NCBI GenBank assembly: GCA_049968235.1
Contig: JBMFRC010000002.1
Coordinates: forward strand, 160,001 to 224,000
DNA: 64,000 nucleotides
Direction: 5' to 3'
Source: Candidatus Hydrogenedens sp.
GTDB lineage: Bacteria; Hydrogenedentota; Hydrogenedentia; Hydrogenedentales; Hydrogenedentaceae
Part shown: positions 1 to 64,000 of the stretch, in pieces
Position numbering within the stretch: the first letter of the stretch is position 1
Layout of the letters: each line of letters starts with the position of its first letter
Position numbers and translations under genes: made by a program
The notes under the pieces: generated by a model
Told to the model about the DNA's origin: nothing
Database searches by the model: none
The model's input: only the letters and a program-made list of their open reading frames with translations

Positions 1-446
1 TTCAATTACGGAAATACTATCAGAAAATTTTAAAAATCTGCATTGAAAAAGATATAGAAGTTGATATGAAGCCAATTGTTGTAGACCTTCCTCGTTTACA
101 ATTGGCTCTCATTCATATCATAAAGAATGCGGAAGAAAATCTGGAATTAAAAGAGCCGAATGAGGATAATCCTCGAACAATAAAAGTAATAAGCAAAAGC
201 GATAATAATGGTATTTTTATATCTATAAAAGACAATGGACCCGTTGTTTCCACCAATGTTTTTGAAAAAATATTTGAACAATATACCACCACGAAAAATT
301 ACTATCATCTTGGTTTAGGATTATATATAGCGAACAAAGTCATCGCAGAGCATGATGGTTCATTAAAATATAGTCCCGAAATTGGCTTCTCTATATGGTT
401 ACCTTTTGATAATCCCAAAGTTTCCCAATTACATGAATCCGCATAA
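1..446 (+). CDS. Sensor histidine kinase, C-terminal HATPase_c fragment (5' partial, runs off window start)
   Basis: The reading frame is open from position 3 to the stop at 446. It carries the N-box (NAEEN), G1 (DNGPVV) and G2 (GLGLYI) motifs of the GHKL ATPase domain. Confidence 0.75.
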   Translation, partial: QLRKYYQKILKICIEKDIEVDMKPIVVDLPRLQLALIHIIKNAEENLELKEPNEDNPRTIKVISKSDNNGIFISIKDNGPVVSTNVFEKIFEQYTTTKNYYHLGLGLYIANKVIAEHDGSLKYSPEIGFSIWLPFDNPKVSQLHESA

Positions 447-1136
447 TTACATCTGACTGACTAAATAAGTAACCGTAACCGTAGATTTACAACGGACCTC
501 GGTCATAGATACGGTATCTCCCTCTTTTCTACCATCATTTTCCCATTCAATCTTATTAATTTCAATCTTTTCAACTGCAAAGATACCCCCCCGTAATGCT
601 CCAGCTCCCGCATCTGCAGGGGAATATGCATTTTCAACAGCAGAGTTTATGGCAGAACGAATAACTGCCTCTTCATTTTGTACCCGTAAATAAGGACCTT
701 TCAAATCAGCGGATAATTCATTTGCTAAATTACGCATCTTATCCCATAATTTAGCGAATAAAATCGCACCATTCTCAACAGAAACAATTCCTGCCAGAGA
801 AAAAATAGCAGTAACTCTAACCTCAATTTGAGGTTCGTCTTTTAACTCATATAAAGGTCCAACACTTTGAATTTCAACAGGACGCGGACTTTCTTCCGTA
901 AACCTTAGCCGTAATTTTGTTTCAAAATCCTGAATACATTTAAAAGCAAGGTCAAAATTATTATCTTGTGCCACATGAACAAATTGAAATTCTACATGAG
1001 TTGGAACAGCAGTAGATTCTCCCCTACCTTGAGAAACGATTCTCGCATAAGCACCTGATGCATCATCACTCCATACAGGAAAAATCAATTTCTGGAATAC
1101 AACAAAAAAAATAATTATCCAATATTTCTTATTCAT
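447..1136 (-). CDS. Secreted hypothetical protein, possibly SIMPL/DUF541-like
   Basis: ATG start with an N-terminal hydrophobic signal peptide. It is about 230 aa, and its Ala/Gly-rich C-terminal region with an IxV.G.GE...PD-type pattern weakly recalls BP26/SIMPL periplasmic proteins. Confidence 0.45.
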   Translation of the reverse strand: MNKKYWIIIFFVVFQKLIFPVWSDDASGAYARIVSQGRGESTAVPTHVEFQFVHVAQDNNFDLAFKCIQDFETKLRLRFTEESPRPVEIQSVGPLYELKDEPQIEVRVTAIFSLAGIVSVENGAILFAKLWDKMRNLANELSADLKGPYLRVQNEEAVIRSAINSAVENAYSPADAGAGALRGGIFAVEKIEINKIEWENDGRKEGDTVSMTEVRCKSTVTVTYLVSQM

Positions 1137-1154
1137 ATCTACCTCTTAAAATAA

Positions 1155-1982
1155 TTAAATTATCCCTTGTGAAAATTTTCGTTCTAATGTAAATAGTTCA
1201 TCGATTTCAAAACGGGAAGGAGCCCTTCCATATTCGCATTGCTCAAAAAATTCAACATATTCGAATGGCTTATCGTAAGTTTTCAATTCCTTCTCAAACA
1301 GGGAACGAAAGTAAAAGGAGGGCATTCTAAATAAAGAATCCCATCTCTCTTGAAGCCACTTTTTTCTATTATCTATACCTTTTGGCACCTGTTCTAATTG
1401 GTGGTCCAACCACGGAAGCCATTCATACATCTGTGAACTCATAGCATCCAGCAATTCCCATTTTTTTTCTATTACTCCGGATATGTCCACTGCAAAATTT
1501 GGACAAAACGGCGTCGGTTTTTGGAACATATCCATCATATATAAACAAAAAGGACTTTGATACAAAGCAGGGATTTCAGGGCAAAAATGGGGAACAGTTA
1601 CTAAAAATGCGGAGTCCTGAACAAGCACACCACAAGCCCTGTGGTCGGGATGATAATCACAGGGACGATGGGTAAGGACAACATCCGCATTGAGCCGACG
1701 CAACAAAGCTACAATTTCATGACGAACTTCGAGAGTAGGCATCAGAGAACCATCCGGATAATTTAATACAATGGAAGAATATCCTCCCCTTCTGGCGGAT
1801 TCTTCTGCCTCTGTCCGCCGAATTCCTTCTAATTCCTGAGGTTCTATTTCATGATGACCAATATTCCCGTTAGTAACGGACACTGCATATACTTTATGTC
1901 CTTTTTCCGACCACAAGACCATACTTCCACCTGCATACCATTCTGCATCGTCAGGGTGAGCACCGATACAGACTATATTCAT
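1155..1982 (-). CDS. PIG-L/LmbE family N-acetylglucosaminyl deacetylase
   Basis: N-terminal HPDDAE metal-binding motif and an HxxH..PDH pattern. The ATG start overlaps the downstream gene in an ATGA arrangement. Confidence 0.8.
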   Translation of the reverse strand: MNIVCIGAHPDDAEWYAGGSMVLWSEKGHKVYAVSVTNGNIGHHEIEPQELEGIRRTEAEESARRGGYSSIVLNYPDGSLMPTLEVRHEIVALLRRLNADVVLTHRPCDYHPDHRACGVLVQDSAFLVTVPHFCPEIPALYQSPFCLYMMDMFQKPTPFCPNFAVDISGVIEKKWELLDAMSSQMYEWLPWLDHQLEQVPKGIDNRKKWLQERWDSLFRMPSFYFRSLFEKELKTYDKPFEYVEFFEQCEYGRAPSRFEIDELFTLERKFSQGII

Positions 1983-2701
1983 CTTACATCTCCTTCTTTT
2001 TTCAACGTTATTCTAAGGGGATTTCCTAAAACTTCCGTCTCTTCTATGGGTTCCAAATTTTTATCATTATCAAGTATTTTTTTCGGTTCTGTAAATGGAG
2101 CATACAGAAATAACTTTGCCCGCGTATATAATAAAGTAGAAAAGCCTTCCACAGGGACATCATCCCACAAATTTACTTCAAATTTCATTGGGAACATTGT
2201 CTCCGCAGGAACAGGAATAACATTCCCGCCAACATTACCTGTAAGTACTGTTTTAAATGTACCAATTTCTTTCCCGTCCTGAATGATTTTTCCTTCCACT
2301 TTTACAGGATATTCTGTATAGTTAATCATACTCCCTGGAAGGAGATTAACCTCCACTTTCAATTTATCAGGATAAGGAGGAGGAATTTCTATCTCTATGC
2401 GAGATACTTTTCCGTGGGCTCCTTCTTCTTTCTGAATTCGGGCGTGACTGGGTATCATTTTTTCCGGAACTTGTATCAATATCTGTAAATCACTTTCAAT
2501 ATCACCAATATTCTTTTTCACATTCGTATTAATCGGGATCTCGGATGATTTATACATATCTAATACTTCTTGTTCTGAACGGGATAACCCTTGATTATCC
2601 GGCTTTTTTCTATTTTCAAAATACGAATTACATGAAGTAATACCCAATAACAAAACAATAAAGAAACATAGCAAATGATTTTTATACATTGTCCTTTCCA
2701 T
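1979..2701 (-). CDS. Hypothetical lipoprotein
   Basis: Signal peptide followed by a lipobox (LLGITSC). It is translationally coupled to the PIG-L gene by an ATGA overlap. Confidence 0.55.
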   Translation of the reverse strand: MERTMYKNHLLCFFIVLLLGITSCNSYFENRKKPDNQGLSRSEQEVLDMYKSSEIPINTNVKKNIGDIESDLQILIQVPEKMIPSHARIQKEEGAHGKVSRIEIEIPPPYPDKLKVEVNLLPGSMINYTEYPVKVEGKIIQDGKEIGTFKTVLTGNVGGNVIPVPAETMFPMKFEVNLWDDVPVEGFSTLLYTRAKLFLYAPFTEPKKILDNDKNLEPIEETEVLGNPLRITLKKEGDVR

Positions 2702-2964
2702 AAAAAACCTTACACAGAAAAATTGTAAACCATAATTTAAGTCTTCTATTAAATGAAATCATATACAATCAAACGATAAAAAAACGAATGAAGAACACTA
2801 TACGAAGTTATTATTTTATAAATTATGGGAATAGATAACAAACTTTTGACCACCAATAATTTTTTATTTTACACATACTCAATAAATTTCTTGCAAAATT
2901 ATCTTTTTTTTGCAATAATGTTATTAATAAAGGGAATAATACCCAACTGTAGAGGGTAACAGAT

Positions 2965-3969
2965 ATGAAGTTTACCGCCGATGGAACACAGAACAAGGGG
3001 AAGTTAATATTATACGGTTGGGATAATCTTTCTACAAATGATGGACCGGGTGTTCGTCTTGCTCTTTATTTCAAAGGTTGCAGTTTATCTTGTCCATGGT
3101 GCTTAAATCCTTTTATTCAAAAGGTAACTCCTGAGATTCGTTGGAAAAACACAAATTGTATTCATGACCTTGAATGCGTAAAAGAATGCAAAGAAAATGC
3201 TATTCGAAGTATTAAAAATACTATTGTCATTGATGAAGAAAAATGCAATTTTTGTGGCGCTTGCTGGGAAGTGTGTAAAAGAGAATGTCTGAAACCTGCT
3301 GGGGATTATATCTCTCTTGAACAAATTGTTTCCTTAGTCGAGTATGAAATTAATCTTCAAATTCCCCCACGAAATATAACCTTAGGAGGTGGTGAACCCT
3401 TACTTCAAGGGTATCCAATAGTCCATTTATTGGAAATTTTGAGAACTCTTTCTATCAACCACATTCTTCTTACCAGTTGTGCCGGTGTGTATAATCGGGA
3501 ATTGTGGCAAGAGGCCCTCAATCATATGGATGGAATACTTCTTCAATTGTTCACGGTAGATAAAAATGTATGGGAAAGTGTAAGCAATGTGCCTTTTGAA
3601 GTATATCTTCGTAATTTACACGACCTTGCCCTATCGGGAAAACCTGTTTATATTCGTATTCCGATTGTCCCCGGTTTTACTAATGCCCCCGAGACGATAT
3701 ATAACCTTTGTCTATTTATAAAAGAATCACTCCCTTACACAAAACAGGTTGAATTTCGTGGGTATGTTCCCAATTCTTCTTTCAAAAATCCCCTTTTTTC
3801 GTTAAAAGATAACGATATAACTTCGGAAGAAATAATCAAACTGTGCTTATTAGCACAGGAAATAGGCTTAAAAGAGACTCATTGGCGGGGTAACTTACGG
3901 AGTCTTGATAATGCCCCCTTAAACTACTCAGTATCAGAAAATAAAATGAATTTGGAAAAAGATATTTGA
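2965..3969 (+). CDS. Glycyl-radical enzyme activating protein family (radical SAM with a ferredoxin-like insert)
   Basis: CxxxCxxC motif (GCSLSCPWC) plus two additional Cys clusters (CIHDLECVKEC, CNFCGACWEVC), typical of PflA-like GRE activases. A GAGGGT Shine-Dalgarno lies 7 nt upstream of the ATG. Confidence 0.7.
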   Translation: MKFTADGTQNKGKLILYGWDNLSTNDGPGVRLALYFKGCSLSCPWCLNPFIQKVTPEIRWKNTNCIHDLECVKECKENAIRSIKNTIVIDEEKCNFCGACWEVCKRECLKPAGDYISLEQIVSLVEYEINLQIPPRNITLGGGEPLLQGYPIVHLLEILRTLSINHILLTSCAGVYNRELWQEALNHMDGILLQLFTVDKNVWESVSNVPFEVYLRNLHDLALSGKPVYIRIPIVPGFTNAPETIYNLCLFIKESLPYTKQVEFRGYVPNSSFKNPLFSLKDNDITSEEIIKLCLLAQEIGLKETHWRGNLRSLDNAPLNYSVSENKMNLEKDI

Positions 3970-4004
3970 AGGTTATTCCCTTTACCCTTAAATCCATAAA
4001 AAAG

Positions 4005-4078
4005 TGGGCCCTGCAGGACTCGAACCTGCGACCAAGTGATTATGAGTCACCTGCTCTGACCTACTGAGCTAAGGGCCC
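4005..4078 (-). tRNA. tRNA-Met (anticodon CAT), elongator-type (or tRNA-Ile2/lysidine)
   Basis: The reverse complement folds as a cloverleaf with a 7-bp acceptor stem (GGGCCCT/AGGGCCC), D arm, anticodon loop CTCATAA and a GTTCGAGTC T-loop. The G1-C72 pair argues against an initiator tRNA. CCA is not encoded. Confidence 0.85.
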
Positions 4079-4118
4079 CTAAAACAAATAATTGCAACAA
4101 TTATTTTACCAATTTTCG

Positions 4119-5813
4119 TTATTTTATGCAACTTTCAATGAAGGGGAGCAATTCTCGTGCCCGCCATGTATGTCTTAATTTTCGTATGGCTTTTGCTTCA
4201 ATTTGTCGGACACGCTCACGGGTAACATTAAAAACACTCCCCACTTCTTCCAATGTTCGTGCAAATCCATCACCCAATCCCCAACGCAACCGAATAACTT
4301 TCTCTTCTCGTTCTGTTAATGTCTTCAAAACTTCATTTATTTTATCAATAAATAGGCGATGTTGTGTTGTATCGGATGGATTTTCAACATTTTCATCTTC
4401 AATAAAATCACCGAATGTGGTATCGCCATCATCACCGATAGGAGTTTCCAAACTCATGGGGTCTTGTGATATTTTTCGGATAGAATGGACGCGTTCAACA
4501 GGTAGTTCCATCTCATCAGCAATCTCTTCTACATTAGGTTCTCGTCCAAATTTCTGAATTAGACTCCGATTGGCTCTTGCCAGTTTATTAATAGATTCTA
4601 TCATGTGAACAGGAATACGAATGGTTCGTGCCTGGTCTGCTATAGCACGGGTAATCGCCTGTCGTATCCACCATGTTGCATAGGTACTGAATTTATATCC
4701 TCGCCAGTATTCAAACTTATCTACCGCTTTAATCAGTCCAATGTTTCCCTCCTGAATCAGGTCCTCAAAAGACATGCCTCGATTTGTATATTTTTTAGCA
4801 ATACTTACAACCAGACGAAGGTTGGCTTCTACTAACTTTTGTTTCGTTTCATTTATCTTTTCTTCTTTCTCGCGAACCGTTTTAATAAGTTCAGAAATTT
4901 GGTCAAGATTCATTTGTGCATCGCGTTGAATTTGATTAATTTTCGCTCTTGCCATCTCAAGTCGTTGGGCACACTCATAAAGATACATAGCATCCTGGTC
5001 TCTCTTACTCTTTCTTCCACGACCGGAATGGGCTTTTTTAATAATCTCATCCGCGGTTAAACCAAATTCATGTTCCAATTGAACAATTTCATCCCGCGCA
5101 CTTAGAATGCGTCGTTCTAATGCTTTAATTTTCCTACCAATTTTAACAATTTCTCTCGCACATAACGGGAAATTACTCAATATTTGATACTGCTTCTCTT
5201 TCAATTCTTGAATTTGTTTCTGTAATGTTTCAATATATTGAATTTTCCCTTTTTGCTTTGCTTTTTTTCGTGTTAATTTTTCAAGTTTCTTCTCCAGTGC
5301 TTGTATTTGTTGACGAATAACCGCTAATTGGTCTGCACTTTGCAATAACTGCTTCTTTAGTTTTTCCATCTTTGCATTTTCACCGCATTCAATTACACGC
5401 GAAGGGTCTAATCGCCCGGAACGGATACGGGTAGCAATCAGGAAAAACTCATGCACTGTGTAGGGGGCACTTAACAAAACCCGAACTAATTCCTTTTCTG
5501 CCTCTTCTATATTCTTTGCAATACCTACTTCTTTTTCTTTCGTTAATAAAGGCACTTTCCCCATCGCTCTTAGATAAACACGGATACCCTCATCCGGTCG
5601 AGAAGGTGTTTTTAATACCTCTGCTTTTTGAGCATCATCAGGGACTACTGCACCTTTTAACAGAGGTGCTTTTTCGTAACCCAAAGCACGTAAAGTTTCG
5701 CTCGGGCTTTCGTGAGCGTCATAAAGCAATTCCAGAATAGAAGCCTCTTCCTCTTTCGGAATTGTGCTATCCATGTCCTTACGCATTTTCAAAACCTTCT
5801 GTTTTGTCGCCAT
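4119..5813 (-). CDS. rpoD: RNA polymerase sigma factor RpoD (sigma-70)
   Basis: Regions 1.2 through 4 are conserved ([31 protein letters not shown], the 4.2 HTH). The ATG at 5813 is preceded by GAGGTG at 7 nt. The ORF-track GTG at 5822 is probably part of that Shine-Dalgarno and the dnaG stop. Confidence 0.93.
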
Positions 5814-5818
5814 ATGTT

Positions 5819-7585
5819 TCACCTCTTGCCTTTTATTTGAATACTAGATAATTGGCTTCTCTTAGTGATTAATTCCTTCTGAATACTTAAAAGTTTCATT
5901 AATCTCTCTTTTTGTTGTTGTTTTTCAGCTTCTTGAATTTGTCGTTGGACAGAACCAATTCGTTGATTTATATATTCAATATGCAGTCGGTTTAATCGCT
6001 CCTCCGCCAATGTAGTTATGTCATCATTGATAGGTTCAGACAACAATACTTTTTGAAGAAGATTTTTCCCTTCGCTTTCTTCCATAAAACGCGGGTCAGG
6101 GTCTTCATTTTCTAATATATATTTTACTGCCGTACCTAAAGGCGTTTCGGGCAACGGAATTTCCTGAAAAAGCCGTTTCGCCTGCATTTTTATCTGTTTA
6201 TTATTTATTAGTGCATGCAAAAAATCTATATCATCTACTGAAACATTTTCCTGAGGAGAATTATTCATTTGACTACGAACCGAATAATTATTTTTCAGAT
6301 ATTGTTCATAATCGCTTTTTACTGCCCAAAAACTTATCCGGAGAGCAGATGCAATCTCTTTTAGGAACTCTTCTTTTATCGCATTTTCTTCCATAATAGA
6401 AATAAGACGGAATAATTCACTCAAAACTGTAATTTTCCCTTGAGGGGTGGCTAAAAGATTTTGTTTTTGTTGCAGGTAAAAGGTAAAGAAAGGAGAGGCA
6501 GAAGAAATCCTTTCTTCCCATTCAGAAACTGGATTACTCTGTAAAAAATCATCCGGGTCTTTACCATCAGGAAGAGCCACAGCAGAAACAGATAATCCCG
6601 ATTGGAGTAGAACGGAAGTTGCCCGGATAGATGCTGAAAGCCCTGCTTCATCGCCATCATATACAATTATCACCTTCGGAGCAAATCGTTTCATTAGATT
6701 TGCCTGGCCAGCAGTCAAAGCAGTTCCGCAAGTAGCCACAACATTTCGTATCCCAGATTGAAAACATTTCAACACATCTATATACCCCTCCACCAGAATT
6801 ACATTTTCATAAGAACGAATGGCTTCTTTCCCTTCCCACAATCCATAAAGGACTTTATTTTTTTGATAAATTTCTGTTTCCGGCAGATTTATATATTTAG
6901 GACCTTCCCCTGTTATTTCTCTACCGCCAAACGATATTACTTTACCTTCAATATTGCGTATTGGGAAAAGAATTCGGTTCCGGAAAAAGTCATAATATCT
7001 TCCATCATCTCTACCGGAACGAATTAAACCACTTCTTAATAATAATTGTTCTGGAAAACCTTTCGATTTTAAAAACCGGTACAGAGCATATCCATCTGCA
7101 GGGGCAAAACCAAGTTTGAATTCCTCCTGAATTTCAGAGGATATATTTCTTTTCTTCAAATATTCCAGGGCAATTTTCCCATTCAAAGATTTTGTCAGTT
7201 GATTGCGATAAAATTCAACGGATAATTCAATTATCTGGAAAAGTGTTTTTCTATCATTCTGCTCTGGAGAACGTTCTTTTGAGGAATAATTGGATTTCGG
7301 TAGACGAATACCCGCCTCATCTGCAAGAATTTCCAATGCATCCTTGAAAGATACATTTTGAATATCTTTCAGGAAAGATACCGCATCTCCTCCTTTTCCA
7401 CAGCCAAAACAATAATAAATTTGACGGGATTTAGAAACTGTAAAAGAAGGAGTTTTCTCTGTATGAAAAGGACAGAGAGCCACATAACGGTCTGAACCTG
7501 CGGGTTTTAATTCACAATAAGTTGACACGAGTTTTACTATATCTGTTGAGTTTAATACTTGCTCAATTATATGACGAGGATACAA
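5819..7585 (-). CDS. dnaG: DNA primase DnaG
   Basis: CHC2 zinc finger ([11 protein letters not shown]...CFGCG) and a TOPRIM domain (EGYIDV, DGDEAG). It has a TTG start and sits in the conserved dnaG-rpoD operon arrangement. Confidence 0.9.
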
Positions 7586-7745
7586 GGGTAGAACTAACCT
7601 TTTTGTTGAGGACTGTCATTTCTGTTTCCAAAGACAGAATTACCCCAATTTTGTCAAGTACTTTTATTTTACCACAAATAGACCTAAAATGCAACTTCCA
7701 CAAGTAAAAATCCATTTTAATAACGATATCACTTACTCAAAAAAT

Positions 7746-9938
7746 CTATTTGGATGAAATAGGACAGGGTATTCGTTTATATTTCTCCGGGAGTTTGACC
7801 CATTCTTCATCACCAAATAAGCCTATCTTAGAGGCATCAATGGGTTGAAATCCTATACGAAAAGCGGGCGAATCTTCTTTCAATCGGAAATTGCACTTAT
7901 CCGGATTTTCAAACAGAGGGTCTGCAATAATGCTATTAACATCAAATCCATCTTCCTGCCATTGTTTGAATGTTTTATTCTTAAACATTACATCTTTCCC
8001 TGACGCATTCCAGTAACAGTTCTTGTCCATCTGCCATTTCTTATTTGTCCAGTTGCTACCCAATAATTGGTCATTATTGTAATAAACAATATTTCTCTCA
8101 AATATAAACGATATGTGGTCTTCTTCTCGACTACGGATAATCTGTTCCCTTGCAGATAATGCGAAGATATTATTTATCACACGATTTTCACGACCATAAT
8201 GTTGATGGAAATTCCCTGTTAATGTGTGATGAACGATATTGTTTTCTAAAACGATGTAAGAACTTCCTTCATCCGTATATAATCCCCATCCTCCGTATTG
8301 TTCCGGGTCACACATAATATCGTGAATATGATTGTTCTTTAATTCTGTGCCAGGTGAAACTCCCAGTGTATAAATACCCCCCATATCCGCCAATTGAGCC
8401 TTTCCTATATTATGGATATGATTATATTCCACAATATTGTGATGTGCGGAACTGGGGTTATATCCCCAACACCATCCCACAGACACTCCAGAGTAACGAA
8501 AATCGCAAATTTCATTATGCGCTACGCGATTATACGAACTGCGACCTATCCATATACCGATACCCGCACGCAAAAATCGCCCACCTTCATGTATAAAACA
8601 ATTCTCCACCGTATTATATCCACACCCTGTTGCTCCTAATTCTTTATACATATATAGATTTTTCTCTTCTACAGTGGAAGGACCCGGGGTACTGTCCGTC
8701 TCTGCATTTGCAGTCTCTCCAATTTTAATTCCTCCTGCTCCCATATCATACAGATGACATTGTCGAATAGTATTATTTTGTGAGCCTGAACGCCACCATA
8801 GGGCATAATTACTCACATGTTGAATTGTACACTTCTCAAAAAAGCAATATTGTGCTCCTGTTCCCTGAATAGCACCGGGGACAGAAACCTCTGCTTGTGG
8901 GTCTGCTTGTCCCCGTTCCCCTATCCGAAAATCAGTAAAAGCAAACTCAATCCCTTTAAAAACAATATGTTCCACAAATTTATTTTCAGTGGGTATTCCC
9001 TCAAACAAAAGCAATTGTTCTACCACTGGGACAATAACTTCCGCAGAAGTCATATCCTCTTCGGGTAAAGGAATGTAATAAAGTTTTCCTTTTTCCCGGT
9101 CAAGATACCATTCCCCCGGTTTATCCAGTCCCTCTAAAAGATGTTCGATATAGAACCGCTGTCCTTCCGAAAAAATAACACCAAACCAAAAATTCTTCGG
9201 CACATTTAGATACACACACTTTTCATTTGTATCCACAGAACGAATAGGCAGTAGTGGAACTGCCCATTTGCAAAAAAGGACACAATAACTGCCTTTTAAT
9301 GTTTCCCAATTTTGAATGGGGTCTTTTTCATCATAAAAAACTTTTAGTGTTCCGGGCTGTTCTTCACTCTCAGGAACATATTCATATTTTTTTGCAGTGA
9401 AAAATTCTTGTTTAGAAGGATAATCTCCAAATGGATTTGTACAATCAGGGATACGAGCAGGTTGTCTACGTTCTCCATTAACCCATAAGGAATTAAATAC
9501 TAATTCCCCAATATTTTGCAATTGAATATCTGCTACATACCTATTGTCTTCCTTCTTCCATGATGTAATTTTCACTCCGCCTGAGATTAGAGGTTTTTCA
9601 TTATTGTAATTTTCAAATATTGTTGGGGCGTCTTTCTTACCTGAATGTTCAGGTTTTATAACGATAGGTGTACTTATAAAATAAGTTCCTCCTCTCAAAA
9701 CAACTCTTACTGTTTTTTCTACAGCACCTGAACTACGAATATCCTTAACTTTCTCCAGTGCCTTTTGAATAGTGGCTAAAGGACCATCTGTTTTATTTTC
9801 ATTTGCTTGTGGAAGCGTCCCAGACCATGTATCATTCCCTTCCGGTGAAACATATACAAATACTTCATTACTATTTTGTGCAAAACTCGCAAGAGAAATT
9901 AACAAAATCACACAGGAAAACATCAATAAATTTTTCAT
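7746..9938 (-). CDS. Secreted right-handed parallel beta-helix repeat protein (pectate-lyase-fold, probable polysaccharide-active enzyme)
   Basis: Signal peptide, N-terminal GNDxxxG(T) motif and repeated NNxIHx / NNIVHH beta-helix rungs. An AAGGAG Shine-Dalgarno precedes the ATG. Confidence 0.7.
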   Translation of the reverse strand: MKNLLMFSCVILLISLASFAQNSNEVFVYVSPEGNDTWSGTLPQANENKTDGPLATIQKALEKVKDIRSSGAVEKTVRVVLRGGTYFISTPIVIKPEHSGKKDAPTIFENYNNEKPLISGGVKITSWKKEDNRYVADIQLQNIGELVFNSLWVNGERRQPARIPDCTNPFGDYPSKQEFFTAKKYEYVPESEEQPGTLKVFYDEKDPIQNWETLKGSYCVLFCKWAVPLLPIRSVDTNEKCVYLNVPKNFWFGVIFSEGQRFYIEHLLEGLDKPGEWYLDREKGKLYYIPLPEEDMTSAEVIVPVVEQLLLFEGIPTENKFVEHIVFKGIEFAFTDFRIGERGQADPQAEVSVPGAIQGTGAQYCFFEKCTIQHVSNYALWWRSGSQNNTIRQCHLYDMGAGGIKIGETANAETDSTPGPSTVEEKNLYMYKELGATGCGYNTVENCFIHEGGRFLRAGIGIWIGRSSYNRVAHNEICDFRYSGVSVGWCWGYNPSSAHHNIVEYNHIHNIGKAQLADMGGIYTLGVSPGTELKNNHIHDIMCDPEQYGGWGLYTDEGSSYIVLENNIVHHTLTGNFHQHYGRENRVINNIFALSAREQIIRSREEDHISFIFERNIVYYNNDQLLGSNWTNKKWQMDKNCYWNASGKDVMFKNKTFKQWQEDGFDVNSIIADPLFENPDKCNFRLKEDSPAFRIGFQPIDASKIGLFGDEEWVKLPEKYKRIPCPISSK

Positions 9939-10120
9939 ATCTTATCTCCTTATTCTTTTATTAAGACGCAATTAATATTACCTTAATAAACACTTTATTT
10001 GTCAATATCCCATTTCCAAATATAGAGTATTCTAATATCATAATCATAAAATTTGATATAATTAGACCTTCTTTATTATCCCTCAATGAAAAATTAAACA
10101 GTTTTTTGGGGAGTATTATT

Positions 10121-10963
10121 ATGTCAGAACATCAGAATTTTTTGCCCGGAACTGAAATAGAAATTCTTAATCCGAATATCGAGTTAGGGAAAATTAAACA
10201 TATCCTTTTTGATTTTGATGGGACAATTAGTTTACTTCGGGAAGGTTGGCAAAATATTATGGGACCCATGTGTGTTGAAATGATTTGTGGAGGACATAAA
10301 CCCACTCCAGAAATTGAGAAAGAAGTGGCAGATATGATTGATGAAACTACAGGAATTCAAACCATTTTCCAGATGCAGAGATTGGTAGAAATGGTTAAAG
10401 CACATGGCTTGGTCCCAGAAGATAAGATTTTAGATGAGTGGGGCTATAAAGCCATTTACAATGAACGATTGCTTATGCCCGTTCGGGAACGAATCCAAAA
10501 ATTGAAAAATGGGAAGGTAACATTAGAACAAATGACCGTTCGAAAAGTGTTTTGTTTTTTAGAAGAATTAAAGAAAAGAAATGTTACAATGTATGTATTC
10601 AGTGGCACAGACAGAGAAGATGTTCAGCATGAGGCAAGTGTTTTAGGTGCAGATAAATATTTTGCAGAAATATGGGGAGCCTTACCCAGTATTGAGGAAT
10701 ATTCGAAAGAAAAAGTAATTCGCGAGATTATTTCAACCCATAATTTGCATGGACCGGAAGTTATGGCTGTAGGGGATGGACCTGTAGAATTAAGAAATGT
10801 CAAAGAACAGGGAGGGATTGCTTTAGGCGTGGCTTCGGATGAGAAAAAAGGTTACGGTTGGGATATGCATAAGAGAAAAAGATTATTGCGGGCAGGTGCT
10901 GATATCCTTATTCCTGATTTCAGTGAATATGATAGACTTATAAAATATTTGTTTTGTGAGTAA
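10121..10963 (+). CDS. HAD superfamily hydrolase
   Basis: Motif I FDFDGT near the N-terminus and a C-terminal GDGxxD motif (VGDGPVE). A GGGGAG Shine-Dalgarno precedes the ATG at 10121. The track start at 10106 is TTG. Confidence 0.7.
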   Translation: MSEHQNFLPGTEIEILNPNIELGKIKHILFDFDGTISLLREGWQNIMGPMCVEMICGGHKPTPEIEKEVADMIDETTGIQTIFQMQRLVEMVKAHGLVPEDKILDEWGYKAIYNERLLMPVRERIQKLKNGKVTLEQMTVRKVFCFLEELKKRNVTMYVFSGTDREDVQHEASVLGADKYFAEIWGALPSIEEYSKEKVIREIISTHNLHGPEVMAVGDGPVELRNVKEQGGIALGVASDEKKGYGWDMHKRKRLLRAGADILIPDFSEYDRLIKYLFCE

Positions 10964-10980
10964 TAATTCTCAAAAAAGTA

Positions 10981-11532
10981 TCAGGTATTTTTTTGCTTTG
11001 TAGAGTTTATTTTCTCCTGATACACCATTCTTCCCGTAGATTTTTCAGGGCTCGTTTTGATAATTTTTGTTTTACTTACTTGAATTTGTGTTCGTTTCGT
11101 TTTTATATTTTGCTTCTTTTCCTCAACAGCCCGCATAACATCCAATTTATTTCTCATGGCTTTTTCTTTTAGCGTCTGTCTTAATTCATTGATTGCTTTT
11201 AAGCATTCCCGTTGTAACTGGATTAAACAAGCCTCACAAAGTCGTTTTGTCGCACTAATTGCAGGAGCACCACACCTTCCACAGTATATAGAATCTGCCT
11301 GTGTCTCCGTCTCAAACCAACCCTGGTCACACATCCTCAAAATGACATCCAAAGGAATTTCTGCTTTCTCAGAAATTTCAGTGGCATTAATGTTCCCATA
11401 TTCTTCTAATATCTTACGAATCTTTTCATAGTCTCTCTGCTCGTCATCAATGCACGCATTGCATACAGGATATTGTGAATTTTCAGGTTTATTAAATATC
11501 TTTTCACAGCGTGGACATTTAGTTAATGGCAT
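10981..11532 (-). CDS. Zinc-ribbon protein, YvyF/TIGR03826 (flagellar operon protein)-like
   Basis: Paired CxxC motifs at both ends (CPRC...CNAC and CGRCG...CEAC) flank a helical middle segment, which is the same architecture as B. subtilis YvyF. A strong AAGGAGG Shine-Dalgarno precedes the ATG. Confidence 0.5.
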   Translation of the reverse strand: MPLTKCPRCEKIFNKPENSQYPVCNACIDDEQRDYEKIRKILEEYGNINATEISEKAEIPLDVILRMCDQGWFETETQADSIYCGRCGAPAISATKRLCEACLIQLQRECLKAINELRQTLKEKAMRNKLDVMRAVEEKKQNIKTKRTQIQVSKTKIIKTSPEKSTGRMVYQEKINSTKQKNT

Positions 11533-11569
11533 ACAACCTCCTTTTCATTTAATTAATTTTAATACCCCT

Positions 11570-13750
11570 TTAATGATGCCTAACATAGTATATAACCTTT
11601 TTAAGTGCATCCACAACATATTGAATATTTTCTTCTGTCAATAAAGGATGAAGCGGTAGTGATAAGATTTCATTAGAAATTTGCGTAGCAATTGGACAAT
11701 CTTCAGGACGAACACCACATACCTGCTGGATATATGGATGTAAATGAACACCATAGAAATGTATCCCGGTGCCTATATTTTCCTGACGAAGCATAAACGC
11801 AATTTCATCTCTTGTTCGATTTACCTTTTTCAGGTTAATGCGAATAACATACAAATGCCATGCAGGTTGAACATAATCTTTCACAGTAGGAAGAATAATT
11901 TCATCGATTTCTGAAAGAGAATGATAATATCTCGTGGCTAATCTATGGCGAATACTATTTAAAGATTGCAATTTCTTTATCTGCTCTACCCCAATACTTG
12001 CAGAGATATTACTCATAGCATATTTATACCCTGCAGTTATCAATTCTTGGGGTCGAAGAAAAGCACTTCTACCATATCTATCCCATGCAGTATCTGCCAG
12101 GCCATTTGTCGCAAGGATACGAAGGTATTTGGCTTTTTCCGAATCGGATAGAGTAATTATACCCCCTTCAATAGTTGTAATGTTCTTTGTGGCATAGAAA
12201 CTGAAGCAAGTGCGTTCTGCAATAGAACCTATTTTTTTAGAACGATATATTGCCCCTAAGGCATGAGCAGAATCTTCAATTAAATGTAAATGGTATTTGT
12301 CTGCTATTTTTTGTATCTCATCAAGGTCACAAGGATGCCCTGCAAGGTCTACAGGAATTATGGCTTTTGTTTTTTCTGTAATCTTCTCTTCAATTCGTTG
12401 TGGGTCCATATTGTAAGTGAGAGGGTCTACATCTACAAATACGGGGGTAACGCCCATGTTCAACAGAGTATTAATGGTGGATACCCATGTAATTGGTGGT
12501 GTTAGAACCTCATCCCCCGATTTTATACCTGCCTCCACCAGACAAAGATGTATCGCAGATGTACAGGAAGAAACAGCAACACTCTCCTTTGCTCCAACAG
12601 TAGAAGCAAAGTTTTGTTCAAAAGCATGGATATTATGTCCTGAGGTTAGCCACCCACTCCTCATAGCCTGAATAACCGCTTGTTCCTCTTCAGGACCTAT
12701 AACAGGTTTCGCTAAGGGTATAAATAAAGGAGCCGTGGGTTCCCCACCTTCCTGAACAGGAATTTTTTTTAATTTCTTAAACTGCAAAGCATTAATGTAT
12801 TTGTCAAAAAACGGGTCTTCATGAGGATAGCGTTCAAGCCAATTGGTAATTTCCTGTAATGTTTTTTGGATTGTATACTCCGGCTTAAAATGAAATTGCG
12901 TGGTAAATTTCTGAAATTGCACACGAAAAGTTCTTAAGTCTTCATCATCACGAACTACATCTATTTCTGTCCCATCGACAGCTAGAGCAATTTCCTGTGC
13001 CAAATCTATAATCCTTTTATTGAGGGAATTATGTCCTATATTAAAAATCTGGTTATGTACTTCATGCTGTTCTGCTTCACAAATCAAAGAAATTGCCCGA
13101 GCACAATCACGAACATGTAAAAAAGGTCGCCATTGATTCCCGCCTCCCCGAACTTCTATCCTTTTTTGTCTTTTAGCCGTAGAAACCATTTGATTAACAG
13201 CAAGGTCAAAACGCATCCGTGGTGAATAGCCAAAAAGTGTAGAAAATCGGATTATTACGGGTGAAAAATTTTCATGGGCTAATCTCTGCAATTTTTCCTC
13301 TGCTTCTCTTTTTGTTTGACTAAAAGTAGATATAGGGTTTGTGGGACTATCCTCATCAAGCCAATCTCCAATGCCTTTTCCATACACCGCACAGGTAGAA
13401 GCAAAGATAAATTTTTTCACCTCTTTTTGACTGCTCTGACGAGCCAATTCAACAGTGCAATCTACATTCACTTCCCGGGCTGTAATTGGGCAAATAGCAC
13501 AGGTTGGGTCATTGGCAAGTCCAGCAAGGTGGATTACAATATCAATATCATTAAACAGGTCGGGAAATTCCTGCCAGTGACGAATATCACCCTGTATCAT
13601 TTCTACATTGCTATCTTTTAACCAATTCGCTTCTTCGGGAAATCCGAAACACATACGGTCAAATACACGAATCTTATGTCCTTTCTGTAATAATTCATAA
13701 ACGACCCAGCAGCCTAAATATCCAGCACCGCCTGTCACAAGTATTTCCAT
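11570..13750 (-). CDS. Fusion protein: N-terminal NAD-dependent epimerase/dehydratase (extended SDR) domain plus C-terminal DegT/DnrJ/EryC1 PLP-dependent sugar aminotransferase
   Basis: GGAGYLG Rossmann motif at the N-terminus. The C-terminal half has DegT hallmarks including the PLP-lysine context (SFYATKNITTIEGG). Start is set at the ATG at 13750 (MEILVTGG) with a GGGAG Shine-Dalgarno; the ORF-track start is further upstream. Confidence 0.8.
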   Translation of the reverse strand: MEILVTGGAGYLGCWVVYELLQKGHKIRVFDRMCFGFPEEANWLKDSNVEMIQGDIRHWQEFPDLFNDIDIVIHLAGLANDPTCAICPITAREVNVDCTVELARQSSQKEVKKFIFASTCAVYGKGIGDWLDEDSPTNPISTFSQTKREAEEKLQRLAHENFSPVIIRFSTLFGYSPRMRFDLAVNQMVSTAKRQKRIEVRGGGNQWRPFLHVRDCARAISLICEAEQHEVHNQIFNIGHNSLNKRIIDLAQEIALAVDGTEIDVVRDDEDLRTFRVQFQKFTTQFHFKPEYTIQKTLQEITNWLERYPHEDPFFDKYINALQFKKLKKIPVQEGGEPTAPLFIPLAKPVIGPEEEQAVIQAMRSGWLTSGHNIHAFEQNFASTVGAKESVAVSSCTSAIHLCLVEAGIKSGDEVLTPPITWVSTINTLLNMGVTPVFVDVDPLTYNMDPQRIEEKITEKTKAIIPVDLAGHPCDLDEIQKIADKYHLHLIEDSAHALGAIYRSKKIGSIAERTCFSFYATKNITTIEGGIITLSDSEKAKYLRILATNGLADTAWDRYGRSAFLRPQELITAGYKYAMSNISASIGVEQIKKLQSLNSIRHRLATRYYHSLSEIDEIILPTVKDYVQPAWHLYVIRINLKKVNRTRDEIAFMLRQENIGTGIHFYGVHLHPYIQQVCGVRPEDCPIATQISNEILSLPLHPLLTEENIQYVVDALKKVIYYVRHH

Positions 13751-13830
13751 TATAATTGACTCCCGAATGAAAAAATATTTACTATATTTTATCATTAAAT
13801 ATGAACAAATTGTAAACGAAAGGAATAGTT

Positions 13831-15021
13831 ATGTGGAATATTATATTTACACTGATATTGTCTTGTTCCACTCTCATTATAAGTCAGGTCAGTTTTTCTC
13901 AAGAAAATCCTTGTCTCAAAGAGGTTAATGACCTACCCCCTTTTAACGGAATTCCCAATCTATTCCAGTTTTGTGATGGAACCCCTGTGAAAACAATTCA
14001 GGATTGGGGAAAACGCAGAAAGGAATTGATGGATATTCTCGTGTTTTATGAATATGGACACTTACCCCCACCGGCAAAGATAAAAAAATCGGAGTTGATT
14101 GTTGAAGAAAAATTTTATAATGACAAAGGAATATATAGAGAATATAATGTTTATTATGGTCCACCCGATTTTAAGTTGGATGTTATGATGTTTTTGCCTA
14201 TTTCTGCACGTGAGAAACCCTGTCCTGTTATTCTATTCATACCTAAGTTCTGGAAAGAAAATGATGATAATAAAGAGATTGCTATCAAATGTATAGACCG
14301 TGGCTATGCTCTTTGTCTTTATGATAAAAGTGTGCTGGATGATGATAGTGGAAATAGAGACCAGATGATATACAAACTCTATCCTGCTTGTGATTGGGGT
14401 TCGTTAGGTGTTTGGGGGTGGGGTGCATTACGCGTCCTCGATTTTCTTGAAACGATTCCTGAAGTAAACACGAAACAACTAACATTAACAGGGCATTCGC
14501 GTAGAGGTAAAGCATCCCTGTGGGCGAGTGCTAATGATGAACGAATACCGTTAGTAATACCTCAATCCAGCGGAACAGGTGGTTGCGGTTCCTATCGAAT
14601 TGTAGGAAAGGGCTCAGAAACATTAAAAATTATTACAACAGAGGTTGCTCCTTATTGGTTTGTACCCCGATTAAAGGATTTTATTGGTAAAGAAGACCGT
14701 TTGCCTTTCGACCAGCATTTTTTGAAAGCGTTGATTGCTCCACGCGGACAGTTATCCCGCGAATCTTTAGGTGATTTATGGGCAAACCCCATGGGAACGC
14801 AGGTGATGCACGAATGTACCATTCCGGTATATAAATTCTTAGGTGTGCCTGAAAATATCGGCATACACTTTAGAGAAGGTGAACACGCACTACAACCTTC
14901 AGATTGGGATGTTGTTCTTGATTTTTCGGATTATTTCTTCTTTAAAAAGTCTCCACCCGCAGGACTTAATGTTTTACCCTTTAAAGACACTCCGAAACCA
15001 TCATGGGCTATTTCTAATTAA
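13831..15021 (+). CDS. Carbohydrate esterase family 15 (4-O-methyl-glucuronoyl methylesterase)-like, secreted
   Basis: Signal peptide and a G-x-S-R-x-G nucleophile motif (LTGHSRRGKASLWA), as in bacterial CE15 enzymes. Size is about 400 aa. Confidence 0.65.
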   Translation: MWNIIFTLILSCSTLIISQVSFSQENPCLKEVNDLPPFNGIPNLFQFCDGTPVKTIQDWGKRRKELMDILVFYEYGHLPPPAKIKKSELIVEEKFYNDKGIYREYNVYYGPPDFKLDVMMFLPISAREKPCPVILFIPKFWKENDDNKEIAIKCIDRGYALCLYDKSVLDDDSGNRDQMIYKLYPACDWGSLGVWGWGALRVLDFLETIPEVNTKQLTLTGHSRRGKASLWASANDERIPLVIPQSSGTGGCGSYRIVGKGSETLKIITTEVAPYWFVPRLKDFIGKEDRLPFDQHFLKALIAPRGQLSRESLGDLWANPMGTQVMHECTIPVYKFLGVPENIGIHFREGEHALQPSDWDVVLDFSDYFFFKKSPPAGLNVLPFKDTPKPSWAISN

Positions 15022-15100
15022 ACCGAACCAATAGGATATTTTCAACAATATTTAACATAGAAAAAGAACCAAATAAATATTATCTTATTAAGATAGCAAA

Positions 15101-15493
15101 ATGAAACGATTTGGTGTTTCCCTAAAAAAAGAGCAAGAACTTATCCAATGGATGGAACGATTAGAAATCAAAGAAGATGATTTAGAGGAACAATTCATCT
15201 CCTCTCGAGGACCCGGTGGACAAAATGTAAACCACACATCTACAGGTGTCTATATAAGACATATTCCTTCCAGTATTGAAGTTAAAATAGATACCTCTCG
15301 TTCTCAATCATTAAATCGTTTCCTTGCCCGACGAAGACTTTGTGAATTGTTAGAATACCAACGATATGGGAAAGAATCATCCCTTATTAAGAAAATAAAT
15401 AAAGCAAAGAAACAAAAACAAAGAAGGAATAGACGCTCAAAGAAAAAATACCTTAAAACAGAAACCCCAGAAATAACAAATTCAAATCATTAA
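15101..15493 (+). CDS. arfB: Alternative ribosome-rescue factor ArfB (peptidyl-tRNA hydrolase, GGQ domain)
   Basis: GGQ motif (GPGGQNVN) in a ~130-aa protein with a Lys/Arg-rich C-terminal tail. Confidence 0.75.
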   Translation: MKRFGVSLKKEQELIQWMERLEIKEDDLEEQFISSRGPGGQNVNHTSTGVYIRHIPSSIEVKIDTSRSQSLNRFLARRRLCELLEYQRYGKESSLIKKINKAKKQKQRRNRRSKKKYLKTETPEITNSNH

Positions 15494-15520
15494 GGAAATA
15501 AATCGCTAAATAAAAATTCT

Positions 15521-15548
15521 TATCAACGCTTGATATTTTTGTTTTTTA
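15521..15548 (+). terminator. Weak candidate intrinsic terminator downstream of arfB
   Basis: Short AT-rich hairpin (TATCAA-CGC-TTGATA) followed by ATTTTTGTTTTTT. Confidence 0.25.
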
Positions 15549-15854
15549 TATATTTTCCACTACAAAACAATATAAACAAACCACAATAAAATATTTAAAG
15601 ATATAGGTAAAAAGAACCTGTGTTGGTTTTTCATTTTATAGCAAAGAAATTTTCTGTTTCTCTAAATCTTTTAATAGCAAATTACTACCCCGTAATGAAA
15701 ATATAAAGATGATGAACTTTTATTCATCTGAATATTTACATAACATTAGATACAATTTGTCAAAGCGATGAGATTTTAAAAAGGTCAATGAGTTGTATTT
15801 TTGTTAAAATATGGACGTATTTTTTAAGATATAGTGAAAGAAAAGGAAGTTACT

Positions 15855-16997
15855 ATGAATTCAAATGTAAGAGAGTTTATTCAACCTTTTGAGAAAGTCC
15901 ACGAAGATTTATATTTTTTTGCTAAAAAGGCAAAACAGGACGGCGAGAAAGTAGCAGGCTTTTTATGCACTTATTCTCCGCAGGAATTGTTTCACGCAGG
16001 AGGGTACTTTCCTGTTCGCATAATAGGTAAAGAAGGTGGTACCCCATTAGCAGACCAATGGTTACAACCGTATGCATGCAGTTTCGCTAAAGGCGTACTT
16101 AATTTAGGTTTAACAGGCGACTTCTCTTTTCTAAATCTGGTAATATTTAGTCATACATGTGATACAATGCAAAATCTGGCAGAAGTATGGAGAAGACGCG
16201 TAGAGGGAATTCCGATTATTGTGGTTTCCACTCCTAATTTGAATGCGGGAGAGATTGCTCTTACTTATTTAAAGCGTGAATTAACACGAGTAAAAGAGAA
16301 AACAGAAAAAATTTCAGGAAGTAAAATAACTGATGAAAAACTTTTAGAAAGTATAAATCTCTACGAACAACACAGAAACAATATAAATCGTTTGTATCAG
16401 TTAAGACAGTTAAACCCTTCTTTAATAACAGGAACGGAAATGTTTACAGTTATCCTTTCTTCTTTTTTGATGAAGAAGGAAGAACACAATAAATTGTTAG
16501 AAGATTTGATTAAAGAATTGGAAAAGTTATCCCCTCAAGAGTTAAAAAAACCACGCATTTTGGTAGGAGGTAGTATTTGTCAGGCACAAGGTTTTATCCA
16601 ATCTATCGAAACTATAGGTGTTGTAGTTTCTGATGATGATTTATGTATGGGTTCGAGGTCTTATGTGCTTCCGCATGTTTCTCAAAAAGAACCCATTGAA
16701 ATGTTAGCGCAGATGTATCTCTCCCGAATTCCCTGTCCTGCATTTCATAAACCGGGTTATGACCCTGCTGAGATCTATATTGACAAGGTGAAAAAAGGTC
16801 ATATTGATGGTGTAATATTCCTTCAAACGAAATTCTGTGACCCTTATGGATTTAACTATCCGTATATTCGTAAAAGATTGGAACAGGAAGGAATTCCCAG
16901 CCTTCTTTTAGAAGTAGAACAAAATCAGCCTGTTCCGGAAGCGTTCCGCACACGGGTTGAAGCATTTGTAGAAACATTAAGTAGAAACATTAAATAG
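15855..16997 (+). CDS. 2-hydroxyacyl-CoA dehydratase / benzoyl-CoA reductase family subunit (HgdB/BcrB-like)
   Basis: CoA-substrate-specific enzyme family composition (FLCTYSPQELFHAGG, C-rich HTCD region). ATG at 15855 with an AAAGGAAG Shine-Dalgarno; the track start at 15834 is GTG. Confidence 0.7.
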   Translation: MNSNVREFIQPFEKVHEDLYFFAKKAKQDGEKVAGFLCTYSPQELFHAGGYFPVRIIGKEGGTPLADQWLQPYACSFAKGVLNLGLTGDFSFLNLVIFSHTCDTMQNLAEVWRRRVEGIPIIVVSTPNLNAGEIALTYLKRELTRVKEKTEKISGSKITDEKLLESINLYEQHRNNINRLYQLRQLNPSLITGTEMFTVILSSFLMKKEEHNKLLEDLIKELEKLSPQELKKPRILVGGSICQAQGFIQSIETIGVVVSDDDLCMGSRSYVLPHVSQKEPIEMLAQMYLSRIPCPAFHKPGYDPAEIYIDKVKKGHIDGVIFLQTKFCDPYGFNYPYIRKRLEQEGIPSLLLEVEQNQPVPEAFRTRVEAFVETLSRNIK

Positions 16998-17014
16998 ATA
17001 ATGAGTTCTGATAT

Positions 17015-17839
17015 ATGAGCGAATATTTTGTAATTGGGCTTGATATAGGTTCTGCAACGGCAAAAGCGGTGCTCGTTGATAATCAGGGAAAAATCTGTGC
17101 TTATACAGTTCGTCCTACGGGAGGAAGATTGCTTCAATCTGCTGATGATGTAAAAAGAGAAGTGTTATCTCAGGTTGGTGCCACAGAAGAGTTGATAAAG
17201 GCTATAATTACCACGGGTTATGGCAGAGATATTGTTCAAAATAAAACAAAAAGTTTAACAGAAATAACCTGTCATGCCAAAGGTGCGTATATAACAAATC
17301 CCAAAATACGATTCGTAATTGACATAGGAGGGCAGGATTCAAAAGCAATCTTACTTGAACCTGATGGACAGGTAGGTCGATTTGAAATGAACGATAAATG
17401 CGCAGCGGGAACGGGGCGCTTTTTAGAGGTAATGGCACGGACACTCGGAATTCACCTGGATGAAATGGGAGATATGGCAGTTCATTCAAAAATATGTTCA
17501 AAAATTTCCTCTACATGTACAGTTTTTGCAGAAAGTGAAGTAATCTCATTACTGGCTCAGGGAGAAGAGATACCGTCTGTTGTTTCGGGTTTATGTCGCG
17601 CAATTGCGGAGCGCATATATGGATTGGCATCGCGTGTGGGGATTATCGCACCGATAATGATGACTGGAGGGGTTGCAAAAAATAAGGGTGTTGTAAGTTG
17701 GTTGTCAAAAATATTAAAACAAGAAGTAATTATACCTGAAGAACCGCAAATCATCGGTGCTTTAGGTGCGAGCATGATTGGTCTGGAATGGACCCAAAAA
17801 AATAATGAAATCATGAATAAAATAACACAAAACATATAA
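17015..17839 (+). CDS. CoA-substrate-specific enzyme activase (BadF/BadG/BcrA/BcrD/HgdC ATPase, 'archerase')
   Basis: N-terminal LGIDIGSATAKAVL, an ASKH-fold ATPase motif. Size is ~270 aa, as for HgdC. Confidence 0.8.
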   Translation: MSEYFVIGLDIGSATAKAVLVDNQGKICAYTVRPTGGRLLQSADDVKREVLSQVGATEELIKAIITTGYGRDIVQNKTKSLTEITCHAKGAYITNPKIRFVIDIGGQDSKAILLEPDGQVGRFEMNDKCAAGTGRFLEVMARTLGIHLDEMGDMAVHSKICSKISSTCTVFAESEVISLLAQGEEIPSVVSGLCRAIAERIYGLASRVGIIAPIMMTGGVAKNKGVVSWLSKILKQEVIIPEEPQIIGALGASMIGLEWTQKNNEIMNKITQNI

Positions 17840-17858
17840 AGAAGGAATTGGAGATATT

Positions 17859-19100
17859 ATGAGTCAGCGTGTACCTATTCATTCCACAGCAAAGATGAAA
17901 GAGTTAATGGGTTTTTACTATATGATGGCAAAATCTGCAGAGAATGACCCTAACCAGAAAATTGCCTGGATTACCAGCGGTGGACCTGTAGAAATTTTAC
18001 ATGCAGGTGGGGTTATTCCTATCTATCCTGAAAATGTCGCTGCTATGGCGGGTACACTGAAAATCTCAGATGAAATTTGTGCGATAGCAGAAGAACAGGG
18101 CTTCTCCCGCGATTTATGTTCTTATGCACGGACAGATATCGGTTCTGCCCTTTCTGGAAAAGGTCCTATTATGGGCACTGCCAGTCCAAAACCAGATTTT
18201 TTAGTCTGTTGTAATAATATTTGCGGTACGGTAACAAAATGGTATGAGGAATTACAACGAATATTTAATGTCCCATTGATTTTCATTGATGCACCATTTC
18301 AATATGGGATAAAAGATAGACCTGAAGCGATAGATTATATGGAAGCACAATTAAGGAAAATGATAGACCAGGTTGGTGAAATTACGGGGAATCCTATATC
18401 ATGGGATAAGTTTATGGAAACACTGGACCTTGCAGACCGGGCAGTAAAATTATGGCGGGAGATTCAGGATTTATTACAGCATAAGCCTGCCCCAATGAAT
18501 TCTTTTGATACTTTTATTCATCTGGCTCCTATTGTAACCTTGCGCGGCACACAAGGTTGTATCGAATATTATGAAACATTAAAAGCGGAAATGTTAGAGC
18601 GAATAAATCAGGGTATCGGAACATTAGAGAAAGAAGAATATCGGCTGGGTTGGGATAATCTGGCAATATGGTATAAGATAAAATTCCTATCAGAACGTTT
18701 TTCTCAGCATAATGCAGCATTGGTTGTCTCCACATATACACGAAGTTTCTGTTATCAGGCAGAAGACAGAGATATTTCCAATCCCCTTAGGGCAATGTCT
18801 GCAGATTATCTGGCAGGTTATATTAATCATGGATTGGATTTCCGCGAACGGGAACTTTATCAGATGGTAAAGGATTTCAGTTTGGATGGATTGGTAATGC
18901 ACTCCAACCGTTCCTGTCGTGCATATTCTTTCGGACAATATGAACTCGCTCGTACCATGGAAGATAAATATGGCGTTCCTGTTCTTTTAATCGAAGCGGA
19001 CCAGAATGATACTCGTATGTGGAGTGATGAGCAGGTCGGAAATCGTATTGACGCATTTATGGAACGTGTTGCCAGCAAAAAGAATAAGAATATTGCATAA
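17859..19100 (+). CDS. 2-hydroxyacyl-CoA dehydratase / benzoyl-CoA reductase family subunit (HgdA/BcrC-like)
   Basis: Paralogous to the upstream subunit (ITSGGPVEILHAGG; LVCCNNICG cysteines). GGAG Shine-Dalgarno before the ATG. Confidence 0.7.
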   Translation: MSQRVPIHSTAKMKELMGFYYMMAKSAENDPNQKIAWITSGGPVEILHAGGVIPIYPENVAAMAGTLKISDEICAIAEEQGFSRDLCSYARTDIGSALSGKGPIMGTASPKPDFLVCCNNICGTVTKWYEELQRIFNVPLIFIDAPFQYGIKDRPEAIDYMEAQLRKMIDQVGEITGNPISWDKFMETLDLADRAVKLWREIQDLLQHKPAPMNSFDTFIHLAPIVTLRGTQGCIEYYETLKAEMLERINQGIGTLEKEEYRLGWDNLAIWYKIKFLSERFSQHNAALVVSTYTRSFCYQAEDRDISNPLRAMSADYLAGYINHGLDFRERELYQMVKDFSLDGLVMHSNRSCRAYSFGQYELARTMEDKYGVPVLLIEADQNDTRMWSDEQVGNRIDAFMERVASKKNKNIA

Positions 19101-19146
19101 TCAAAGTACTTTAAGCAAGTTTTCAGATGGTTTTCGATTTGAATAA

Positions 19147-20433
19147 CTAGGATAGGGTTCTTGTCCGTAAAATATCCCAGTAGGCTCCCCGGGCACCATT
19201 TTTTATGGCATTGATAAGATAATCATGATTACAGTAAGAATAACTACCTTCTTCAGTAGAAGGAAGAGAAAGAAAAACAGAGGATTGGTCTTTGACAATT
19301 TTTCGGAGATAATCAAAAAAATCCTTATCTAATTTATCAGAAAGATAATAAGTAGGAAACAGCAAATTTTTATTTTCTTCAATAGGTATCCCATATAAAA
19401 ACTTGTTTAAGTTAATACCTTTCTGATGTAGGGATAGTACATTTTTCCCTAAGGTAGTGCATGGATAAAGGCGGACACCAAAGGAGATACCAAGTGCATC
19501 AGGTTTAAGTTTCATTGCATTCTCAATAGTGAATAAGGCAGTTTCTCTATTTTCCCTGGGAGAACCTAATAATAAATCAAACATGATAGCAATGTGTGTT
19601 TTCCGTAGTATCCTGATTAGTTGCTGAATATCTTCGTATTTATGGGGCTTATGAAGTAACCGTAATATATCATTATGAAGGGAATCCACACCGAAGTTTA
19701 TACCAACGCAACCGGCTTCTTCCATTAAGAACGCCAATTCTTCTGTGAAAGGCACAGGGGAACAATAGGTATACCATTTAATTTTTTTGTTAATTCCGCT
19801 TTTGATAAGTTCATTACATATTTTAAGAGCATGTTCTATGTGTATGTTAAACTCGCTGTCACACCAATGGAAAACATTAATACCTTTATCTACTAATTGT
19901 TCAATTTCAAATACAACAGCACTAGGATTTCGAAGTTCTATAGCGCTATGTCCCAATGAACTTTCAACACAATAAATACATTGCTGTGAACAACCTCGTT
20001 TCGTCTCAATACCAATTTGTCCACCTTCAACAAAATATTTGTTAATATCTGCAAAATTTCTATGAGGTTGAAATGAAGTATATCTATTCGTGAGATTTCC
20101 CCTGGGTGGATTCAGGTGAATGTTACCGGTACTTTCCCTATAAATACATCCTGGAAATTCCTTATAGGTGTTTCGGTCCATAACTTCAATAAAATCTGTA
20201 ATACAATTTACACCATTTCCAATAAAGCCAAAATCTGCACCGGTGTAGTTTAGAATTTCACAGGGTGCTATGGAGAAACCTGCACCACCTAAAAAAATAG
20301 GGGCATTTGATAATTGTCTACACAATTGGATAACTGTATTTACAAAATCAACATAGAAGATTTGACTTCCCATCATGGCTTCGTCAATATTACGGAGAGA
20401 GATACCAATACAATCGGGATTAGAAATAGACAA
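19147..20433 (-). CDS. B12-binding domain radical SAM protein; true N-terminus probably extends to about 20607
   Basis: Radical SAM CxxxCxxC (GCSQQCIYC). A B12-binding domain lies upstream (CIGISL..IFLGGAGFS) and continues in frame above the TTG at 20433 (TIALVNPN..PPISPVGLEYIAEVLSESGHDI). There is no ATG/GTG/TTG between that region and the upstream stop. Confidence 0.7.
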   Translation of the reverse strand: MSISNPDCIGISLRNIDEAMMGSQIFYVDFVNTVIQLCRQLSNAPIFLGGAGFSIAPCEILNYTGADFGFIGNGVNCITDFIEVMDRNTYKEFPGCIYRESTGNIHLNPPRGNLTNRYTSFQPHRNFADINKYFVEGGQIGIETKRGCSQQCIYCVESSLGHSAIELRNPSAVVFEIEQLVDKGINVFHWCDSEFNIHIEHALKICNELIKSGINKKIKWYTYCSPVPFTEELAFLMEEAGCVGINFGVDSLHNDILRLLHKPHKYEDIQQLIRILRKTHIAIMFDLLLGSPRENRETALFTIENAMKLKPDALGISFGVRLYPCTTLGKNVLSLHQKGINLNKFLYGIPIEENKNLLFPTYYLSDKLDKDFFDYLRKIVKDQSSVFLSLPSTEEGSYSYCNHDYLINAIKNGARGAYWDILRTRTLS

Positions 20434-20618
20434 ATAATTCTTTAAAGTTTCTTCCCAGTTATCCGAAAAACATAAATCTATCCAGATAATATCATGTCCT
20501 GATTCTGATAATACTTCTGCAATATATTCAAGACCTACCGGAGAGATAGGTGGCTTGAGTTGATTTGGATTGACAAGTGCTATTGTTTTTGAGGATGTAT
20601 TGGATATGAGCCTTACCT

Positions 20619-21884
20619 CTAAATATATTGTTCAATGTTCCAGGGTTCACGGTAGGTTCTTTTTATCCACTTTGTTGCTTCGGGGTCATCCTTAATGGTC
20701 AAATTTTGTGGGTCAAATACCACAGGACGCGAAAGCATAGTACTGATATTACAAAGATGACATAAGACCGCAGAAATGTGTCCTTCTTCTGCAGGGGCAT
20801 TGGCTTTTTCTTCACCGAGAATGGCTTTGGCAAAATTGATAGCATGGGGTATTTCAATATCGCTACCGGGATAAGTTTTAGGTTCTTTTGGCTTGCCATT
20901 CGGGAATACCTTCCAATCATCCCGTGTAACAACCATAGTACCTTTTTCACCATGAAACTCCGCAAAAGAATCCATCCCATATTCTGACCATAAACGAAGT
21001 TCCCAGACTACGGTCAATTCTGGATATTCAAGAATAGCCGTTTGTGTATCTGGCCATTCTTTAATATCTTTGGTAACAAATTGTCCACCCGTGGCAAAAA
21101 CACGAGAAGGATAGGCAATATTCAAAAACCAACGAACAATATCCAACCAATGAGCTGCCCAGTTCCCTGTATCTCCTGTTCCATAGTCCAGCATAAAGTG
21201 CCAGTTATAGTGAACACGGTATTTATTATAGGGCTTCATGGGAGCAGGTCCTGTCCACATGTCATAATCTAAATGCTTGGGTGGGTCGCTATCAGGAACC
21301 TTCGGAAGAGGTTCCCTCCAGTGGATTGTTCCTGCACGGGCAAACGCAATTTTGCCTAACTCGCCAGATTGTAGAAAAGAACGGGCTTCTTGGAAATGTT
21401 TTCCACTCCGTTGTTGTGAACCGACAACAACTACTAACTTTGGATTTTTCTTCATCGCCTGGAGCACTGCATAACCATCATAAATATTGTAAGAGAACGG
21501 TTTTTCTACATACACATGTTTTCCAGCAGAGACCGCCATTGCCGATATTAAAGAGTGCCAATGGTCAGGTGTAGCAACAACTACAGCATCTATATCTTTA
21601 TCATCAAGGACACGGCGAAAGTCTTTTTCCAAAACGGACACATTAATATTTTTTGAGGCAAGTTTTTTTTGTGCCTCGTTTAGTTCTTTTTCATCACAAT
21701 CACACAAAGTTTTAATTTCAAAATAGCCGGATTTCATAAGGTTTTCTGCTACTTGTGAACCTCTTCTTCGACAACCAATAATGCCTACCCGCATCTTTGG
21801 AGATTGTGCCTTCGCTTTTTTAGTTAAAGTGGCAGATGCCATCGCTACTGCTGATGTCGCCATAAATTGCCTGCGATTTAACAT
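20619..21884 (-). CDS. Gfo/Idh/MocA family oxidoreductase with twin-arginine (TAT) signal
   Basis: MLNRRQFMATSAVAMASA TAT signal and a Rossmann motif (VGIIGCRRRG). ATG at 21884 with an AGGAG Shine-Dalgarno at 9 nt; the track start at 21905 is TTG. Confidence 0.85.
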   Translation of the reverse strand: MLNRRQFMATSAVAMASATLTKKAKAQSPKMRVGIIGCRRRGSQVAENLMKSGYFEIKTLCDCDEKELNEAQKKLASKNINVSVLEKDFRRVLDDKDIDAVVVATPDHWHSLISAMAVSAGKHVYVEKPFSYNIYDGYAVLQAMKKNPKLVVVVGSQQRSGKHFQEARSFLQSGELGKIAFARAGTIHWREPLPKVPDSDPPKHLDYDMWTGPAPMKPYNKYRVHYNWHFMLDYGTGDTGNWAAHWLDIVRWFLNIAYPSRVFATGGQFVTKDIKEWPDTQTAILEYPELTVVWELRLWSEYGMDSFAEFHGEKGTMVVTRDDWKVFPNGKPKEPKTYPGSDIEIPHAINFAKAILGEEKANAPAEEGHISAVLCHLCNISTMLSRPVVFDPQNLTIKDDPEATKWIKRTYREPWNIEQYI

Positions 21885-22021
21885 ATTAAATTTCTCCTTC
21901 TTCAAATGACACTTAAACCATCTAAATAAAGAAGGGCTTAGTTATATTTTTGTAAAAAATATTTATTATTTTTAAGTTCCTTTTTAGTTACATTATACTA
22001 AATATTTCTAAAAAGTTTTTA

Positions 22022-22876
22022 TTAAGACAATATTGATTTTAATTCTTGAGCAACTTTTTTTGTTTGTTCTAAATTTGGCATACCCTGGTCGCCAACAATA
22101 ACCTCTGCGGTTAAATAATAATTATAACCAACATATTTCAATGCTTGTAGCAATCCTTCCCAATTCATATCTCCTACAAACAAACTGGTCGTAAAATTGT
22201 CTAATGTTCCACCACCATTATTTCGTTTGAAATTTTTTATATGGACACGGGCTATTCGTTGTCCTAAAATTTCAGCCCAATGTTCAGGATAACCATTGAT
22301 TAAGCAATTGCCTGCATCAAAATAGGCTTTGACCCATGAAGATTGGAACATATCTACAAATTGGGCAAACTCAAAGGGACCCGTAAGAAATTTACTCCAA
22401 ACATTTTCAAGAGCAATAATGACCCGATTTCTTTCTGCAATAGGTATTAATTGATAAATAGACTCCTGTGCCCATTTCCAGACTTCTTTCGCCGGAACAA
22501 TAGGACGATTTGAGTCAAAACATACATCAACAGTTCCCGGCAAAACAAGAACTGCCCCAGCACCTAACTGACTAGCCGTTTCAATATATGTTTTTGTAAA
22601 ATCAACAGATTGTTTACGTTCCTCTACATTGGGACTTCCAAGGGAAGACCCCCAATAATAACCCGTAGCTAACGAAGGTATTTCTAATCCCTCTGACTCC
22701 ACCAATCTCCGAATACATTTTATTTCCTCCTCTGTAGCAGTAGGTGACAATTCACCTGCTCCATAACATAATTCAATGCCATCCCAGCCCATCTCTTTAA
22801 CCTGTTTTATCACACTTTCAATCTTTACTTCACCTGCAAACCCACACACCATCCATCCATTCAACGCCATTTTCAT
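22022..22876 (-). CDS. Sugar phosphate isomerase/epimerase (xylose-isomerase-like TIM barrel)
   Basis: About 280 aa with AP-endonuclease-2/xylose-isomerase-like composition. It is a typical neighbour of Gfo/Idh/MocA genes. ATG with an AAGGA Shine-Dalgarno. Confidence 0.75.
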   Translation of the reverse strand: MKMALNGWMVCGFAGEVKIESVIKQVKEMGWDGIELCYGAGELSPTATEEEIKCIRRLVESEGLEIPSLATGYYWGSSLGSPNVEERKQSVDFTKTYIETASQLGAGAVLVLPGTVDVCFDSNRPIVPAKEVWKWAQESIYQLIPIAERNRVIIALENVWSKFLTGPFEFAQFVDMFQSSWVKAYFDAGNCLINGYPEHWAEILGQRIARVHIKNFKRNNGGGTLDNFTTSLFVGDMNWEGLLQALKYVGYNYYLTAEVIVGDQGMPNLEQTKKVAQELKSILS

Positions 22877-23776
22877 AAATACTATCCTTTATTTTTTATT
22901 TTTCCCATATGTTATTCACAACAGTTCGACATACTATATAGTAAGTATTTAAAAACAAAAAATAGAATAAAACAGATATTGTTAGGAAAGCAAGAAGGAA
23001 ATTACATATTCCCCAAAAAATGTTAGATGAATGCTAAAACTACAGAACAAACATGAACGAAATAAAGAAATATAAAAATTACAACGCAATTATCTCGATT
23101 GTAATAAATCCAATATAGTTTATAGATTAAACACTTTTTATCTGTGTTTTTTTACACACAGAAAGTAAGTGCAGTCATACTCCCAAAAATGATTTTTATC
23201 CCCAAAAATATATGCAATAACCGTAGTCTAATTATACATAATGATATGATATAAAAATTCCCATCGTTAGGCTAAGAAACCTATATTTTATAGGGACAAA
23301 ATATTTTTCGCACCAATGTAATACCAACACTCTTTTTTGTAAATGAATATACAGTGCATAATGAACACAGAAATGCATGTGCTATTTCAAAGATAAAAAA
23401 AAGAGTTAAATAGATTAAGTCAGTATATAAGTATTATGTTTGCAAAACTTGTATATTTCTAAATTTTTATTAAAAGTAAAAAAGATAAACAAAAATGTCT
23501 TTTTTTTATGGTAACAGAGAAAATCTTGTTTTTTAGCCAACATTATTGTGACAGTTATATTTTTGTATATTAAAGATCCAACCATTATTTTTATTACTAA
23601 AAAATATATGCTTTGATTTCTATATAAAAATTGAAATCAAATATAACCATATTATTGATTTTATAATTTTTTGATTTCGGTTTTTCCTTATGTTATAATA
23701 ATACACAAAACCGCACGGAGGTTAATTTAATTCTCAAAATTTTTTAACAGCTTTTTAAGCAAAGGAGTATGATTGT
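22877..23776. other. About 900-bp AT-rich non-coding leader upstream of the tandem DUF1559 genes
   Basis: No ORF of 60 aa or more on either strand. It has very low GC and contains poly-A/T tracts. Confidence 0.4.
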
Positions 23777-24768
23777 ATGCGTAAAAAAGTTTCACATTAA
23801 TTGAATTACTAGTCGTTATAGCCATTATTGGTATTCTTGCTGCGATACTACTTCCCGCTCTGGCACGGGCTCGTGAAGCAGCAAGACGTTCCAGTTGCCA
23901 GAATAACCTAAAACAATGGGGTTTGGTATTCAAAATGTACTCTAATGAAGCCAAAGGCGAACGCTATCCCCCGTTACAAACTTACAACCCGATAGAAAAT
24001 GATGCTGATATCGCTGCGGGTCCACAAGTAAGCACTCTATATCCCGAATACCTTACAGACCCCTATATTATCATTTGTCCTTCTGACCCCAGCGCATCAA
24101 ATATGAGAACTAAACTTGAAGAAAATGATGGAAACCTGGTTAAACTTTCAAAAGATATTGACGAAAGTTATGCTTACTTTGGTTGGGTTTTTGATAGACT
24201 AAAGCCTTCCACACCTGCCAATCAATTTCTAATTGTGACTATATTAACTTCATTATTAGGTGGTTCATTTGATACCAGCCAGCCCGTTCCCATCCAATTA
24301 GGAGCAGCATTAGATGGATTATATCACGCAAATATACCATTGGTAACTGCCTATGTGAACGGTTCTGACCCAACTGCTTTAATGAAAGTGATGGACCAGG
24401 ATTCTCACTTACCATCCAGCTGGGCAGGTTATGGGAATGGTGGTGGAAATACCGTATACCGTTTGCGTGAAGGTATTGAACGCTTCCTCATTACCGATAT
24501 TAATAACCCAGCAGCAAGTAACAATGCACAAAGTTCTGTATGGATTATGATGGATACATTCTCCGCAGGTGGAGTTGCCGGTGATTTGTTTAATCATATT
24601 CCGGGTGGTTGTAATGTACTTTATATGGATGGACATGTTGAATTTATAAGATATATAGCCACAAATAATCTTGTTGCCGACCCATCTGGCACAAGTGTTA
24701 ATGGAACTGAGCCTATTATCGCAACAGTGGCAAATATGGTATCTGCAATTGCGGCTGGCTCACAATAA
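23777..24768 (+). pseudogene. DUF1559 / prepilin-type (type II secretion pseudopilin-like) protein, N-terminal frameshift
   Basis: ATG at 23777 with an AGGAG Shine-Dalgarno; MRKKVSH then hits a stop. The +2 frame continues as [43 protein letters not shown], matching the downstream paralog. This is consistent with a 1-nt deletion near 23790. Confidence 0.6.
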
Positions 24769-24790
24769 CTGAAATAATTGTTTTTTACAT

Positions 24791-24834
24791 AAAAAATTCG
24801 TGCAGTTTAAATAAAACTGCACGAATTTTATTTT
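24791..24834 (+). terminator. Rho-independent terminator between the two DUF1559 genes
   Basis: Perfect 14-bp inverted repeat (AATTCGTGCAGTTT / AAACTGCACGAATT), 5-nt loop, followed by TTATTTT. An A-tract precedes it, giving a bidirectional look. Confidence 0.65.
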
Positions 24835-24908
24835 AAATATTGAAAAAAATAATATATAATATAAATATAGTCAATATTTAATTAACAACAATTACAAGGA
24901 TTTTTCTT

Positions 24909-25892
24909 ATGAAAAAAAAGGGTTTTACACTCATCGAATTGCTGGTGGTCATCGCAATCATCGGCATTCTTGCGGCAATTTTATTGCCAGCACTTGCTCG
25001 TGCTCGTGAAGCGGCCCGTCGTTCCAGTTGTGCTAATAATCTTAAACAATGGGGACTGGTCTTTAAAATGTATGCAAATGAAAGTAAAGGGGAACGTTTT
25101 CCCCCAATGCAAACTTATAACCCGATAACACAATCAAGGGCTTTTGCTGTAGGACCACAAGTGGACCTTATTTATCCTGAATATCTAACAGACCCATATA
25201 TAATGATATGTCCTTCGGATGCAGGTGCAAGTGAACATAGGAAAAGATTAGAGGAACACAATGGAAATTTACTTGAGATATCAGAAGATATTGATGCAAG
25301 TTATGCTTATTTTGGATGGCTGTTTGACCACTTAAAACCCATCGCTTCATTAACTTATTTTAACATAACTTTGTTACTATTAGCTGGGGGAGCAAACTTT
25401 GACCCATTAGTCCCAGCACCTATTCAATTTTTCGGAGCTTTAGATGCTTTAGTTGGAGAGTTCCCTAATGATGTTGCAAGATATATTAATAATTCTGACC
25501 CTACTGCACTAATGAAAGTTATGGACCATGACTCGGATTTAAGAAAAGCATCTCCCATTTGTATCGGTTATGGTAATGGAGGAGGAAATATTGTATATCG
25601 TTTAAGAGAAGGGATTGAAAGATTTTTACTCACTGATGTCAATAATCCGGCTTCGAGTAACAGTGCCCAGAGCAGTGTATGGATTATGCTGGATACATTA
25701 GCCACTCCTAACGCTAGAGAACCTCTTTTTAACCATATACCCGGAGGTTGTAATGTTCTTTATATGGACGGACATGTAGAATTCATAAGATATACATCCG
25801 ACCCTGACCTTTATGACCAGGATGTTCCTGGAACAGAACCTGTTGTTTCTGTTGTAGCAAATCTTGTAACAGCCCTAGCTGGCTCTCTCTAA
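24909..25892 (+). CDS. DUF1559 / prepilin-type N-terminal cleavage-methylation domain protein (PVC-group pseudopilin-like)
   Basis: [27 protein letters not shown] class III signal, and the conserved C-terminal [17 protein letters not shown]. Confidence 0.85.
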
Positions 25893-25960
25893 TAATAATA
25901 TATATATTAATATATGTATTAAAATTATTTAATAATTAAGATTGTGAAGATGAAGTGATG

Positions 25961-26443
25961 TTACTTTTCTTTTTCTTTCCAAAATTTATATGGATTTATA
26001 GATAGATAAGTATTTAGATATCGTGCATCGTTGCTTACTTCTTCACCTACCCATGGGGGGATAATTATTTTTTCTTCTTCCTTTTTCAACTCTATTTCTG
26101 CAATAATTAGTCCACTATTTGCTCCTGTAAATTCGTCTATCTCCCAACGTTGTCCTTCATACATTACAATATAACGAACTTTTTCGATAATATATCCCGT
26201 AACAAAGTTTCTTATTAATTCCTCTGCATCTGCATACGGTATTGTATATTCAAATTCATCCCTTGTTGTTGCTACAATGGCTCTTTTCAGATTTAGAGTA
26301 CACTTATCAGGTTCAATACGAACACGAACAGCCAAAGGCGGACTTGTATAGATATATGCCTGCTTTATAGGGATAGATTTAATAATAGAAGCACGCCAAT
26401 CATCTGATATGACTAAAAACTTATGTTCTATTTCTTTTGACAT
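25961..26443 (-). CDS. CYTH domain protein (class IV adenylyl cyclase / triphosphatase fold)
   Basis: N-terminal ExExK motif (EIEHKFLV). The ATG at 26443 is preferred over the TTG track start. Confidence 0.6.
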   Translation of the reverse strand: MSKEIEHKFLVISDDWRASIIKSIPIKQAYIYTSPPLAVRVRIEPDKCTLNLKRAIVATTRDEFEYTIPYADAEELIRNFVTGYIIEKVRYIVMYEGQRWEIDEFTGANSGLIIAEIELKKEEEKIIIPPWVGEEVSNDARYLNTYLSINPYKFWKEKEK

Positions 26444-26470
26444 CTTAAAATTGTGCAATCATAGGAATCT

Positions 26471-28330
26471 TTATTTATCTAACGATTTAATTTCTTTAGA
26501 TATAATTTCGTCCCATTTCGATTTTAACTGATTTCCAATATCGGGCTGGGTGTGAATAAAAATAATTGTTTCGGATTTCAATTCTGGTAAAACAAACGAG
26601 GTTTCCTTGCCCCAGTTTGCTTTCAATTCCGTAATTCCTTGAGGTCGAATTTCAAATAATGACTGCCCCTGAAACGGGATATTTATGCTTATTTTCAGGT
26701 TTTTCTTTTCCTTAAAAGGATAGGCTTCGGGATGTATCTCATAATCTAAATTTGTAACACACAATATTATAAAATCGCGTCCCTGTAAAGGAGCAATATC
26801 TACGTTTTCTGGAGCGGAACCTTTAAATGGTATTGGTTCAGAACATAGAAAATAATCCCGTAATAGGCACATAACTCTTCCCCACCCTTGCATGGCTCGT
26901 TCCAATTCAGGATATTTTTCGGCAATACTTTTATCGTGATTAAACCAGAGAATCCCTTTGGCGCCTCTGCCTAAATTTAATACTAGCTGAGCACCTAATT
27001 CTTCCGGTGTAGGCACGGGGCGTTTTGGTCGTTCACCCCAATCCGCAATTGCCTGACTCCATACCCAGATAGGTTTTGGCTCTGATGCTATTTTAAGGTC
27101 ATGCGTATAATACGCTGTTTCTTCTAATCGTGTCCCATACGGTTTGGGCCATTTACTGCTGGATGGGGCTGTTACAGAATAATGGTCCTGACATGGAATA
27201 TCGCATATTGAAGCATACTCAAAAAACTTAATATTTCTGCAAAGAGTAACGAACGTTGGCTTGGTATTATCATATTGGCATAAGTGCTGGTTTATAAGGA
27301 ACACAATATTTGCGGGGATAGACCAATCCGGTTCATCCATCAACATCCAGCATCCCACTTGTGGATGCCCTGTAAATTCTCGGACAATATCTACATTCAA
27401 AGGAACACCTGTAATAACCATTGCTCGAAACCCGTATTTGGGAGCTATCTCAGTAAAGAAAGGTTTGTCCTTTTTATCACCTTCTACCATAGTATCCACA
27501 TGCAGATTATATAAAGTCTCGTATGTTTCTGGATTATTTGTCCAGACTCCAATAGGGAAAAAATCGTCAAAAGCACGACGATGAGCAAAATACAATTCAT
27601 TCGTTTTCCCCTTATCCTTTGAAACTTCTACTCCTGCAATAAACCATGTTCCAGAACTTAGTGGTTTAGAGAGTCGAACCCTTGCAATTGCCATTCCTTC
27701 CGGTAACAACTCTTTAACATTCCAATTCACAACAATTTCATTCTGCGGGAAAAACAAAGTATTGTCTATCCGATATGTATCTTTTGAAAAATTACGAAGG
27801 AATATATCTATTTCCTTCATTTCCTGTAACACGTGGATATATGTAATTCGCACTGGTTCCGCTACCAGAATCCCTTCCATAGTGGCACATAATCGAGAAT
27901 TTTCATCCACTAATTGCAGAGCAAATTTTGTCCCCGGAGCAAAATCTTCGGATATTGCATTTATTTCCAGTACACCCAATTCCCCGGGCTGGACTGTTTG
28001 ATTAATATAGCGGTCCCATGCAACAAAATGATTTAATATCCAATAAGAGCGGTCTTTCCGATTCCAACGCCAATAACGGATGTGCGCGGGTTCTTTAGAA
28101 ATATTACGATAATATATATGAACCAATCCACCTTTGTTAACTATATCACTTTCAATTTCTTTTACTTTTTCCTTTTCCCATTCTGCAGGACGATAAATTA
28201 TCTTTTCAATTGTGAGACGCATAGAGAATTTACCTTCTAATTTGGCACCTATTTGGGCACTCTGGGCAAAAGTAAAAGACTCTATACAGGTGAAAATGAC
28301 CAACAAACAGAAAACCGTCCTAATATACAT
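26471..28330 (-). CDS. Secreted hypothetical protein (619 aa), possibly carbohydrate-active
   Basis: Signal peptide and an AAAAGGGG Shine-Dalgarno. No confidently recognisable motif. Confidence 0.55.
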   Translation of the reverse strand: MYIRTVFCLLVIFTCIESFTFAQSAQIGAKLEGKFSMRLTIEKIIYRPAEWEKEKVKEIESDIVNKGGLVHIYYRNISKEPAHIRYWRWNRKDRSYWILNHFVAWDRYINQTVQPGELGVLEINAISEDFAPGTKFALQLVDENSRLCATMEGILVAEPVRITYIHVLQEMKEIDIFLRNFSKDTYRIDNTLFFPQNEIVVNWNVKELLPEGMAIARVRLSKPLSSGTWFIAGVEVSKDKGKTNELYFAHRRAFDDFFPIGVWTNNPETYETLYNLHVDTMVEGDKKDKPFFTEIAPKYGFRAMVITGVPLNVDIVREFTGHPQVGCWMLMDEPDWSIPANIVFLINQHLCQYDNTKPTFVTLCRNIKFFEYASICDIPCQDHYSVTAPSSSKWPKPYGTRLEETAYYTHDLKIASEPKPIWVWSQAIADWGERPKRPVPTPEELGAQLVLNLGRGAKGILWFNHDKSIAEKYPELERAMQGWGRVMCLLRDYFLCSEPIPFKGSAPENVDIAPLQGRDFIILCVTNLDYEIHPEAYPFKEKKNLKISINIPFQGQSLFEIRPQGITELKANWGKETSFVLPELKSETIIFIHTQPDIGNQLKSKWDEIISKEIKSLDK

Positions 28331-28670
28331 AATTCCCCTTTTTTATTTGTAATATTTATAATCAGTGGATATTAAAATAGAAATTTATTATAAAGCATTT
28401 TTTTATTCTATGCAACATAATGGGGGGTAATAGTAGTCACCAATTTACAAAGAGACACAGATATTCTTACAAATATAGATACTATATTTCATCAATTAAA
28501 AATGTTAATAATACTTTCACAATATTTATTTCTTTTATCCTTATTTTCTGCTCATCCCGATAAAAATATCTGGTTTATACTGTATCTGGTTTCTTTTGCT
28601 TTGTAAATAGCGTTATAATATAAACCATAACCTAACAAAAAATCAATTTAAAACTATCAGGATAATCAAT

Positions 28671-29975
28671 ATGAAAAACTTTTATTTCTCGTTACTCCTA
28701 ATTACATTTATTTTCAGTATCCTTTTCTGTTTTTCTGTTTCCGCAATAGACAAAGATAAGGATATGCTATATGTCGGCTCTGCTAAACGGATTGTTACTC
28801 CGGACCCGTTACTGCCGGTATCAGGAGGTGTAGGGACACCAGAACCTGTCGAAAAAAAGATTGGCGATTTGTTTGCTCGTACGATGGTTATGAAAAAAGG
28901 AGATGTAGCAGTAGCTATTGTTAGTCTTGACTTTTTAGGTTGGTCATCCGTATTAGCGGATAAAATCCGTGCACTGGCTCCTCAAATTCCACCTGAAAAT
29001 ATCCTTGTAGGCGTTACGCATACACATAGTGCACCGGAAACCTATGGATTTGTTGATGAGAAGGGAAATTGTTCTGCTGATTTGAAATATCTTGACTGGG
29101 TATGCCTACAAGCAGGCGAAGCAATCAATGAAGCATATAAGAACATGAAGCCTGCCTATTTAAAGATTGCTATGGGTGAGGCAAAAGGAAAAATTGCTTA
29201 TAATTATTATGCAGATGAATTATATGACCATCGTTGCAGTGTATTACAGGCAGTCTCTGCGGAGAAGAAAAAAGAAGGGAAGGTGATTGTAACGCTGGTA
29301 AATTATGCTATTCACCCGGAGGTTATCGGGGATAGTCAAAAGATTTTATCGCCCGACCTTTGTGGTCCTTTATATGACAAGATTGAAGCAGAAACGGGAG
29401 GCATGGCAATGTTTATGAACAGTGCTCAGGGAGGTATGGTCACAGCAGATTGCCGTGGACCGAATGGAGATATTCAGACATGGGATGAATGCATCCGTAT
29501 TGGCGAATTGTTAGCCAGCGAGGCATTGCGTATCGTAAAGGATGCTCCCATCCAGAAAAATCCCACATTGTATTGCACCCATACTCCTGTTGAATTTCCG
29601 ATTGACTCTCCACTACTTCGTATGGTCTTGAAAAATTCACCAATAAAATATCCTATCACAGAAAAAAATACGATACCTACACGAATTAATTTGATTAATG
29701 TTGGGACCGCACAAATAGTAACAATACCTGGCGAAGCCCTGCCCAATATCGGTTTTTACTTAAAACGCAAAATGCCCACTCCACATCCTTTTTTGTTCGG
29801 TTTGACAAATGATGCCTTCGGTTATATCCTTACCAAAGTAGACTGGAATAGTTTTAAAATATATGAATATATTTCACGGACTGGTTTGGGAGAAATGACG
29901 GGCGAAATCCTTATTGATACCATATTAAAATTGGTCAATCAATCCCCCAAACCTGACCCCATTGAAAAACAATAA
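28671..29975 (+). CDS. Neutral/alkaline ceramidase-like N-terminal domain protein, secreted
   Basis: Signal peptide and a GVTHTHSAP motif resembling the HTHSGP motif of the neutral ceramidase family. Confidence 0.5.
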   Translation: MKNFYFSLLLITFIFSILFCFSVSAIDKDKDMLYVGSAKRIVTPDPLLPVSGGVGTPEPVEKKIGDLFARTMVMKKGDVAVAIVSLDFLGWSSVLADKIRALAPQIPPENILVGVTHTHSAPETYGFVDEKGNCSADLKYLDWVCLQAGEAINEAYKNMKPAYLKIAMGEAKGKIAYNYYADELYDHRCSVLQAVSAEKKKEGKVIVTLVNYAIHPEVIGDSQKILSPDLCGPLYDKIEAETGGMAMFMNSAQGGMVTADCRGPNGDIQTWDECIRIGELLASEALRIVKDAPIQKNPTLYCTHTPVEFPIDSPLLRMVLKNSPIKYPITEKNTIPTRINLINVGTAQIVTIPGEALPNIGFYLKRKMPTPHPFLFGLTNDAFGYILTKVDWNSFKIYEYISRTGLGEMTGEILIDTILKLVNQSPKPDPIEKQ

Positions 29976-29982
29976 AAGGGAA

Positions 29983-32145
29983 ATGAACTCATCTAAAACG
30001 GAATTATCACACAAAAATCAAAGACAGTCTTGTTTTTCTGCTGTTGATAGTTCCTTACTTTTGTTTATTCTGCTTTTAGGTTTTTTTCTGAGGAGTTATC
30101 GCATTGATTCACTCTCTTTATGGATCGATGAGTTTGTTACTACATATAAACTGTATCTTTCACCATCATTTGACGAATTTTTATCTTTTTTCAATGTCTA
30201 TCAGTCCGACCAAATTCCATTATCACATCTGATTTACTATTCGATATTTCGTTTGTTTTCGATACCTCTCGCGAATATTGAAATACTTCGCTGGGTCTCT
30301 GTGCTTATCGGAGTAATAAATCTTATCCTGTTCTTTATATTTGTAAAACTATCCTTAGGTCTGCGAACTGCTTTACTTGCAACTCTTTTGCTTGCTCTCT
30401 CTCCATTTCACATTTTATTTGCACAGATGATAAGACCATATATCTTTTATGAGTTTGCAGGATTGTGTTCATTGGTATCAACAATCTTACTTTACAAAAA
30501 ACTTTCCTGGTTTCGCGGATGGCTATGGTTGTTATCTAATACTTTCCTGTTTATTTCACATTACACCGGGATTTTATTAATTCTCATTGAAATATTTTTT
30601 ATATCCTTGCAATTTGTAAAATGCAAAAGGGTTCTCTTCTTATTATTTCCTATTTTATTATTCGGGATTATTACCTGTATTATCTCTTTATTTACAACAA
30701 ATTCGATACCCATATATACAAAAGCAGACGACTTCATTATGGGTATTCCATCGGTTTACAAATGGCTAACCGATTTATTTGCTGACGATGCTATTCTTAC
30801 TAACGAACCTTTTTTTTATCAGGGGCAGACGAGTTCTGTTATTTCTTCTTATTGGCTTAACGAAATTATAGGTTTACACTTATGGTTCGATACGCTCCTT
30901 ATCATTTTTTCCTTTTTTTCAATTATTTATGTGTTACTTGATTTATATTCGAAATGGAAAGATGTATGCGACAAAAAAGAACAAGCGTCATCCTTTTATT
31001 TTTTTCCTATATGGCTAATAACATCACAACCGATTATTCCTTTTCTATTAACTGTGGTCATAGCACCTATTCTTCTTCTGACTTTCCTGTCTTTTCTTAT
31101 TTGGCCCTGTATGCAAACAAGATATACCCTTTACTGTTCATTTGCGATGTATCCACTTATTGCTTATGCTATCGTAAATATCAAACATAGCAAAATTAGG
31201 CAAATATTAGTAGCATGGCTTTTAATTGCCTTTTGTTATCAGACGTTTGTTTCTGCACTTTCTCAAAAAACAACAGATTTTAAGACCGCTGGAAAGATTA
31301 TTTCTCAACGTAGCAAACCTAATGAACCAATACTTACATGGGGAATCTTTTATATTTCTACACCAGTAACTAATGAAATGCTTGCATACTATACAGAAGT
31401 CCCAACTGAAAATATAATACCTGTCTATAGTTTCCCTGATACAATAAACTGTCTCAAAAAACTTTTTTGGGAGAGAAAAAAAGAAACCGCATGGTTGGTA
31501 ATAGAACCGTATGTTTTTCATTTCCCTGATGAAAATTTTATAGAAATGTATTTTTATAAAGCAGGGATAAAATTTGAAAAGACCTTTTTGCCGGGAATGA
31601 ATGGTCTCTGGTTATACCATTTGAGCAAAGATACAAATTCTTTTAGTGAAATGATTGATATTCCTGAATATATCGATTACAATCCATTTATTGAGGTTTT
31701 GAAGAAAGTAAACGCCCCTGATAACATTCTGGAAGAAGCCCAGCATGAATTAAAAAACCACATTGATTTTTATCATCCACCTACCCCAATGATTTGGAAT
31801 TATATTGCATGGTCTGCCCTTGATAGGAACAAACCTGAACTTGCAGAATGGTTTGCCAGATGTGCAATATACCTTCAACCGCAGACACCCTGGGGCTATC
31901 ATTCTCTCGCTATCAGTCAAATGGAACAAAATCATGTACAAGAAGCCCTGAATACAATGCAACAATGCTTTGAAAGAGACACAACAGGTATTCATAAAAG
32001 GCATTATCACCCTCTTATTCATGCCATATACATAGACAAAGATATTAATCATGCAAAACAATTGATAAAGGAATTAGAGGGAAAAGGTGGTTTTGTCAAC
32101 CCAATTTATAAAAAAAGGGCAGGAATCATAAATATGCTTAATTAA
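29983..32145 (+). CDS. Polytopic membrane glycosyltransferase, GT39/GT83 (PMT/ArnT)-like, with a C-terminal TPR-like domain
   Basis: More than 10 predicted TM helices in the N-terminal 430 aa, with a conserved early loop (IDEFVT) and a soluble helical C-terminal domain. ATG at 29983; the TTG track start is rejected. Confidence 0.6.
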   Translation: MNSSKTELSHKNQRQSCFSAVDSSLLLFILLLGFFLRSYRIDSLSLWIDEFVTTYKLYLSPSFDEFLSFFNVYQSDQIPLSHLIYYSIFRLFSIPLANIEILRWVSVLIGVINLILFFIFVKLSLGLRTALLATLLLALSPFHILFAQMIRPYIFYEFAGLCSLVSTILLYKKLSWFRGWLWLLSNTFLFISHYTGILLILIEIFFISLQFVKCKRVLFLLFPILLFGIITCIISLFTTNSIPIYTKADDFIMGIPSVYKWLTDLFADDAILTNEPFFYQGQTSSVISSYWLNEIIGLHLWFDTLLIIFSFFSIIYVLLDLYSKWKDVCDKKEQASSFYFFPIWLITSQPIIPFLLTVVIAPILLLTFLSFLIWPCMQTRYTLYCSFAMYPLIAYAIVNIKHSKIRQILVAWLLIAFCYQTFVSALSQKTTDFKTAGKIISQRSKPNEPILTWGIFYISTPVTNEMLAYYTEVPTENIIPVYSFPDTINCLKKLFWERKKETAWLVIEPYVFHFPDENFIEMYFYKAGIKFEKTFLPGMNGLWLYHLSKDTNSFSEMIDIPEYIDYNPFIEVLKKVNAPDNILEEAQHELKNHIDFYHPPTPMIWNYIAWSALDRNKPELAEWFARCAIYLQPQTPWGYHSLAISQMEQNHVQEALNTMQQCFERDTTGIHKRHYHPLIHAIYIDKDINHAKQLIKELEGKGGFVNPIYKKRAGIINMLN

Positions 32146-32159
32146 CAAAGGATAAGTCT

Positions 32160-33617
32160 ATGAAAAAATATTGGGTAATCTTATTGGTTTTTTATGTAAT
32201 TATCCAGATTACTACTCAAGCACAGATGATGACAAAAGTGGAAACTGTTCCGACAATAGAATTTGCGACCTCTATCCTCAATTTTGGTGCCATTGGGGAT
32301 GGAAAAACCTTAAATACGCAATTCATTCAAAACGCCATTAATACGGTATCGGGACAAGGAGGAGGAGTCGTACTTATCCCCGCAGGAAGATTTCTAACAG
32401 GAACAATTGTATTGAAGAACGGCGTGTTTCTCTATCTCAGTCCCGGAAGTGTACTAATAAGTAGCACAAATATTGAAGATTTTCCCGAAATGATACCCGA
32501 ATACCGTTCTTATACCGACAATTATTCGCAACGTTCACTCATCTTCGCAGAAAAACAAAAAAATATTGGTATTGTCGGTTATGGGAAAATCTATGGACAG
32601 GGAGAACAATTTAAAGAAGATGAAAATAGAATATACAAATTTCGACCTTACCTCGTTCGATTTGTTGAATGCAAAGATGTGAATTTAGAAGGAATAACAT
32701 TTGAAAATGGTGCTATGTGGACTATTCATTTGCTCGCGAATGAAAATGTTCACTGTTCGAATATAAAAATTAACAGTCGTTGCAACCGTAATAATGATGG
32801 TATTGATATTGATTCCTGCGAAAATGTCATTGTTAGCGATTGCCATATTGTTTCTGGCGATGATTCCATTGTTCTCAAAAGCACATCACCCAAACCATGT
32901 AAAAATATAACCATTACAAATTGTATTTTAAGTTCCTTATGCAATGCCTTAAAAATGGGAACAGAATCGAATGGCGGTTTCCAGAATATTTCAATTAGTA
33001 ATTGCACTATTTATGATACCCGTATATCCGGTGTAACAATTCAAACCGTAGATGGAGGAACAACTGAGAACATCGTTGTCAATAACATTTCCATGAAAAA
33101 TGTATCCAATCCTATTTTCATTCGTTTAGGGAACCGTGTACGACCTTGTTGTCCCGAAAAACCTGTTACATCTGTGGGAACAATGAAAAAAATAATCCTT
33201 ACAAATATAATTGCGACAGGTGCTGATTCTATCGGTTGTCCTATTTCAGGACTACCAAATCATTATATTGAGGAAATCACCTTCCGTGATATAAATCTCT
33301 CATTCCAAGGAGAAGTAGAAAATCAAATAGATATTCCAGAGGAAAAAGAGGATGCATATCCGGAGTACAGGATGTTCGGAACATTACCCGCTTATGGCTT
33401 TTTTATAAGGCATGTCAAGAATATCATTATGGAAAATATTACCATCCATAAAGATGATAAAGATATTCGCCCATCTCTTTTTTTAACAGATGTACAGACA
33501 CCTATTATATCCAATATCTATATATTTGATAATAATAAAAAAGAAAAACATATCTTCTCAGAAAACACATCCAACATTACCTTGAAGGATATATACCTGA
33601 ATGGTAAAGTAAAATAA
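32160..33617 (+). CDS. Glycoside hydrolase family 28 (polygalacturonase-like), secreted
   Basis: Signal peptide, N-terminal GAIGDGKT, and beta-helix repeats carrying GH28 catalytic-region-like NDGIDIDSCENV and GDDSIVLKS. Confidence 0.8.
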   Translation: MKKYWVILLVFYVIIQITTQAQMMTKVETVPTIEFATSILNFGAIGDGKTLNTQFIQNAINTVSGQGGGVVLIPAGRFLTGTIVLKNGVFLYLSPGSVLISSTNIEDFPEMIPEYRSYTDNYSQRSLIFAEKQKNIGIVGYGKIYGQGEQFKEDENRIYKFRPYLVRFVECKDVNLEGITFENGAMWTIHLLANENVHCSNIKINSRCNRNNDGIDIDSCENVIVSDCHIVSGDDSIVLKSTSPKPCKNITITNCILSSLCNALKMGTESNGGFQNISISNCTIYDTRISGVTIQTVDGGTTENIVVNNISMKNVSNPIFIRLGNRVRPCCPEKPVTSVGTMKKIILTNIIATGADSIGCPISGLPNHYIEEITFRDINLSFQGEVENQIDIPEEKEDAYPEYRMFGTLPAYGFFIRHVKNIIMENITIHKDDKDIRPSLFLTDVQTPIISNIYIFDNNKKEKHIFSENTSNITLKDIYLNGKVK

Positions 33618-34150
33618 TTGTTATATTTGGTAGCCAATTCCCATAGTGTCAAATAAAACAAAAATTAATACTTACATATACCGCATCAAACACACCTATA
33701 CTTACAATTTTAAATACGGACTATGTAAATAATCACGAATAAAAATGAAGTTTAAAACGTAAATAATTTTGTCATCTCCGTGTTTTCTATGTGAAACAAT
33801 ATTTGCATGTAAAGTGCATAGAATACATAGAGACTGAAGAAAAATAATGGAGAAAAAAATTATTATTAAAGAACAAATTTTAATTATTTAGGGGGAGATT
33901 CCTGTCTCTGTAATATAGAATACTAATATGGGGGTGAAATATTTTTCGTCCTACAAATTATCTCAACTCTATGTAGGAATTCCTTTGAACCTTAGAGACG
34001 AATCTTATATTCGATATTAAAGTAAATAATTAATTGCTACTACAAAGATAACTTAAAATAAGCATAAATAGTCTCATTTATTTTCTTCCTCTCATTGGTT
34101 TCATTCGTCAACAACAATACAATATCAACTCTTTCAAATTTAAAACAGTG

Positions 34151-34178
34151 GGGGACTTATCCAAAAGGATAAGTCCCC
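34151..34178 (-). terminator. Intrinsic terminator downstream of the giant surface-protein gene
   Basis: Perfect 12-bp inverted repeat (GGGGACTTATCC / GGATAAGTCCCC) with a 4-nt loop, 44 nt after the stop. On the minus strand a T-tract (TGTTTTA) follows. Confidence 0.55.
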
Positions 34179-34221
34179 TTGTGTAAAATGCTACCTCGTC
34201 ACATTCGAGGATATTTTTTGA

Positions 34222-37200
34222 TTACTGTTGTCGACGACGCAGAGTAAAAACACCTGCCAAAGCACTTAAAGCAGTTATTATACCAAGACCGAATACACCT
34301 GTAACTGGAATACCCGTTTCCTCGGTAAGCATTGCCACATTGCTGTATATCATATCAAGATAGTCGTCATTTATTAAACAGCGATATTGTCCGCCATCAC
34401 CCTCTTCAAATGGAGTAAATACCAATGTATTGGTATTTGTACCGGAGATATTCCCGATATCTGTTAAATTCTCCCATGCTTTGCCTTCTGTTTGTTTCTG
34501 CCACTGATAGTGAAGGGTTCCAATACCACCTGTTGCAAGCACAGTCATGGAATAATTTTGTCCCATCACTACAGATGAATCAAAAATATCTCCTGTAATT
34601 GTAATGTGGTTTGCAATCCTCACAGTCGCAGTGCCGGATAAATGTACCGATTCGACATCTGTTAATTCAGCATGGTAACCATAGGTTCCTGGCGATAAAG
34701 CCGATGGATCAACTACCAATTCGATGGTATTCATTCCAGATTCAAGGACACCGCTATTCACAATATCTGAATTGCGATACCACAGATATGTGTCATATCC
34801 GGGAATGAAGATACCACCTGTGAATGTAACACTCAGTTCGAAGGTATTACCATCGGTGTAAGCATCTACATCGTAAGGATGTTCGACAATTTGCAGTAAG
34901 TTGCCAACATATACAGTTCTCTCTTTGGATTCACCTGAATTACCACTTCCATCTTTCGGCGTGTAGGTTAATAAATATGAACCCGGTGTGTTTACATCTA
35001 CAACTCCATTGATTTCTACCAGGTCGGTTACATCGCCCCAGCAATAATCTTCAGCGGTGTAGCCCGGGTCAACCCACGGTTCGCCTAACTGCCAGGCTAA
35101 CAATACCGGTCCTTCCATTGTTAATACTGGCAGGTCGTTATCTACTACATTAACTGTTCGATACTCAGTTGTAGTCATCGGATATTCAAGGTCATGGTCT
35201 GTTACTTTGTATTCAATGATGTAGGTTCCCGGCGTAAACGTGTCAACGTCGCCAGTTACGATTACTTCTGATGTTAAATCGCCATCCTCTACATCTGTTG
35301 CGGTATAGCCAGGTTCGTTGTATGGTTCTTTGCAACTTAGTGTCATTGGATTATCACCTAATAGGGTGATTTCAGGTGGATAATTGCGAATGACATGAAT
35401 TGTCCGTGTCTTTTGTATGGCAGAATTGCCACTACTATCAGTGTAATCATAGGTAATCACATAGTCACCTAAATCACTTTCCTGTAGAGGACAATTCGTT
35501 GGGGCTGTGTCCCCACCGATAATAGCGGGACCGGTTCCATCACATGCATCTGCCCATACCGCACCTTCTTCCGTGTAGCAATCCACCATAATTTTCAGCC
35601 ATATTTCTTCATTACCTGTTACGGTTATTACCGGTGCAGTTACATCACGCACGGTTACCGTTGCTGAAGCGGAGGCAGAATTTCCATTTACATCGTAAAC
35701 AGTCAGGTTTACAATATTACCGCCCAGGTCGGCACAGGTAAAGGAAGCCTTGTCTAATTCAAGATGGTCAATACCACAATTATCGGAACTACCATTGTCC
35801 ACATCTACGGGGACAATACTTGCATTACCGTCCGCATCCAAATCTATTGTGATGTTCTTTGTAATCACTGTTGGAGGCATATTATCTTCAACTGTAACAG
35901 TAGCGGTATCAGAAGAACTGTTGCCAGCTGGGTCATAAACGGTCAGGGTTACAACATGAGAACCGATGTCTCCACAATTAAAGGTATTTGGAGTAACTTC
36001 CATGTGGTCTATTGGACAGTTGTCATAACTGCCATCATCCACATCTGAAGGAAGCACTGTTAACTGACCGGAAGCATTAAGATAGAGTGTTACATCCTTT
36101 GTATTTACCATTGGAGCAATATTATCCTGCACGGTTATAGTTGCCGGTGCAGTTCCAATATTACCATTCACATCATAAACGACCAGGTCAACCACAGCAG
36201 TGCCTAAATCAGCACATGTCAGTGTTGATGGGTCTACTTCCATGTGGTCAATACTACAGTTATCGGAACTACCGTTGTCTATATCATCAGGAAGTATTGT
36301 TACCTGTCCGGAATTGTCCAATTGAACTGTAATATCCTGTGTTACCACATTGGGCGGTATAGAATCCTGCACTATAACTAATGCAGGGGCGGAATTACTA
36401 TTGCCATTTACATCTGTAACAGTTAGATTTACTAACACCGAAGGAACATCTGCACATGTAAATGTGCTTTTATCCAGAGACATGTTAGCAATACCACAGT
36501 TATCTGAACTACCATTGTTTACATCTGCCGGAACAATAGATGCATTTCCAGTCGCATCCAATTGTACTGTTATTTGCTTGGTAATAACTGTCGGAGGCAA
36601 GTTATCCTGCACGGTTACATTGCCAACACATTGGTCAGAATTCCCTGCTGGGTCAGTCGCAGTTAATGTTACAGGAATCGTTGAGCCTGCGTCGGTACAT
36701 GTGAATGTTGTTGGAGGTATTGATAAGTTAACAGAGCAATTGTCTGACGAACCGTTATTAATTTCACCAGCATTTAATGTATATGTTCCCAAATTGTTCA
36801 GATACACTGTTATATCTTTGCATACTGCTGTCGGTGCAATGGGGTCATTTACGGTCACTGTTGCATTGCATTCTGCCCAGCGTCCTGTGTTTTCTATTAA
36901 CCGTACCGTAATAGTTGTGGATGGATACATACTGCAATCGAAGTTAACTTTGTCCAAACCGCTGACTTTAACACGCCATAGTCCGCCGGGAACGATGCTA
37001 TTAACTAAATCTGCAAAGTTCACAGCTGGTGCGGATGCATTTCCGGTGTTATCTAACGATACGGACTGGTCATTTCTGCACACTGCAGTCATAGGAAGTG
37101 TTACAGTTTCATAGGCACCACGGTCATTTCCAGCATTTTGGGGGCGTGAAATCATTCGTATATCTGTTGATAATGTTGGGTACGGAGTTGAACCTGCATC

Positions 37201-38289
37201 AATAAATGGTGAAACAGGTTGTAATTCGAACTCTGGAGGAGCAGTTGCAAATAACGGGTCTTGATTTTGGAGTATATTTGTGTTCACAATTGCGGGCAAA
37301 CCACAGCCCGGAGGTGCGCCACCACTGCATACCACTTCTAAGCACGAAGCCATTGCAGGTGTGTTATTCCAGAAAATACAACTATCAATTTTACTTGCAT
37401 TTGTTGTGTTAAAACCGAAAAATCCACCACTGTTTAATCCATATAAACCGCCCGTACTGGTATTTACCGTATTATCTACAAAAGTCGAGAATGCAATAGT
37501 AACATCCGCCTGGTTGGAAAAGAAAGCACCACCACCACGAATAGGGTTACTGCTTGTATCTAACTGACGCTTAGCGGAGTTCTGATAGAAAACGCAGTTT
37601 TGAATTGTGAGTTGGGGAACAATAGCACCGTTTCGTTCATTGGCTATAGCACCACCAGAAACAGCTGCCACATTATCAATGAAGGTGCAGTTTACTACAA
37701 TTACCTGTCCTGCCCAGTTGAACAACCCACCACCACGCCAGGTATGATAATCACCCGCAACCCCTGACGCATTACCCCCCGTAATTTGGAAGCCGTCAAT
37801 ACGAACGTTCAACATTGGGTCTGATTGTTTGCCTACCACTATCACATGGTAAGCCTGTAAACCACCGCGTGAACGAGAGCCATCAATGATAGTCTTTGCC
37901 AAACGAGGATTTCTCTGATTTACTGATGTTTCCTGGATACCCCAGTAACCTTCGAATCCACCATAAAGATGAACATTATCTTCAAGGATTAACGAGCCAT
38001 CCACGCTCGCAGGGAATCCCCATGGAATTGTCCTTATTTCATCATAGACATAGCCTCCACCACCAGGTCCTCCTGCTACCCATACATCGTCCCCTCCATA
38101 TGCAGTTGCAAGGTCAATACCTTCCTGAATCGTGTCGAACGCAGTTGCCCAGGACAAACCATCTTCGACCCCACCTGGTCGCGGTGCCATTTTGTCCACA
38201 TAGACCACAGATTGTGCTGGCATTGCAACAGCAATTAATATTGTTAACACCAGCATAATAAACATTGAGTCCAGCCTGTTTTTAATCAT
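34222..38289 (-). CDS. Giant cell-surface protein: beta-helix domain + 5 tandem HYR-like repeats + DUF5011-type Ig-like domains + C-terminal LPXTG-like anchor
   Basis: ATG at 38289 (MIKNRLDSMFIMLVLTILIAVAMPAQS signal) with an AAGGA Shine-Dalgarno; the track TTG at 38346 is rejected. Pectin-lyase-fold rungs occur at ~aa 150-330. Five exact 80-aa repeats carry NGSSDNC...FTC.D.G....V.LTV.D..GN. PxITLxG...YxEPGYTAxD Ig-like modules follow. The protein ends IPVTG-hydrophobic-RRRQQ. Confidence 0.8.
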   Translation of the reverse strand: MIKNRLDSMFIMLVLTILIAVAMPAQSVVYVDKMAPRPGGVEDGLSWATAFDTIQEGIDLATAYGGDDVWVAGGPGGGGYVYDEIRTIPWGFPASVDGSLILEDNVHLYGGFEGYWGIQETSVNQRNPRLAKTIIDGSRSRGGLQAYHVIVVGKQSDPMLNVRIDGFQITGGNASGVAGDYHTWRGGGLFNWAGQVIVVNCTFIDNVAAVSGGAIANERNGAIVPQLTIQNCVFYQNSAKRQLDTSSNPIRGGGAFFSNQADVTIAFSTFVDNTVNTSTGGLYGLNSGGFFGFNTTNASKIDSCIFWNNTPAMASCLEVVCSGGAPPGCGLPAIVNTNILQNQDPLFATAPPEFELQPVSPFIDAGSTPYPTLSTDIRMISRPQNAGNDRGAYETVTLPMTAVCRNDQSVSLDNTGNASAPAVNFADLVNSIVPGGLWRVKVSGLDKVNFDCSMYPSTTITVRLIENTGRWAECNATVTVNDPIAPTAVCKDITVYLNNLGTYTLNAGEINNGSSDNCSVNLSIPPTTFTCTDAGSTIPVTLTATDPAGNSDQCVGNVTVQDNLPPTVITKQITVQLDATGNASIVPADVNNGSSDNCGIANMSLDKSTFTCADVPSVLVNLTVTDVNGNSNSAPALVIVQDSIPPNVVTQDITVQLDNSGQVTILPDDIDNGSSDNCSIDHMEVDPSTLTCADLGTAVVDLVVYDVNGNIGTAPATITVQDNIAPMVNTKDVTLYLNASGQLTVLPSDVDDGSYDNCPIDHMEVTPNTFNCGDIGSHVVTLTVYDPAGNSSSDTATVTVEDNMPPTVITKNITIDLDADGNASIVPVDVDNGSSDNCGIDHLELDKASFTCADLGGNIVNLTVYDVNGNSASASATVTVRDVTAPVITVTGNEEIWLKIMVDCYTEEGAVWADACDGTGPAIIGGDTAPTNCPLQESDLGDYVITYDYTDSSGNSAIQKTRTIHVIRNYPPEITLLGDNPMTLSCKEPYNEPGYTATDVEDGDLTSEVIVTGDVDTFTPGTYIIEYKVTDHDLEYPMTTTEYRTVNVVDNDLPVLTMEGPVLLAWQLGEPWVDPGYTAEDYCWGDVTDLVEINGVVDVNTPGSYLLTYTPKDGSGNSGESKERTVYVGNLLQIVEHPYDVDAYTDGNTFELSVTFTGGIFIPGYDTYLWYRNSDIVNSGVLESGMNTIELVVDPSALSPGTYGYHAELTDVESVHLSGTATVRIANHITITGDIFDSSVVMGQNYSMTVLATGGIGTLHYQWQKQTEGKAWENLTDIGNISGTNTNTLVFTPFEEGDGGQYRCLINDDYLDMIYSNVAMLTEETGIPVTGVFGLGIITALSALAGVFTLRRRQQ
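35647..36846 (-). repeat. Five tandem 240-nt coding repeats (HYR-like domains) inside the giant gene
   Basis: DNA-level periodicity of exactly 240 nt, with recurring CCATGTGGTC.AT..ACAGTT.TC..AACT.CC blocks, corresponding to 80-aa protein repeats. Confidence 0.7.
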
Positions 38290-38682
38290 AATACAGATCC
38301 TTATTAATGTTATATAGATTAAAATGAGATAAAAAAGATGTACCAACCCAAAATGGACATCCCGATTTCCATGAGTAGATTTTTTGTCTAATTAGCCCTT
38401 CTACTTTTCCCCTCTTTGAGGAAATATCATTATATTTTTTTCTACTTTTCAATATACTTTACCTGCTAAAATTAGACATAAATAAATTTCTGCCTACATC
38501 AAACTATTAATAATAGTATAATATATTTTATTACAAAATAAGTGATTTGTCAAACAAATTTTTTGATAGTTATTATCAATATTTTGCAGAAGTTCATTCA
38601 GAATATTGCAAATTATTTCAGTCCAATATGTTATCCACATATTGTTTCCAATAATAGTATCTCTTTAACTTAATAAATTTAG

Positions 38683-39921
38683 TTAATGTTGTTCCAGCCA
38701 TACTTGTAACTTTTTTGACATAATATTTGAGATAAGTTGATGCCCTTTAGCCGTTGGATGTCCGTCAATAGGGAAAAATAATTTGGGGTTATCTTTCTGC
38801 TCACGGAATTCTTGTGTTAAGATAAAACAAGGTAATGATGCCCGTTCTGCAGAAAGTATAAAATGCTTATCTATATTTTCTGTTGTTAACATCTCGGGAG
38901 ATACTTCAAATTGTAATCGTTTCATATTTTCCCATGCATGCTGATTGACATAGAAACCCTGCGGAATGCTAACAACAACTGTTTCTGCCCCTGCCTTCTT
39001 TCCCATAGATGATATTTCCTCTAATATTTGAGTTAATTTTTCTATACAAGGCACAATGGCTGGGTTCGAACTGTCTTCCAGAGGGATGATAGTAATCTCC
39101 GGACTTTTAATTGCCACAGAAATAAGAAATGGATTAATTAGTCCATCAAGGAAAGCAGAACGAATTTCCTTATCCAGATTATTAAATCGTTTTCTTTCTT
39201 TTTCATTAAATTGCGATAATATTTCTCTTGCAGAATTGCGAGCAGATGCCTGATTTTTCTCTGCATTCGTAAATAAAGCAGGCTTTCTTTTTGTACTTTC
39301 TATCAGATATTTTTGCGTTAAAAATTTTCGAACACTTTTGCTTATGTTTGGGAAAAGATAATTTAAAATATTATAAATAACATTATCTTTTGTGCTTTTT
39401 ATTTCCGAACTACAAACTGCCAGTAAATCATCTCCTTGTAATAGCGCTATCATGATAAGGTCTGGCTCCAATATAGGAATTGCCACTTTCGCTAATTCGA
39501 GGTAAAATAACGGGTCTGCACCTGGCTTACCCAAATTAACCGTCTCAACAGTTTTCCCTTCTATTTTAATTTGATGTTCCAGATGACGCACCCAGGTATC
39601 TGTAATATTTACACCCCAACCATAGGTATAAGAGTCGCCAAACACAAGTATTCGATAAGTATTTTTGTCTTTGGGAATATGTATCTCTTTATCACGGATA
39701 CCGATGGAATTGATACTTACTCGATAGCGAAAATCCGTTGAAACAAATTCCTCATTGGAATATCTTGGGAAAATCAAAGATATACCCTGTGTCAAATAAT
39801 AATTATCTGAGAAACTCAACAAATCATCAATAAAATGAATGGCAATGAGTACAAGAGAAACAGAAATGAATAAAAGACAAAACTCTTTCCATCCAAATCG
39901 GATTTTTTCTTTCTTTTCCAT
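38683..39921 (-). CDS. SGNH/GDSL hydrolase family protein, membrane-anchored
   Basis: N-terminal TM helix and a GDS(Y) block (LVFGDSYTYGWG). Confidence 0.65.
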   Translation of the reverse strand: MEKKEKIRFGWKEFCLLFISVSLVLIAIHFIDDLLSFSDNYYLTQGISLIFPRYSNEEFVSTDFRYRVSINSIGIRDKEIHIPKDKNTYRILVFGDSYTYGWGVNITDTWVRHLEHQIKIEGKTVETVNLGKPGADPLFYLELAKVAIPILEPDLIMIALLQGDDLLAVCSSEIKSTKDNVIYNILNYLFPNISKSVRKFLTQKYLIESTKRKPALFTNAEKNQASARNSAREILSQFNEKERKRFNNLDKEIRSAFLDGLINPFLISVAIKSPEITIIPLEDSSNPAIVPCIEKLTQILEEISSMGKKAGAETVVVSIPQGFYVNQHAWENMKRLQFEVSPEMLTTENIDKHFILSAERASLPCFILTQEFREQKDNPKLFFPIDGHPTAKGHQLISNIMSKKLQVWLEQH

Positions 39922-39997
39922 TTATATAACCTTGTGATTTATATCAATTCCGATAAGCCCGATATATCTAAATTTTCAGTTCTGTCTGACTTCAATT

Positions 39998-41086
39998 TTA
40001 TGTTGGTGTTCGTTTCCAAATGGAGATGGATAGTATCAAAAATAATAGATTTGCCCCCCATGCACCTATTATCGGTGGTAAAGTCTGGAGATAACCCAAA
40101 CCGGTAAATAGAATAAAACAAAGCATGTAGCACAATGCAGAGATGGCTGTTATTCCGAAACTCAATATAAATCCCCCTTTTTTCCACAATACCGATAAAG
40201 GTAACGCAAGTAATAACATAATAAAAATGCTGGCAGGTCGTGCTATCCGTGCATACCAATCCACTTCATATTTATAAGTAGGTATTCCAAAAAAACGGGC
40301 TCGTTTGATTTCCTCATAAAACTGCTTCCATGTTTTTAGTTCGTGAGGCAGGTCGAGGGCAAATAACGTTTCGGGAGATTCCGTAAATGGAGCAGGTATT
40401 TGTGTAATTCGAATCACCTCTTGTTCCATATCTTTTTTGGGGAAAAGAACAAACTGGCGACCATCTTCTATAAACCATCTTTTTTGTGTCTTATCCCACC
40501 AGATATATCGTGCACGTATTTCGTCAATACGGTCTTCCTGAATGCGATGAATCACTATATCTCTGCCTGTCATGGCTTCGCGATTAAATCGTAATATATG
40601 ACAGGTCCAATTCCCACTTAGATTGGTCCAACTAACACCAGAATGCGTATCTCCCAGGTGGTATGAGAAATACATCTTCTCCAGATGTCGAAACTGTTCT
40701 GCGCACCATACACCCATAGTATCTTCTACAAAAAAACTTCCTATCGCAATACATAATCCGGCAAGAAAAACACTCGTTGTTATTCTCAATAGAGGTATCC
40801 CTCCGGAAAGTAATGCGGATATTTCCCCTTCTTGAGTACTTTTACCCCAGACTAAAAAGGTCGTTAGCATCACACCTGCAGATAGAAAATGGTATTGTAG
40901 AAAAACTTTTGGCAGAGACAATATATAATATTGAACAATAATAATAAATGGAACATTATACTTCTGTACAGATTCCTGTCGGGCAGAAAAAAAATCAACG
41001 ATAACATATAGAAATGCAAGCGTAATTAATACCCTCAAAAAGGTCTTGAGCCACCATAAAAGGTAATATTTGTCTATCGTTTTCAT
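39998..41086 (-). CDS. LptF/LptG family permease (YjgP/YjgQ), second gene of the pair
   Basis: Start set at MKTIDKYYLLWWLKTFL, a typical LptG-type N-terminus, with an ATGA overlap onto the upstream gene's stop. Six TM helices and a periplasmic beta-jellyroll insert. The longer track ORF reaching 41317 is an out-of-frame overlap artefact. Confidence 0.7.
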   Translation of the reverse strand: MKTIDKYYLLWWLKTFLRVLITLAFLYVIVDFFSARQESVQKYNVPFIIIVQYYILSLPKVFLQYHFLSAGVMLTTFLVWGKSTQEGEISALLSGGIPLLRITTSVFLAGLCIAIGSFFVEDTMGVWCAEQFRHLEKMYFSYHLGDTHSGVSWTNLSGNWTCHILRFNREAMTGRDIVIHRIQEDRIDEIRARYIWWDKTQKRWFIEDGRQFVLFPKKDMEQEVIRITQIPAPFTESPETLFALDLPHELKTWKQFYEEIKRARFFGIPTYKYEVDWYARIARPASIFIMLLLALPLSVLWKKGGFILSFGITAISALCYMLCFILFTGLGYLQTLPPIIGAWGANLLFLILSISIWKRTPT

Positions 41087-42207
41087 AATCGGTCTGCCCT
41101 TATTAGAAAAAATAACCCCAACCCGCCGATGAGTATATTCGGTATTTGCTGTACGATACATTTTAGATATAAAGGCATAAGCCCACCTCCCCCCACAGCT
41201 TTGTAAAGAAGAAAATATAGTCCAACAATCAGAAAACCCGTAGAAAAAGCATATGTCGTGCCTGCTCCACGCATTCGCACACCTATCGGCGATGCGATTA
41301 ATCCTAATGCCAGACACATCAAAGGGAAGGAAAGCCGTTCTGCAATTTCACTGCGAAATTTTTTAACATCCGACAGAAGTGGTAATCCTTTTGTTCGCTC
41401 ATATTCCTGCGAGATACGACGGTGCTCTTCCAATAATTCACGAATAGACATACCTGTCCGAAGTCGAATGGTTTCCATAGGCTGGAGTGGAGGAATAGGT
41501 TTTTCTAATCGCTGAAAACTTCCACGAACAACCTGATTATTTTGTTCTTGTGACTCTATCCAGAAACCATTTAACATTTCCAGCACATTTTCATCTTTCC
41601 CTTTTCGCCAGCGTGCTTTTTCTGCATAAAAGGCAACCATTTTCCCTTCATCACCGGGTTGTAATATAACAATGTCCTGCAATTCACCATCTCTTGACCG
41701 TCCTCGAATATATACCCGCAGTTTACCATATTCATACATTTTCCCGGTGGGAATTAAATCTAATGACATACGTAAAGGTAGGTCCATACGGGCTAATTTC
41801 ATAAATTGCCGAAATGCCCATGGTTGTGCAATATCTTGAACAACAAAGCAAAAAATACTCAAAACGAATGATAACATCACCGCAGGTAAGGCTATCCGAC
41901 GCATTGAAATACCCCCAGCAGTCATGGCGATTATCTCCCGATATCGACTCATGCGGTCAAACATTAACATTAAACCAAATAAGAAGGTAATCGGAATAAT
42001 CATCCCCACCATCATCGGAAGTGCATACAACGACATCCATAGAAAATCTGTTACCTGAAGCGGAGCCACAGGAAGTTCATCCAACAATTCTTTTACCTGC
42101 TGTTGGAGTATTCCGCTAATCATTAGAATCGCAACCGCAGAAAACGCAATAAACATTGGCGGGATAATCTGTCGAAGTATATATCGGTCTATCCGTGTTA
42201 TAATCAT
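41083..42207 (-). CDS. LptF/LptG family LPS export permease (YjgP/YjgQ), first gene of the pair
   Basis: MIITRIDRYILRQ N-terminus with the TM1-3 / periplasmic domain / TM4-6 layout. Confidence 0.75.
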   Translation of the reverse strand: MIITRIDRYILRQIIPPMFIAFSAVAILMISGILQQQVKELLDELPVAPLQVTDFLWMSLYALPMMVGMIIPITFLFGLMLMFDRMSRYREIIAMTAGGISMRRIALPAVMLSFVLSIFCFVVQDIAQPWAFRQFMKLARMDLPLRMSLDLIPTGKMYEYGKLRVYIRGRSRDGELQDIVILQPGDEGKMVAFYAEKARWRKGKDENVLEMLNGFWIESQEQNNQVVRGSFQRLEKPIPPLQPMETIRLRTGMSIRELLEEHRRISQEYERTKGLPLLSDVKKFRSEIAERLSFPLMCLALGLIASPIGVRMRGAGTTYAFSTGFLIVGLYFLLYKAVGGGGLMPLYLKCIVQQIPNILIGGLGLFFLIRADRL

Positions 42208-42319
42208 ATTCTCATCACTATGTATAAATCTTAATTTACTGTAAGGAATTTATATTTTAATCGATACAGACAAATAAACGGTATTTTTAATCTTACATCT
42301 TTCGGCTTAAGATTTAATA

Positions 42320-43414
42320 ATGAATTTAAATTCAATTCAGATAAGGGCAATACGAAAGCAGATTCTTCATTGGTATTCACAACATGCAAGGCCTTTACCC
42401 TGGCGAGGGACAAAGGACCCTTATAAAATATGGTTGTGTGAAATTATATTACAACAAACACGAATCGAACAGGGAACAGATTATTATTTTCGTTTCCTTG
42501 AAAAATTCCCAACACTGAAGCATCTGGCTTCTGCAGATCAAACAAAAGTACTAAAAGTGTGGGAGGGATTGGGTTATTATACCCGCGCCCGAAATTTGTT
42601 AAAAACTGCAAAGATTATTTATTCCCAATACGGAGGCAACTTTCCACAAACTTATGAAGAATTATTAAAATTGCCAGGGATAGGACCTTATACCGCATCG
42701 GCAATAGGAAGTATTTGTTTTAATCTTCCCGTTCCAACCATTGATGGCAATGTTCGTCGTGTGCTTGCTCGCTTATTCGAATTACAGGATAAAGCGAATT
42801 CAACATTTTTTGGCAGAACTACACAACACCTGGCAGAACAACTTATTTCTAAGAAATCTCCCGGCTATTTTAATCAAGGGATGATGGACATCGGTTCAAC
42901 TATATGCACACCTACGAACCCGGAGTGTATAGGTTGTCCTTTGAAAAATTACTGTCTTGCATACCAGCATGGAACACAAAACTGTTTCCCTAGAAAAGAA
43001 AAAATTCGGCCCGTGCCAATCCTTCATTGGGCTGTGGCTGTAATAATGAATAAAGAAGAGATACTTCTTACCTGTGAAACAAACCGTAATTTTCTGAAAA
43101 ATCTTTATGCGTTACCCACAGTGGACATCACCGATATAAAAAGCAAAAATACTTTTGAAAATATATCTGCCTTATTGAGTAAAAAATTACATACACCGAT
43201 ACCAATAGAATGGGAATATCTATTTCAAATTACTCGAAAATATTCGAGTCGCACTATACATTTTTCTGTATATAAGAATAAAAAACAATTAAAACTTTGT
43301 ACCAAAAAGATTGAACCTTTCCAATGGATTCACCTTAAGGAAATTCATCTATATCCCTTCTCCCGTGCTTACTCCGAAATAATCCAAAAAATAATGGAAA
43401 CACAGTATTCTTAA
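42320..43414 (+). CDS. mutY: A/G-specific adenine DNA glycosylase MutY
   Basis: HhH-GPD domain (LPGIGPYTASAI), a [4Fe-4S] loop (CTPTNPECIGCPLKNYC) and a C-terminal NUDIX-like domain. Confidence 0.85.
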   Translation: MNLNSIQIRAIRKQILHWYSQHARPLPWRGTKDPYKIWLCEIILQQTRIEQGTDYYFRFLEKFPTLKHLASADQTKVLKVWEGLGYYTRARNLLKTAKIIYSQYGGNFPQTYEELLKLPGIGPYTASAIGSICFNLPVPTIDGNVRRVLARLFELQDKANSTFFGRTTQHLAEQLISKKSPGYFNQGMMDIGSTICTPTNPECIGCPLKNYCLAYQHGTQNCFPRKEKIRPVPILHWAVAVIMNKEEILLTCETNRNFLKNLYALPTVDITDIKSKNTFENISALLSKKLHTPIPIEWEYLFQITRKYSSRTIHFSVYKNKKQLKLCTKKIEPFQWIHLKEIHLYPFSRAYSEIIQKIMETQYS

Positions 43415-43473
43415 AAACAGTAATGAGATATCAAACAATTCTTCTCAATAAATTGCATAACCTTTCATTCCCG

Positions 43474-45006
43474 TTAAATAGCCTTCAAATCTATGGAACG
43501 GTATTGAACGGCTTCTGCGATGTGTATATCGTGTATATCTTCGGAATTGTCGAGGTCCGCAATAGTTCTCGCCATCCGTAATACCTTGTCATAAGCACGA
43601 GCACTTAACCCGTGATGTTCAATCGCTTGAAGAAGTAATCTTTGTGTGCTATCAGTTAGTTTGCAAAAACGGCGGATTTGCCTCGTATCAAGGTGTGCAT
43701 TAAGTAATGTGGTTTTCCCATAACGATGTTGTTGCCGATTTCGGGCTTCCTGTACCTGATTCCGCATATCCGCACTAGTGGGTCCCATAGGTTGATTTTG
43801 AGATAACTCGTGAAAAGGTAAAGAAGGCACTTCAATATGCATATCAATACGGTCTAATAAAGGACCGGAAATTCGATTGATATACCTTTGAATTTCACCT
43901 ATTGAACAACGGCACACCCGTTTAGGGTCTGTTCTACAACCACAGGGACAGGGATTCATTGCAGATATAAGCATAAACCGACTCGGAAGAGTTACCGCAT
44001 AATGAGCCCGTCGTATATGCACAAAGCCCTCTTCTAAAGGCTGTCTTAATACTTCCAATGTTGCCCGATTAAACTCCGGAAGTTCATCTAAAAATAATAT
44101 GCCGTTATGAGCTAAACTGACTTCACCGGGCTGAAAATTGGCACCTCCTCCCACCATTGCAACTGTAGAAACGGTATGATGTGGTGAACGGAATGGGCGT
44201 TTTGTAATTAACGAAGAGTTTTGACCTTTTCGTGAAACAACGCTGTAAATCTGTGTAGTTTCAAGGGACTCTTCAAAACTCATCTCAGGCAGGATACCGG
44301 GAATACGCGAAGCCAGCATTGTTTTTCCCGTTCCCGGTGGACCAATCATTAACACATTATGTCCACCTGCAGAAGCAATTGTTAAGGCACGTTTAACATG
44401 AGCCTGCCCCTTTACATCCTCAAAATCCAGAGCGGTGTGATACCTATTATGAAATAATTCCTGATAATTTGTCTGATAAGACATATATGCAGAAGGCTCA
44501 TTCAGATACCGGAAAGCGTCCTGCAAACTTTTTATTGGTATAACATCGATATCATGCACCAATCCTGCCTCTTCTGCATTAACTTCGGGTACGAGGATAG
44601 CATTAAAACCATTTTTACGGGCTAAAATAGCCATGGCTAAGGTGCCAGGGACATGTCGAAGAGAACCATCTAACGCTAATTCCCCTACAATTAATATCTT
44701 TTCCAATTCTACACGAGGCATTACTTGTTCCCCTGCCAGAATAAGTCCTAACGCAATAGGCAGGTCTAAATAACTCCCCTCTTTACGAATATCTGCAGGT
44801 GCTAAATTTACAACCACATGTCCTCGAGGTGAACGAAATCCAGAATTACGTAAGGCAGATGCCACACGTTCCCGGCTCTCTTTTACCGCTGTATCTGCCA
44901 ACCCTACCACCTCTGTTCGCATCTCCCCATGTCCTATATCCACTTCTACGGTCAAAGGGAACGCTTCTATTCCCAATATATGTGCTGACTGAACCCTCGC
45001 AAGCAT
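43474..45006 (-). CDS. comM: YifB/ComM family Mg-chelatase-like AAA+ ATPase
   Basis: N-terminal Lon-like domain (MLARVQSAHILGIEAFPLTVEVD), Walker A GPPGTGKT and a C-terminal Mg-chelatase domain. Confidence 0.85.
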   Translation of the reverse strand: MLARVQSAHILGIEAFPLTVEVDIGHGEMRTEVVGLADTAVKESRERVASALRNSGFRSPRGHVVVNLAPADIRKEGSYLDLPIALGLILAGEQVMPRVELEKILIVGELALDGSLRHVPGTLAMAILARKNGFNAILVPEVNAEEAGLVHDIDVIPIKSLQDAFRYLNEPSAYMSYQTNYQELFHNRYHTALDFEDVKGQAHVKRALTIASAGGHNVLMIGPPGTGKTMLASRIPGILPEMSFEESLETTQIYSVVSRKGQNSSLITKRPFRSPHHTVSTVAMVGGGANFQPGEVSLAHNGILFLDELPEFNRATLEVLRQPLEEGFVHIRRAHYAVTLPSRFMLISAMNPCPCGCRTDPKRVCRCSIGEIQRYINRISGPLLDRIDMHIEVPSLPFHELSQNQPMGPTSADMRNQVQEARNRQQHRYGKTTLLNAHLDTRQIRRFCKLTDSTQRLLLQAIEHHGLSARAYDKVLRMARTIADLDNSEDIHDIHIAEAVQYRSIDLKAI

Positions 45007-45133
45007 GATTTCCTTCCTATTACTTCTTTCAGGTTGTATATTTTTCTACAAGAGAGGTGTCCCTCCCTTCACAAATAGTCTCCACTATTTCTAATAGATT
45101 GTCGATATTGTCTTTTTTCTCTATGACCATTGC

Positions 45134-45937
45134 TCAAAATAATTCCTCAGTTTCGTCTTGTTTTCCATTTTCTTTTATTCTATATTTTTCTGTCCTTAAT
45201 TGTTGCAGTGCAAATTCATAATACTCTTTTATGATTTAAAAACCAATTTACTGACGTTTCATAAACTTAGATATAACTGCTACTTGACCGGAACCTAAAA
45301 AGGGGTCAAGGATTACATCACCCTCTTCACTTGAATATTCGAGTATTTTTTTTATAATTTCCGCAGGTAACTTCGTAGGAGTTTTTATATCACCAGTCCA
45401 ATATTCCCTTTGGATAAACCACACATCTTCTTTGTCCTGATAGTGTAAACTTTTTCCAGAACTATTTCTTGTGTCTTTTCCATATCTTGCATACGGGAAA
45501 AACTTCCGTCTATAGTCATTTTTACATACATATAGGCAATGGTAGTGAGAAGTTATATATCTACGGTTTGTAACAACTCCAAACTGGTATTTCCATATAA
45601 TATGATTCACCGTAATAAAACCTACTTCATCCAGAGTGTTGAGAATACCCTTTAGATTATTCTATCCCGAAAATACATACACACTACCTGAACCTTTTAA
45701 TAAACGATATACTTCTTTCATCCAATTCAGTGTAAATCTACAATATTCTGCCTGAGGAATCTCATTATACCCTTCAAGAACTCGCTCAGAGATACGATTA
45801 TAATTGGAACGCTTTGCCTTAAAATCAATAGCAAAGGGGAGGTCTGTAATGACGAAATCTATCATCTCACCATTAAGTAACTTCATGCCATCAATACAAT
45901 CTATATTGTAAATATTATTCAATTCCATGCGTTTCAT
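45134..45937 (-). pseudogene. Beta-class N6-adenine/N4-cytosine DNA methyltransferase (PF01555-like), disrupted by three in-frame stops
   Basis: A single reading frame carries motif IV-like ITDLPF near the N-terminus, IIW.K, motif I ILDPFLGSGQ and a C-terminal IGF.I..EYYEFALQQL. It is interrupted by TAG (45662-45664), TAA (45248-45250) and TAA (45236-45238). No frameshift is needed. Confidence 0.6.
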
Positions 45938-46013
45938 AAATTTCTATTTTCATTAGCAAAATATTATATCATTCAAAGCAACCCATGCCATTAAATTAAT
46001 TACAAAAAATCTA

Positions 46014-47336
46014 TTAATCGTAAGTATGGGATATTCCATATAACTTAGCGTATTGATAATGATAGATAATAGCGAGAGATATAAAGAACAGCAAAATATA
46101 ATAAACAGCAAAGGAAACTTCCACCCAATTTGACCATGGTCCTGTAACTAACTGGGCTATAAAGTTCTGAATAAGTAATACTGTCCATATTATAACGGGA
46201 TATTTTGGAAAAGGATTTTTCGTAAATTGGGGGTCATTCGAATTTCGTCTCATATAAAAAACAATAACAATTATTCCCCCAATAATTATTGGGATAAAGA
46301 CCAGCCACAATATTTTGTCCCAGTATTCCTCATTCCCTAAATATATATTTGCCCAACCTTTCATTCCATTCCGTAAAGATAGGGCAATGGCTAAAAACAC
46401 CGTAAGAAACAGGGTTATACGTTCGGTAGTGGGTTTTAATTTTGTTGCATTATTTGAGATAGAAAATTGTAAAGGCTGATTGGTTAGAAAATATGCAATG
46501 CCATAGGCAAAACCGAGACTAATTCCACCGGAGGTCTCCCAACAACGCCACCAGTTAAAGTTATACCCTTCCCAGATAGACTGTGCCCATTTCCAATTCT
46601 GTAATGATGCCCAGCCAATACCGTTTATAATTCCTACACTTAAAATAAGGATAATATTCTTCCTATCTTTCCGAAAAATTTCACCTGTAAGAACACCTAA
46701 ATAAAGTCCTAAATGCATAATCGCACTGCGATTATCATTAATCAACCATCGTAAATTCGGATTGTTTTGTAAATCCATATAGCGTTCCTTCACCGTGCTA
46801 TATAAGGGCAGGAATACATTAGGAAAACTTTCAAACATAAATCTCGCAATCACAATTCCACCAATAGCACATAAAATCCTCACTATCCAGTCCTTCTTTG
46901 TTGTTTTCTTTTCACAACTTGCCCAGGCAAGGAAACACGCTCCTAACCCTGCCCATGGAATCCCCGAAATAAACTGCCAGATAAATCCGTAATAACGAGG
47001 TATAGGGACAAATTCGCCTGCGGGATAATTGGTATACATTCTACCTTCAAAAAAAGCGGGCCATTGCATCCAACCTCTTGCTCCAGCAACAGCAATACCC
47101 AGTGTCATTGCCATAAGAGCAAATGCGTTTGAGTAGGGTCGGACTGATGAACAACTCGGGTCATAGGAAAGGAACCACCATGCAGTTCCTAATGTAATTC
47201 CTGCAAATAAGCAACCATTGAACGCTCCAAAGCCTGAACACCCGCGAACCGCCCAGGTCATCCCTCCCAATACAACAAACAGAAGAGTAGGAAGTATCAA
47301 TTCGTGAAAGTAGTAGTGTGTCTTGGAAATATTCAT
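46014..47336 (-). CDS. Polytopic integral membrane protein of unknown function (Trp/aromatic-rich)
   Basis: 440 aa with about 10 hydrophobic segments, an ATG start, and no recognisable catalytic motif. Confidence 0.5.
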   Translation of the reverse strand: MNISKTHYYFHELILPTLLFVVLGGMTWAVRGCSGFGAFNGCLFAGITLGTAWWFLSYDPSCSSVRPYSNAFALMAMTLGIAVAGARGWMQWPAFFEGRMYTNYPAGEFVPIPRYYGFIWQFISGIPWAGLGACFLAWASCEKKTTKKDWIVRILCAIGGIVIARFMFESFPNVFLPLYSTVKERYMDLQNNPNLRWLINDNRSAIMHLGLYLGVLTGEIFRKDRKNIILILSVGIINGIGWASLQNWKWAQSIWEGYNFNWWRCWETSGGISLGFAYGIAYFLTNQPLQFSISNNATKLKPTTERITLFLTVFLAIALSLRNGMKGWANIYLGNEEYWDKILWLVFIPIIIGGIIVIVFYMRRNSNDPQFTKNPFPKYPVIIWTVLLIQNFIAQLVTGPWSNWVEVSFAVYYILLFFISLAIIYHYQYAKLYGISHTYD

Positions 47337-47412
47337 ATTACCGCCTTTTATTTAAGTAGTTTATAAAGAAATGTGGGTTCTTCAATAAGTATATGATTTA
47401 AAATAAAAGGAG

Positions 47413-47436
47413 AGCAACTCATTTAGTAATGAGTTG
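47413..47436 (-). terminator. Candidate intrinsic terminator downstream of rpmB
   Basis: 8-bp stem (GCAACTCA / TGAGTTGC) with an 8-nt loop. On the minus strand it is followed by TCCTTTTATTTT. Confidence 0.4.
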
Positions 47437-47477
47437 CCCTGAAAACTACGCCTAACAGAACAACCTATTCTGCTTGA

Positions 47478-47756
47478 TTACTGTTTTGCTTCATTCTTTA
47501 CCGCAGAGAATTTTTGAATACCACGAGGTGCTTTCACAAATTTACCTGCACGGATATAACGAGCACATACACGGATACGACGAACCCTTCCATTTTCGTC
47601 AATGACACGAATTTTCTGCAGATTCGGCTTCCATCTACGTTTTGTGATACCGGTTACATTTTGTCCAATACCACCCTTTTTCTTTGCTTTACCTCTGCGA
47701 ATTATTGAATTCCCGACAATAGGTTTCTTTCCACTGTATTCACATACAAATGCCAT
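47478..47756 (-). CDS. rpmB: 50S ribosomal protein L28
   Basis: MAFVCEYSGKKP...GN..S......KRRWKPNLQ is the canonical L28 N-terminus. The protein is 92 aa. Confidence 0.85.
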   Translation of the reverse strand: MAFVCEYSGKKPIVGNSIIRRGKAKKKGGIGQNVTGITKRRWKPNLQKIRVIDENGRVRRIRVCARYIRAGKFVKAPRGIQKFSAVKNEAKQ

Positions 47757-47912
47757 GGGAATATCCCTTATCTTTAGTGTTAACTTATATTCGAAAAAAA
47801 GATTCTATTATTGATATAATAAAAATTAAACAAGGGTTTATATTATACCAATTTTATTTGATAAAAGCAACTGACCCACCTATTAATACAAAAGAATGGA
47901 AATCCCTAAAAA

Positions 47913-48785
47913 ATGAAATTTGAAAATTATCGTTATTACAGTAGATTCATTTTATATTTGGTATTATTCTTTTTTCCTTTGGGATGGTTTTCCTGTGCTC
48001 ATTGGGGAACTTCATTAGAACGGGGAAGAATTATAGGCACAGAACCTCAATTGAATGAAATTTTAAATGATTTAAGCCAAAACGACCAATCCATCCAAAC
48101 ATTAAAAGGGAGAGGAACTTTTACCTTAAAAACTCCCCAATTAGACACGATATATCAATTACACCAGAGTGATGTATTTTTCCGTATGCCCGACTATTTA
48201 TATGTTATCGGGAGGAAATATACCGCCACTGTCCTGAGAATGACCTGTTATAGAGATGAAGCATTAATAGAACTTCCCACAGAAAGGCAGTTTTATTATC
48301 AACATGGAGGAGAATATTTTGAATCTTCAGATACCCGTGTTACACCGTTAGATATTTTCAGAGAAACTTTTTTCCCCGAAACATGGGAACAAATCCCTCA
48401 TTCTAAAATCCTTTTAAAATCTTTTAACCTGGAACACCAAAAAGCCACCATCGAAATTTATAATGACAAACATCACAAACAGATACTCCGCAGAATTGAA
48501 GTACAGGGGACACCCTGGGTTCTGATAAGTAGCGAACGATATTCAAAGCAGGGAACAGTTATTGCAAAAAGTATCCGCGAAAATTACAAAGTAACACCAG
48601 AAGGGATTCGTTTTCCGGAAATAATACATTGTGAATTTCCTTGCGAAAATGCCTTTATGACCATTAAACTAAATCACTGTTCTATTAATGTCTCTATCGA
48701 TAACCCCAGGACTGTACTCTCGCAACAGAAAGAGAAATTACTTCGTTCTGGTTATGTTCCCGTTGATATAGAAAATACCCGATAA
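47913..48785 (+). CDS. Hypothetical lipoprotein
   Basis: Signal peptide ending in a lipobox-like GWFSCA. No known motif. Confidence 0.5.
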   Translation: MKFENYRYYSRFILYLVLFFFPLGWFSCAHWGTSLERGRIIGTEPQLNEILNDLSQNDQSIQTLKGRGTFTLKTPQLDTIYQLHQSDVFFRMPDYLYVIGRKYTATVLRMTCYRDEALIELPTERQFYYQHGGEYFESSDTRVTPLDIFRETFFPETWEQIPHSKILLKSFNLEHQKATIEIYNDKHHKQILRRIEVQGTPWVLISSERYSKQGTVIAKSIRENYKVTPEGIRFPEIIHCEFPCENAFMTIKLNHCSINVSIDNPRTVLSQQKEKLLRSGYVPVDIENTR

Positions 48786-48812
48786 AAGGTGTAAATTCAG
48801 GAGTGTAAAAGA

Positions 48813-49844
48813 ATGGAAGAAATGCTTATCACACGATTGTTTCCAGAAGAAATATCCGAGCAACTCGGACTTGAACCTTTTCGCGGGCGACAAATCTTCC
48901 GCTGGATACATGAAAAGCATATATTTGATATACAAAAAATGACCGATTTATCCAAAGATTTACGAAATGAATTAGAAAATAAAGCAGTGTTCTGTCAAAC
49001 AGAGATTGTCCATATTCAAGAAAGTTCTATATCGGGCACAAAAAAAGTCCTCCTTCGTCTCAGGGACAACCAAACCATCGAATCCGTAATAATTCCCCAT
49101 CGTCGTCGCGTAACTTTTTGTATTTCTACTCAGGTAGGTTGTCCACTTAAATGTGCTTTTTGTGCTACGGGTAAAGCAGGTTTTAAGAGAAACTTAAATG
49201 CCGGTGAAATCATTGAACAGGTATTACACATGCTTTCATTAACAGATTTAGGTAATCGTACACCCAATATAGTTTTTATGGGTATGGGCGAACCTTTCTG
49301 GAATTATGACGAACTTATCCGCAGTATAAAACTTATCATGCATCCGATAGGTATCAATATTGGTGCCCGAAAAATTACCGTATCCACTGCTGGAGATATA
49401 AAAGGAATTGTAAAGTTTGCGGATGAAAACTGGCAGGTGCGATTAAGCATCTCCTTGCATGCAGGAAATGATACCCTCCGTTCCCGTCTTGTCCCCCTCA
49501 ATCGAAAATATCCCCTTGATAAACTTGCAGAGGCTCTCCATCAATACCAGCAAAAAACTGACCGTATGATAACCTTTGAATATGTATTATTAGGTGGTGT
49601 AAATGATTCTTTGAAACATGCTCAAGAATTGTTCGATTACGCCAAACAATTTAAATGTACCGTAAACCTTATCCCATGGAACCCCGTATCAGATATTCCT
49701 TTCTCTCCTCCTTCTCAAGAAACATGTGACCACTTCCTCCAATTCCTCACTCAAAATGGACTTAATACGACTTTACGCAAAGAACGTGGTCATGACATTC
49801 AAGCGGCTTGTGGACAATTACGAAGACTTCTCCCCTTTTCATAA
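48813..49844 (+). CDS. rlmN: 23S rRNA (adenine2503-C2)/tRNA methyltransferase RlmN (radical SAM)
   Basis: CPLKCAFCATG radical SAM motif plus the conserved C-terminal Cys (ACGQL). AGGAG Shine-Dalgarno. Confidence 0.9.
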   Translation: MEEMLITRLFPEEISEQLGLEPFRGRQIFRWIHEKHIFDIQKMTDLSKDLRNELENKAVFCQTEIVHIQESSISGTKKVLLRLRDNQTIESVIIPHRRRVTFCISTQVGCPLKCAFCATGKAGFKRNLNAGEIIEQVLHMLSLTDLGNRTPNIVFMGMGEPFWNYDELIRSIKLIMHPIGINIGARKITVSTAGDIKGIVKFADENWQVRLSISLHAGNDTLRSRLVPLNRKYPLDKLAEALHQYQQKTDRMITFEYVLLGGVNDSLKHAQELFDYAKQFKCTVNLIPWNPVSDIPFSPPSQETCDHFLQFLTQNGLNTTLRKERGHDIQAACGQLRRLLPFS

Positions 49845-49903
49845 TTATCCCTTTTAACAAAATTGGTATTGAGAGGGAAAAAGTTATTATTTATACCGAA
49901 ATT

Positions 49904-52519
49904 TTAATCTGTTTCAACTTCTTTTCTTGGGGCAATACGGACATAGATAGCATCATGTAATATTTCAAAGGAAGCAGGCAAATAGCCAGGGACCTCACCA
50001 TCAACATCGAGCAATACTTCCCCTGCGGTGTACGCCGGTGTTGCAACAACTTTTTGTGCCTTAAATACTTTTATTTTAGGATGTGTTAAATGAGTTCCCT
50101 TATAAACCTTATTCACATTCATCAATAGTTCAAAGGCTGAAATACTCGGAATTACAATTACATCCAACCAACCATCATTAATCTCAGAATTTGGAGAAAC
50201 CTGCATCCCACTACCGAAGTATTTTCCATTGCACACTGCAACAGTTTTTATGTCCAGCACCTCATCAAACTGATTATCAATTCTCAAACGAACAGATTTG
50301 TTTCGATAGGTCAATAAAGCCTGTAACATACCCAGAAAGAAAGCCAATTTCCCACTGTATTGTTTTAACCATACATAACGATTAACAGCACGGTCTGTTG
50401 CACCACTCAATCCAAAACTTGCAATATTCACAAAATAGCGTGATACCTCTTCCCCATGGAGATTAACAAATTTTATCTTTCCTAAATCTAATGGATAAAC
50501 TGAAGTCTCTGCTAAATGTTCAATTTGTTGGTCAATATCATAAGGCCAATTTAAAGTTCGAGAGAAATCTCTACCCGTACCTGTACTGATGATGGCAAAC
50601 ACGGCTTCCGGATTTATCCGTTTATCATCCTTGAAAAATCCATTCACAACTTCGTTTATGGTTCCATCTCCGCCAACCGCTATAATTTGTTCATATCCTT
50701 CGGTGAGTGCCTCTCGAGCAAGGGTTGTCCCATGCCCCTGTTTCTTTGTGAACACAACATTAACCGGACCAATGGCATTGTGGAGTTTTTTCTCTATGTT
50801 AGGCCATATCTTGCCGGTCATATTTCCCCATGCTTTCGGATTTACAATAACAAAGGTGCGTGCCCATGATACAAATTGCACTCGGGATTTGTTCTTCTCA
50901 TATTCACAATCTTTTTCCTGCCATGCTAATTCGTGAGACATCAAATCTATCGTCTTACGGAGAACATCTTCGCCGGGGTCTCCCAGATTTCCCATGTTGG
51001 TTCTACGGAATAAAACATCATTGAGATGCTGTGCCATTTCTTCCCGCACCGCATATACAACCTGAGCACCGATTTCATTTCTTGTATTAGATAAAGGTTC
51101 ACTTAATTGCGGGTCTATGCGTGCCAATTCAATGACTTTATGTATTTCTGTTCCGTAATTGTGTGCCAGATTTTCAATAATCTCCGGCGGGAAATCAGAA
51201 TATTGTTTCTTTACTTCATCGAGAAACTCATTAAAAACATTAAAATCCACTCCATACACGGGTATAATATCCGTCTTACACGGTGGAGGGGTTGCACCTA
51301 ATTTCTCAAACACCTTATTTACTACACGCTCGGCTAAATGTCGTGAAGTTGTCCATTTACCTCCTACCGCAGTTATTAACCCATCACAAGATTCCTGAGC
51401 ATGGTCAAAAACTTCCGCGGACCTACTGGCATTGTAGGAGTTAAATTCCTCTTCGGTTTCCTGCGGGTCTTTTTCAACAATCGGGCGTAAACCTGCATAA
51501 AAAAATAACACATCCCCGCGTCTAAGATTTGCCCCTTCAAATCCTCGATTAACTGTTGATAAAAACTCTACCAATTCCCGCTCACTTACATGCACATCAT
51601 CCGGGTCACCCTGATATACTGTATCCGTTGTTCCTAAAAGGGAGTATCCTTGCCACGGCAAGACAAAAAAGTGCGTCCCTTTACCCGGCATAGCAATAGC
51701 ATATTTAGTCGTTAGTGGTTTGGTTAAAATATGAATTCCTTTAGAACGAATAATTTTTCTCGCAGGTTCTTTCCCTGTGGCAATTGCAATAAGACGGTCT
51801 GTCCAGGGTCCTGTTGCATTTACAATAACCTTGCCTTTTATTTGTGTTTCATTCCCATTATCACGACTTTTTATTTTTACTCCTACAATACGGGTCTTAT
51901 CCCGTAAAAATCCAACGACCTCTGTATAGTTAAGAATTACAGCCCCTTGAGCCATACTTTGCTTTAAACATGCCCATGCTAAACGCTCCGGTGAATACAT
52001 TTGATAATCATAAAACAAAAGAACATCATTAAAATTCATCTCTCCAAGTCGTGGTTCTACTGCCAGAATATCCTGCCTCGAAACCCGTTTATGGGGCAGA
52101 ATAAATTTATCCGGGTCACTTAATCGGTTGCGGTCATAGGATAACCAGTCATACGCTTTCAACCCGAGTGAATATAAAAGACGTTCACGAAATTTTTTAC
52201 TTCCATGTATTGGAAGAATAAAAGGTAACGATTTGACAAGATGTGGGGCTATTTGCGACCAGATTCTTCGCTCTTTTAACGATTCTCGCACCAAACCAAT
52301 TTCAAGATTCATTAAATAGCGAAGCCCTCCATGAATAAGTTTCGAAGAAGCACCACTGGTAGCACTGGCAAAATCTTTCCGTTCCAGCAATACTACTTTT
52401 AATCCTCGTAATGTTGCATCCCGTGCCACACATGCACCCACTATACCGCCACCAATCACAATTAAATCAAACTCTTCAGATGCCAATCGTTCCCACATCT
52501 GCTCCCATAGAAAAGCCAT
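49904..52519 (-). CDS. Fusion protein: FAD-dependent glycerol-3-phosphate dehydrogenase (GlpA/GlpD-like) + diacylglycerol/lipid kinase catalytic domain (YegS/BmrU/DAGK_cat)
   Basis: N-terminal DLIVIGGGIVGACVARDATLRGLKVVLLE FAD-binding motif, and a GlpD helical C-domain. The last ~300 aa contain the DAGK_cat signature IIAVGGDGTINEV and the lipid-kinase C-terminal beta-sandwich. Confidence 0.8.
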   Translation of the reverse strand: MAFLWEQMWERLASEEFDLIVIGGGIVGACVARDATLRGLKVVLLERKDFASATSGASSKLIHGGLRYLMNLEIGLVRESLKERRIWSQIAPHLVKSLPFILPIHGSKKFRERLLYSLGLKAYDWLSYDRNRLSDPDKFILPHKRVSRQDILAVEPRLGEMNFNDVLLFYDYQMYSPERLAWACLKQSMAQGAVILNYTEVVGFLRDKTRIVGVKIKSRDNGNETQIKGKVIVNATGPWTDRLIAIATGKEPARKIIRSKGIHILTKPLTTKYAIAMPGKGTHFFVLPWQGYSLLGTTDTVYQGDPDDVHVSERELVEFLSTVNRGFEGANLRRGDVLFFYAGLRPIVEKDPQETEEEFNSYNASRSAEVFDHAQESCDGLITAVGGKWTTSRHLAERVVNKVFEKLGATPPPCKTDIIPVYGVDFNVFNEFLDEVKKQYSDFPPEIIENLAHNYGTEIHKVIELARIDPQLSEPLSNTRNEIGAQVVYAVREEMAQHLNDVLFRRTNMGNLGDPGEDVLRKTIDLMSHELAWQEKDCEYEKNKSRVQFVSWARTFVIVNPKAWGNMTGKIWPNIEKKLHNAIGPVNVVFTKKQGHGTTLAREALTEGYEQIIAVGGDGTINEVVNGFFKDDKRINPEAVFAIISTGTGRDFSRTLNWPYDIDQQIEHLAETSVYPLDLGKIKFVNLHGEEVSRYFVNIASFGLSGATDRAVNRYVWLKQYSGKLAFFLGMLQALLTYRNKSVRLRIDNQFDEVLDIKTVAVCNGKYFGSGMQVSPNSEINDGWLDVIVIPSISAFELLMNVNKVYKGTHLTHPKIKVFKAQKVVATPAYTAGEVLLDVDGEVPGYLPASFEILHDAIYVRIAPRKEVETD

Positions 52520-52799
52520 ATTGTAATAACCTTCCCAAAAATAAATTTTTATTTATTGATATTATTGTGTGCATTTTTGATACCTTCTTGCAAACTATTT
52601 ATTTTAACACTTTGATAAAATAATGTTTTTCTTTTCACATAAACGACAAAAAAATTTAATCACCCTGATAGTAGTGTAAATGGAAAAATACAGAGAATAG
52701 GGCAATCCTTTTAAAAAACGGGAAGAAATAAAAAAATATCTTATAGAAATGCTGTGTAAATATTCAGTTTGTCTATTATCTAAACTTTGTATACAGACT

Positions 52800-54269
52800 T
52801 TAAAACCATTGTTTAATATCAATTTGCGTATAAGGACGATGTGACGCGGTAACCACAGGGTTGTTTCCCGCTACCGACGCATAGATTATTAAATTTTTAG
52901 GGTCGAACACACAAGAATGGAGTGTCTCCGGGTTATGGACAGGTCCATTTGCCAGCCATTCCAACGCTGTTTGAACGGTAATAGGACCTTTTCCTTCTTG
53001 AGATTGGAATTGTTTACCCAACCAATCATACCGCTGGTAAGTATTATGATTGGTAAACAAAAATAATATTAATTGGAACTGTTCCCATGTCTCCACATAC
53101 ATAGGTGGCTTAATTAAAGGACCTACACGTTTCGCTAATGCGACCAGTCCTTCTTTACTCACCGGATGATTGGTCCGACGAATCATGTCTGGTAACCCGT
53201 AATGTTTCGTTTCATCATTTTCTTTTGGGTCATTAGGTCCATAAACATTTTTTATTACCGGGTCGGACTCAATACATCTTGCCGTATTTGTTTTTGCATC
53301 TGCAATGGTATAATTCCAACCGGTGCCTTCCGGTCCTTTCAGAACTACATCTACTGCTTTCTCTAATGTATCTTGTTCTAAGATAATCCGCACAGTAATA
53401 AAACAGGGACGACCATCAAAGGTACTATTTGAATTAGGAAGTGTTGCCTGTCCAACAGATATTTGATGCGAATTCATACCGGTTAAACTACCCAATCCTC
53501 CGGCCCATCCCATTAGCATGTACGGTTTAATACCATCTGTCGGATGATATACAAAAATAACTGCATCATCCTGAGCATCTCGCTGACAACTCCAATCAAG
53601 ATTGCGAGCATGCAATATTCTACCGTCCTCTGTCCATTTTCCCCAGAATACAAAATTTGTGCATTGAGGTCCTGAACTTAAATCCGTTTTACTTACTGCA
53701 TGCACTTCGGGTGAATCCGGAGAAAATCCTTTGCCACTTTCTGGAGGACTATTCGGAGGAAAATGAAGAATTTCCGCAACAGTTGTAACCAAAAGAAGTT
53801 CTTCCATAGTAACTTCATTTATCCCCGCTTTTTTCAATCCATCTATAATACCTCGTGCCTCTTCTAAAAATCGTTCCGGGATATGTTTTACCATTCGTGC
53901 AGATTGGGCATAAACATAATCCGGTGTATATCCACGGTCCCACAATGCTTTTTTAATATATCCTGTTTTAAATACATGATAAATGTTTTTTGCTAACAAA
54001 CGACCATGCTGAACTCCCATGTCGTAATATGACCCCTTTAACACACACAACTTCAAATCTCCCACTTGATATAGAACACCTGTCCCTTCTTTATCCAATT
54101 CTTTTATTTCAGGATTTTCAATAATTTTTGGGACAAACCAATTCGATAACTGTTCATCTGCTTTCTCATCGCCAGATACAGATACAATGGGAATGAAAAA
54201 GACCAGTAATAAAAGACTTACCAGCCATAACCTTTGAATACTTTTTAATAAATACACATTTCTTGTCAT
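52800..54269 (-). CDS. C45 family Ntn-hydrolase (acyl-CoA:6-aminopenicillanic acid acyltransferase / choloylglycine hydrolase-like), N-terminally membrane-anchored or secreted
   Basis: Signal/TM segment, then the conserved GPQCTNF region (putative nucleophile Cys). AAAGGAGGGG Shine-Dalgarno. Confidence 0.6.
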   Translation of the reverse strand: MTRNVYLLKSIQRLWLVSLLLLVFFIPIVSVSGDEKADEQLSNWFVPKIIENPEIKELDKEGTGVLYQVGDLKLCVLKGSYYDMGVQHGRLLAKNIYHVFKTGYIKKALWDRGYTPDYVYAQSARMVKHIPERFLEEARGIIDGLKKAGINEVTMEELLLVTTVAEILHFPPNSPPESGKGFSPDSPEVHAVSKTDLSSGPQCTNFVFWGKWTEDGRILHARNLDWSCQRDAQDDAVIFVYHPTDGIKPYMLMGWAGGLGSLTGMNSHQISVGQATLPNSNSTFDGRPCFITVRIILEQDTLEKAVDVVLKGPEGTGWNYTIADAKTNTARCIESDPVIKNVYGPNDPKENDETKHYGLPDMIRRTNHPVSKEGLVALAKRVGPLIKPPMYVETWEQFQLILFLFTNHNTYQRYDWLGKQFQSQEGKGPITVQTALEWLANGPVHNPETLHSCVFDPKNLIIYASVAGNNPVVTASHRPYTQIDIKQWF

Positions 54270-54363
54270 ATTCCCCTCCTTTCTGCTCGTTTCGCCAGGT
54301 ATATTTCAATCTAATGAACTTTTAAGATTCTACAAAAAAAATAGTTTCCTTCCAATATATGTT

Positions 54364-54390
54364 TATAATTTATAATTTATAATTTATATA
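54364..54390 (+). promoter_or_regulatory. Three tandem TATAATT heptamers (-10-like boxes) 28 nt upstream of uvrB
   Basis: The sequence reads TATAATT TATAATT TATAATT TATATA. Confidence 0.3.
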
Positions 54391-54418
54391 AATAGATAAG
54401 GTAATTTCAAAATTTAAT

Positions 54419-56419
54419 ATGGATAAATTTCGATTAGTTAGTTCTTTTCAACCGGCAGGAGACCAGCCCGAAGCCATCCGTTCACTGGTAGAAGGTTTGA
54501 ATGCAGGTGTTCGCAGTCAGGTTCTACTGGGTGTAACGGGGTCTGGAAAGACTTTTACCATAGCCAATGTGATTGAAAAAGTCAATCGTCCTACATTGGT
54601 GTTAGCCCCGAATAAAATCCTCGCTGCTCAGTTGTATGGAGAATTTAAACAGTTGTTTCCTGATAATGCGGTTGAATATTTTGTTAGTTACTACGATTAT
54701 TATCAGCCCGAAGCGTATATTCCTACAACTGATACTTACATTGAAAAAGATGCTTCTATTAATGATGAAATTGACAAAATGCGTCATTCTGCAACACGAG
54801 CTGTTCTAACTCGCCGTGATTGTATTATTGTCGCCTCTGTTTCATGTATCTATGGTATTGGTTCGCCAGAGACTTATCGTCAAATGCGGGTGGAACTTCG
54901 TCAAGGAGATGAGATGCCTCGTGAACAATTGCTGGCATCCTTAGTCGCTATGCAATACAGTCGGAACGATGTGGATTTTTACCGTGGAACTTTCCGTGTC
55001 CGTGGGGATGTTGTAGATGTTTTCCCCGCTTATGAAACAGAACGGGCAATCCGTATTGAATACTTTGGTAATGAAATCGATGGATTATCGGAATTCGACC
55101 CACTACGAGGGATAACTTACCGCCGTTTACGCTATGCAGAAATTTATCCAGGTAGTCATTACGCCACAAGCAGGGATGCTTTAGAGCGTGCCATTCATAG
55201 TATCGAGCATGAACTTAATGAACGATTAAAGGAACTGTATGCAGAAAATCAGGTGTTATACGCTCAACGACTGGAACAGCGAACACGATATGATATGGAA
55301 ATGCTTCGTGAATTAGGATATTGTCCGGGAATAGAGAATTATTCACGACATTTAGACGGACGAATGCCCGGAGAACCTCCTTTTACACTTATTAATTATT
55401 TTCCGAAAGACTTTTTACTTGTGGTTGATGAAAGCCATATTTCCATCCCACAGGTACGTGCTATGTATCATGGAGACCGTTCTCGTAAAGACCAATTAAT
55501 TGCATACGGTTTCCGGTTGCCCTCTGCACGAGATAATCGTCCACTTACCTTCGACGAATTTATGGAGCGGATACATCAGGTCATATATGTCAGTGCTACT
55601 CCTTCGGAATTCGAGGTTCGAGAAGCAGGAGGAATTGTAGTGGAACAGGTAGTCCGTCCCACAGGTTTGGTAGACCCTGAGGTAGAAGTTCGTCCTGCAC
55701 AAAATCAGGTACAGGATTTGTTAGATGAAATCCAGAAACGCATTGAAAAAGGGGAACGAGTTCTTGTTACCACACTTACCAAACGAATGGCGGAAGAATT
55801 GACAGAATTCTACCGACGCATTGGTCTGCGTGTTCGATATATGCATTCCGATGTGGATACACTTGAACGAATTGAACTAATTCGTGATTTGCGTCGAGGT
55901 GAATTCGATATATTAATTGGGATTAATTTGTTGCGAGAAGGACTGGACATTCCCGAAGTTTCGCTGGTCGCCATCCTTGACGCTGATAAGGAAGGCTATC
56001 TTCGTTCCGAGACAAGCCTTATTCAAACCTGTGGACGAACCGCAAGAAATATTAACGGGAAAGTTATCATGTATGCAGACCAATACACTTCTTCTATGGA
56101 ACATGCTATCCATGAAATGGAACGACGCAGGAAAAAGCAATTGGCTTATAATCGCAAACATAAAATCACCCCTCGAACCATTCAAAAACCTATACCCAAT
56201 ATTGTCCCGCAGGTTAAGAAAAAAACTGCCCGCAAACAACTTAAAGTCGCAGAAACAACCACAGAATATAATGTGTTACCTGAAGATATACCCCGTGAAA
56301 TAGAAAAACTCCGAAAAATGATGTTTGATTGTGCGGAACGAATGGATTTTGAAGAAGCAGTTGTATACCGCGATAAAATGCTAGCTCTCCAGAAATTGCA
56401 AATCGAATTAGGATTATAA
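54419..56419 (+). CDS. uvrB: Excinuclease ABC subunit B (UvrB)
   Basis: Walker A GVTGSGKT, beta-hairpin [10 protein letters not shown], helicase motifs and a C-terminal UVR domain ([14 protein letters not shown]). Confidence 0.95.
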
Positions 56420-56508
56420 ACAAAGGATGCTATCTCATTTGGGTTTTTATACCGTTTTCGATACAATAAATAAACAATTTGAATACACAAAGAAAGTGTG
56501 GAACTACA

Positions 56509-58557
56509 ATGCAATTATCCGATGACCAATGTCTTGACCAATGGATACGGCAACGGGATATAAATGCCTTTTCGGAACTTATATCCCGACACGGGGGAAT
56601 GGTCTATGGGGTTGCATTCCGACTAACAAATGATAAACAGACCGCATTAAATATTTCAAAATCCTGTTTTCAAAAATTAATGAAATCTGACAACCTTCCT
56701 CCGGTTCCTATTGCGGTATTTCTGCACCGCGAAGCAACTCGTGAATCAATGGCGGTAATTAAATCTTTACCGTTTCCAGCGGAACTTTCTCAAACTGTCT
56801 CCTGGAACGATATAAAAAAACGAATAGATGTATTAATTGCAAACCTTTCGGAAAAATTTTCATATCCCATCATTCTTCATATTCTTGAAGGTCAGGAACC
56901 TGCTAATCTTGTAACTCACCTCCGACAACCTCGTGAAAGAATTGAGGAACGCATCGCAAAAGGGATGGAACATATACGAAGAGGACTAAATCTGGTAAAA
57001 ATCAACCTCAATATTGCCCAACTTAACCAACTTCTCACTACCAACGCATATGAACCCTGTCCTGCTCAATTGAACGATGCAGTATTACCTCTTCTACAGG
57101 AAACACTATCCCCACAACTGCCGAATACCAAAATCCAGAGAAAACATAATAAAAAACTTATCACCATTATTATTTCTATAGTTTTGGCAACGGTCACTCT
57201 TTCACTCCTGTTCGTTTTTATAATCTCACTTAACAAAAAAGAGAAAATCGATACAAATACCACACTTCTCGTCAATACACCTTTAGAAAAGGAACCACAT
57301 ACTTCACCTCCTCCAGAAAAAGAAATCAAAAACAATCCATTACAAACTCCATTACCTGCAAATCCTGATAATTCAATAAAACAAAAAACAACTCCATCTG
57401 AAAATAAAAAAGAGATTACCATTGACTTAAATAAAAAATTTTTTCAGTTGCTTTACAGTCGTTATGATGAACAACGGAAGTTAAAACAAGTTTCTTATTA
57501 TACCTCCCGTGATTTTTTGCCTACAGATGCTTTTTATTATTACTTACTGGCGATTGAGAACATACCGAATATAGATTTGTCAACGCTCCAACCCACATGG
57601 GAATTATTACTTTCAGGACCTGCCACTCCCATTCCTGACGATATTATCAATACCTTTGCTAATTTTCAAGAAAATTTTCAAGTATGGCGTTCCGGTGTTT
57701 CTTATGAACGAGGTCTTATTCCTTCTTCAACTATTCCTGGGGAATCTCCTTTCCCGATAGAGTCCTTCCAGGACTTTTTTGAACTATTTACAATGAACAT
57801 ATTGCTAAACAGCAGACAACCTTCTGAAAATTTAATTTTAGATATTAACGGTCTTTTACAATTTGCAGACTCTATCCAGAAACAAGTCTATGGGAAACTG
57901 ATACATCTTCCTCTCTTTGCTATCGAAGGGACTGGCATTGCTTTGCGGGAATTTGCAAGAATGCACTTATTCTCACCACAACAATTCCGCGAAGGAATGT
58001 CCCTGATAGAACGGGCTGAAAAGATTATTCAGGATACATATCCCGTAAAGTACAATGAATACCGTCAGATTGCAGTTTGGGCTCAAACTGAATTTCCAAC
58101 TGTTCCAGCACTGAAACAATCTCTACAAAATATCTTACAAGAAGCAGAAGAAAAAGAATGGTTAGACAAAACACCCGACTTAGAAATTCAAATGCGTTGG
58201 AATGAATTCTTAAAATTACCCGATGAAACAAACATTTCGGAAACAAAAACATCTCCTCTGGAAGATTTACGAAAAATTATTTATCCCCCAAGCACCGAAC
58301 AAGAACAGCATAAAAAGCATGTGCAAACGACACTCCTTATGTCCCGTTTATTTCTGGCTATTGAATGGTATGCCCTGGATAATGCTTCATATCCACCTTC
58401 ACTAGAATACTTAACACCTACTTATCTTTCGGATATCCCATCGAATAAATTATCTGAACTGTCTATACAATACTCTTTTGATGGAACTACGTATCAGATT
58501 CAAACTTATGAAGGTATGTCTGCATTTATCCCCTGGCACGGAAACTTTGAATATTGA
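56509..58557 (+). CDS. ECF-type sigma-70 factor fused to a single-pass membrane anchor and a ~450-aa extracytoplasmic C-terminal domain (sigma/anti-sigma-like fusion)
   Basis: The N-terminal ~160 aa carry a region 2-like segment (FSELISRHGGMVYGVAFRL) and a region 4-like HTH (FSYPIILHILEGQEPANLVTHLRQPRERIEERIAKGMEHIRRGL). A TM helix (LITIIISIVLATVTLSLLFVFIISL) follows. ATG at 56509; the track start is TTG. Confidence 0.55.
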   Translation: MQLSDDQCLDQWIRQRDINAFSELISRHGGMVYGVAFRLTNDKQTALNISKSCFQKLMKSDNLPPVPIAVFLHREATRESMAVIKSLPFPAELSQTVSWNDIKKRIDVLIANLSEKFSYPIILHILEGQEPANLVTHLRQPRERIEERIAKGMEHIRRGLNLVKINLNIAQLNQLLTTNAYEPCPAQLNDAVLPLLQETLSPQLPNTKIQRKHNKKLITIIISIVLATVTLSLLFVFIISLNKKEKIDTNTTLLVNTPLEKEPHTSPPPEKEIKNNPLQTPLPANPDNSIKQKTTPSENKKEITIDLNKKFFQLLYSRYDEQRKLKQVSYYTSRDFLPTDAFYYYLLAIENIPNIDLSTLQPTWELLLSGPATPIPDDIINTFANFQENFQVWRSGVSYERGLIPSSTIPGESPFPIESFQDFFELFTMNILLNSRQPSENLILDINGLLQFADSIQKQVYGKLIHLPLFAIEGTGIALREFARMHLFSPQQFREGMSLIERAEKIIQDTYPVKYNEYRQIAVWAQTEFPTVPALKQSLQNILQEAEEKEWLDKTPDLEIQMRWNEFLKLPDETNISETKTSPLEDLRKIIYPPSTEQEQHKKHVQTTLLMSRLFLAIEWYALDNASYPPSLEYLTPTYLSDIPSNKLSELSIQYSFDGTTYQIQTYEGMSAFIPWHGNFEY

Positions 58558-58681
58558 ACTCGTGTTATTATTGAATTTATAATATCCTATAAATCTGATG
58601 ATATTTTTCATCGGGGGATATGTAACTTATTGAAACAAAACATATAAAATTATGGTATAGTCATATAAAAATTTTGCAAAT

Positions 58682-59626
58682 ATGAGTATAGAACTTATTC
58701 TAATTATCATCTTTTTGGTAGGGCTGGCTTTTGTTATTGGTTTGTGGCTTTGGTTATGGCGAAAACTTGCCAGTGTCAATATACGTTTAACTGATAGTCC
58801 CATTACAGATAAATCTGATATAAAAAATGAAGATAAACAAAAAGGCTACGGAGAGATTGAAAAGACAAAACTGGTTGTGCATGGTCTATTAAAGAATTTA
58901 GAGACACATGTTCAAAATTTGCTTGATGATGCAACGATATATGGGAGTAATCTGGATGAACATGCAAGTCAGTTAAAGAAGGCGGAAACATTGGCGACCA
59001 TCCAGCAGGTGGAACGGCTTCTGCTTCAGGAAGTTGAAACAATGAAAAATTCCACCAATCGTTACCAACAACAACTTGATGATGCCCAAAAGAAATTGAA
59101 AGAACAGGAACAGGTATTAGAAAAACTATCTCGTGATGCAAATACAGATTTCCTCACGCAGGTCAATAATCGAGCCGCATTTGACAAAAGATTGAATGAA
59201 GAGTTTACCCGATATAAAAGATACGGTCACATATTCTCTATTATTCTTATGGATTTAGACCATTTTAAAGATGTTAACGATACTTATGGACATCTAGCTG
59301 GAGACCGTGTGCTTCGTGCAGTGGCTTCCTTATTAAATGACGAAAAACGGGCTTCCGATTTTCTTGCACGATATGGAGGTGAAGAATTTGCTTTAATACT
59401 TCCGGGGATTGATGCTAATTCTGCATTAGTAGTCGCAGACAAACTCCGAAAAAAAGTAGAAACAACAACTTTCCGTTATGAGAACTATTCCATCCATACT
59501 TCTCTCAGTGCAGGGATAACTACTGTCTTACCGGAGGACCAAACCCCGACAGATGTACTTAAACGCGCTGATGATGCTACCTATGAAGCAAAGAACAAGG
59601 GTAGAAATCAGGTGATTATAAAGTAA
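58682..59626 (+). CDS. Diguanylate cyclase (GGDEF) with N-terminal TM helix and coiled coil
   Basis: GGEEF active site (RYGGEEF) and an RxxD-like I-site context. Confidence 0.85.
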   Translation: MSIELILIIIFLVGLAFVIGLWLWLWRKLASVNIRLTDSPITDKSDIKNEDKQKGYGEIEKTKLVVHGLLKNLETHVQNLLDDATIYGSNLDEHASQLKKAETLATIQQVERLLLQEVETMKNSTNRYQQQLDDAQKKLKEQEQVLEKLSRDANTDFLTQVNNRAAFDKRLNEEFTRYKRYGHIFSIILMDLDHFKDVNDTYGHLAGDRVLRAVASLLNDEKRASDFLARYGGEEFALILPGIDANSALVVADKLRKKVETTTFRYENYSIHTSLSAGITTVLPEDQTPTDVLKRADDATYEAKNKGRNQVIIK

Positions 59627-59763
59627 GTCGTTTTTATTGAAAGCATTAGTGTTCGGATAAATTGAACAAATTAGATATAAATGAACAATCTTCCCTCAGT
59701 TTATTATAATAATTCCCCAAAAGCATGTTTTTCCCTATCTATTAATTTTCAGGAGCCTTTTAT

Positions 59764-60774
59764 ATGTTCATTGACCTTCGTAGCGATACAGTAACGAAAC
59801 CATCTCCCGGTATGCGAGAAGTTATGGCAAAAGCAGAAGTGGGCGATGATGTTTACGGCGAAGACCCAACTGTTATTGAACTGGAAAAATATTCCGCAGA
59901 ACTCTTGGGTAAAGAAGCAGGATTATTTAATCCCAGTGGAACCATGTCTAATTTAATTTCTTTCCTGACACTAACAAATCCTGGAGATGCTGTAATCCTT
60001 GCAGAACAGGCTCATACCATTCACTATGAAGTAGGTGGAATAACGCGTATTGCCAACATACTACCATTAACAGTGCCCGGTACACTTGGGAAAATTTCGG
60101 GAGAAGACATTTACACTAGATACAATCCGGGCAAAGATGTACATCGTGCTCCGACAACACTGGTATCCATCGAAAATACAGTGAATCGTGGAGGCGGTGT
60201 TTATTATGATTATGAAGAAGTATCCCATATCAGTAAAATATGTCGCCAACTTGGTATAAAATTACACTGTGATGGAGCACGAATATTCAACTCTGCTATA
60301 GCCTGTAATATAGAAGCCAGATATCTTGCAGAACCTTGTGATTTAATTAATTTTTGCCTATCCAAAGGGTTGGGGGCTCCTGCAGGTTCTGTTCTTTGCG
60401 GTTCACGGGAACTCATTCAAAAGGCTCGTAGATTTCGAAAGTTATTGGGAGGAGGAATGAGACAGGCAGGGGTCCTTGCATCCGCAGGATTATATGCGTT
60501 AAAGAATCACATTGATGACCTACAAAAGGACCATGAACGCACGGCTATCTTCCGTAGAACCCTTGAAGAAAAAGGCTGGTCTTTTCCCCTTCCTTCACCC
60601 ACAAATATCCTTTTTATAAAGGTTAATAATGCAGATGTATTTGTCCAGAAATTACACGAAAAAAAAATCCTTGTAAACGCTGTACAGAAGGATTGTATTC
60701 GCATCGTATTTCATCGAGACATTACCGATTCACAATTTCAATATACCCTTGATACTTTTATAAAGTTGTCCTGA
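59764..60774 (+). CDS. ltaE: Low-specificity L-threonine aldolase
   Basis: N-terminal DLRSDTVTKP and the PLP-lysine region of the beta-eliminating lyase family. AGGAG Shine-Dalgarno. Confidence 0.8.
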   Translation: MFIDLRSDTVTKPSPGMREVMAKAEVGDDVYGEDPTVIELEKYSAELLGKEAGLFNPSGTMSNLISFLTLTNPGDAVILAEQAHTIHYEVGGITRIANILPLTVPGTLGKISGEDIYTRYNPGKDVHRAPTTLVSIENTVNRGGGVYYDYEEVSHISKICRQLGIKLHCDGARIFNSAIACNIEARYLAEPCDLINFCLSKGLGAPAGSVLCGSRELIQKARRFRKLLGGGMRQAGVLASAGLYALKNHIDDLQKDHERTAIFRRTLEEKGWSFPLPSPTNILFIKVNNADVFVQKLHEKKILVNAVQKDCIRIVFHRDITDSQFQYTLDTFIKLS

Positions 60775-60777
60775 TGT

Positions 60778-62187
60778 ATGTATTTCCTTTCTTTCATTCG
60801 TAAAATACCCATAGCCCGTGCTGTTATAGAACTAAATACAGCACCGCGAAAATATTTAGCATTTACTTCCTTCAATGTCATATCCTGGCAATGTATTGTA
60901 GGACCAGCAATGGTTCTATTTGCTCGTACCATTGGCATGCCAGCAGACCGTGTCGGTATTCTTATTTCCCTTTTACCTTTTACAACGCTCCTCGCTGTTT
61001 TTATGGTACCTCTTGTTACGCGCATTGGACCAAAAAACTTGATGTTATATACATGGCTCATACGAAATCTTATTATGCTTCCTATCTTTGCTATGCCGTT
61101 TGTTCTTGCTCAATTTGGCAATAAAGCAGGCTGGACTTTGTTAATAACACTCACATTAGGTTTCTGTCTGGCTCGCGCTTTCGGTGCAGGAGGATGGTTA
61201 CCATGGCTTCATGAGGTTGTCCCTTATGAACAACGCGGTCTTTATTTCAGTGCAGAAGCAGGCACAGTTCAACTTGTTAATGTCGCTATTTTACTTTCAC
61301 AGGGCTTCTTTTTAGGGAAAAGTCCGAAAGTAGGTCAGTTCCTCGTTATCTATGCAATTGGAATATTGGGAGGATTGTTAAGTTTATTCTGGATGGCTCG
61401 TGTCCCCGGGGGAAAAGGACGAAATATAACTATTCGATTGGCAGATTTTTACCTCCCTTATGGACCTGTTTTCAAAGATAAAACATATCTTCTGTTTTTA
61501 ATACCCGCTTTTCTGGCGTTAAGTGCTACCAATTGGTTCAGTTCTATTTATGTTCTCTATTTGAGAGACATTTTAAGGTTATCTGAAAGAAGTATCCTTA
61601 CGATAAGTTCATTAGGTAGTTTACTTATTATGTTAACTGCACCTGCGTGGGGACACTACTCCGACCGATTCGGAAGTTCCCCTGCTATACTTCGTGCATT
61701 ACTATGCCACGCCTTATTAGTAATACCTTTTATCGAATTCATTCCACGATACCCCTGGGTTTATTATCTGGCTCCTATCTTTGTCGTTTTAACAACAATT
61801 TTTTCTGCTGCATTCTGGACATCCATACATCGTGCTATGCTAAATATGGTCCCGGAAAATCAACGCATTTCTTATACAAACCTATGGACAGTTACTTCCG
61901 GACTGGCATTAGGTATAACTCCTATTATAGCAGGGCAGGTTATTTATCACCTTTCATGGCTTGGCTTTCAAATATGCTTCATCACCAGTGGTATATTGTG
62001 TCTTCTATCTTCTGTTCTTTGTTATGTTTCTATTAAAGAACAAAAAGACTATTCCAATCCACCTCTTATAGAGTTTCTTAACCCCAAAACAGCACTCATT
62101 GCTGTAATTGAAGGATTTTCTATCAGTTTCGGTTTTTCTCAAAATATGACGAAAACAAATCGTGAAAAGAATGGTGAAAATATCTAA
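60778..62187 (+). CDS. MFS transporter
   Basis: About 12 TM segments in a 6+6 arrangement. The stop of ltaE lies 4 nt upstream. Confidence 0.65.
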   Translation: MYFLSFIRKIPIARAVIELNTAPRKYLAFTSFNVISWQCIVGPAMVLFARTIGMPADRVGILISLLPFTTLLAVFMVPLVTRIGPKNLMLYTWLIRNLIMLPIFAMPFVLAQFGNKAGWTLLITLTLGFCLARAFGAGGWLPWLHEVVPYEQRGLYFSAEAGTVQLVNVAILLSQGFFLGKSPKVGQFLVIYAIGILGGLLSLFWMARVPGGKGRNITIRLADFYLPYGPVFKDKTYLLFLIPAFLALSATNWFSSIYVLYLRDILRLSERSILTISSLGSLLIMLTAPAWGHYSDRFGSSPAILRALLCHALLVIPFIEFIPRYPWVYYLAPIFVVLTTIFSAAFWTSIHRAMLNMVPENQRISYTNLWTVTSGLALGITPIIAGQVIYHLSWLGFQICFITSGILCLLSSVLCYVSIKEQKDYSNPPLIEFLNPKTALIAVIEGFSISFGFSQNMTKTNREKNGENI

Positions 62188-62430
62188 ACATCAACAAGGA
62201 GTATTATAGACAAGAATGGGGTGGATAAGACGGATAGAACAAAGTGAATATGGAAGCATTATTTCAAAGTTTATTGCTGAGTTTTCTATCAAGGTTATAT
62301 TTGTGAATATTTTTTCATTTTAATATAGACCTATTTACATAATAATTCTGATGAAATATATATTCATTTGTGATATTATGATAGTTGGCAAGTAAATCTG
62401 TAAAGCCGGTTATATTTAGGAGATAAAGCC

Positions 62431-62892
62431 ATGCCCAAGCAGAAAGGTAAAGAAGAAAAAAAAGAAAAAAGCCCGGAAATAGAAAAGTCATCGCAAAAAC
62501 AAGATTTGCGAGAGTTTACACGATGTAATATATGCTTGAAAGCCGAAGTCCGTCTTGCCAATGGTATCCTGTTAGAGGGAGAAACAGAAAATATCAGTAT
62601 GAAAGGTTTATGGTTCCGTACAGAAAAAACTTTCCCGAAAGATACCCCAGTGCGAATACATCTATATCTTTCTGGCACTACGGAAAAAGAGTCCTTAGAT
62701 ATTCGTGGTTTTGTAGTTCGTATCGAAGCAGATGGTATGGGTATCCGATTTGAAGAGATTGATTCAGATAGCGTAGAACATCTCCAACGATTACTTATGT
62801 ATAATGCCATAGAAATAGATAAGATACATCAAGAATTCGATGAACATCTGGGCTTAAAGAAATACAACAAGTCATTAACAATTGAACCCTAA
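62431..62892 (+). CDS. PilZ domain c-di-GMP-binding protein
   Basis: RxxxR (LREFTR) and D/NxSxxG (ENISMKG) motifs. It has a Lys/Glu-rich N-terminus. Confidence 0.7.
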   Translation: MPKQKGKEEKKEKSPEIEKSSQKQDLREFTRCNICLKAEVRLANGILLEGETENISMKGLWFRTEKTFPKDTPVRIHLYLSGTTEKESLDIRGFVVRIEADGMGIRFEEIDSDSVEHLQRLLMYNAIEIDKIHQEFDEHLGLKKYNKSLTIEP

Positions 62893-62916
62893 TTCAATCC
62901 TCAGGTTTCTATATAT

Positions 62917-64000
62917 ATGACAGTGCAGGGCAATCAGAAATATAATTGGATTGTCTTTACATTAAAGCCGTGGGCTTTGCAATATGGACAACAATATTTC
63001 CATACCCATTGTTATGTCCCGTTTTTACCAAAATTTTCGGAACTATCCCAAACACTTATTATTCCTCTATATTACACAATTACTGAACTTTTCCTATTGC
63101 CCATACTATTTACAAACAAGTTTCAAAAAAAATTAAAGGCAATAGTCCCTGCAGTTTTAATGGATAGTCCATTAGGGAACTATATTATCCAGAGAGGACT
63201 TGACAGTTATAACATCCAGAACGAACCACAAAATTGGGCGACGGACCTGCAACAGAAAGATACTTTCTTCTTATGGTTTCCTCGAAATGTATTTACCACC
63301 AAAGAAACCTGGATAAAATATCATTTAGGGTTGTTACCTTATGATGACCTATTAAATAAAATAGTTGAAGAATATACATTATTGTTTAATACAGAAACTC
63401 AACCTATTAGAAATCTCTACCTATTTAAATCTCATTTCTATCCCTCAATTTATAGTGAAAATCCATTAGAAACTATCTGTGGAATTTCTTATGAAGAATT
63501 AGCCTATGGAGTACTTAAAGAATTAAATATTAAAGATACTTTGCTGGATATCAATCATCTTTTAGAAGTAATTTTGCTGGAATACTCAAAATCAATAAAA
63601 AACCTTGTCTCCGTGGAAGAATCAAAAGACTTATTTAATAGATTTTATGAACAAAGTTCCCCTGATTTTGAAATTTTATTATTCAAACTTATTACAAATC
63701 TATTTCCAGTACGATATTCATGGAAAAATTTTTGCAATCGTTTTCTATCCCTCTTACAAAAAACTATAGAAACGCAAAATAGTCCGATTGTCGAACCACT
63801 TAAACTAATACACGAAAAAATCTCCACAGGAGAAAATTTTCCCGTGTGGGATAAAATTCTTGCTTTCTTCGAGGAACAAGGTTTATGTAAAAACTATCCC
63901 GAAGGTATTTCTATAAAATCTCGATATTCTTTCTGGAAACAACCCCAGATAGTATTACAATCTCTTTCTTCTTCTCACAATAGGACTTCAAACAAGGAAA
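62917..64000 (+). CDS. Hypothetical protein (3' partial, reading frame open to window end; absent from the ORF track because no stop lies inside the window)
   Basis: ATG at 62917 and at least 361 codons without a stop. Codon usage is like that of neighbouring genes. No recognisable domain. Confidence 0.4.
   Translation, partial: MTVQGNQKYNWIVFTLKPWALQYGQQYFHTHCYVPFLPKFSELSQTLIIPLYYTITELFLLPILFTNKFQKKLKAIVPAVLMDSPLGNYIIQRGLDSYNIQNEPQNWATDLQQKDTFFLWFPRNVFTTKETWIKYHLGLLPYDDLLNKIVEEYTLLFNTETQPIRNLYLFKSHFYPSIYSENPLETICGISYEELAYGVLKELNIKDTLLDINHLLEVILLEYSKSIKNLVSVEESKDLFNRFYEQSSPDFEILLFKLITNLFPVRYSWKNFCNRFLSLLQKTIETQNSPIVEPLKLIHEKISTGENFPVWDKILAFFEEQGLCKNYPEGISIKSRYSFWKQPQIVLQSLSSSHNRTSNKE

Follow-up and report, generated by a model that had tools for sequence, protein, structure and literature searches.

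The window analyzed here, a 64,000-nucleotide stretch of a Candidatus Hydrogenedens sp. contig, carries on its reverse strand a complete coding sequence of 726 amino acids (positions 11570 to 13750; stop codon, 11570 to 11572) in which a short-chain dehydrogenase/reductase (SDR) domain is fused to a pyridoxal phosphate (PLP) aminotransferase domain. All features of this gene given below lie on the same strand. The frame is unbroken in the ORF list, and Pfam domains, an AlphaFold model, and fused homologs all indicate the same architecture. We favored the 726-aa start over a 741-aa start because a Shine-Dalgarno-like GGGAG (13760 to 13764), found by reading the sequence, precedes the ATG at 13750 by 9 nt.

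Residues 1 to 312 (12815 to 13750) form an extended-SDR domain with the NAD-dependent epimerase/dehydratase fold (PF01370, 154.5 bits; cutoff, 20.9), including the two-lobed arrangement with a C-terminal nucleotide-sugar-binding lobe. A 30-residue linker (aa 313 to 342; 12725 to 12814) with the pattern DPF..N...K.L..PV.EGGEP leads into a DegT/ArnB-like PLP aminotransferase domain (aa 343 to 726; 11573 to 12724). The AlphaFold model of the full-length fusion is confident (pLDDT, 92.0; pTM, 0.85). The linker is itself well ordered (pLDDT of at least 85), contains invariant residues in the alignment (P313, N320, L327, P331, V332, G335, G336, and P338), and is also common to the nearest fusions that have the catalytic Tyr (Tyr-type fusions). 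Two genes with a missed stop between them were ruled out by the continuous frame, the full-length fused homologs, and the confidently modeled linker, and the single-ORF SDR-DegT fusion proposed by the sequence-only reading is upheld.

The aminotransferase half matches PF01041 at 398.4 bits (cutoff, 19.8; E value, 4e-119) over profile positions 3 to 359 of 360. It contains the Schiff-base Lys522 (codon 12185 to 12187) in SFYATK and, in IEDSAH, the Asp493 that contacts the PLP ring nitrogen. Both residues are invariant among 55 aligned sequences and pair with FSFHAIK and IEDAAH of ArnB; because the Schiff-base Lys is present, we regard this half as an aminotransferase rather than a His-type dehydratase. 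It is most similar to ArnB, the UDP-4-amino-4-deoxy-L-arabinose:2-oxoglutarate aminotransferase (1mdo, 279 bits), and scores below the equivalog cutoffs for ArnB (NF008658, 351.2 versus 631), PseC (TIGR03588, 334.4 versus 423.5), and LegC (TIGR04181, 230 versus 420). Judged by its sequence, this half is ArnB-like and not assignable as ArnB.

A gene for a 183-aa double zinc-ribbon protein (10981 to 11532) that resembles YvyF/TIGR03826 (52.8 bits, under the cutoff of 124) follows the fusion on the same strand after 37 nt and is probably cotranscribed with it. The protein is 47% and 41% identical to the products of genes downstream of the fusion in loci L001 and L089, and jackhmmer placed such a neighbor in L001, L003 to L007, and L010, so that it is conserved in several of the lineages whose fusion has Phe at the catalytic Tyr position (Phe-type lineages). 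Apart from this YvyF-like gene, no conserved glycan cluster was found around the fusion, and its neighborhoods vary by lineage, with occasional GT2, 4HBT, and sulfatase genes. No conserved dehydratase or dehydrogenase partner was seen in 12 loci, where the fusion was usually an orphan, and the window holds no other SDR or DegT paralog.

Two other groups of genes in the window were considered and set aside. The 2-hydroxyglutaryl-CoA-dehydratase-like genes at 15834 to 19100 are tempting, given that Cj1427, discussed below, makes 2-hydroxyglutarate; they are nonsyntenic in relatives, and we treated their presence as coincidence. The sequence-only reading had also cited a GT39/83 (ArnT-like) transferase (29983 to 32145) as supporting context. 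This 727-aa membrane ORF (29962 to 32145) had no Pfam match at an E value of ≤5, lies 16 kb from the fusion among pectin-degradation genes, and is nonsyntenic with the fusion in relatives, so that this support falls away. By BLASTP it has no similarity to a PMT_2 gene near a Tyr-type fusion, and the ceramidase-like genes found near both are paralogs with only 22% identity.

The fusion family and the nearest relatives of the SDR half

The best 120 homologs of the protein were all fused, full-length, and ∼725 aa long, and the NCBI and JGI pipelines already name the family "bifunctional SDR family oxidoreductase/aminotransferase." Thus, although the fusion of enzymes that are normally separate is genuine, as the sequence-only reading held, it is not peculiar to this window; the family is large and widespread, and the new part is the Phe-type lineage. 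Our literature search found no description of an SDR-aminotransferase fusion of this type or of the Phe-type clade. A scan of genome contigs with the single protein matched only close Hydrogenedens-like relatives. Unfused sister SDRs (300 to 343 bits) directly adjoin stand-alone DegT genes, with either gene first, and the SDR/aminotransferase pair has been fused independently several times. This adjacency of separate genes, together with repeated fusion (Rosetta-stone evidence), suggests that the two enzymes catalyze successive steps.

The SDR half scored below every equivalog cutoff examined: GalE (129.5 versus 262.3), LegB (93.4 versus 475), PseB (45 versus 407.75), and ArnA (39.1 versus 777). 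Among proteins of solved structure, the SDR half is nearest to the C4-dehydrogenase Cj1427 (30% identity), to which it is closely related in structure and sequence, with shared clade motifs. Of the pathways named in the sequence-only reading (ArnA/ArnB, PseB/PseC, and PglF/PglE), the SDR half resembles neither ArnA nor PseB nor PglF, and the aminotransferase half is ArnB-like within the limits set by the ArnB and PseC cutoffs. We do not claim Cj1427-type ping-pong membership for the fusion, since the canonical Tyr is absent from it, and because identity is only 30%, the substrate and nucleotide specificity of Cj1427 is not transferable.

Phenylalanine at the catalytic tyrosine position

The cofactor site of the SDR half is intact. 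The TGxxGxxG motif and the acidic residue at the end of strand beta-2 that bind NAD are present as T6-G-G-A-G-Y-L-G13 (G7 to G13, 13712 to 13732) and D31; by column counts, G7, G10, G13, and D31 are kept in all clade sequences that cover them and in nearly all sisters, while G8 is occasionally Ala. The Ser/Thr...Tyr-x-x-x-Lys triad, in contrast, is incomplete. T119, within S118-T119-C120-A-V-Y-G (13379 to 13399), occupies the catalytic Ser/Thr position (S121 of 6wj9/6wjb), and K147 is retained, but the Tyr position of the YxxxK motif is Phe (F143-S-Q-T-K147, 13310 to 13324), as the sequence-only reading had claimed. A nearby Tyr or a misregistered alignment was ruled out by three independent, concordant alignments and by the engineered S121A/Y146F pair of 6wj9, which aligns exactly with T119/F143. 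The SDR half is thus a member of the fold family that is atypical as to its triad. The position of C120 is Asp in the TDK motif of PglF and Cys in the TCE motif of TunA (PMC8987622).

Whether relatives share the Phe had been proposed as a check on the claim, and they do. In the fused subclade, which has 98% bootstrap support by neighbor joining and is essentially Candidatus Hydrogenedentota, position 143 is Phe in 119 of 127 sequences, Leu in 4, and Tyr in 4; Phe at this position arose once, in a Y-to-F switch at the clade base. Tyr-type versions of the fusion are also found (L009, P0121, P0123, and P0126 to P0128). Cys120 is kept in 124 of the 127 clade members (146/153 in sisters). K147 is likewise kept in 124/127 of the clade and is Arg or Ser in the other 3. 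Position 119 is Ala in 6/127 of the clade versus 0/153 of the sisters (one-sided Fisher P of ∼0.008, hand calculated and uncorrected for phylogeny), and some members (P0039 and P0055) read A-L-K, with neither hydroxyl present.

Elsewhere in the domain, the Phe clade shows little or no variation at GxxGxxG, D31, D55, R168, R178, R180, D182, N186, Q206, R208, and R273; Cys84 is invariant and Cys34 is clade specific. The ratio of SDR to aminotransferase divergence was 1.16 to 1.22 in Phe-type pairs versus 0.97 to 1.03 in Tyr-type pairs. With a divergence just ∼1.2-fold that of the aminotransferase half, the SDR half is evidently subject to strong purifying selection; this ratio and dozens of invariant positions rule out a decaying SDR domain. 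With the NAD motif, Lys147, Cys120, and the nucleotide-binding Arg residues kept as well, the SDR half has the marks of a domain under selection that binds ligands yet lacks the classical proton relay.

Further substitutions accompany the Phe. We scored positions as clade specific when conservation reached 85% or more in the clade but no more than 15% in the sisters; these included R58-L-Q-E61, M90, D93, E97, S98, E101, V127, F128, and T191. No plausible active-site base that could compensate for the lost Tyr was present among the clade-specific positions, and in the AlphaFold model most of them fall in the 56-61 and 88-108 helices. For helices of this kind in an SDR fold, an interface surface is a likelier role than an active-site wall.

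Possible roles of the Phe-type SDR half

The Phe-type SDR domain probably either works without the Tyr or has a noncatalytic role, the same two readings, mechanistic variant or inactive NAD-binding scaffold, between which the sequence-only reading had left the matter. Tentatively, and by analogy, we favor a still-active Fx3K dehydrogenase whose keto-sugar product passes to the aminotransferase fused to it (probability of roughly 0.45). The fusion would then be a self-contained two-step nucleotide-sugar module: the Cj1427-like SDR half would bind NAD and an NDP-sugar and oxidize a sugar hydroxyl, most likely the C4-OH, and the ArnB-like PLP half would transaminate the resulting keto-sugar with glutamate to yield an NDP-4-amino-4-deoxy-sugar. 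We infer that hydride transfer persists, with the hydroxyl proton taken by the S/T119-C120 pair or by water, analogous to proton removal by the Thr and Asp of the adjacent TDK motif in PglF and WbpM. Bound NADH may be reoxidized by alpha-ketoglutarate from the aminotransferase half, as in Cj1427.

This reading is favored because both halves are intact and coconserved with the SDR half under purifying selection, because no conserved dehydratase neighbor is there to supply the keto-sugar, and because the Tyr-less WbpM and PglF are active and the nearest structure is that of a C4-dehydrogenase. Y-to-F replacement usually cripples SDRs, however (activity of GalE Y149F is reportedly down ∼10^4-fold), and the Ala119 and the Arg or Ser at position 147 in some clade members count against an active SDR because they look like proton-relay decay. 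Moreover, Cys120 did not arise as a replacement for the Tyr, because the Tyr-type sisters conserve it just as strongly.

The main alternative, possible though somewhat unlikely, is that hydride transfer has been lost and that the SDR half remains as an NAD(H)/NDP-sugar-binding module supporting the aminotransferase, whether as a scaffold, a substrate hand-off site, or an allosteric or redox sensor (compare PhBS-beta, BbsC, MAT2B, and NmrA), with the keto-sugar coming from another enzyme. Such a loss of the first step would require that an alternative keto-sugar source be acquired simultaneously. No conserved partner gene was seen near the fusion in the 12 loci. In addition, the nucleotide-binding Arg residues, K147, and C120 are conserved as much as, or more than, in the catalytic sisters, and active NDP-sugar SDRs that lack the Tyr exist (PMC8987622).

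A change of chemistry, in which the SDR half would use NAD(H) on a Tyr-independent step with a product different from that of its Tyr-type ancestors, seems to us improbable. Examples would be hydride transfer to or from an imine, an iminium, or an activated C=C, or a reaction centered on Cys120. The retained NAD site and Cys84, the prevalence of Cys120, the clade-specific Cys34, and the block of substitutions that travels with the Phe are consistent with this, as are the phosphite dehydrogenase ApdA (PMC10636320) and TunA (PMC8987622), extended SDRs with incomplete triads that carry out other reactions. However, Phe-type and Tyr-type fusions do not differ in their aminotransferase half or their nucleotide-binding residues, which points to an unchanged substrate class; the modeled helices that hold most of the clade-specific positions are more likely interface than active-site walls; and nothing indicates another reaction directly. 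An artifact or pseudogene, with the Phe as a sequencing error or the ORF as the product of an assembly or frameshift error that merged two genes, is already refuted, with nothing found in its favor, by the continuous frame, the conserved and confidently modeled linker, and the same architecture and Phe in considerably more than 100 independent clusters at 90% identity (NCBI, ENA, JGI, and Logan assemblies).

The fusion appears to be a conserved envelope- or glycan-precursor gene that is core to the candidate phylum Hydrogenedentota. To our knowledge, the Tyr of YxxxK is held to be near-essential in SDR enzymology, and few natural exceptions have been characterized (the Mx3K enzymes PglF and WbpM). 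The boldest conclusion, which we consider unlikely, is that an entire lineage maintains a strongly selected NAD/NDP-sugar-binding SDR in which the whole proton relay is dispensable, either as a new catalytic solution or as a redox-silent sensor. If it is the former, Fx3K would act with the Cys/Ser pair, alpha-ketoglutarate from the protein's own aminotransferase would recycle NADH, the net reaction would be sugar-OH + Glu → sugar-NH2 + 2-hydroxyglutarate with no free cofactor, and the single Y-to-F switch at the clade base would record a mechanistic shift that took place in nature. If it is the latter, a redox-silent NAD(H)/NDP-sugar sensor would be built into an aminotransferase. The same two-domain protein in Tyr and Phe forms, with one dated switch and all else constant, is a matched natural experiment that bears on whether enzymes of the Cj1427-like clade need the Tyr hydroxyl to oxidize C4 and on internal alpha-ketoglutarate/NADH recycling through fusion to an aminotransferase. 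It also calls for caution in labeling such proteins "bifunctional oxidoreductase" by domain content alone.

Comparison with known systems

The nearest system, Cj1427, recycles a tightly bound NADH with alpha-ketoglutarate (PMC10680097). It is a standalone protein with a canonical Tyr (PISEYGIDK) and Asn at position 120, where the fusion has Phe and Cys120. PglF and WbpM, UDP-GlcNAc 4,6-dehydratases of the Mx3K type, are like the fusion in having a hydrophobic residue (here Phe or Leu) for the catalytic Tyr and in preceding a DegT aminotransferase (PglE, WbpE type) in their pathways. They are active with Met for Tyr, and Thr395/Asp396 deprotonate the C4-OH; in TunA, the Cys of the TCE motif is the catalytic acid (PMC8987622). 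Unlike the fusion, PglF and WbpM are membrane-anchored dehydratases of the Polysacc_synt_2 subfamily that have the TDK motif and are not fused to an aminotransferase. In WbpM, exchange of the Met for Tyr (M438Y) reportedly has little effect or lowers kcat. The fusion matches PF02719 at only 41.8 bits over aa 3 to 161 and has S-T-C-A and Phe, with no TDK or Met; it may work like the Mx3K dehydratases but is not a member of that group.

In pathway logic, the fusion resembles the ArnA dehydrogenase and ArnB, in which the SDR makes a 4-keto-sugar that the DegT enzyme aminates. In WbpB/WbpE and GnnA/GnnB, alpha-ketoglutarate made by the aminotransferase reoxidizes the NADH of the dehydrogenase; those dehydrogenases differ from the fusion in having the Gfo/Idh/MocA fold, in acting at C3, and in being proteins of their own. 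PhBS-beta and BbsC are inactive SDR partner subunits, and MAT2B and NmrA are SDR-fold regulators. In such inactive and regulatory SDRs, the site for cofactor or substrate is usually degraded as well, whereas the fusion keeps its NAD- and nucleotide-binding residues.

One open reading frame with two domains

The region 11570-13795 (-) forms one ORF in the ORF list. Homologues are 719 to 731 aa long and begin with M-x-[VI]-L-V-T-G-G, and a GGGAG was read 9 nt ahead of the start codon (ATG, 13750); on these grounds a 726-aa product is likely, in agreement with the sequence-only reading. Pfam placed an NAD-dependent epimerase/dehydratase domain at residues 3 to 239 (E 4e-45) and a DegT/DnrJ/EryC1/StrS aminotransferase domain at residues 351 to 716 (E 4e-119), and the AlphaFold model of the full-length protein was confident as a single unit (pLDDT, 92.0; pTM, 0.85; interdomain linker pLDDT, at least 85). 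The continuous ORF, the two domains, and the model bear out the proposed SDR-aminotransferase fusion, which the model indicates is a true single protein; two separate genes are ruled out by the single ORF and the confident model and linker.

The aminotransferase (AT) half was closest to ArnB (1mdo, 279 bits; NF008658, 351 bits) and next to PseC (334 bits), falling below the curated equivalog cutoffs for both. Its Schiff-base Lys522 and Asp493 are invariant (PLP-lysine motif SFYATK, 12185-12202 [-], checked by translation), which identifies it as an aminotransferase rather than a His-type dehydratase. The SDR half fell below every equivalog cutoff tested (GalE, LegB, PseB, and ArnA).

A search of 5.8 billion proteins with the fusion gave 2,831 matches at an E value of ≤1e-10, the best 120 of which were all ∼725 aa and contained both domains. 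Named members were all Candidatus Hydrogenedentota except for one MAG labeled Nitrospiraceae, and the window's closest named relative was a Candidatus Hydrogenedens MAG. Source labels included [quoted passage not shown] and [quoted passage not shown]; the architecture is thus already catalogued through automated annotation, and we found no experimental paper on it in the literature. The same pair has been fused independently several times, with unrelated linkers and in both domain orders. For instance, the homologues P0147, P0173, and P0203 have different linkers, P0254 has the AT-SDR order, and P0123 (908 aa) carries ∼390 extra N-terminal residues. This repeated fusion is strong Rosetta-stone evidence for consecutive SDR and AT activities.

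Residue 143 of the SDR half

A phmmer search against PDB sequences aligned PISTFSQTK of the fusion with PISEYGIDK of 6vo6, and translation confirmed the codon positions of FSQTK (13310-13324 [-]) and of the upstream STCAVYG (13379-13399 [-]). Phe143 therefore occupies the SDR catalytic Tyr position, as had been proposed. Homologues share it: among the best 120 of the 2,831 matches plus the query, 116 have F at position 143, 4 have L, and 1 has Y.

Two approaches were used to sample the wider SDR clade. Metagenome loci contained unfused SDRs scoring 300 to 343 bits against the fusion-family SDR profile, each immediately next to a separate DegT gene, with the two genes in either order; all had Tyr. 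Searching the SDR half alone against 1.84 billion 50%-identity representatives yielded standalone SDRs, many CBS-domain-SDR proteins, and other fusions, with Y..K in 135 of 150 representatives. Column counts were then pooled over 280 sequences (153 sisters and 127 members of the Phe clade). The catalytic Tyr was present in 152/153 sisters, whereas the Phe clade had F in 119, L in 4, and Y in 4. At position 119 (catalytic Ser/Thr), S/T was found in 152/153 sisters and in 121 Phe-clade members, the other 6 having A; Lys147 was kept in 140/153 and 124/127, respectively. G7/G10/G13, D31, D55, S118, R168, G174, R178, R180, D182, N186, R208, D215, N237, and R273 varied little or not at all in either group, and H74, A76, Q206, H212, and D269 were more conserved within the Phe clade than outside it.

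In a bootstrapped neighbor-joining tree, built by concatenating SDR with AT columns and leaving out the catalytic one, all F/L sequences grouped with P0105 at 98% support, and the Tyr-type fusions L009, P0121, and P0123 fell outside. This topology implies that Tyr gave way to Phe once, at the clade's base, and that drift to Leu came afterward; Phe is a derived, clade-specific state. The Tyr of P0105, in which Lys147 has meanwhile been lost, is probably a reversion.

The SDR/AT divergence ratio was 1.16 to 1.22 for Phe-type pairs versus 0.97 to 1.03 for Tyr-type pairs; these values rule out decay of the SDR half and suggest slight relaxation at most. Positions conserved in ≥85% of the Phe clade and ≤15% of sisters (C34, R58-L59-Q60-E61, M90, D93, E97, S98, E101, V127, F128, T191, and F314) included no obvious replacement general base. 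Most lie within helices 56-61 and 88-108 of the model, which we take, from SDR folds, to be more likely interface surfaces.

The sisters themselves vary. Roughly one in two Tyr-type sister SDRs (81/150 representatives) has an N-terminal extension of 130 to 250 aa; of five scanned with Pfam (P0133, P0135, P0140, P0153, and P0164), four had a CBS-domain module, one of them also GNAT, and one had no domain found. SDR ORFs with a similar extension adjoin a separate DegT gene at L013, L027, L051, L058, and L077. Such CBS-regulated SDRs resembling Cj1427, the nearest solved relative, appear uncharacterized. Some sisters have YxxxN (L026 4222-5289; L034 3997-5016; P0222; P0237) and others R, H, or S in place of the Lys, which shows that this Lys is not absolutely fixed in the wider SDR clade either. 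In P0121 (L093 8001-10040), the nearest Tyr-type fusion in Hydrogenedentota, the N-terminal half of the AT domain is divergent (the family profile aligns only from position 235), and the changed half may be the aminotransferase rather than the SDR.

Genomic surroundings

As a rule, the fusion gene is an orphan, as are Tyr-type fusions, and the window (64 kb) held no further SDR or DegT paralog. A CE15 glucuronoyl-esterase-like gene (13831-15021 [+]) adjoins it divergently, as in L003 (8696-9922) and L005 (8722-9918). Directly downstream in the same direction is a 183-aa zinc-ribbon gene (10981-11532 [-]), followed by a convergent HAD hydrolase (10106-10963). The CE15/HAD synteny is restricted to the Hydrogenedens-like lineage; remaining neighbors differ by locus (GT2, 4HBT thioesterase, sulfatases). 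The zinc-ribbon gene follows the fusion in Hydrogenedens-like loci L003 to L007 and L010 (L003 12217-12768; L005 12233-12793) and in distant L001 (12375-12947; 47% identity) and L089 (9232-9771; 41%). It was absent from L002, L009, L011, L091, and L092 and was not found beside sampled Tyr-type or split versions. Its products across lineages are 173 to 190 aa with a double CxxC and may be a regulator or partner of the fusion; resemblance to TIGR03826/YvyF, labeled "flagellar region protein," was weak (52.8 bits; cutoff, 124).

At 15834-19100 (+), 2 kb away from the fusion, a BcrAD/BadFG activase gene lies between two genes resembling the 2-hydroxyglutaryl-CoA dehydratase D component (HGD-D). 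Their position is intriguing, given that 2-hydroxyglutarate is a product of Cj1427-type enzymes, but the proximity is probably coincidental since the cluster is not beside the fusion in L003 to L005. A ceramidase-like gene (28671-29975 [+]), 15 kb from the fusion, is distantly paralogous (22% identity; E 2e-17) to one adjoining the Tyr-type fusion in L093 (6407-7864). Just downstream, the 727-aa polytopic membrane ORF at 29962-32145 (+) had been called a GT39/83 transferase. It has an LWIDEF loop motif in its N-terminal part and a soluble region at the C-terminal end. It matched nothing in Pfam, even at an E value of ≤5, and adjoins GH28 and other pectin-related genes, and we give the GT39/83 identity no weight.

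Mechanism and known enzymes

We tentatively prefer an active Fx3K dehydrogenase (probability, roughly 0.45). The SDR half would oxidize an NDP-sugar, with the proton handled by T/S119-C120 or water, and pass the resulting keto-sugar to the ArnB-like half of the same protein; alpha-ketoglutarate released by the AT half may recycle the NADH. That the oxidized carbon would be C4 we infer solely from Cj1427 and ArnB. Cj1427 oxidizes a GDP-heptose at C4 and holds NADH tightly, alpha-ketoglutarate reoxidizing the enzyme to give L-2-hydroxyglutarate (PMC10680097). WbpM and PglF are active with Met replacing the SDR Tyr, Thr395/Asp396 of an adjacent TDK motif removing the C4-OH proton, and in TunA the equivalent motif is TCE, with Cys as the catalytic acid (PMC8987622). 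The fusion has S118-T119-C120-A121 at this site, and the S/T-x-x-V-Y-G register would place the near-invariant Cys120 (124/127 in the Phe clade versus 146/153 sisters) at the Asp/Cys position. An active enzyme would explain the invariance of the NAD site, the nucleotide-binding residues, K147, and C120, as well as why the pair has repeatedly been fused in independent events or placed side by side, and it counts in its favor that no additional enzyme is needed.

The main rival, which we hold less likely, is a redox-dead pseudo-SDR predicted still to bind NAD(H) and NDP-sugar; SDR pseudo-subunits with a purely structural role are known (PMC13418739). It best accounts for the relaxation of Tyr, Ser/Thr, and occasionally Lys together in the Phe clade only, and for a one-base reversion to Tyr being almost never fixed. 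Changed chemistry, as in the extended SDR ApdA, whose incomplete triad goes together with new chemistry (PMC10636320), is improbable for the SDR half.

The fusion (in databases), Tyr-less NDP-sugar SDRs (Mx3K), and pseudo-SDRs are already known; we found no account of Cj1427-like SDRs with Fx3K (or Lx3K) that form a deep monophyletic clade and are joined to an ArnB-like aminotransferase. The Phe clade poses a clean, cheaply testable enzymology question, with Tyr-bearing sister fusions as natural controls, and is not a new kind of system. Like PglF and WbpM, its SDR lacks the Tyr, but the replacement is Phe (or Leu) here and Met there.

What the first reader, a model, noticed from the sequence alone, without database searches (positions are those of the whole stretch)
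15855..20631. Three-gene 2-hydroxyacyl-CoA dehydratase/BCR-family radical enzyme cluster convergent with a B12-radical SAM gene
The locus encodes two paralogous HgdA/HgdB(BcrB/C)-like subunits flanking a BadF/BcrA/HgdC-type ATPase activator. This is the complete kit for an ATP-driven ketyl-radical dehydratase or reductase. The organism's other content is sugar-polymer degradation (CE15, GH28, Gfo/Idh/MocA), so the substrate cannot be read from context. A B12-binding radical SAM gene lies immediately downstream in convergent orientation, and an orphan glycyl-radical-enzyme activase sits at 2965-3969. Together these suggest an uncharacterised anaerobic radical-chemistry module in a PVC-like genome.
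Basis: partly seen in the sequence, partly recalled or inferred. Interest (0 to 1): 0.6.

Follow-up and report, generated by a model that had tools for sequence, protein, structure and literature searches.

The report
ATP-driven iron-sulfur radical enzyme operon
Three tightly packed genes in a probable Hydrogenedentota genome encode a complete but uncharacterised member of the oxygen-sensitive iron-sulfur enzyme family that dehydrates 2-hydroxyacyl-CoAs or reduces benzoyl-CoA; by annotation it is ordinary, but its helper subunit keeps all six cysteines that bind a rare double-cubane iron-sulfur cluster in the two solved relatives that carry it.

Summary
Genes at 15855-16997, 17015-17839 and 17859-19100 (+ strand) encode a HadC/BcrC-like subunit, a HgdC/HadI-type ATPase activator and a HadB/BcrB-like catalytic subunit. 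All cluster-binding cysteines and ATPase motifs are present.

The wider "radical-chemistry module" is not supported. The convergent B12-radical SAM gene overlaps and travels with a Gfo/Idh/MocA plus TIM-barrel operon. The GRE-activase-like gene lies 12 kb away behind dnaG and rpoD. The organism is probably Hydrogenedentota (FCB group), not PVC.

The trio belongs to a large uncharacterised clade about 33% identical to C. difficile HadBC. Distant members sit beside acyl-CoA ligases, an AcrC-like acyl-CoA dehydrogenase, GlcD/CCG 2-hydroxyacid-dehydrogenase-like genes and LarA. I therefore favour a 2-hydroxyacyl-CoA dehydratase acting on an unknown substrate.

One feature is unexpected. The beta subunit keeps all six cysteines, and three arginines, that bind the [8Fe-9S] double cubane in BzdN. 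HadC/FldC-type and MbdN subunits lack three of these cysteines or fewer. The six are invariant in all 74 full-length clade partners and in 96 of 144 nearest family representatives.

Verdict: a new member of a known family, of moderate interest.

The parts
15843..15849 (+). Shine-Dalgarno-like aaggaag, 5 nt upstream of ATG 15855
   Evidence: Read directly from the sequence. It supports ATG 15855 as the start rather than the GTG at 15834 that the ORF tool lists. NCBI assemblies with identical DNA aa.
15855..16997 (+). Beta-like (HadC/BcrC/BzdN-type) subunit, 380 aa. It is the predicted electron-receiving and electron-storing subunit.
   Evidence: Pfam HGD-D E 1.5e-90. NCBIfam scores, all below cutoff: HadC 246, double_cubane 187, BzdN 170 bits. 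PDB sequence matches: HadC 3o3m_B at 2e-58 and BzdN 8s02_B at 1.2e-48. AlphaFold2 model pLDDT 94.5, with TM 0.94 to HadC and 0.92 to BzdN.
15966..16838 (+). Span holding the six Cys codons: 15966, 16077, 16158, 16644, 16734 and 16836. These are C45/C82/C109/C271/C301/C335 in 387-aa ORF numbering, or C38/75/102/264/294/328 counted from ATG 15855. They align with the BzdN [8Fe-9S] ligands C36/73/100/263/293/327.
   Evidence: Alignments. Ligand assignment is from PMC11971306. Cys spacing is 37/27/162/30/34, against 37/27/163/30/34 in BzdN. Second-sphere residues R62, R275 and R298 correspond to BzdN Arg53/267/290.
17015..17839 (+). Archerase-type ATPase activator (HgdC/HadI/BcrA-D family), 274 aa. 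It is a single gene, so presumably a homodimer.
   Evidence: PF01869 E 2.5e-61. TIGR00241 257.7 bits, above its cutoff of 125.4. PDB matches: HadI 4eht 2e-61, MbdQ 5e-55, HgdC 1hux 1.4e-52. Motifs: DIGS 10-13, DIGGQD 103-108, GGVAKN 218-223.
17399..17518 (+). Span from the C129 codon (17399-17401, in DKCAAGTG) to the C168 codon (17516-17518, in STCTVF). These are the two cysteines per monomer that bridge the [4Fe-4S] cluster.
   Evidence: Both motifs align residue for residue with HadI.
17859..19100 (+). Alpha-like (HadB/BcrB/BzdO-type) catalytic subunit, 413 aa
   Evidence: Pfam HGD-D E 1.2e-80. NCBIfam HadB 270 bits, below its cutoff of 750; BcrB 163; BzdO 130. PDB matches: HadB 4.3e-61, MbdO 3.6e-36, BzdO 3.8e-34. 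AlphaFold2 model pLDDT 92.3, with TM 0.91/0.94 to HadB.
18117..18917 (+). Span holding the three Cys codons of the catalytic [4Fe-4S] cluster: C87 at 18117, C122 at 18222 (in the CCNNIC motif shared with HadB) and C353 at 18915.
   Evidence: They align with BzdO Cys95/128/380 and are invariant in alignment A1. The BzdO thioester-binding residues Tyr97 and Tyr298 correspond to Y89 and Y293, also invariant.

Best explanation
The three genes form one operon for an oxygen-sensitive, ATP-primed iron-sulfur radical enzyme of the BCR/HAD family. It most probably acts on an acyl-CoA thioester as a 2-hydroxyacyl-CoA dehydratase, or catalyses a closely related ketyl-radical alpha-elimination.

Proposed mechanism (inferred from homologues; nothing was measured here):
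1. Reduced ferredoxin or flavodoxin loads one electron onto the [4Fe-4S] cluster that bridges the activator homodimer through C129 and C168.
2. ATP binding and hydrolysis drives that electron into the cluster of the beta subunit.
3. The electron passes to the alpha-subunit [4Fe-4S], held by C87, C122 and C353 with a fourth iron left free.
4. The thioester carbonyl, positioned by Y89 and Y293, takes the electron to form a ketyl radical anion.
5. The 2-hydroxyl group leaves, the beta-proton is removed, and enoyl-CoA forms while the electron returns for further turnovers.

This enzyme differs from the clostridial paradigm (HadBC, FldBC) in one respect. Its beta subunit is predicted to hold a six-cysteine [8Fe-9S] double cubane, as in BzdN and DCCP, rather than a three-cysteine [4Fe-4S]-SH site.

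The substrate is unknown. Lactoyl-CoA (acrylate route to propionate) is only a lead.
For: Family membership and intact sites:
- HMM and PDB sequence matches.
- Confident models superpose on HadB and HadC at TM 0.91-0.94.
- All cluster cysteines and ATPase motifs are present.
- Gaps of 17 and 19 nt indicate an operon.

Thioester substrate:
- The BzdO residues that hydrogen-bond the thioester oxygen (Tyr97, Tyr298) correspond to Y89 and Y293. Both are invariant over 34 clade members at 46-97% identity.
- An AMP-dependent acyl-CoA ligase lies next to the alpha/beta pair in 19 related loci.

Dehydratase rather than reductase:
- Alpha scores highest against HadB: 210 bits, versus 128 for MbdO and 121 for BzdO.
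- Alpha has HadB's length (413 vs 408 aa) and its CCNNICxxVxKWY motif.
- By sequence alignment alpha lacks BzdO His131 (Val) and Trp46 (Gly).
- There is one ATPase gene, as in HADs and DCCP-R. The solved class I BCR relatives have two different ATPase subunits (MbdP and MbdQ).
- About half of related loci carry no adjacent activator, which fits a catalytic role for it.
- Neighbours in related loci fit 2-hydroxyacid to enoyl-CoA to acyl-CoA chemistry: an FAD-binding GlcD-like oxidase in 9 loci with CCG/FeS proteins in 7-8; an acyl-CoA dehydrogenase whose best NCBIfam hit is acryloyl-CoA reductase AcrC (512 bits, cutoff 640); and a LarA-type 2-hydroxyacid racemase (447.5 bits, cutoff 460) 2.8 kb from an alpha that is 72% identical to the window's.

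Double cubane in beta:
- All six BzdN ligand positions are Cys, with almost identical spacing.
- They are invariant in 74 of 74 full-length partner proteins, which are only 28-80% identical to the window.
- The BzdN Arg53 position is Arg in 96 of 99 six-Cys sequences but in only 10 of 50 others.
Against: - No activity, metal content or expression data exist for any member of this clade.
- No conserved neighbour was found in the window's own Hydrogenedentota/Nitrospirales subclade. The pathway context is borrowed from relatives whose alpha is only 45-50% identical.
- The classical HAD partners, a CoA-transferase and an NAD-dependent (R)-2-hydroxyacid dehydrogenase, are absent from the 64-kb window.
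- In BzdNO the double cubane is thought to accumulate two or more electrons for a net reduction. That would suit a reductase better.
- The alpha phylogeny against the four available references is unresolved.
- The sequence alignment puts Val at the BzdO His131 position in both HadB and the window. The structural paper reports alanine in HadB there, so single-residue equivalences are approximate.
- HgdB and LcdB could not be obtained for comparison.
Confidence: 0.55

Rival explanations
1. It is an ATP-consuming reductase of the class I benzoyl-CoA-reductase type. The enzyme would deliver two low-potential electrons per turnover to an acyl-CoA, for example an aromatic, dienoyl or enoyl thioester, or carry out a reductive dehydroxylation. 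The double cubane would serve as the two-electron store.
For: - Beta has the complete BzdN [8Fe-9S] ligand set and its arginine environment. In BzdNO that cluster is proposed to store at least two electrons for reduction.
- The predicted cofactor set, a double cubane plus a three-Cys [4Fe-4S] with an open site, equals that of BzdNO.
- The thioester tyrosines are shared with BzdO.
- In the distant clade the gene order beta-alpha-ATPase matches bcrCBAD and bzdNOPQ (order recalled from the literature).
- JGI annotates several relatives as bcr-type subunits.
Against: - NCBIfam BCR equivalogs score far below cutoff: 163-170 bits against 421-487, and 130 against 449.
- There is only one ATPase gene.
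- Alpha lacks BzdO His131 and Trp46 and is about 30 residues shorter than BzdO and MbdO.
- Beta groups with HadC rather than BzdN in 197 of 200 bootstrap quartets.
- MbdN, from a true reductase, has only three of the six Cys, so the double cubane is not a marker of reductases.
- No dienoyl-CoA hydratase or ring hydrolase appears among recurrent neighbours. The neighbours that do recur suit 2-hydroxyacid chemistry.
Confidence: 0.25
2. It is a DCCP/YjiM-like ATP-dependent reductase acting on a small or non-CoA substrate at the double-cubane cluster.
For: - Beta has the six-Cys signature and scores 187 bits on NF040772 double_cubane.
- The window's own subclade has no CoA-activating gene nearby.
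Against: - DCCPs are homodimers of one six/seven-Cys subunit. Here the partner alpha has only the three-Cys HadB/BzdO-type site and conserves the thioester-binding tyrosines.
- NF040772 scores below its cutoff of 350.
- The position of the seventh DCCP Cys is Ile64 (sequence inspection using the motif quoted).
- DCCP is the most distant of the solved relatives: 96 bits and TM 0.87.
Confidence: 0.05
3. The trio, the convergent B12-radical SAM gene and the GRE-activase-like gene together form one anaerobic radical-chemistry module acting on a common substrate.
For: - The genes lie close together in the window: 46 nt separate the convergent stop codons.
- The radical SAM block is also found within a few kb downstream of the trio in the two closest relatives, L006 and L007.
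Against: - The radical SAM ORF overlaps the stop codon of the Gfo/Idh/MocA gene. It stays attached to that gene and the TIM-barrel gene, while one or two unrelated genes are inserted between the block and the trio in L006 and L007.
- It is absent near the trio in all more distant loci.
- The GRE-activase-like gene is separated from the trio by housekeeping genes, and there is no GRE in the window.
Confidence: 0.05

Closest known systems
(R)-2-hydroxyisocaproyl-CoA dehydratase HadBC with activator HadI (Clostridioides difficile; PDB 3O3M/3O3N, 4EHT), and the FldBC phenyllactate dehydratase type
   Same: - It is the best sequence and fold match for all three proteins: 210, 201 and 211 bits, with TM 0.91-0.94.
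- One homodimer-type activator gene.
- Alpha has a three-Cys open-site [4Fe-4S], the CCNNIC motif and similar length.
- Beta groups with HadC rather than BzdN in 197 of 200 bootstrap quartets.
   Different: - Only 32-33% identical. NCBIfam equivalog cutoffs are missed by a wide margin: 270 vs 750 and 246 vs 700.
- Beta reads CCCCCC at the six double-cubane positions, where HadC and 115 of 116 HadC/FldC-clade proteins read PCCACC.
- Gene order is beta-activator-alpha, and there is no adjacent CoA-transferase. The clostridial order, transferase-activator-alpha-beta, is from my own knowledge.
Bzd-type class I benzoyl-CoA reductase catalytic dimer BzdNO (Aromatoleum sp. CIB; PDB 8S02; Fuchs et al. 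2025, PMC11971306)
   Same: - Same predicted cofactor layout: a six-Cys [8Fe-9S] in the N/beta-type subunit, with the same Cys spacing and the Arg53/267/290 equivalents, plus a three-Cys [4Fe-4S] with an open site in the O/alpha-type subunit.
- The thioester-binding Tyr97 and Tyr298 are conserved.
   Different: - 28-29% identity, and the equivalog cutoffs are missed.
- No His131 or Trp46 equivalents.
- One ATPase gene instead of BzdP plus BzdQ.
- Beta lies on the HadC/MbdN side of the tree.
Double-cubane cluster protein DCCP with reductase DCCP-R (Carboxydothermus hydrogenoformans; PDB 6ENO, 7YYL) and E. coli YjiLM
   Same: - The six cluster-ligand cysteines in beta.
- A single-gene archerase-type reductase (163 bits to DCCP-R).
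   Different: - DCCP is a homodimer with a double cubane in each subunit, lacks a CoA channel and has a seventh conserved Cys.
- Here the system is a heterodimer of two paralogues. Alpha has lost the distal sub-cluster ligands and keeps the thioester-binding residues.
- DCCP is the weakest of the solved matches.
Lactoyl-CoA dehydratase LcdAB/LcdC of the acrylate pathway (Anaerotignum propionicum, Megasphaera elsdenii). This comparison rests on my own knowledge; no sequence was available.
   Same: - Same three-component HAD architecture.
- Relatives of the window enzyme sit beside an AcrC-like acyl-CoA dehydrogenase (512 bits) and a LarA-type lactate racemase (447.5 bits). Both are partners of the acrylate pathway.
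   Different: - No Lcd sequence could be obtained, so neither similarity nor the Cys pattern of LcdB was tested.
- No propionate CoA-transferase, AcrC or LarA is present in the window itself.

Membership tests
BCR/HAD radical enzyme family (HGD-D subunits plus archerase) | Two paralogous HGD-D (PF06050 / IPR010327) subunits encoded together | tested here: met
   E 1.5e-90 and 1.2e-80, both above the gathering cutoff. The same pair is conserved in all related loci.
BCR/HAD radical enzyme family (HGD-D subunits plus archerase) | An ASKHA-fold ATPase with two cysteines per monomer for a dimer-bridging [4Fe-4S] cluster, plus ATP-binding motifs | tested here: met
   TIGR00241 scores 257.7 bits, above its cutoff of 125.4. 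C129 and C168 lie in DKCAAGTG and STCTVF, aligned with HadI. DIGS, DIGGQD and GGVAKN are present.
BCR/HAD radical enzyme family (HGD-D subunits plus archerase) | A catalytic subunit with three Cys ligands that leave one Fe of the [4Fe-4S] cluster free | tested here: met
   C87, C122 and C353 align with BzdO C95/128/380 and with the HadB motifs. They are invariant in A1. This is sequence evidence only; the cluster itself was not observed.
BCR/HAD radical enzyme family (HGD-D subunits plus archerase) | Fold of the two subunits | tested here: met
   AlphaFold2 pLDDT 94.5 and 92.3. TM 0.94 to HadC, 0.92 to BzdN and 0.91/0.94 to HadB.
(R)-2-hydroxyisocaproyl-CoA dehydratase HadBC (NCBIfam NF052455 / NF052456 equivalogs) | Score at or above the equivalog cutoff | tested here: not met
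   Alpha 270.3 bits against 750; beta 246.4 bits against 700.
Clostridial-type HAD (HadBC / FldBC) | Beta subunit with a three-Cys [4Fe-4S]-SH site, the distal sub-cluster ligands being lost (pattern PCCACC) | tested here: not met
   The window beta reads CCCCCC. HadC, and 115 of 116 HadC/FldC-clade hits including a C. botulinum 'phenyllactate dehydratase', read PCCACC.
Clostridial-type HAD (HadBC / FldBC) | Operon partners: a CoA-transferase and a 2-hydroxyacid dehydrogenase next to the dehydratase | tested here: not met
   None was found among the window ORFs of 150 aa or more that were scanned. No such neighbour is conserved in the close subclade either.
2-hydroxyacyl-CoA dehydratases in general | ATP- and reductant-activated syn-elimination of water from an (R)-2-hydroxyacyl-CoA, with catalytic electron recycling | not testable with these tools
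   This needs anaerobic biochemistry.
Class I benzoyl-CoA reductase (Bzd or Bcr type) | Equivalog scores for BzdN/BzdO or BcrC/BcrB | tested here: not met
   170 vs 453.8 (BzdN), 129.8 vs 448.6 (BzdO), 169.6 vs 421 (BcrC), 162.7 vs 486.6 (BcrB).
Class I benzoyl-CoA reductase (Bzd or Bcr type) | Two different ATPase subunits (BzdPQ, BcrAD, MbdPQ) | tested here: not met
   The operon has a single PF01869 gene, and no other was found among the window ORFs scanned.
Class I benzoyl-CoA reductase (Bzd type) | Six-Cys [8Fe-9S] double cubane in the N-type subunit | tested here: met
   All six positions are Cys with matching spacing, and three of the four second-sphere residues are kept. This is sequence evidence only.
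Class I benzoyl-CoA reductase (Bzd type) | Catalytic His131 and ring-stacking Trp46 in the O-type subunit | tested here: not met
   The phmmer alignment gives V125 and G42 at those positions. The alignment-level caveat is noted.
Double-cubane cluster proteins (DCCP, NF040772) | Equivalog score, and a homodimer of one subunit carrying the 7-Cys motif | tested here: not met
   187.4 and 78.7 bits against a cutoff of 350. The two subunits differ, alpha lacks the distal ligands, and the seventh-Cys position is Ile.
   161.1 bits against a cutoff of 174.35. Radical_SAM, Fer4_12 and Fer4 domains are present. No GRE is present in the window.

The most novel reading that the evidence does not exclude
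The beta subunit really binds an [8Fe-9S] double cubane. This large, mostly uncultured clade would then be the first enzymes of HAD architecture to use that cofactor: a HadB-like catalytic subunit, a single archerase, and a beta that groups with HadC. They would be a living intermediate between DCCP/BzdNO and the clostridial dehydratases. Their chemistry might then differ from simple electron-recycling dehydration, for example a net two-electron reductive removal of the 2-hydroxyl group.
Probability: 0.3. Interest if true: 0.6.

Novelty: new member of a known kind. Interest (0 to 1): 0.4.

Why it matters
The double-cubane [8Fe-9S] cluster has been seen only in DCCP, whose function is unknown, and in BzdN. 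The current view, based on HadBC alone, is that HAD-type enzymes have lost it.

This study gives a sequence-level prediction against that view. About two thirds of the nearest beta-type family representatives keep the full ligand set. That includes a clade whose beta groups with HadC and whose alpha is most similar to HadB. If the prediction is confirmed, three things follow:
- The known range of the cofactor widens.
- Enzymologists gain tractable candidates for asking what the extra cubane is for.
- The proposed evolutionary route from DCCP through BCR to HAD acquires an intermediate.

For the organism, it points to an ATP-primed radical step in acid or amino-acid fermentation in Hydrogenedentota, a phylum known mainly from MAGs. 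Without biochemistry the locus remains an ordinary 'HAD family' annotation.

Tried and rejected
1. **Conserved neighbours in the window's own subclade.** I read seven look-ups of encoding contigs and the close genome loci. Nothing recurred. URO-D genes near three loci proved to be divergent paralogues by tblastn.
2. **Riboswitch or other RNA upstream of beta.** Rfam at gathering thresholds found only a tRNA at 4005-4078.
3. **Promoter and terminator scan of 15400-19300.** There were fewer promoter-like sites than in shuffled sequence, and no terminator between the convergent genes. This was uninformative.
4. **Obtaining HgdB, LcdB and FldC sequences to test the Cys pattern.**
   - A profile of the 'PCCYCC' representatives returned only environmental proteins.
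   - A HadC-clade profile did return HadC and a C. botulinum phenyllactate-dehydratase beta.
   - HgdB and LcdB remain untested.
   - Cluster look-ups gave no useful names.
5. **Literature.**
   - No paper links Hydrogenedentes with 2-hydroxyacyl-CoA dehydratases.
   - The Hydrogenedentota genome catalogue paper mentions no such enzyme.
   - The HadBC structure paper is not held.
   - The alignment figures of Fuchs et al. are images.
   - No paper on the MbdONPQ structure is held.
6. **Alpha-subunit phylogeny against HadB, MbdO, BzdO and DCCP.** No quartet exceeded 63% bootstrap, and clade monophyly was recovered in only 28 of 200 replicates. I therefore rest 'alpha is HadB-like' on scores, length, motifs and fold, not on a tree.
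7. **The double cubane as a marker of reductases.** Rejected, because MbdN, from a true class I reductase, has only three of the six Cys.

Full report
**1. What is there**

The + strand between 15.8 and 19.1 kb carries three ORFs separated by 17 and 19 nt.
- The first ORF opens at GTG 15834. ATG 15855 follows a good ribosome-binding site (aaggaag, 15843-15849). It is also the start used in two NCBI assemblies with identical DNA (GCA_049971155.1 and GCA_049969095.1).
- Pfam assigns HGD-D (PF06050) to the first and third proteins, at E 1.5e-90 and 1.2e-80. It assigns BcrAD_BadFG (PF01869) to the middle one at E 2.5e-61.
- NCBIfam places the middle protein above the cutoff of TIGR00241, 'acyl-CoA dehydratase activase': 257.7 bits against 125.4.
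- The best solved relatives of all three are the C. difficile 2-hydroxyisocaproyl-CoA dehydratase components. HadB scores 4.3e-61, HadC 2e-58 and HadI 2e-61. The Bzd- and Mbd-type benzoyl-CoA reductase subunits come next, and then DCCP/DCCP-R.
- AlphaFold2 models built on family alignments are confident (pLDDT 94.5 and 92.3). They superpose on HadC (TM 0.94), BzdN (0.92) and HadB (0.91/0.94).
- The activator has the ASKHA motifs DIGS, DIGGQD and GGVAKN. It also has the two cluster-bridging cysteines, C129 and C168, aligned residue for residue with HadI.

**2. What does not belong to it**

*The B12-radical SAM gene.*
- The ORF tool starts the convergent gene at TTG 20433. The reading frame is open up to 20631, however, and it encodes the missing N-terminal half of the B12-binding domain.
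- The gene calls recorded with the two NCBI assemblies give 493 aa starting at 20628. That start overlaps the stop codon of the upstream Gfo/Idh/MocA gene.
- The radical SAM gene, the Gfo/Idh/MocA gene and a xylose-isomerase-like TIM-barrel gene recur as one block in the two closest relatives. Identities are 63/86/80% in L006 and 47/71/72% in L007.
- In those relatives one or two unrelated genes sit between the block and the dehydratase-type genes.
- The block is absent near all more distant orthologues.
- It is thus the last gene of a sugar-oxidoreductase operon on the other strand, not a partner of the trio.

*The GRE-activase-like gene.*
- The ORF at 2965-3969 scores just under the TIGR02494 cutoff (161 vs 174 bits).
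- It is separated from the trio by a GH141-like gene, dnaG and rpoD.
- No glycyl radical enzyme is present in the window.

*Other partners.* Pfam and NCBIfam scans covered the window's ORFs of 150 aa or more, except the short DUF1559 paralogue 23923-24768 and the antisense ORF 36350-37114. They found no CoA-transferase or ligase, acyl-CoA dehydrogenase, Etf or ferredoxin.

*The organism.*
- The closest named relatives are Candidatus Hydrogenedentota MAGs. Alpha is 90% identical in L007, and several hits at 64-68% carry that name.
- NCBI puts that phylum in the FCB group, not PVC.

**3. The family around it**

The alpha protein has 3295 database relatives at E <= 1e-10.
- Hits at 50-74% identity come from Hydrogenedentota and Nitrospirales.
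- A very large group at 45-50% identity comes from Desulfobacterales, Syntrophales, Spirochaetota, Leptospiraceae, Actinomycetota and others.
- HadB is only 33% identical to alpha, and HadC only 32% identical to beta.
- All NCBIfam equivalog cutoffs (HadB/C, BcrB/C, BzdN/O, double_cubane) are missed by a wide margin.

The trio is therefore a member of the BCR/HAD family but of no characterised subfamily.

*Close subclade.* The gene order is beta-activator-alpha, or beta-alpha with no activator nearby. Neighbours differ from locus to locus.

*Distant clade.* I clustered all ORFs of 88 loci and annotated the recurrent clusters. The order there is beta-alpha-activator. The recurrent neighbours are:

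| Neighbour | Loci | Note |
|---|---|---|
| AMP-dependent acyl-CoA ligase | 19 | |
| SDR | 12 | |
| FAD-binding GlcD-like oxidase | 9 | found with the CCG/FeS proteins below |
| IclR regulator | 9 | |
| CCG/FeS proteins | 7-8 | |
| Acetolactate-synthase-like ThDP enzyme | 7 | |
| Acyl-CoA dehydrogenase | 5 | best NCBIfam match acryloyl-CoA reductase AcrC, 512 bits (cutoff 640) |

A LarA-type nickel-dependent 2-hydroxyacid racemase (447.5 bits, cutoff 460) lies 2.8 kb from an alpha that is 72% identical to the window's (L088). A weaker LarA-like gene lies beside the pair in L081.

These partners fit the sequence 2-hydroxyacid, then 2-hydroxyacyl-CoA, then enoyl-CoA, then acyl-CoA. No dienoyl-CoA hydratase or ring hydrolase, as would follow a benzoyl-CoA reductase, appears among the recurrent clusters.

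**4. Active-site reading**

I used the BzdNO structure paper (PMC11971306) and the phmmer alignments.

*Alpha.*
- C87, C122 and C353 correspond to the three ligands of the catalytic [4Fe-4S]-OH2 cluster (BzdO C95/128/380).
- Y89 and Y293 correspond to BzdO Tyr97 and Tyr298, which hydrogen-bond the thioester oxygen.
- S40 and E58 correspond to Ser44 and, within one alignment column, Glu65.
- C87, C122, C353, Y89, Y293 and E58 are invariant over 34 clade members at 46-97% identity, and S40 is conserved in at least 90% of them. A thioester substrate is therefore likely.
- The residues specific to arene reduction are not kept. His131 aligns with V125 and Trp46 with G42.
- Alpha shares HadB's CCNNICxxVxKWY motif, which is present in 64 of 74 clade alphas.
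- Alpha also has HadB's length: 413 vs 408 aa, against 445-447 aa for MbdO and BzdO.

*Beta.*
- Every one of the six cysteines that ligate the BzdN [8Fe-9S] double cubane (C36/73/100/263/293/327) is present. In ORF numbering they are C45/82/109/271/301/335, with codons at 15966, 16077, 16158, 16644, 16734 and 16836.
- The spacing is 37/27/162/30/34, against 37/27/163/30/34 in BzdN.
- DCCP also has all six. HadC reads P-C-C-A-C-C, and MbdN (Thauera-type reductase) reads Q-C-C-F-S-C.
- The three arginines around the distal sub-cluster of BzdN (Arg53/267/290) are R62, R275 and R298 in the window. HadC has Gly, Arg and Ile at these positions.

**5. Is the six-Cys pattern constrained?**

- Among the beta partners encoded next to alpha in the related loci, all 74 full-length proteins have all six cysteines. 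They are 28-80% identical to the window.
- An exhaustive phmmer search of 1.84 billion 50%-identity representatives found 3664 family members.
- Of the 144 full-length proteins among the best 150, 96 have all six. The remainder fall mainly into a HadC-type group (PCCACC) and a PCCYCC group.
- The three proximal ligands are universal.
- The BzdN Arg53 position is Arg in 96 of 99 six-Cys sequences, against 10 of 50 others. That covariation is expected if the distal sub-cluster is real.
- A profile search around HadC returned 116 proteins, including full-length HadC and a C. botulinum 'phenyllactate dehydratase'. Of these, 115 read PCCACC.
- In bootstrap neighbour-joining on the 149-sequence alignment:
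  - the quartet (window, HadC | BzdN, DCCP) was recovered 197 times in 200;
  - the quartet (HadC, MbdN | window, BzdN) was recovered 149 times in 200;
  - the window's own six-Cys clade was recovered 172 times in 200 (first tree).

The simplest reading is this. The six-Cys state is ancestral and is shared by DCCP, BzdN and the window clade. It was lost on the branch or branches leading to HadC/FldC-type and MbdN-type subunits. The window clade is the six-Cys lineage nearest to the classical dehydratases.

This rests on distance trees and on sequence only. HgdB and LcdB could not be retrieved, so I cannot say that all characterised dehydratases lack the distal ligands.

**6. Most likely function**

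I favour an ATP-primed radical enzyme that works on an acyl-CoA and behaves as a 2-hydroxyacyl-CoA dehydratase (confidence about 0.55). The proposed mechanism is as follows:
1. Ferredoxin or flavodoxin reduces the activator's bridging cluster.
2. ATP hydrolysis injects the electron into beta.
3. The electron moves to the open-site cluster in alpha.
4. The bound thioester is reduced to a ketyl radical anion.
5. The 2-hydroxyl group is eliminated, the beta-proton is removed, and the electron returns.

What is shown here is that the genes, motifs, ligands, folds and family contexts are present. Every mechanistic step is inferred from HadBC, HgdC and BzdNO.

The main rival is a BCR-like stoichiometric reductase (about 0.25).
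- It is favoured by the predicted double cubane, which is thought to store two electrons in BzdNO.
- It is weakened by the single ATPase gene, the absence of BzdO His131 and Trp46, the HadC-side position of beta, the pathway partners listed above, and the fact that MbdN works without a double cubane.

The substrate cannot be named. The AcrC-like and LarA neighbours of relatives, together with the organism's pectin and deoxy-sugar degrading gene content (GH28, CE15, GH141-like), make lactoyl-CoA a lead worth testing and no more than that.

**7. Novelty and verdict**

By ordinary annotation this is a '2-hydroxyacyl-CoA dehydratase family' operon, one of thousands. I file it as a new member of a known kind.

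The point of interest is the predicted cofactor combination: a HadB-like catalytic subunit, a single archerase, and a beta that groups with HadC yet keeps the BzdN/DCCP double-cubane ligand set. This combination is not represented among characterised enzymes. It contradicts the generalisation, drawn from HadBC, that HAD-type enzymes have lost the double cubane. It can be tested directly by metal analysis and structure determination.

Interest is 0.4.

Noticed in passing
window 19147-20631 (-); L006 about 14902-16400; L007 about 8800-10300: The B12-radical SAM gene has no ATG, GTG or TTG before its B12-binding domain. The frame opens after TGA 20634-20632, and the recorded gene call in identical NCBI contigs starts at ATA 20628. 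An SD-like gaggtaagg is followed by another ATA at 20607. L006 shows the same arrangement of SD plus ATA, while L007 has a normal ATG. This suggests a conserved non-canonical ATA start, or translational coupling to the Gfo/Idh/MocA gene whose stop codon it overlaps.
   Followed up: partly
window 19147-22876 (-): An operon-like block is conserved in L006 and L007. It comprises a xylose-isomerase-like TIM-barrel protein, a TAT-signal Gfo/Idh/MocA oxidoreductase, and a B12-radical SAM protein. The oxidoreductase's best NCBIfam hit is the glycoside 3-dehydrogenase BT_2158 family (154 bits, below cutoff). The radical SAM protein's best partial hits are TIGR04072 'lipid biosynthesis B12/rSAM' and tryptophan 2-C-methyltransferase (about 231 bits each, below cutoff). 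A cobalamin radical SAM enzyme tied to periplasmic-type sugar oxidation genes is unusual and is not explained here.
   Followed up: partly
window 2965-3969 (+), tRNA at 4005-4078 (-): A glycyl-radical-enzyme-activase-like radical SAM protein with a two-ferredoxin insert. TIGR02494 scores 161 bits against a cutoff of 174. The next-best hits are hydroxyproline dehydratase activase and indoleacetate decarboxylase activase. No glycyl radical enzyme is present anywhere in the 64-kb window.
   Followed up: partly
window 23771-24768 (+): The first of two tandem DUF1559/prepilin-type genes appears frameshifted. An ATG CGT AAA AAA G... start is one base out of frame with the downstream N-methylation motif [14 protein letters not shown]. 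This is consistent with a 1-nt indel after an A6 run, from assembly error, a pseudogene or frameshifting. The paralogue at 24909-25892 is intact.
   Followed up: partly
window 11570-13795 (-): A single 741-aa ORF fuses an NAD-dependent epimerase/dehydratase domain to a DegT/DnrJ/EryC1 aminotransferase domain. This looks like a two-step amino-deoxy-sugar module in one polypeptide.
   Followed up: no
window 49904-52519 (-): An 871-aa fusion of a GlpA/GlpD-like glycerol-3-phosphate dehydrogenase (304 bits to PRK12266) with a YegS/diacylglycerol-kinase-family lipid kinase (TIGR00147, 154 bits, above cutoff).
   Followed up: no
L017 11215-12372; L088 14009-15280; L019, L024, L038 and others: In relatives of the trio, the alpha/beta pair sits beside three kinds of gene: an acyl-CoA dehydrogenase whose best hit is acryloyl-CoA reductase AcrC (512 bits), a LarA-type lactate/2-hydroxyacid racemase (447.5 bits), or a GlcD-like FAD oxidase with two CCG/FeS proteins. 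Together these hint at an acrylate-type route, from 2-hydroxyacid to enoyl-CoA, outside the Clostridia.
   Followed up: partly
window 39998-42207 (-): Two LptF/LptG-family permease ORFs overlap by 235 nt as listed. The GTG start of the downstream one (41317) is probably too far upstream.
   Followed up: no
PDB 9g87_B (MbdN) compared with 8s02_B (BzdN): By sequence alignment, the Thauera-type reductase subunit MbdN has only three of the six double-cubane cysteines (Q-C-C-F-S-C), while the Bzd-type BzdN has all six. The two kinds of class I benzoyl-CoA reductase would therefore differ in cluster content.
   Followed up: partly

What the first reader, a model, noticed from the sequence alone, without database searches (positions are those of the whole stretch)
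22877..25892. Tandem DUF1559 pseudopilin paralogs behind a ~900-bp AT-rich leader, with the first copy frameshifted at codon 5
The two adjacent genes are roughly 65-70% identical and share the prepilin N-terminus and the [18 protein letters not shown]-terminus. The first copy has an intact Shine-Dalgarno and ATG (23777) but loses frame after MRKKVSH, consistent with a 1-nt deletion in a G/T run near 23790, and then resumes the conserved sequence in the +2 frame. Possible explanations are a sequencing error, a recent pseudogene, or slippage-dependent expression. The very long ORF-free AT-rich leader and the strong terminator between the copies suggest high and separately regulated expression, as reported for DUF1559 genes in Planctomycetes. 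The function of this family is still unknown.
Basis: seen in the sequence. Interest (0 to 1): 0.5.

Follow-up and report, generated by a model that had tools for sequence, protein, structure and literature searches.

The report
Frameshifted pseudopilin gene in recombining array
One of two neighbouring pilin-like genes in an uncultured Hydrogenedens bacterium is switched off by a one-base deletion just after its start codon; related genomes show the upstream genes of this small tandem family being silenced at the start, fused and patched by recombination again and again, but the gene itself is most simply a recent pseudogene.

Summary
Two same-strand paralogs (66% aa identity) carry a prepilin N-terminus, a DUF1559 N-terminal match and the H-X9-DG C-terminal motif. 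Copy 1 has a Shine-Dalgarno and ATG (23777) but reads MRKKVSH*. The conserved frame runs open from 23785 to 24768 in the -1 frame.

Intact orthologs read ATGCGTAAAAAAGGTTTCACA; the window lacks one G. A second MAG that differs by one SNP has the same deletion, so it is probably real.

New findings:
- Copy 1 is a recombinant. Its promoter, 5'UTR and first ~45-70 codons come from a third paralog ("X"); its body comes from "c1". Relatives carry X-c1-c2, so one repeat unit was deleted here.
- In sister lineages X or c1 were knocked out independently four more times, always at the start region: an 18-nt deletion of the ATG, a ~93-nt 5' truncation, a ~20-nt SD/ATG deletion, and a nonsense at codon 3. 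Every body stayed open.
- One lineage has a 105-nt patch from start-less X in intact c2.
- dN/dS is 0.03-0.12 throughout, so there is no diversifying selection.
- There is no in-phase slippery heptamer, no stimulatory structure and no conservation of the shift.
- Only the last ~140 nt of the "900-bp leader" are conserved. They hold a promoter about 80 nt upstream of the ATG.

Verdict: a recent null allele in an unstable pseudopilin array. A pilE/pilS-like cassette system remains possible but unproven.

The parts
22877..23670 (+). AT-rich (24% GC) ORF-free divergent spacer between the xylose-isomerase-like TIM-barrel gene (22022-22876, minus strand) and the copy-1 promoter. Not conserved in sequence in relatives.
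   Evidence: No Rfam hit in the spacer. No remnant of a family gene and no repeat elsewhere in the window. L011 has a spacer of similar length (about 850 nt) and AT-richness but unrelated sequence.
23671..23699 (+). Promoter-like site TTGATT-17 nt-TATAAT with an extended -10 TG. The -10 box is conserved before gene X in L011, L086/L001 and L173. It implies a 5'UTR of about 75 nt.
   Evidence: Scan; conservation. Function is inferred, not shown.
23707..23723 (+). 5'UTR element AAAACCGCACGGAGGTT (contains a GGAGG). In relatives its reverse complement sits just after the gene X stop codon; in the window that partner is missing.
23762..23767 (+). Shine-Dalgarno AAGGAG, 9 nt before the ATG.
   Evidence: conserved in L086, L173, L011 and L172.
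23777..23800 (+). Residual start ORF MRKKVSH*: the ATG frame, ended by TAA at 23798-23800.
23789..23790 (+). Site of the 1-nt deletion. AAAAAAG-TTTC here, AAAAAAGGTTTC in intact orthologs. It removes one G of the Gly(-1) codon.
   Evidence: The same deletion is in the second MAG, L006.
23791..24768 (+). Copy-1 body in the -1 frame: 325 codons plus stop, FTLIELLVV...AAGSQ*. No in-frame start before the TTG at 23923.
   Evidence: NCBI annotated it as MGC8737490.1, 322 aa, from a non-canonical start.
23905..23990 (+). Recombination junction zone. Upstream of it the window matches gene X of relatives (87-95% nt). Downstream it matches gene c1 (80-97%).
   Evidence: Sliding identity; informative sites.
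24793..24829 (+). Intrinsic-terminator-like hairpin with a 16-bp perfect stem, a 5-nt loop and a T-run. Homologous hairpins follow each array member in relatives.
24832..24860 (+). Promoter-like site for copy 2 (TTTAAA-17-TATAAT). Conserved before c2 in L001, L086, L175 and L176.
24909..25892 (+). Copy 2 ('c2'), an intact 327-aa prepilin-type DUF1559/HX9DG protein (SD AAGGA at 24896-24900). It is the conserved core gene next to CYTH in all lineages.

Best explanation
The locus is what remains of a three-gene tandem array (X - c1 - c2) of prepilin-type DUF1559/H-X9-DG pseudopilin-like genes in a Candidatus Hydrogenedens genome.

What the proteins are (inferred from the families):
- A short basic leader (MxKK) that ends in Gly, followed by FTLIE.
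- A roughly 50-residue N-terminal helix and a globular periplasmic or surface domain with a pilin-like core.
- They would therefore be cleaved and N-methylated by a prepilin peptidase, then membrane-anchored or assembled by a type II secretion / type IV pilus-like machine.

What happened in the window lineage:
1. An unequal homologous crossover through the conserved 5' coding region deleted one repeat unit. It joined the promoter, 5'UTR and first ~45-70 codons of X to the body of c1.
2. This fused gene then lost one G of the Gly(-1) codon (or X had already lost it). Translation from the intact SD/ATG stops after seven codons.
3. The result is a clean null allele, a very recent pseudogene. It is neither an assembly error nor a programmed frameshift.

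Copy 2 (c2) is untouched. It has its own promoter and is insulated by the terminator.

Across sister lineages, X and c1 are accessory members. They are repeatedly silenced by lesions in the translation-start region, recombined with each other and with c2, and eventually deleted. c2 next to CYTH is the stable core.

Which steps are shown and which are inferred:
- Shown: the lesion, the chimerism, the array variants and the purifying selection.
- Inferred: the order of the two events, the lack of expression, and the reason for the bias towards the 5' end. I think the most likely reason is selection for nulls that make no truncated, membrane-inserting prepilin.
For: Lesion and family:
-.
- Intact reference 5' ends: L173 ATGCGTAAAAAAGGTTTCACA and L086.
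- The same 1-nt deletion is in a second NCBI MAG (L006, GCA_049969095.1). It is 4221/4222 identical to the window; the one SNP, at 25795, is nonsynonymous in copy 2.
- About 37 other window ORFs show full-length domain matches and no split genes.

Chimerism and deletion of one unit:
- Window 23778-23900 is 87-95% identical to gene X of L086/L001 but only 65-75% to their c1.
- From about 23960 on it is 80-97% identical to c1 and 50-80% to X. Informative sites switch between about 23905 and 23990.
- L011 and L173 share the window's downstream synteny (CYTH plus a 619-aa gene) and carry X, c1 and c2 as separate genes. The two-gene state is therefore derived.

Recency:
- dN/dS of window c1 against orthologs is 0.06-0.08 at dS 0.64-0.83. 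The intact c2 gives the same values.
- 4.0% of single-base changes in the body would create a stop. An unconstrained ORF would be expected to break within about 0.075 substitutions per site.

Instability of the array:
- Number of members upstream of c2: none (L176), one (window), two (L011, L173, L086, L001), three or more (L175).
- A 105-nt patch 100% identical to X sits inside c2 of L003/L087.

Not programmed:
- In the ATG frame the codons are CGU AAA AAA GUU, so A_AAA_AAG is out of phase.
- The RNA fold of 23760-23880 has z = +1.04.
- No relative shares the shift.
- No intact allele of the fused gene exists among 5.8 billion proteins.

Pilin nature:
- HMMs.
- AF2 model with helix 8-58.
Against: - I examined no reads. 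The two MAGs may come from one project and one technology, so a systematic error at AAAAAAGG cannot be formally excluded.
- Five of seven single-lesion events in this clade hit the start region while the bodies stay open (P = 1.5e-5 to 1.2e-3). Simple neutral decay does not predict this. It could instead mean that the bodies are kept for a purpose.
- The order of fusion and frameshift is unknown.
- Expression, processing and assembly of any of these proteins have never been shown.
- The window contains no pilus or T2SS machinery and no prepilin peptidase.
Confidence: 0.6

Rival explanations
1. Silent-cassette variation system (pilE/pilS-like). X is an expression site with a strong promoter. 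5'-defective copies are kept as promoterless or start-less donors, and their bodies are moved into expressed genes by homologous recombination or gene conversion. The window's frameshifted fusion is then an OFF state of the expression site, one that can still donate sequence or be repaired from c2.
For: - Five independent lesions are confined to the start region, with roughly 310-codon bodies intact: window dG; L001-type X d18 and c1 d~93; L011 c1 d~20; L172 nonsense at codon 3. The binomial P is 1.5e-5 to 1.2e-3.
- Broken copies in the wider family mostly carry internal lesions.
- A 105-nt tract identical to the start-less X sits inside the intact c2 of L003/L087.
- The window gene itself joins the X 5' end to the c1 body.
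- The 5' coding ~85 nt of L011 c1 and c2 are almost identical.
Against: - dN/dS is 0.03-0.12 in all regions, including the variable middle. X, c1 and c2 are old, separately conserved types, so there is no sign of diversifying selection.
- The copy hit in three lineages is the putative expression site itself, which is not how pilE/pilS works.
- The lesions are fixed and identical across 8 assemblies of the L001-type lineage, so they are not switching fast.
- Polymorphism in truncated c1 (8 synonymous: 3 nonsynonymous) looked like constraint. But 10 of 11 minor alleles equal the intact L086 allele, so they were imported rather than filtered after truncation.
- All lesions are young enough that the open bodies need no selection to explain them.
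- Only one conversion tract was seen. The L002 'hybrid gene' shares that tract's 5' breakpoint and is probably an assembly loop.
- No recombination-initiating element was found; the spacer is AT-rich, so a G4 is unlikely.
Confidence: 0.2
2. Assembly or sequencing artefact. The genome really has GG, and copy 1 is an intact, expressed fusion gene encoding [12 protein letters not shown]...
For: The lesion is a single base next to an A6 run, the body is perfectly open, and no read data were available. The two MAGs that share it may derive from related samples or methods.
Against: - Two separately deposited MAGs (MGC8737490.1 on a 279-kb contig, MGC8845489.1 on a 7-kb contig) both have the deletion, and they differ by a SNP nearby.
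- The base lost is in a G2 run, not in the long homopolymer.
- No other split gene was seen in the window.
- Independent, unambiguous start-region lesions (deletions of 18, ~20 and ~93 nt, and a nonsense codon) in the same genes of sister lineages show that such nulls really occur. Several are reproduced in up to 8 assemblies.
Confidence: 0.1
3. Programmed recoding. A -1 ribosomal frameshift, or transcriptional slippage on the A6 run, restores the frame and gives [12 protein letters not shown]..., so copy 1 is expressed at a low, regulated level.
For: The required shift is -1 and occurs on AAA AAA, with tRNA-Lys in both the P and A sites. The SD lies 15 nt upstream. Adding one A to the mRNA would also restore the frame.
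Against: - In phase the heptamer is U_AAA_AAA, not X_XXY_YYZ.
- There is no downstream structure (z = +1.04).
- A6 is short for RNA polymerase slippage (general knowledge).
- Either route puts Ser, not the near-invariant Gly, at -1 of the prepilin cleavage site.
- The shift is not conserved in any relative.
Confidence: 0.03

Closest known systems
DUF1559 / H-X9-DG prepilin-type proteins (PF07596 + TIGR04294 + TIGR02532), large paralog families of Planctomycetota and relatives
   Same: - Both copies pass all three curated cut-offs.
- N-terminus [28 protein letters not shown], and a conserved C-terminal [18 protein letters not shown].
- Function is unknown in the literature: 74 paralogs in R. 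baltica (PMC2754498) and 68 in P. limnophila, two of them essential (PMC10632474).
   Different: - The host is Hydrogenedentota.
- The Pfam match covers only profile positions 2-46 of 268, so the central ~200 residues are a divergent subfamily.
- The motif spacing here is H-X10-DG (H276...D287).
- Pfam's name SBP_bac_10 and the 'solute binding protein' label in PMC2754498 are not borne out. The fold search finds pilins, not solute-binding proteins.
Type II secretion major pseudopilin GspG and type IV pilins
   Same: - Class III signal (Gly -1, Phe +1, Glu +5) and a long N-terminal helix.
- NCBI names copy 2 'type II secretion system protein'.
   Different: - The TIGR01710 GspG score is 35-36 bits against a cut-off of 88.85, so it is not an ortholog.
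- The globular part is about twice the size of a pilin head.
- Foldseek finds nothing in the PDB.
- There is no secretion or pilus operon nearby.
Neisseria pilE/pilS pilin antigenic variation
   Same: - Tandem, same-family pilin-like genes with a conserved 5' coding region and a variable body.
- Some copies lack the promoter, RBS and N-terminal codons (L001-type c1, L011 c1).
- One non-reciprocal patch has moved from a start-less copy into an intact one.
   Different: - There is no diversifying selection.
- The lesions are lineage-fixed and differ between lineages.
- The promoter-bearing copy is itself knocked out in three lineages.
- There are only 1-4 copies.
- No G4 or other initiator was found, and no within-population mosaic spectrum has been shown.
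dnaX-type -1 programmed ribosomal frameshifting / homopolymer contingency loci
   Same: The shift needed is -1 and lies on a run of Lys AAA codons next to an SD-like sequence.
   Different: The heptamer is out of phase, there is no stimulatory structure and no conservation. The tract is too short (A6, G2) for classical slipped-strand phase variation.

Membership tests
Prepilin-type N-terminal cleavage/methylation domain (TIGR02532 / PF07963) | HMM score above the curated cut-off | tested here: met
   Copy 2: 37.4 bits (cut-off 16.3) and 37.1 bits (21.2). Copy 1 in the shifted frame: 24.5 and 25.7 bits.
Prepilin-type N-terminal cleavage/methylation domain (TIGR02532 / PF07963) | A short basic leader ending in Gly(-1), aromatic +1, Glu +5 and about 20 hydrophobic residues, all translated from a start codon | tested here: not met
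   Copy 2 meets it (MKKKG|[21 protein letters not shown]). Copy 1 does not. The Gly codon is destroyed and the ATG is in another frame, so no such protein can be made without a frameshift.
DUF1559 (PF07596, SBP_bac_10) | HMM score above the gathering threshold | tested here: met
   42.6 and 49.0 bits against 23.3. Only profile positions 2-35 and 2-46 of 268 are aligned.
H-X9-DG C-terminal domain (TIGR04294) | HMM above cut-off, and the literal H-X9-DG spacing | tested here: inconclusive
   HMM is met (29.0 and 28.0 bits against 19; profile positions 6-22 of 22). The spacing from the invariant His to DG is 10 residues here (H276, D287, G288 in copy 2).
T2SS major pseudopilin GspG (TIGR01710 equivalog) | Equivalog score at or above 88.85 bits | tested here: not met
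Type IV pilin / pseudopilin fold | An N-terminal alpha1 helix packed on a beta-sheet | tested here: inconclusive
Programmed -1 ribosomal frameshift site (dnaX-like) | A slippery heptamer X_XXY_YYZ in phase with the upstream frame | tested here: not met
   The zero-frame codons are CGU AAA AAA GUU, so the in-phase heptamer is U_AAA_AAA. A_AAA_AAG is in another phase.
Programmed -1 ribosomal frameshift site (dnaX-like) | A downstream stimulatory structure, and conservation of the shift among relatives | tested here: not met
   Fold z = +1.04; 173 of 200 shuffles fold at least as well. Relatives have an in-frame GGT or unrelated lesions.
Slipped-strand phase-variable contingency gene | A long homopolymer or SSR tract at the lesion | tested here: not met
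   The lost base belongs to a G2 run next to an A6 run. The other lesions in the clade are deletions of 18, ~20 and ~93 nt and a substitution, none of them SSR changes.
Slipped-strand phase-variable contingency gene | ON and OFF alleles coexisting within a population | not testable with these tools
   No reads were available. Only OFF alleles of the fused gene exist in the protein collection.
pilE/pilS-type silent-cassette variation | Promoterless, 5'-truncated silent copies beside an intact expression locus | tested here: inconclusive
   The truncated c1 (L001-type) and start-less c1 (L011) fit. But the window copy keeps its promoter, SD and ATG, and the promoter-bearing X is itself knocked out in three lineages.
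pilE/pilS-type silent-cassette variation | Non-reciprocal transfer from a silent copy to an expressed copy | tested here: inconclusive
   One 105-nt X-to-c2 tract is present in L003/L087. There is no identical tract between the two window copies; the best segments are 75-86% identical.
pilE/pilS-type silent-cassette variation | Diversifying selection on, or hypervariability of, the exchanged region | tested here: not met
   dN/dS of the middle region is 0.06-0.12 for orthologous pairs. The one exception is the mosaic L086 X at 0.30.

The most novel reading that the evidence does not exclude
The Hydrogenedens X-c1-c2 array is a contingency locus for a surface or periplasmic pseudopilin set. Individual variants are switched off by start-proximal mutations that leave their coding bodies usable. 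They are re-activated or reshuffled by homologous recombination through the conserved first ~150 nt of the gene (fusion by unit deletion, as in the window; patch conversion, as in L003/L087). This would be a pilE/pilS-like logic operating in the hitherto function-less DUF1559 family of an uncultured phylum.
Probability: 0.2. Interest if true: 0.7.

Novelty: new member of a known kind. Interest (0 to 1): 0.4.

Why it matters
DUF1559/H-X9-DG proteins are among the largest paralog families of Planctomycetota-like bacteria, with tens of copies per genome, and no function is known for them.

This locus gives two things. First, there is structural support that they are pilin-like rather than solute-binding proteins. 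Second, it is a small, tractable array that can be followed across lineages: gene fusion by unequal crossover, gene conversion, and repeated 'clean' knock-outs at the start codon.

If the bias towards the 5' end reflects selection, against truncated prepilins or for reusable cassettes, it says something about how these proteins are handled by the cell and why the family turns over so fast.

For annotation, it shows that the deposited protein (322 aa from a non-canonical start) is a pseudogene product. It also shows that several database entries for the family have mis-set starts.

Tried and rejected
- Post-truncation constraint test. I counted polymorphisms in the 5'-truncated c1 across 8 assemblies. 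They are 8 synonymous to 3 nonsynonymous, which looked like purifying selection. But 10 of 11 minor alleles are the states of the intact L086 allele, so recombination or shared ancestry confounds the test. I dropped it.
- L002 'hybrid gene plus duplication'. It looked like the reciprocal product of unequal crossover. However, its 5' breakpoint is identical to that of the 105-nt X patch in c2 of L003, from the same project. It is best explained as an assembler loop through that repeat, so I did not count it.
- 305-307-aa database proteins lacking the N-terminus (P0009, P0065). The DNA has an intact ATG and GFTLIE. These are annotation start choices, not lesions.
- Metagenome scan for close relatives.
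- P0122 look-up, meant as an independent check of the deletion. It turned out to be a different species with c2 only.
- Rfam, repeats and a tblastn of family proteins against the spacer. None found anything in the 900-bp spacer.
- RNAduplex test of 5'UTR/3' pairing. Homologous terminator hairpins confound it, so I did not use it.
- Foldseek against the PDB. No significant hit.
- The overlapping ORFs at 39998-42207, suspected to be a frameshift. They are two full-length LptF/LptG paralogs.
Full report
**1. The observation**

The sequence is as described. AAGGAG (23762-23767) precedes an ATG at 23777. That frame reads MRKKVSH and stops at TAA 23798-23800. One base back, the frame is open from 23785 to the stop at 24766-24768. 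It encodes (K)[44 protein letters not shown]...[18 protein letters not shown]...AAGSQ. It has no ATG/GTG/TTG before the TTG at 23923.

Copy 2 (24909-25892) is an intact 327-aa paralog. The two are 66% identical (E 2e-125). Both pass the curated cut-offs of PF07963, PF07596, TIGR02532 and TIGR04294.

The stretch 22889-23784 is the longest and most AT-rich stretch of the 64-kb window without an ORF of 110 codons or more (24% GC against 37% overall). A perfect 16-bp hairpin with a T-run lies between the copies (24793-24829).

**2. What the proteins are**

The closest database proteins are all from Candidatus Hydrogenedens / Hydrogenedentota MAGs. NCBI annotated copy 1 as a 322-aa 'DUF1559 domain-containing protein' starting MELLVV..., i.e. 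from a non-canonical start inside the shifted frame. It annotated copy 2 as a 'type II secretion system protein'.

- The Pfam DUF1559 match covers only the first ~45 of 268 profile positions. The middle of the protein is therefore a divergent subfamily.
- GspG and other pilin equivalog models score far below their cut-offs.
- In an alignment of 65 homologs, FTLIELL..., C41, C101, the GNGG motif, REGIERF and NH-PGG-N-L--DGH are invariant, and Gly(-1) is nearly invariant.
- An AlphaFold2 model of copy 2 (pLDDT 84.5, pTM 0.80) has a helix spanning residues 8-58 followed by a mixed globular domain.
- Foldseek finds nothing significant in the PDB.

The proteins are therefore pilin-like, with an enlarged head. 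The fold search does not support the 'solute-binding protein' label attached to PF07596 (PMC2754498). The literature gives no function: 74 paralogs in R. baltica (PMC2754498) and 68 in P. limnophila, two of them essential (PMC10632474).

**3. Is the frameshift real?**

Intact orthologs of the same 5' end read GGAGTATGTTTTATGCGTAAAAAAGGTTTCACATTAATTGA (L173) and GGAGTATGGTTGTATGAGTAAAAAAGGTTTCACA (L086). The window reads GGAGTATGATTGTATGCGTAAAAAAG-TTTCACA, so one G of the Gly(-1) codon is missing.

A second deposited MAG (GCA_049969095.1, contig JBMFPN010000136.1, L006) has the identical deletion. It differs from the window at one of 4222 positions, a nonsynonymous SNP at 25795 in copy 2. The two proteins carry separate accessions.

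About 37 other ORFs of the window gave full-length domain matches with no split genes. These include RpoD, DnaG, UvrB, LptF and LptG. I therefore take the deletion as real. Without reads I leave about 10% for an artefact.

**4. Copy 1 is a fusion**

Relatives carry a three-gene array, which I call X - c1 - c2. Each gene is followed by a homologous hairpin terminator.

| Lineage | State of the array |
|---|---|
| L173/L174 | All three intact. Context: GroES-GroEL - FG-GAP - X - c1 - c2 - CYTH |
| L086 | All three intact. Context: NadA - W - X - c1 - c2 |
| L011 | Downstream synteny with the window (CYTH plus the 619-aa gene, 76% nt) |

A sliding comparison gives the following:
- Window 23660-23900 (promoter, 5'UTR, first ~45 codons) is 87-95% identical to gene X of L086/L001, but only 65-75% identical to their c1.
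- From about 23960 onward the window is 80-97% identical to c1 and 50-80% identical to X.
- Informative sites switch between about 23905 and 23990.

The window has no separate X. Because the three-gene state occurs in the outgroups that share the window's downstream synteny, the window state is derived. An unequal crossover or deletion through the conserved 5' coding region removed one ~1.1-kb unit and joined the X 5' end to the c1 body.

**5. Recurrent start-proximal silencing**

In the same clade I found four more independent lesions, all in the translation-start region, all with a fully open body.

| Lineage and gene | Lesion |
|---|---|
| L001-type, X (L001, L003, L004, L087, L168-L171; X and c1 lesions seen in all 8) | The SD is kept, but 18 nt including the ATG are deleted (GGAGTA\|AGGTTTCACA), with an in-frame TAA directly before GGT |
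| L001-type, c1 (same 8 assemblies) | About 93 nt are missing, so homology starts at codon ~17 ([11 protein letters not shown]) right after the upstream terminator |
| L011, c1 | About 20 nt carrying the SD, the ATG and three codons are missing (TTAACAG\|AAGGTTTTACT) |
| L172 (GCA_017880035.1), X-like gene | ATG CGT TAA AAG GGT TTT: a nonsense at codon 3 |

Internal single lesions in the clade are two: a frameshift in W of L086, and a duplication/insertion at codon ~62 in the fourth copy of L175.

That makes five of seven in the start region. The binomial P is 1.5e-5, 1.8e-4 or 1.2e-3 if that region is 6%, 10% or 15% of the mutational target.

A family-HMM census of stop-to-stop ORFs over 79 species-representative loci and 80 metagenome loci found more than 200 intact copies. 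They almost always have an ATG four codons before GFTLIE. The broken copies elsewhere mostly carry internal stops or frameshifts (L031, L066, L052, L099/L102, L147, L148, L089). c2 is intact everywhere. In L176 it is the only member present.

**6. Recombination**

Besides the window fusion, c2 of L003 and L087 contains a 105-nt tract 100% identical to the start-less X of the same array. The flanking sequence is identical to c2 of L001. The junctions share only 6 nt, so this is not an assembly artefact.

L002's apparent c2::X hybrid and duplication has the same 5' breakpoint. It is best explained as an assembler loop through that 105-nt repeat, so I do not count it.

Other signs of exchange:
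- dS between the L001 and L086 lineages is 0.037 for c2, 0.195 for c1 and 0.75 for X. The body of X in L086 is itself mosaic.
- The 5' ~85 nt of c1 and c2 in L011 are nearly identical.

**7. Selection and age**

Nei-Gojobori dN/dS of lesioned copies against orthologs is 0.06-0.09, the same as for intact c2 (0.08-0.15). Split into N-terminal, middle and C-terminal thirds, all regions give 0.02-0.12. The one exception is the mosaic L086 X.

X, c1 and c2 are therefore old, separately conserved types, with no sign of diversifying selection.

In window copy 1, 4.0% of possible single-base changes create a stop. A free-drifting ORF would be expected to break within about 0.075 substitutions per site (95% level, stops only). 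Its dS to the nearest relatives is 0.64-0.83, so the lesion is recent.

A test for constraint after truncation failed, because the minor alleles are imported from the intact lineage (8 synonymous: 3 nonsynonymous polymorphisms in truncated c1).

**8. The 'leader', promoters and terminator**

Only the last ~140 nt before the ATG are conserved in L011 and L086. They contain TTGATT-17-TGtTATAAT (23671-23699). The extended -10 box is conserved before X in L011, L086/L001 and L173. The inferred 5'UTR is about 75 nt, so most of the 900 bp is an untranscribed or regulatory spacer rather than a leader.

L011 also has an ~850-nt AT-rich spacer there, of unrelated sequence. L173 and L086 have about 330-360 nt.

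The spacer has no Rfam match, no family-gene remnant and no repeat.

Copy 2 has its own conserved promoter-like site (24832-24860) immediately after the terminator. That supports separate transcription of the two copies.

**9. Recoding tests**

- The required shift is -1.
- In phase the heptamer is U_AAA_AAA. A_AAA_AAG is out of phase.
- The 121-nt RNA around and downstream of the site folds worse than shuffles (z = +1.04).
- Either a ribosomal or a transcriptional slip would place Ser at the near-invariant Gly(-1).
- No relative shares the shift.

I consider programmed expression very unlikely.

**10. Interpretation**

Best explanation (0.6): a real, recent null allele of a recombinant X::c1 pseudopilin gene, in an unstable tandem array. 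The accessory upstream members are repeatedly silenced, recombined and lost, while c2 persists.

I attribute the bias towards the 5' end most plausibly to selection for nulls that make no truncated, membrane-inserting prepilin. A mutational hot spot at a strongly transcribed 5' end is an alternative. Both are inferences.

Main rival (0.2): the open bodies are retained as silent cassettes in a pilE/pilS-like system.
- For it: the 5' bias, the X-to-c2 patch and the window fusion.
- Against it: strong purifying selection everywhere, lineage-fixed irreversible lesions, knock-out of the promoter-bearing copy itself, and the young age of every lesion.

Artefact: 0.1. Recoding: 0.03.

**11. Novelty and score**

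As it stands this is a new member (a pseudogenised fusion) of a known family of unknown function, plus one intact member. The frameshift by itself is ordinary.

The comparative pattern is a modestly surprising, testable lead in a very large family without a known function. That pattern is five independent start-region knock-outs, a unit-deletion fusion and a conversion tract in a three-gene pseudopilin array of an uncultured phylum. Interest: 0.4.

Noticed in passing
window 23707-23723; L011 about 6066-6078 and 7146-7161; L173 and L086/L001, 5'UTR and 3' end of gene X: The first conserved element of the gene X 5'UTR (AAAACCGCACGGAGGTT, which contains GGAGG) has a reverse-complement partner just after the X stop codon and before the terminator. 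It pairs 13/13 bp in L011, 14/16 in L173 and 7+7 in L086/L001. The central bases differ between lineages. The window keeps only the 5' half, because the X 3' end was lost in the fusion. It could be mRNA 5'-3' pairing, a STAB-SD-like stabiliser, or an old inverted repeat.
   Followed up: partly
L172 1903-2780 (+) and 6077-6749 (-): Two heavily decayed family pseudogenes with several frameshifts and stops lie in the same Hydrogenedens-like genome that has the codon-3 nonsense in its X-like gene (L172 6965-7954). They show what old pseudogenes of this family look like.
   Followed up: partly
L175 3614-4652: The fourth array member carries a 40-nt direct duplication separated by a 36-nt insert at codon ~62, which breaks the frame. 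It may be a real lesion or an assembly artefact.
   Followed up: no
L002 843-3921: The contig shows truncated c1 twice, with a c2::X hybrid gene between the two copies. The hybrid's 5' breakpoint equals that of the 105-nt X patch in c2 of L003 (same ENA project). It is probably an assembler loop through that repeat.
   Followed up: yes
L086 4926-5918 (P0009); L015 (P0065): Database proteins of this family are often annotated from a downstream TTG (305-307 aa, no N_methyl domain) although the DNA has an intact SD, ATG and GFTLIE. The starts appear to have been propagated by homology to the truly truncated ortholog.
   Followed up: yes
L007, L008, L013, L022, L027, L039 and others: Several MAGs titled 'uncultured Nitrospirales' or 'Nitrospiraceae' carry Hydrogenedens-type DUF1559 arrays, 65-73% identical to the window protein. 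The taxonomic labels look wrong.
   Followed up: no
window 26471-28330 (-) and 25961-26458 (-): A 619-aa protein with no Pfam match, together with a CYTH-domain protein, sits immediately downstream of c2 in every lineage examined (window, L011, L009, L173, L175, L176). This linkage to c2 is conserved and unexplained.
   Followed up: no
window 7746-9938, 13831-15021, 20619-22876, 32160-33617: The neighbourhood is rich in carbohydrate-active and sugar-conversion genes: GH141-like beta-helix, glucuronyl esterase, Gfo/Idh/MocA oxidoreductase, xylose-isomerase-like TIM barrel and GH28. There is no pilus or T2SS machinery and no prepilin peptidase in the 64 kb.
   Followed up: partly
window 39998-42207 (-): Two ORFs overlapping by 235 nt looked like a frameshifted gene. 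They are full-length LptF and LptG paralogs; the overlap comes from an over-extended GTG start.
   Followed up: yes
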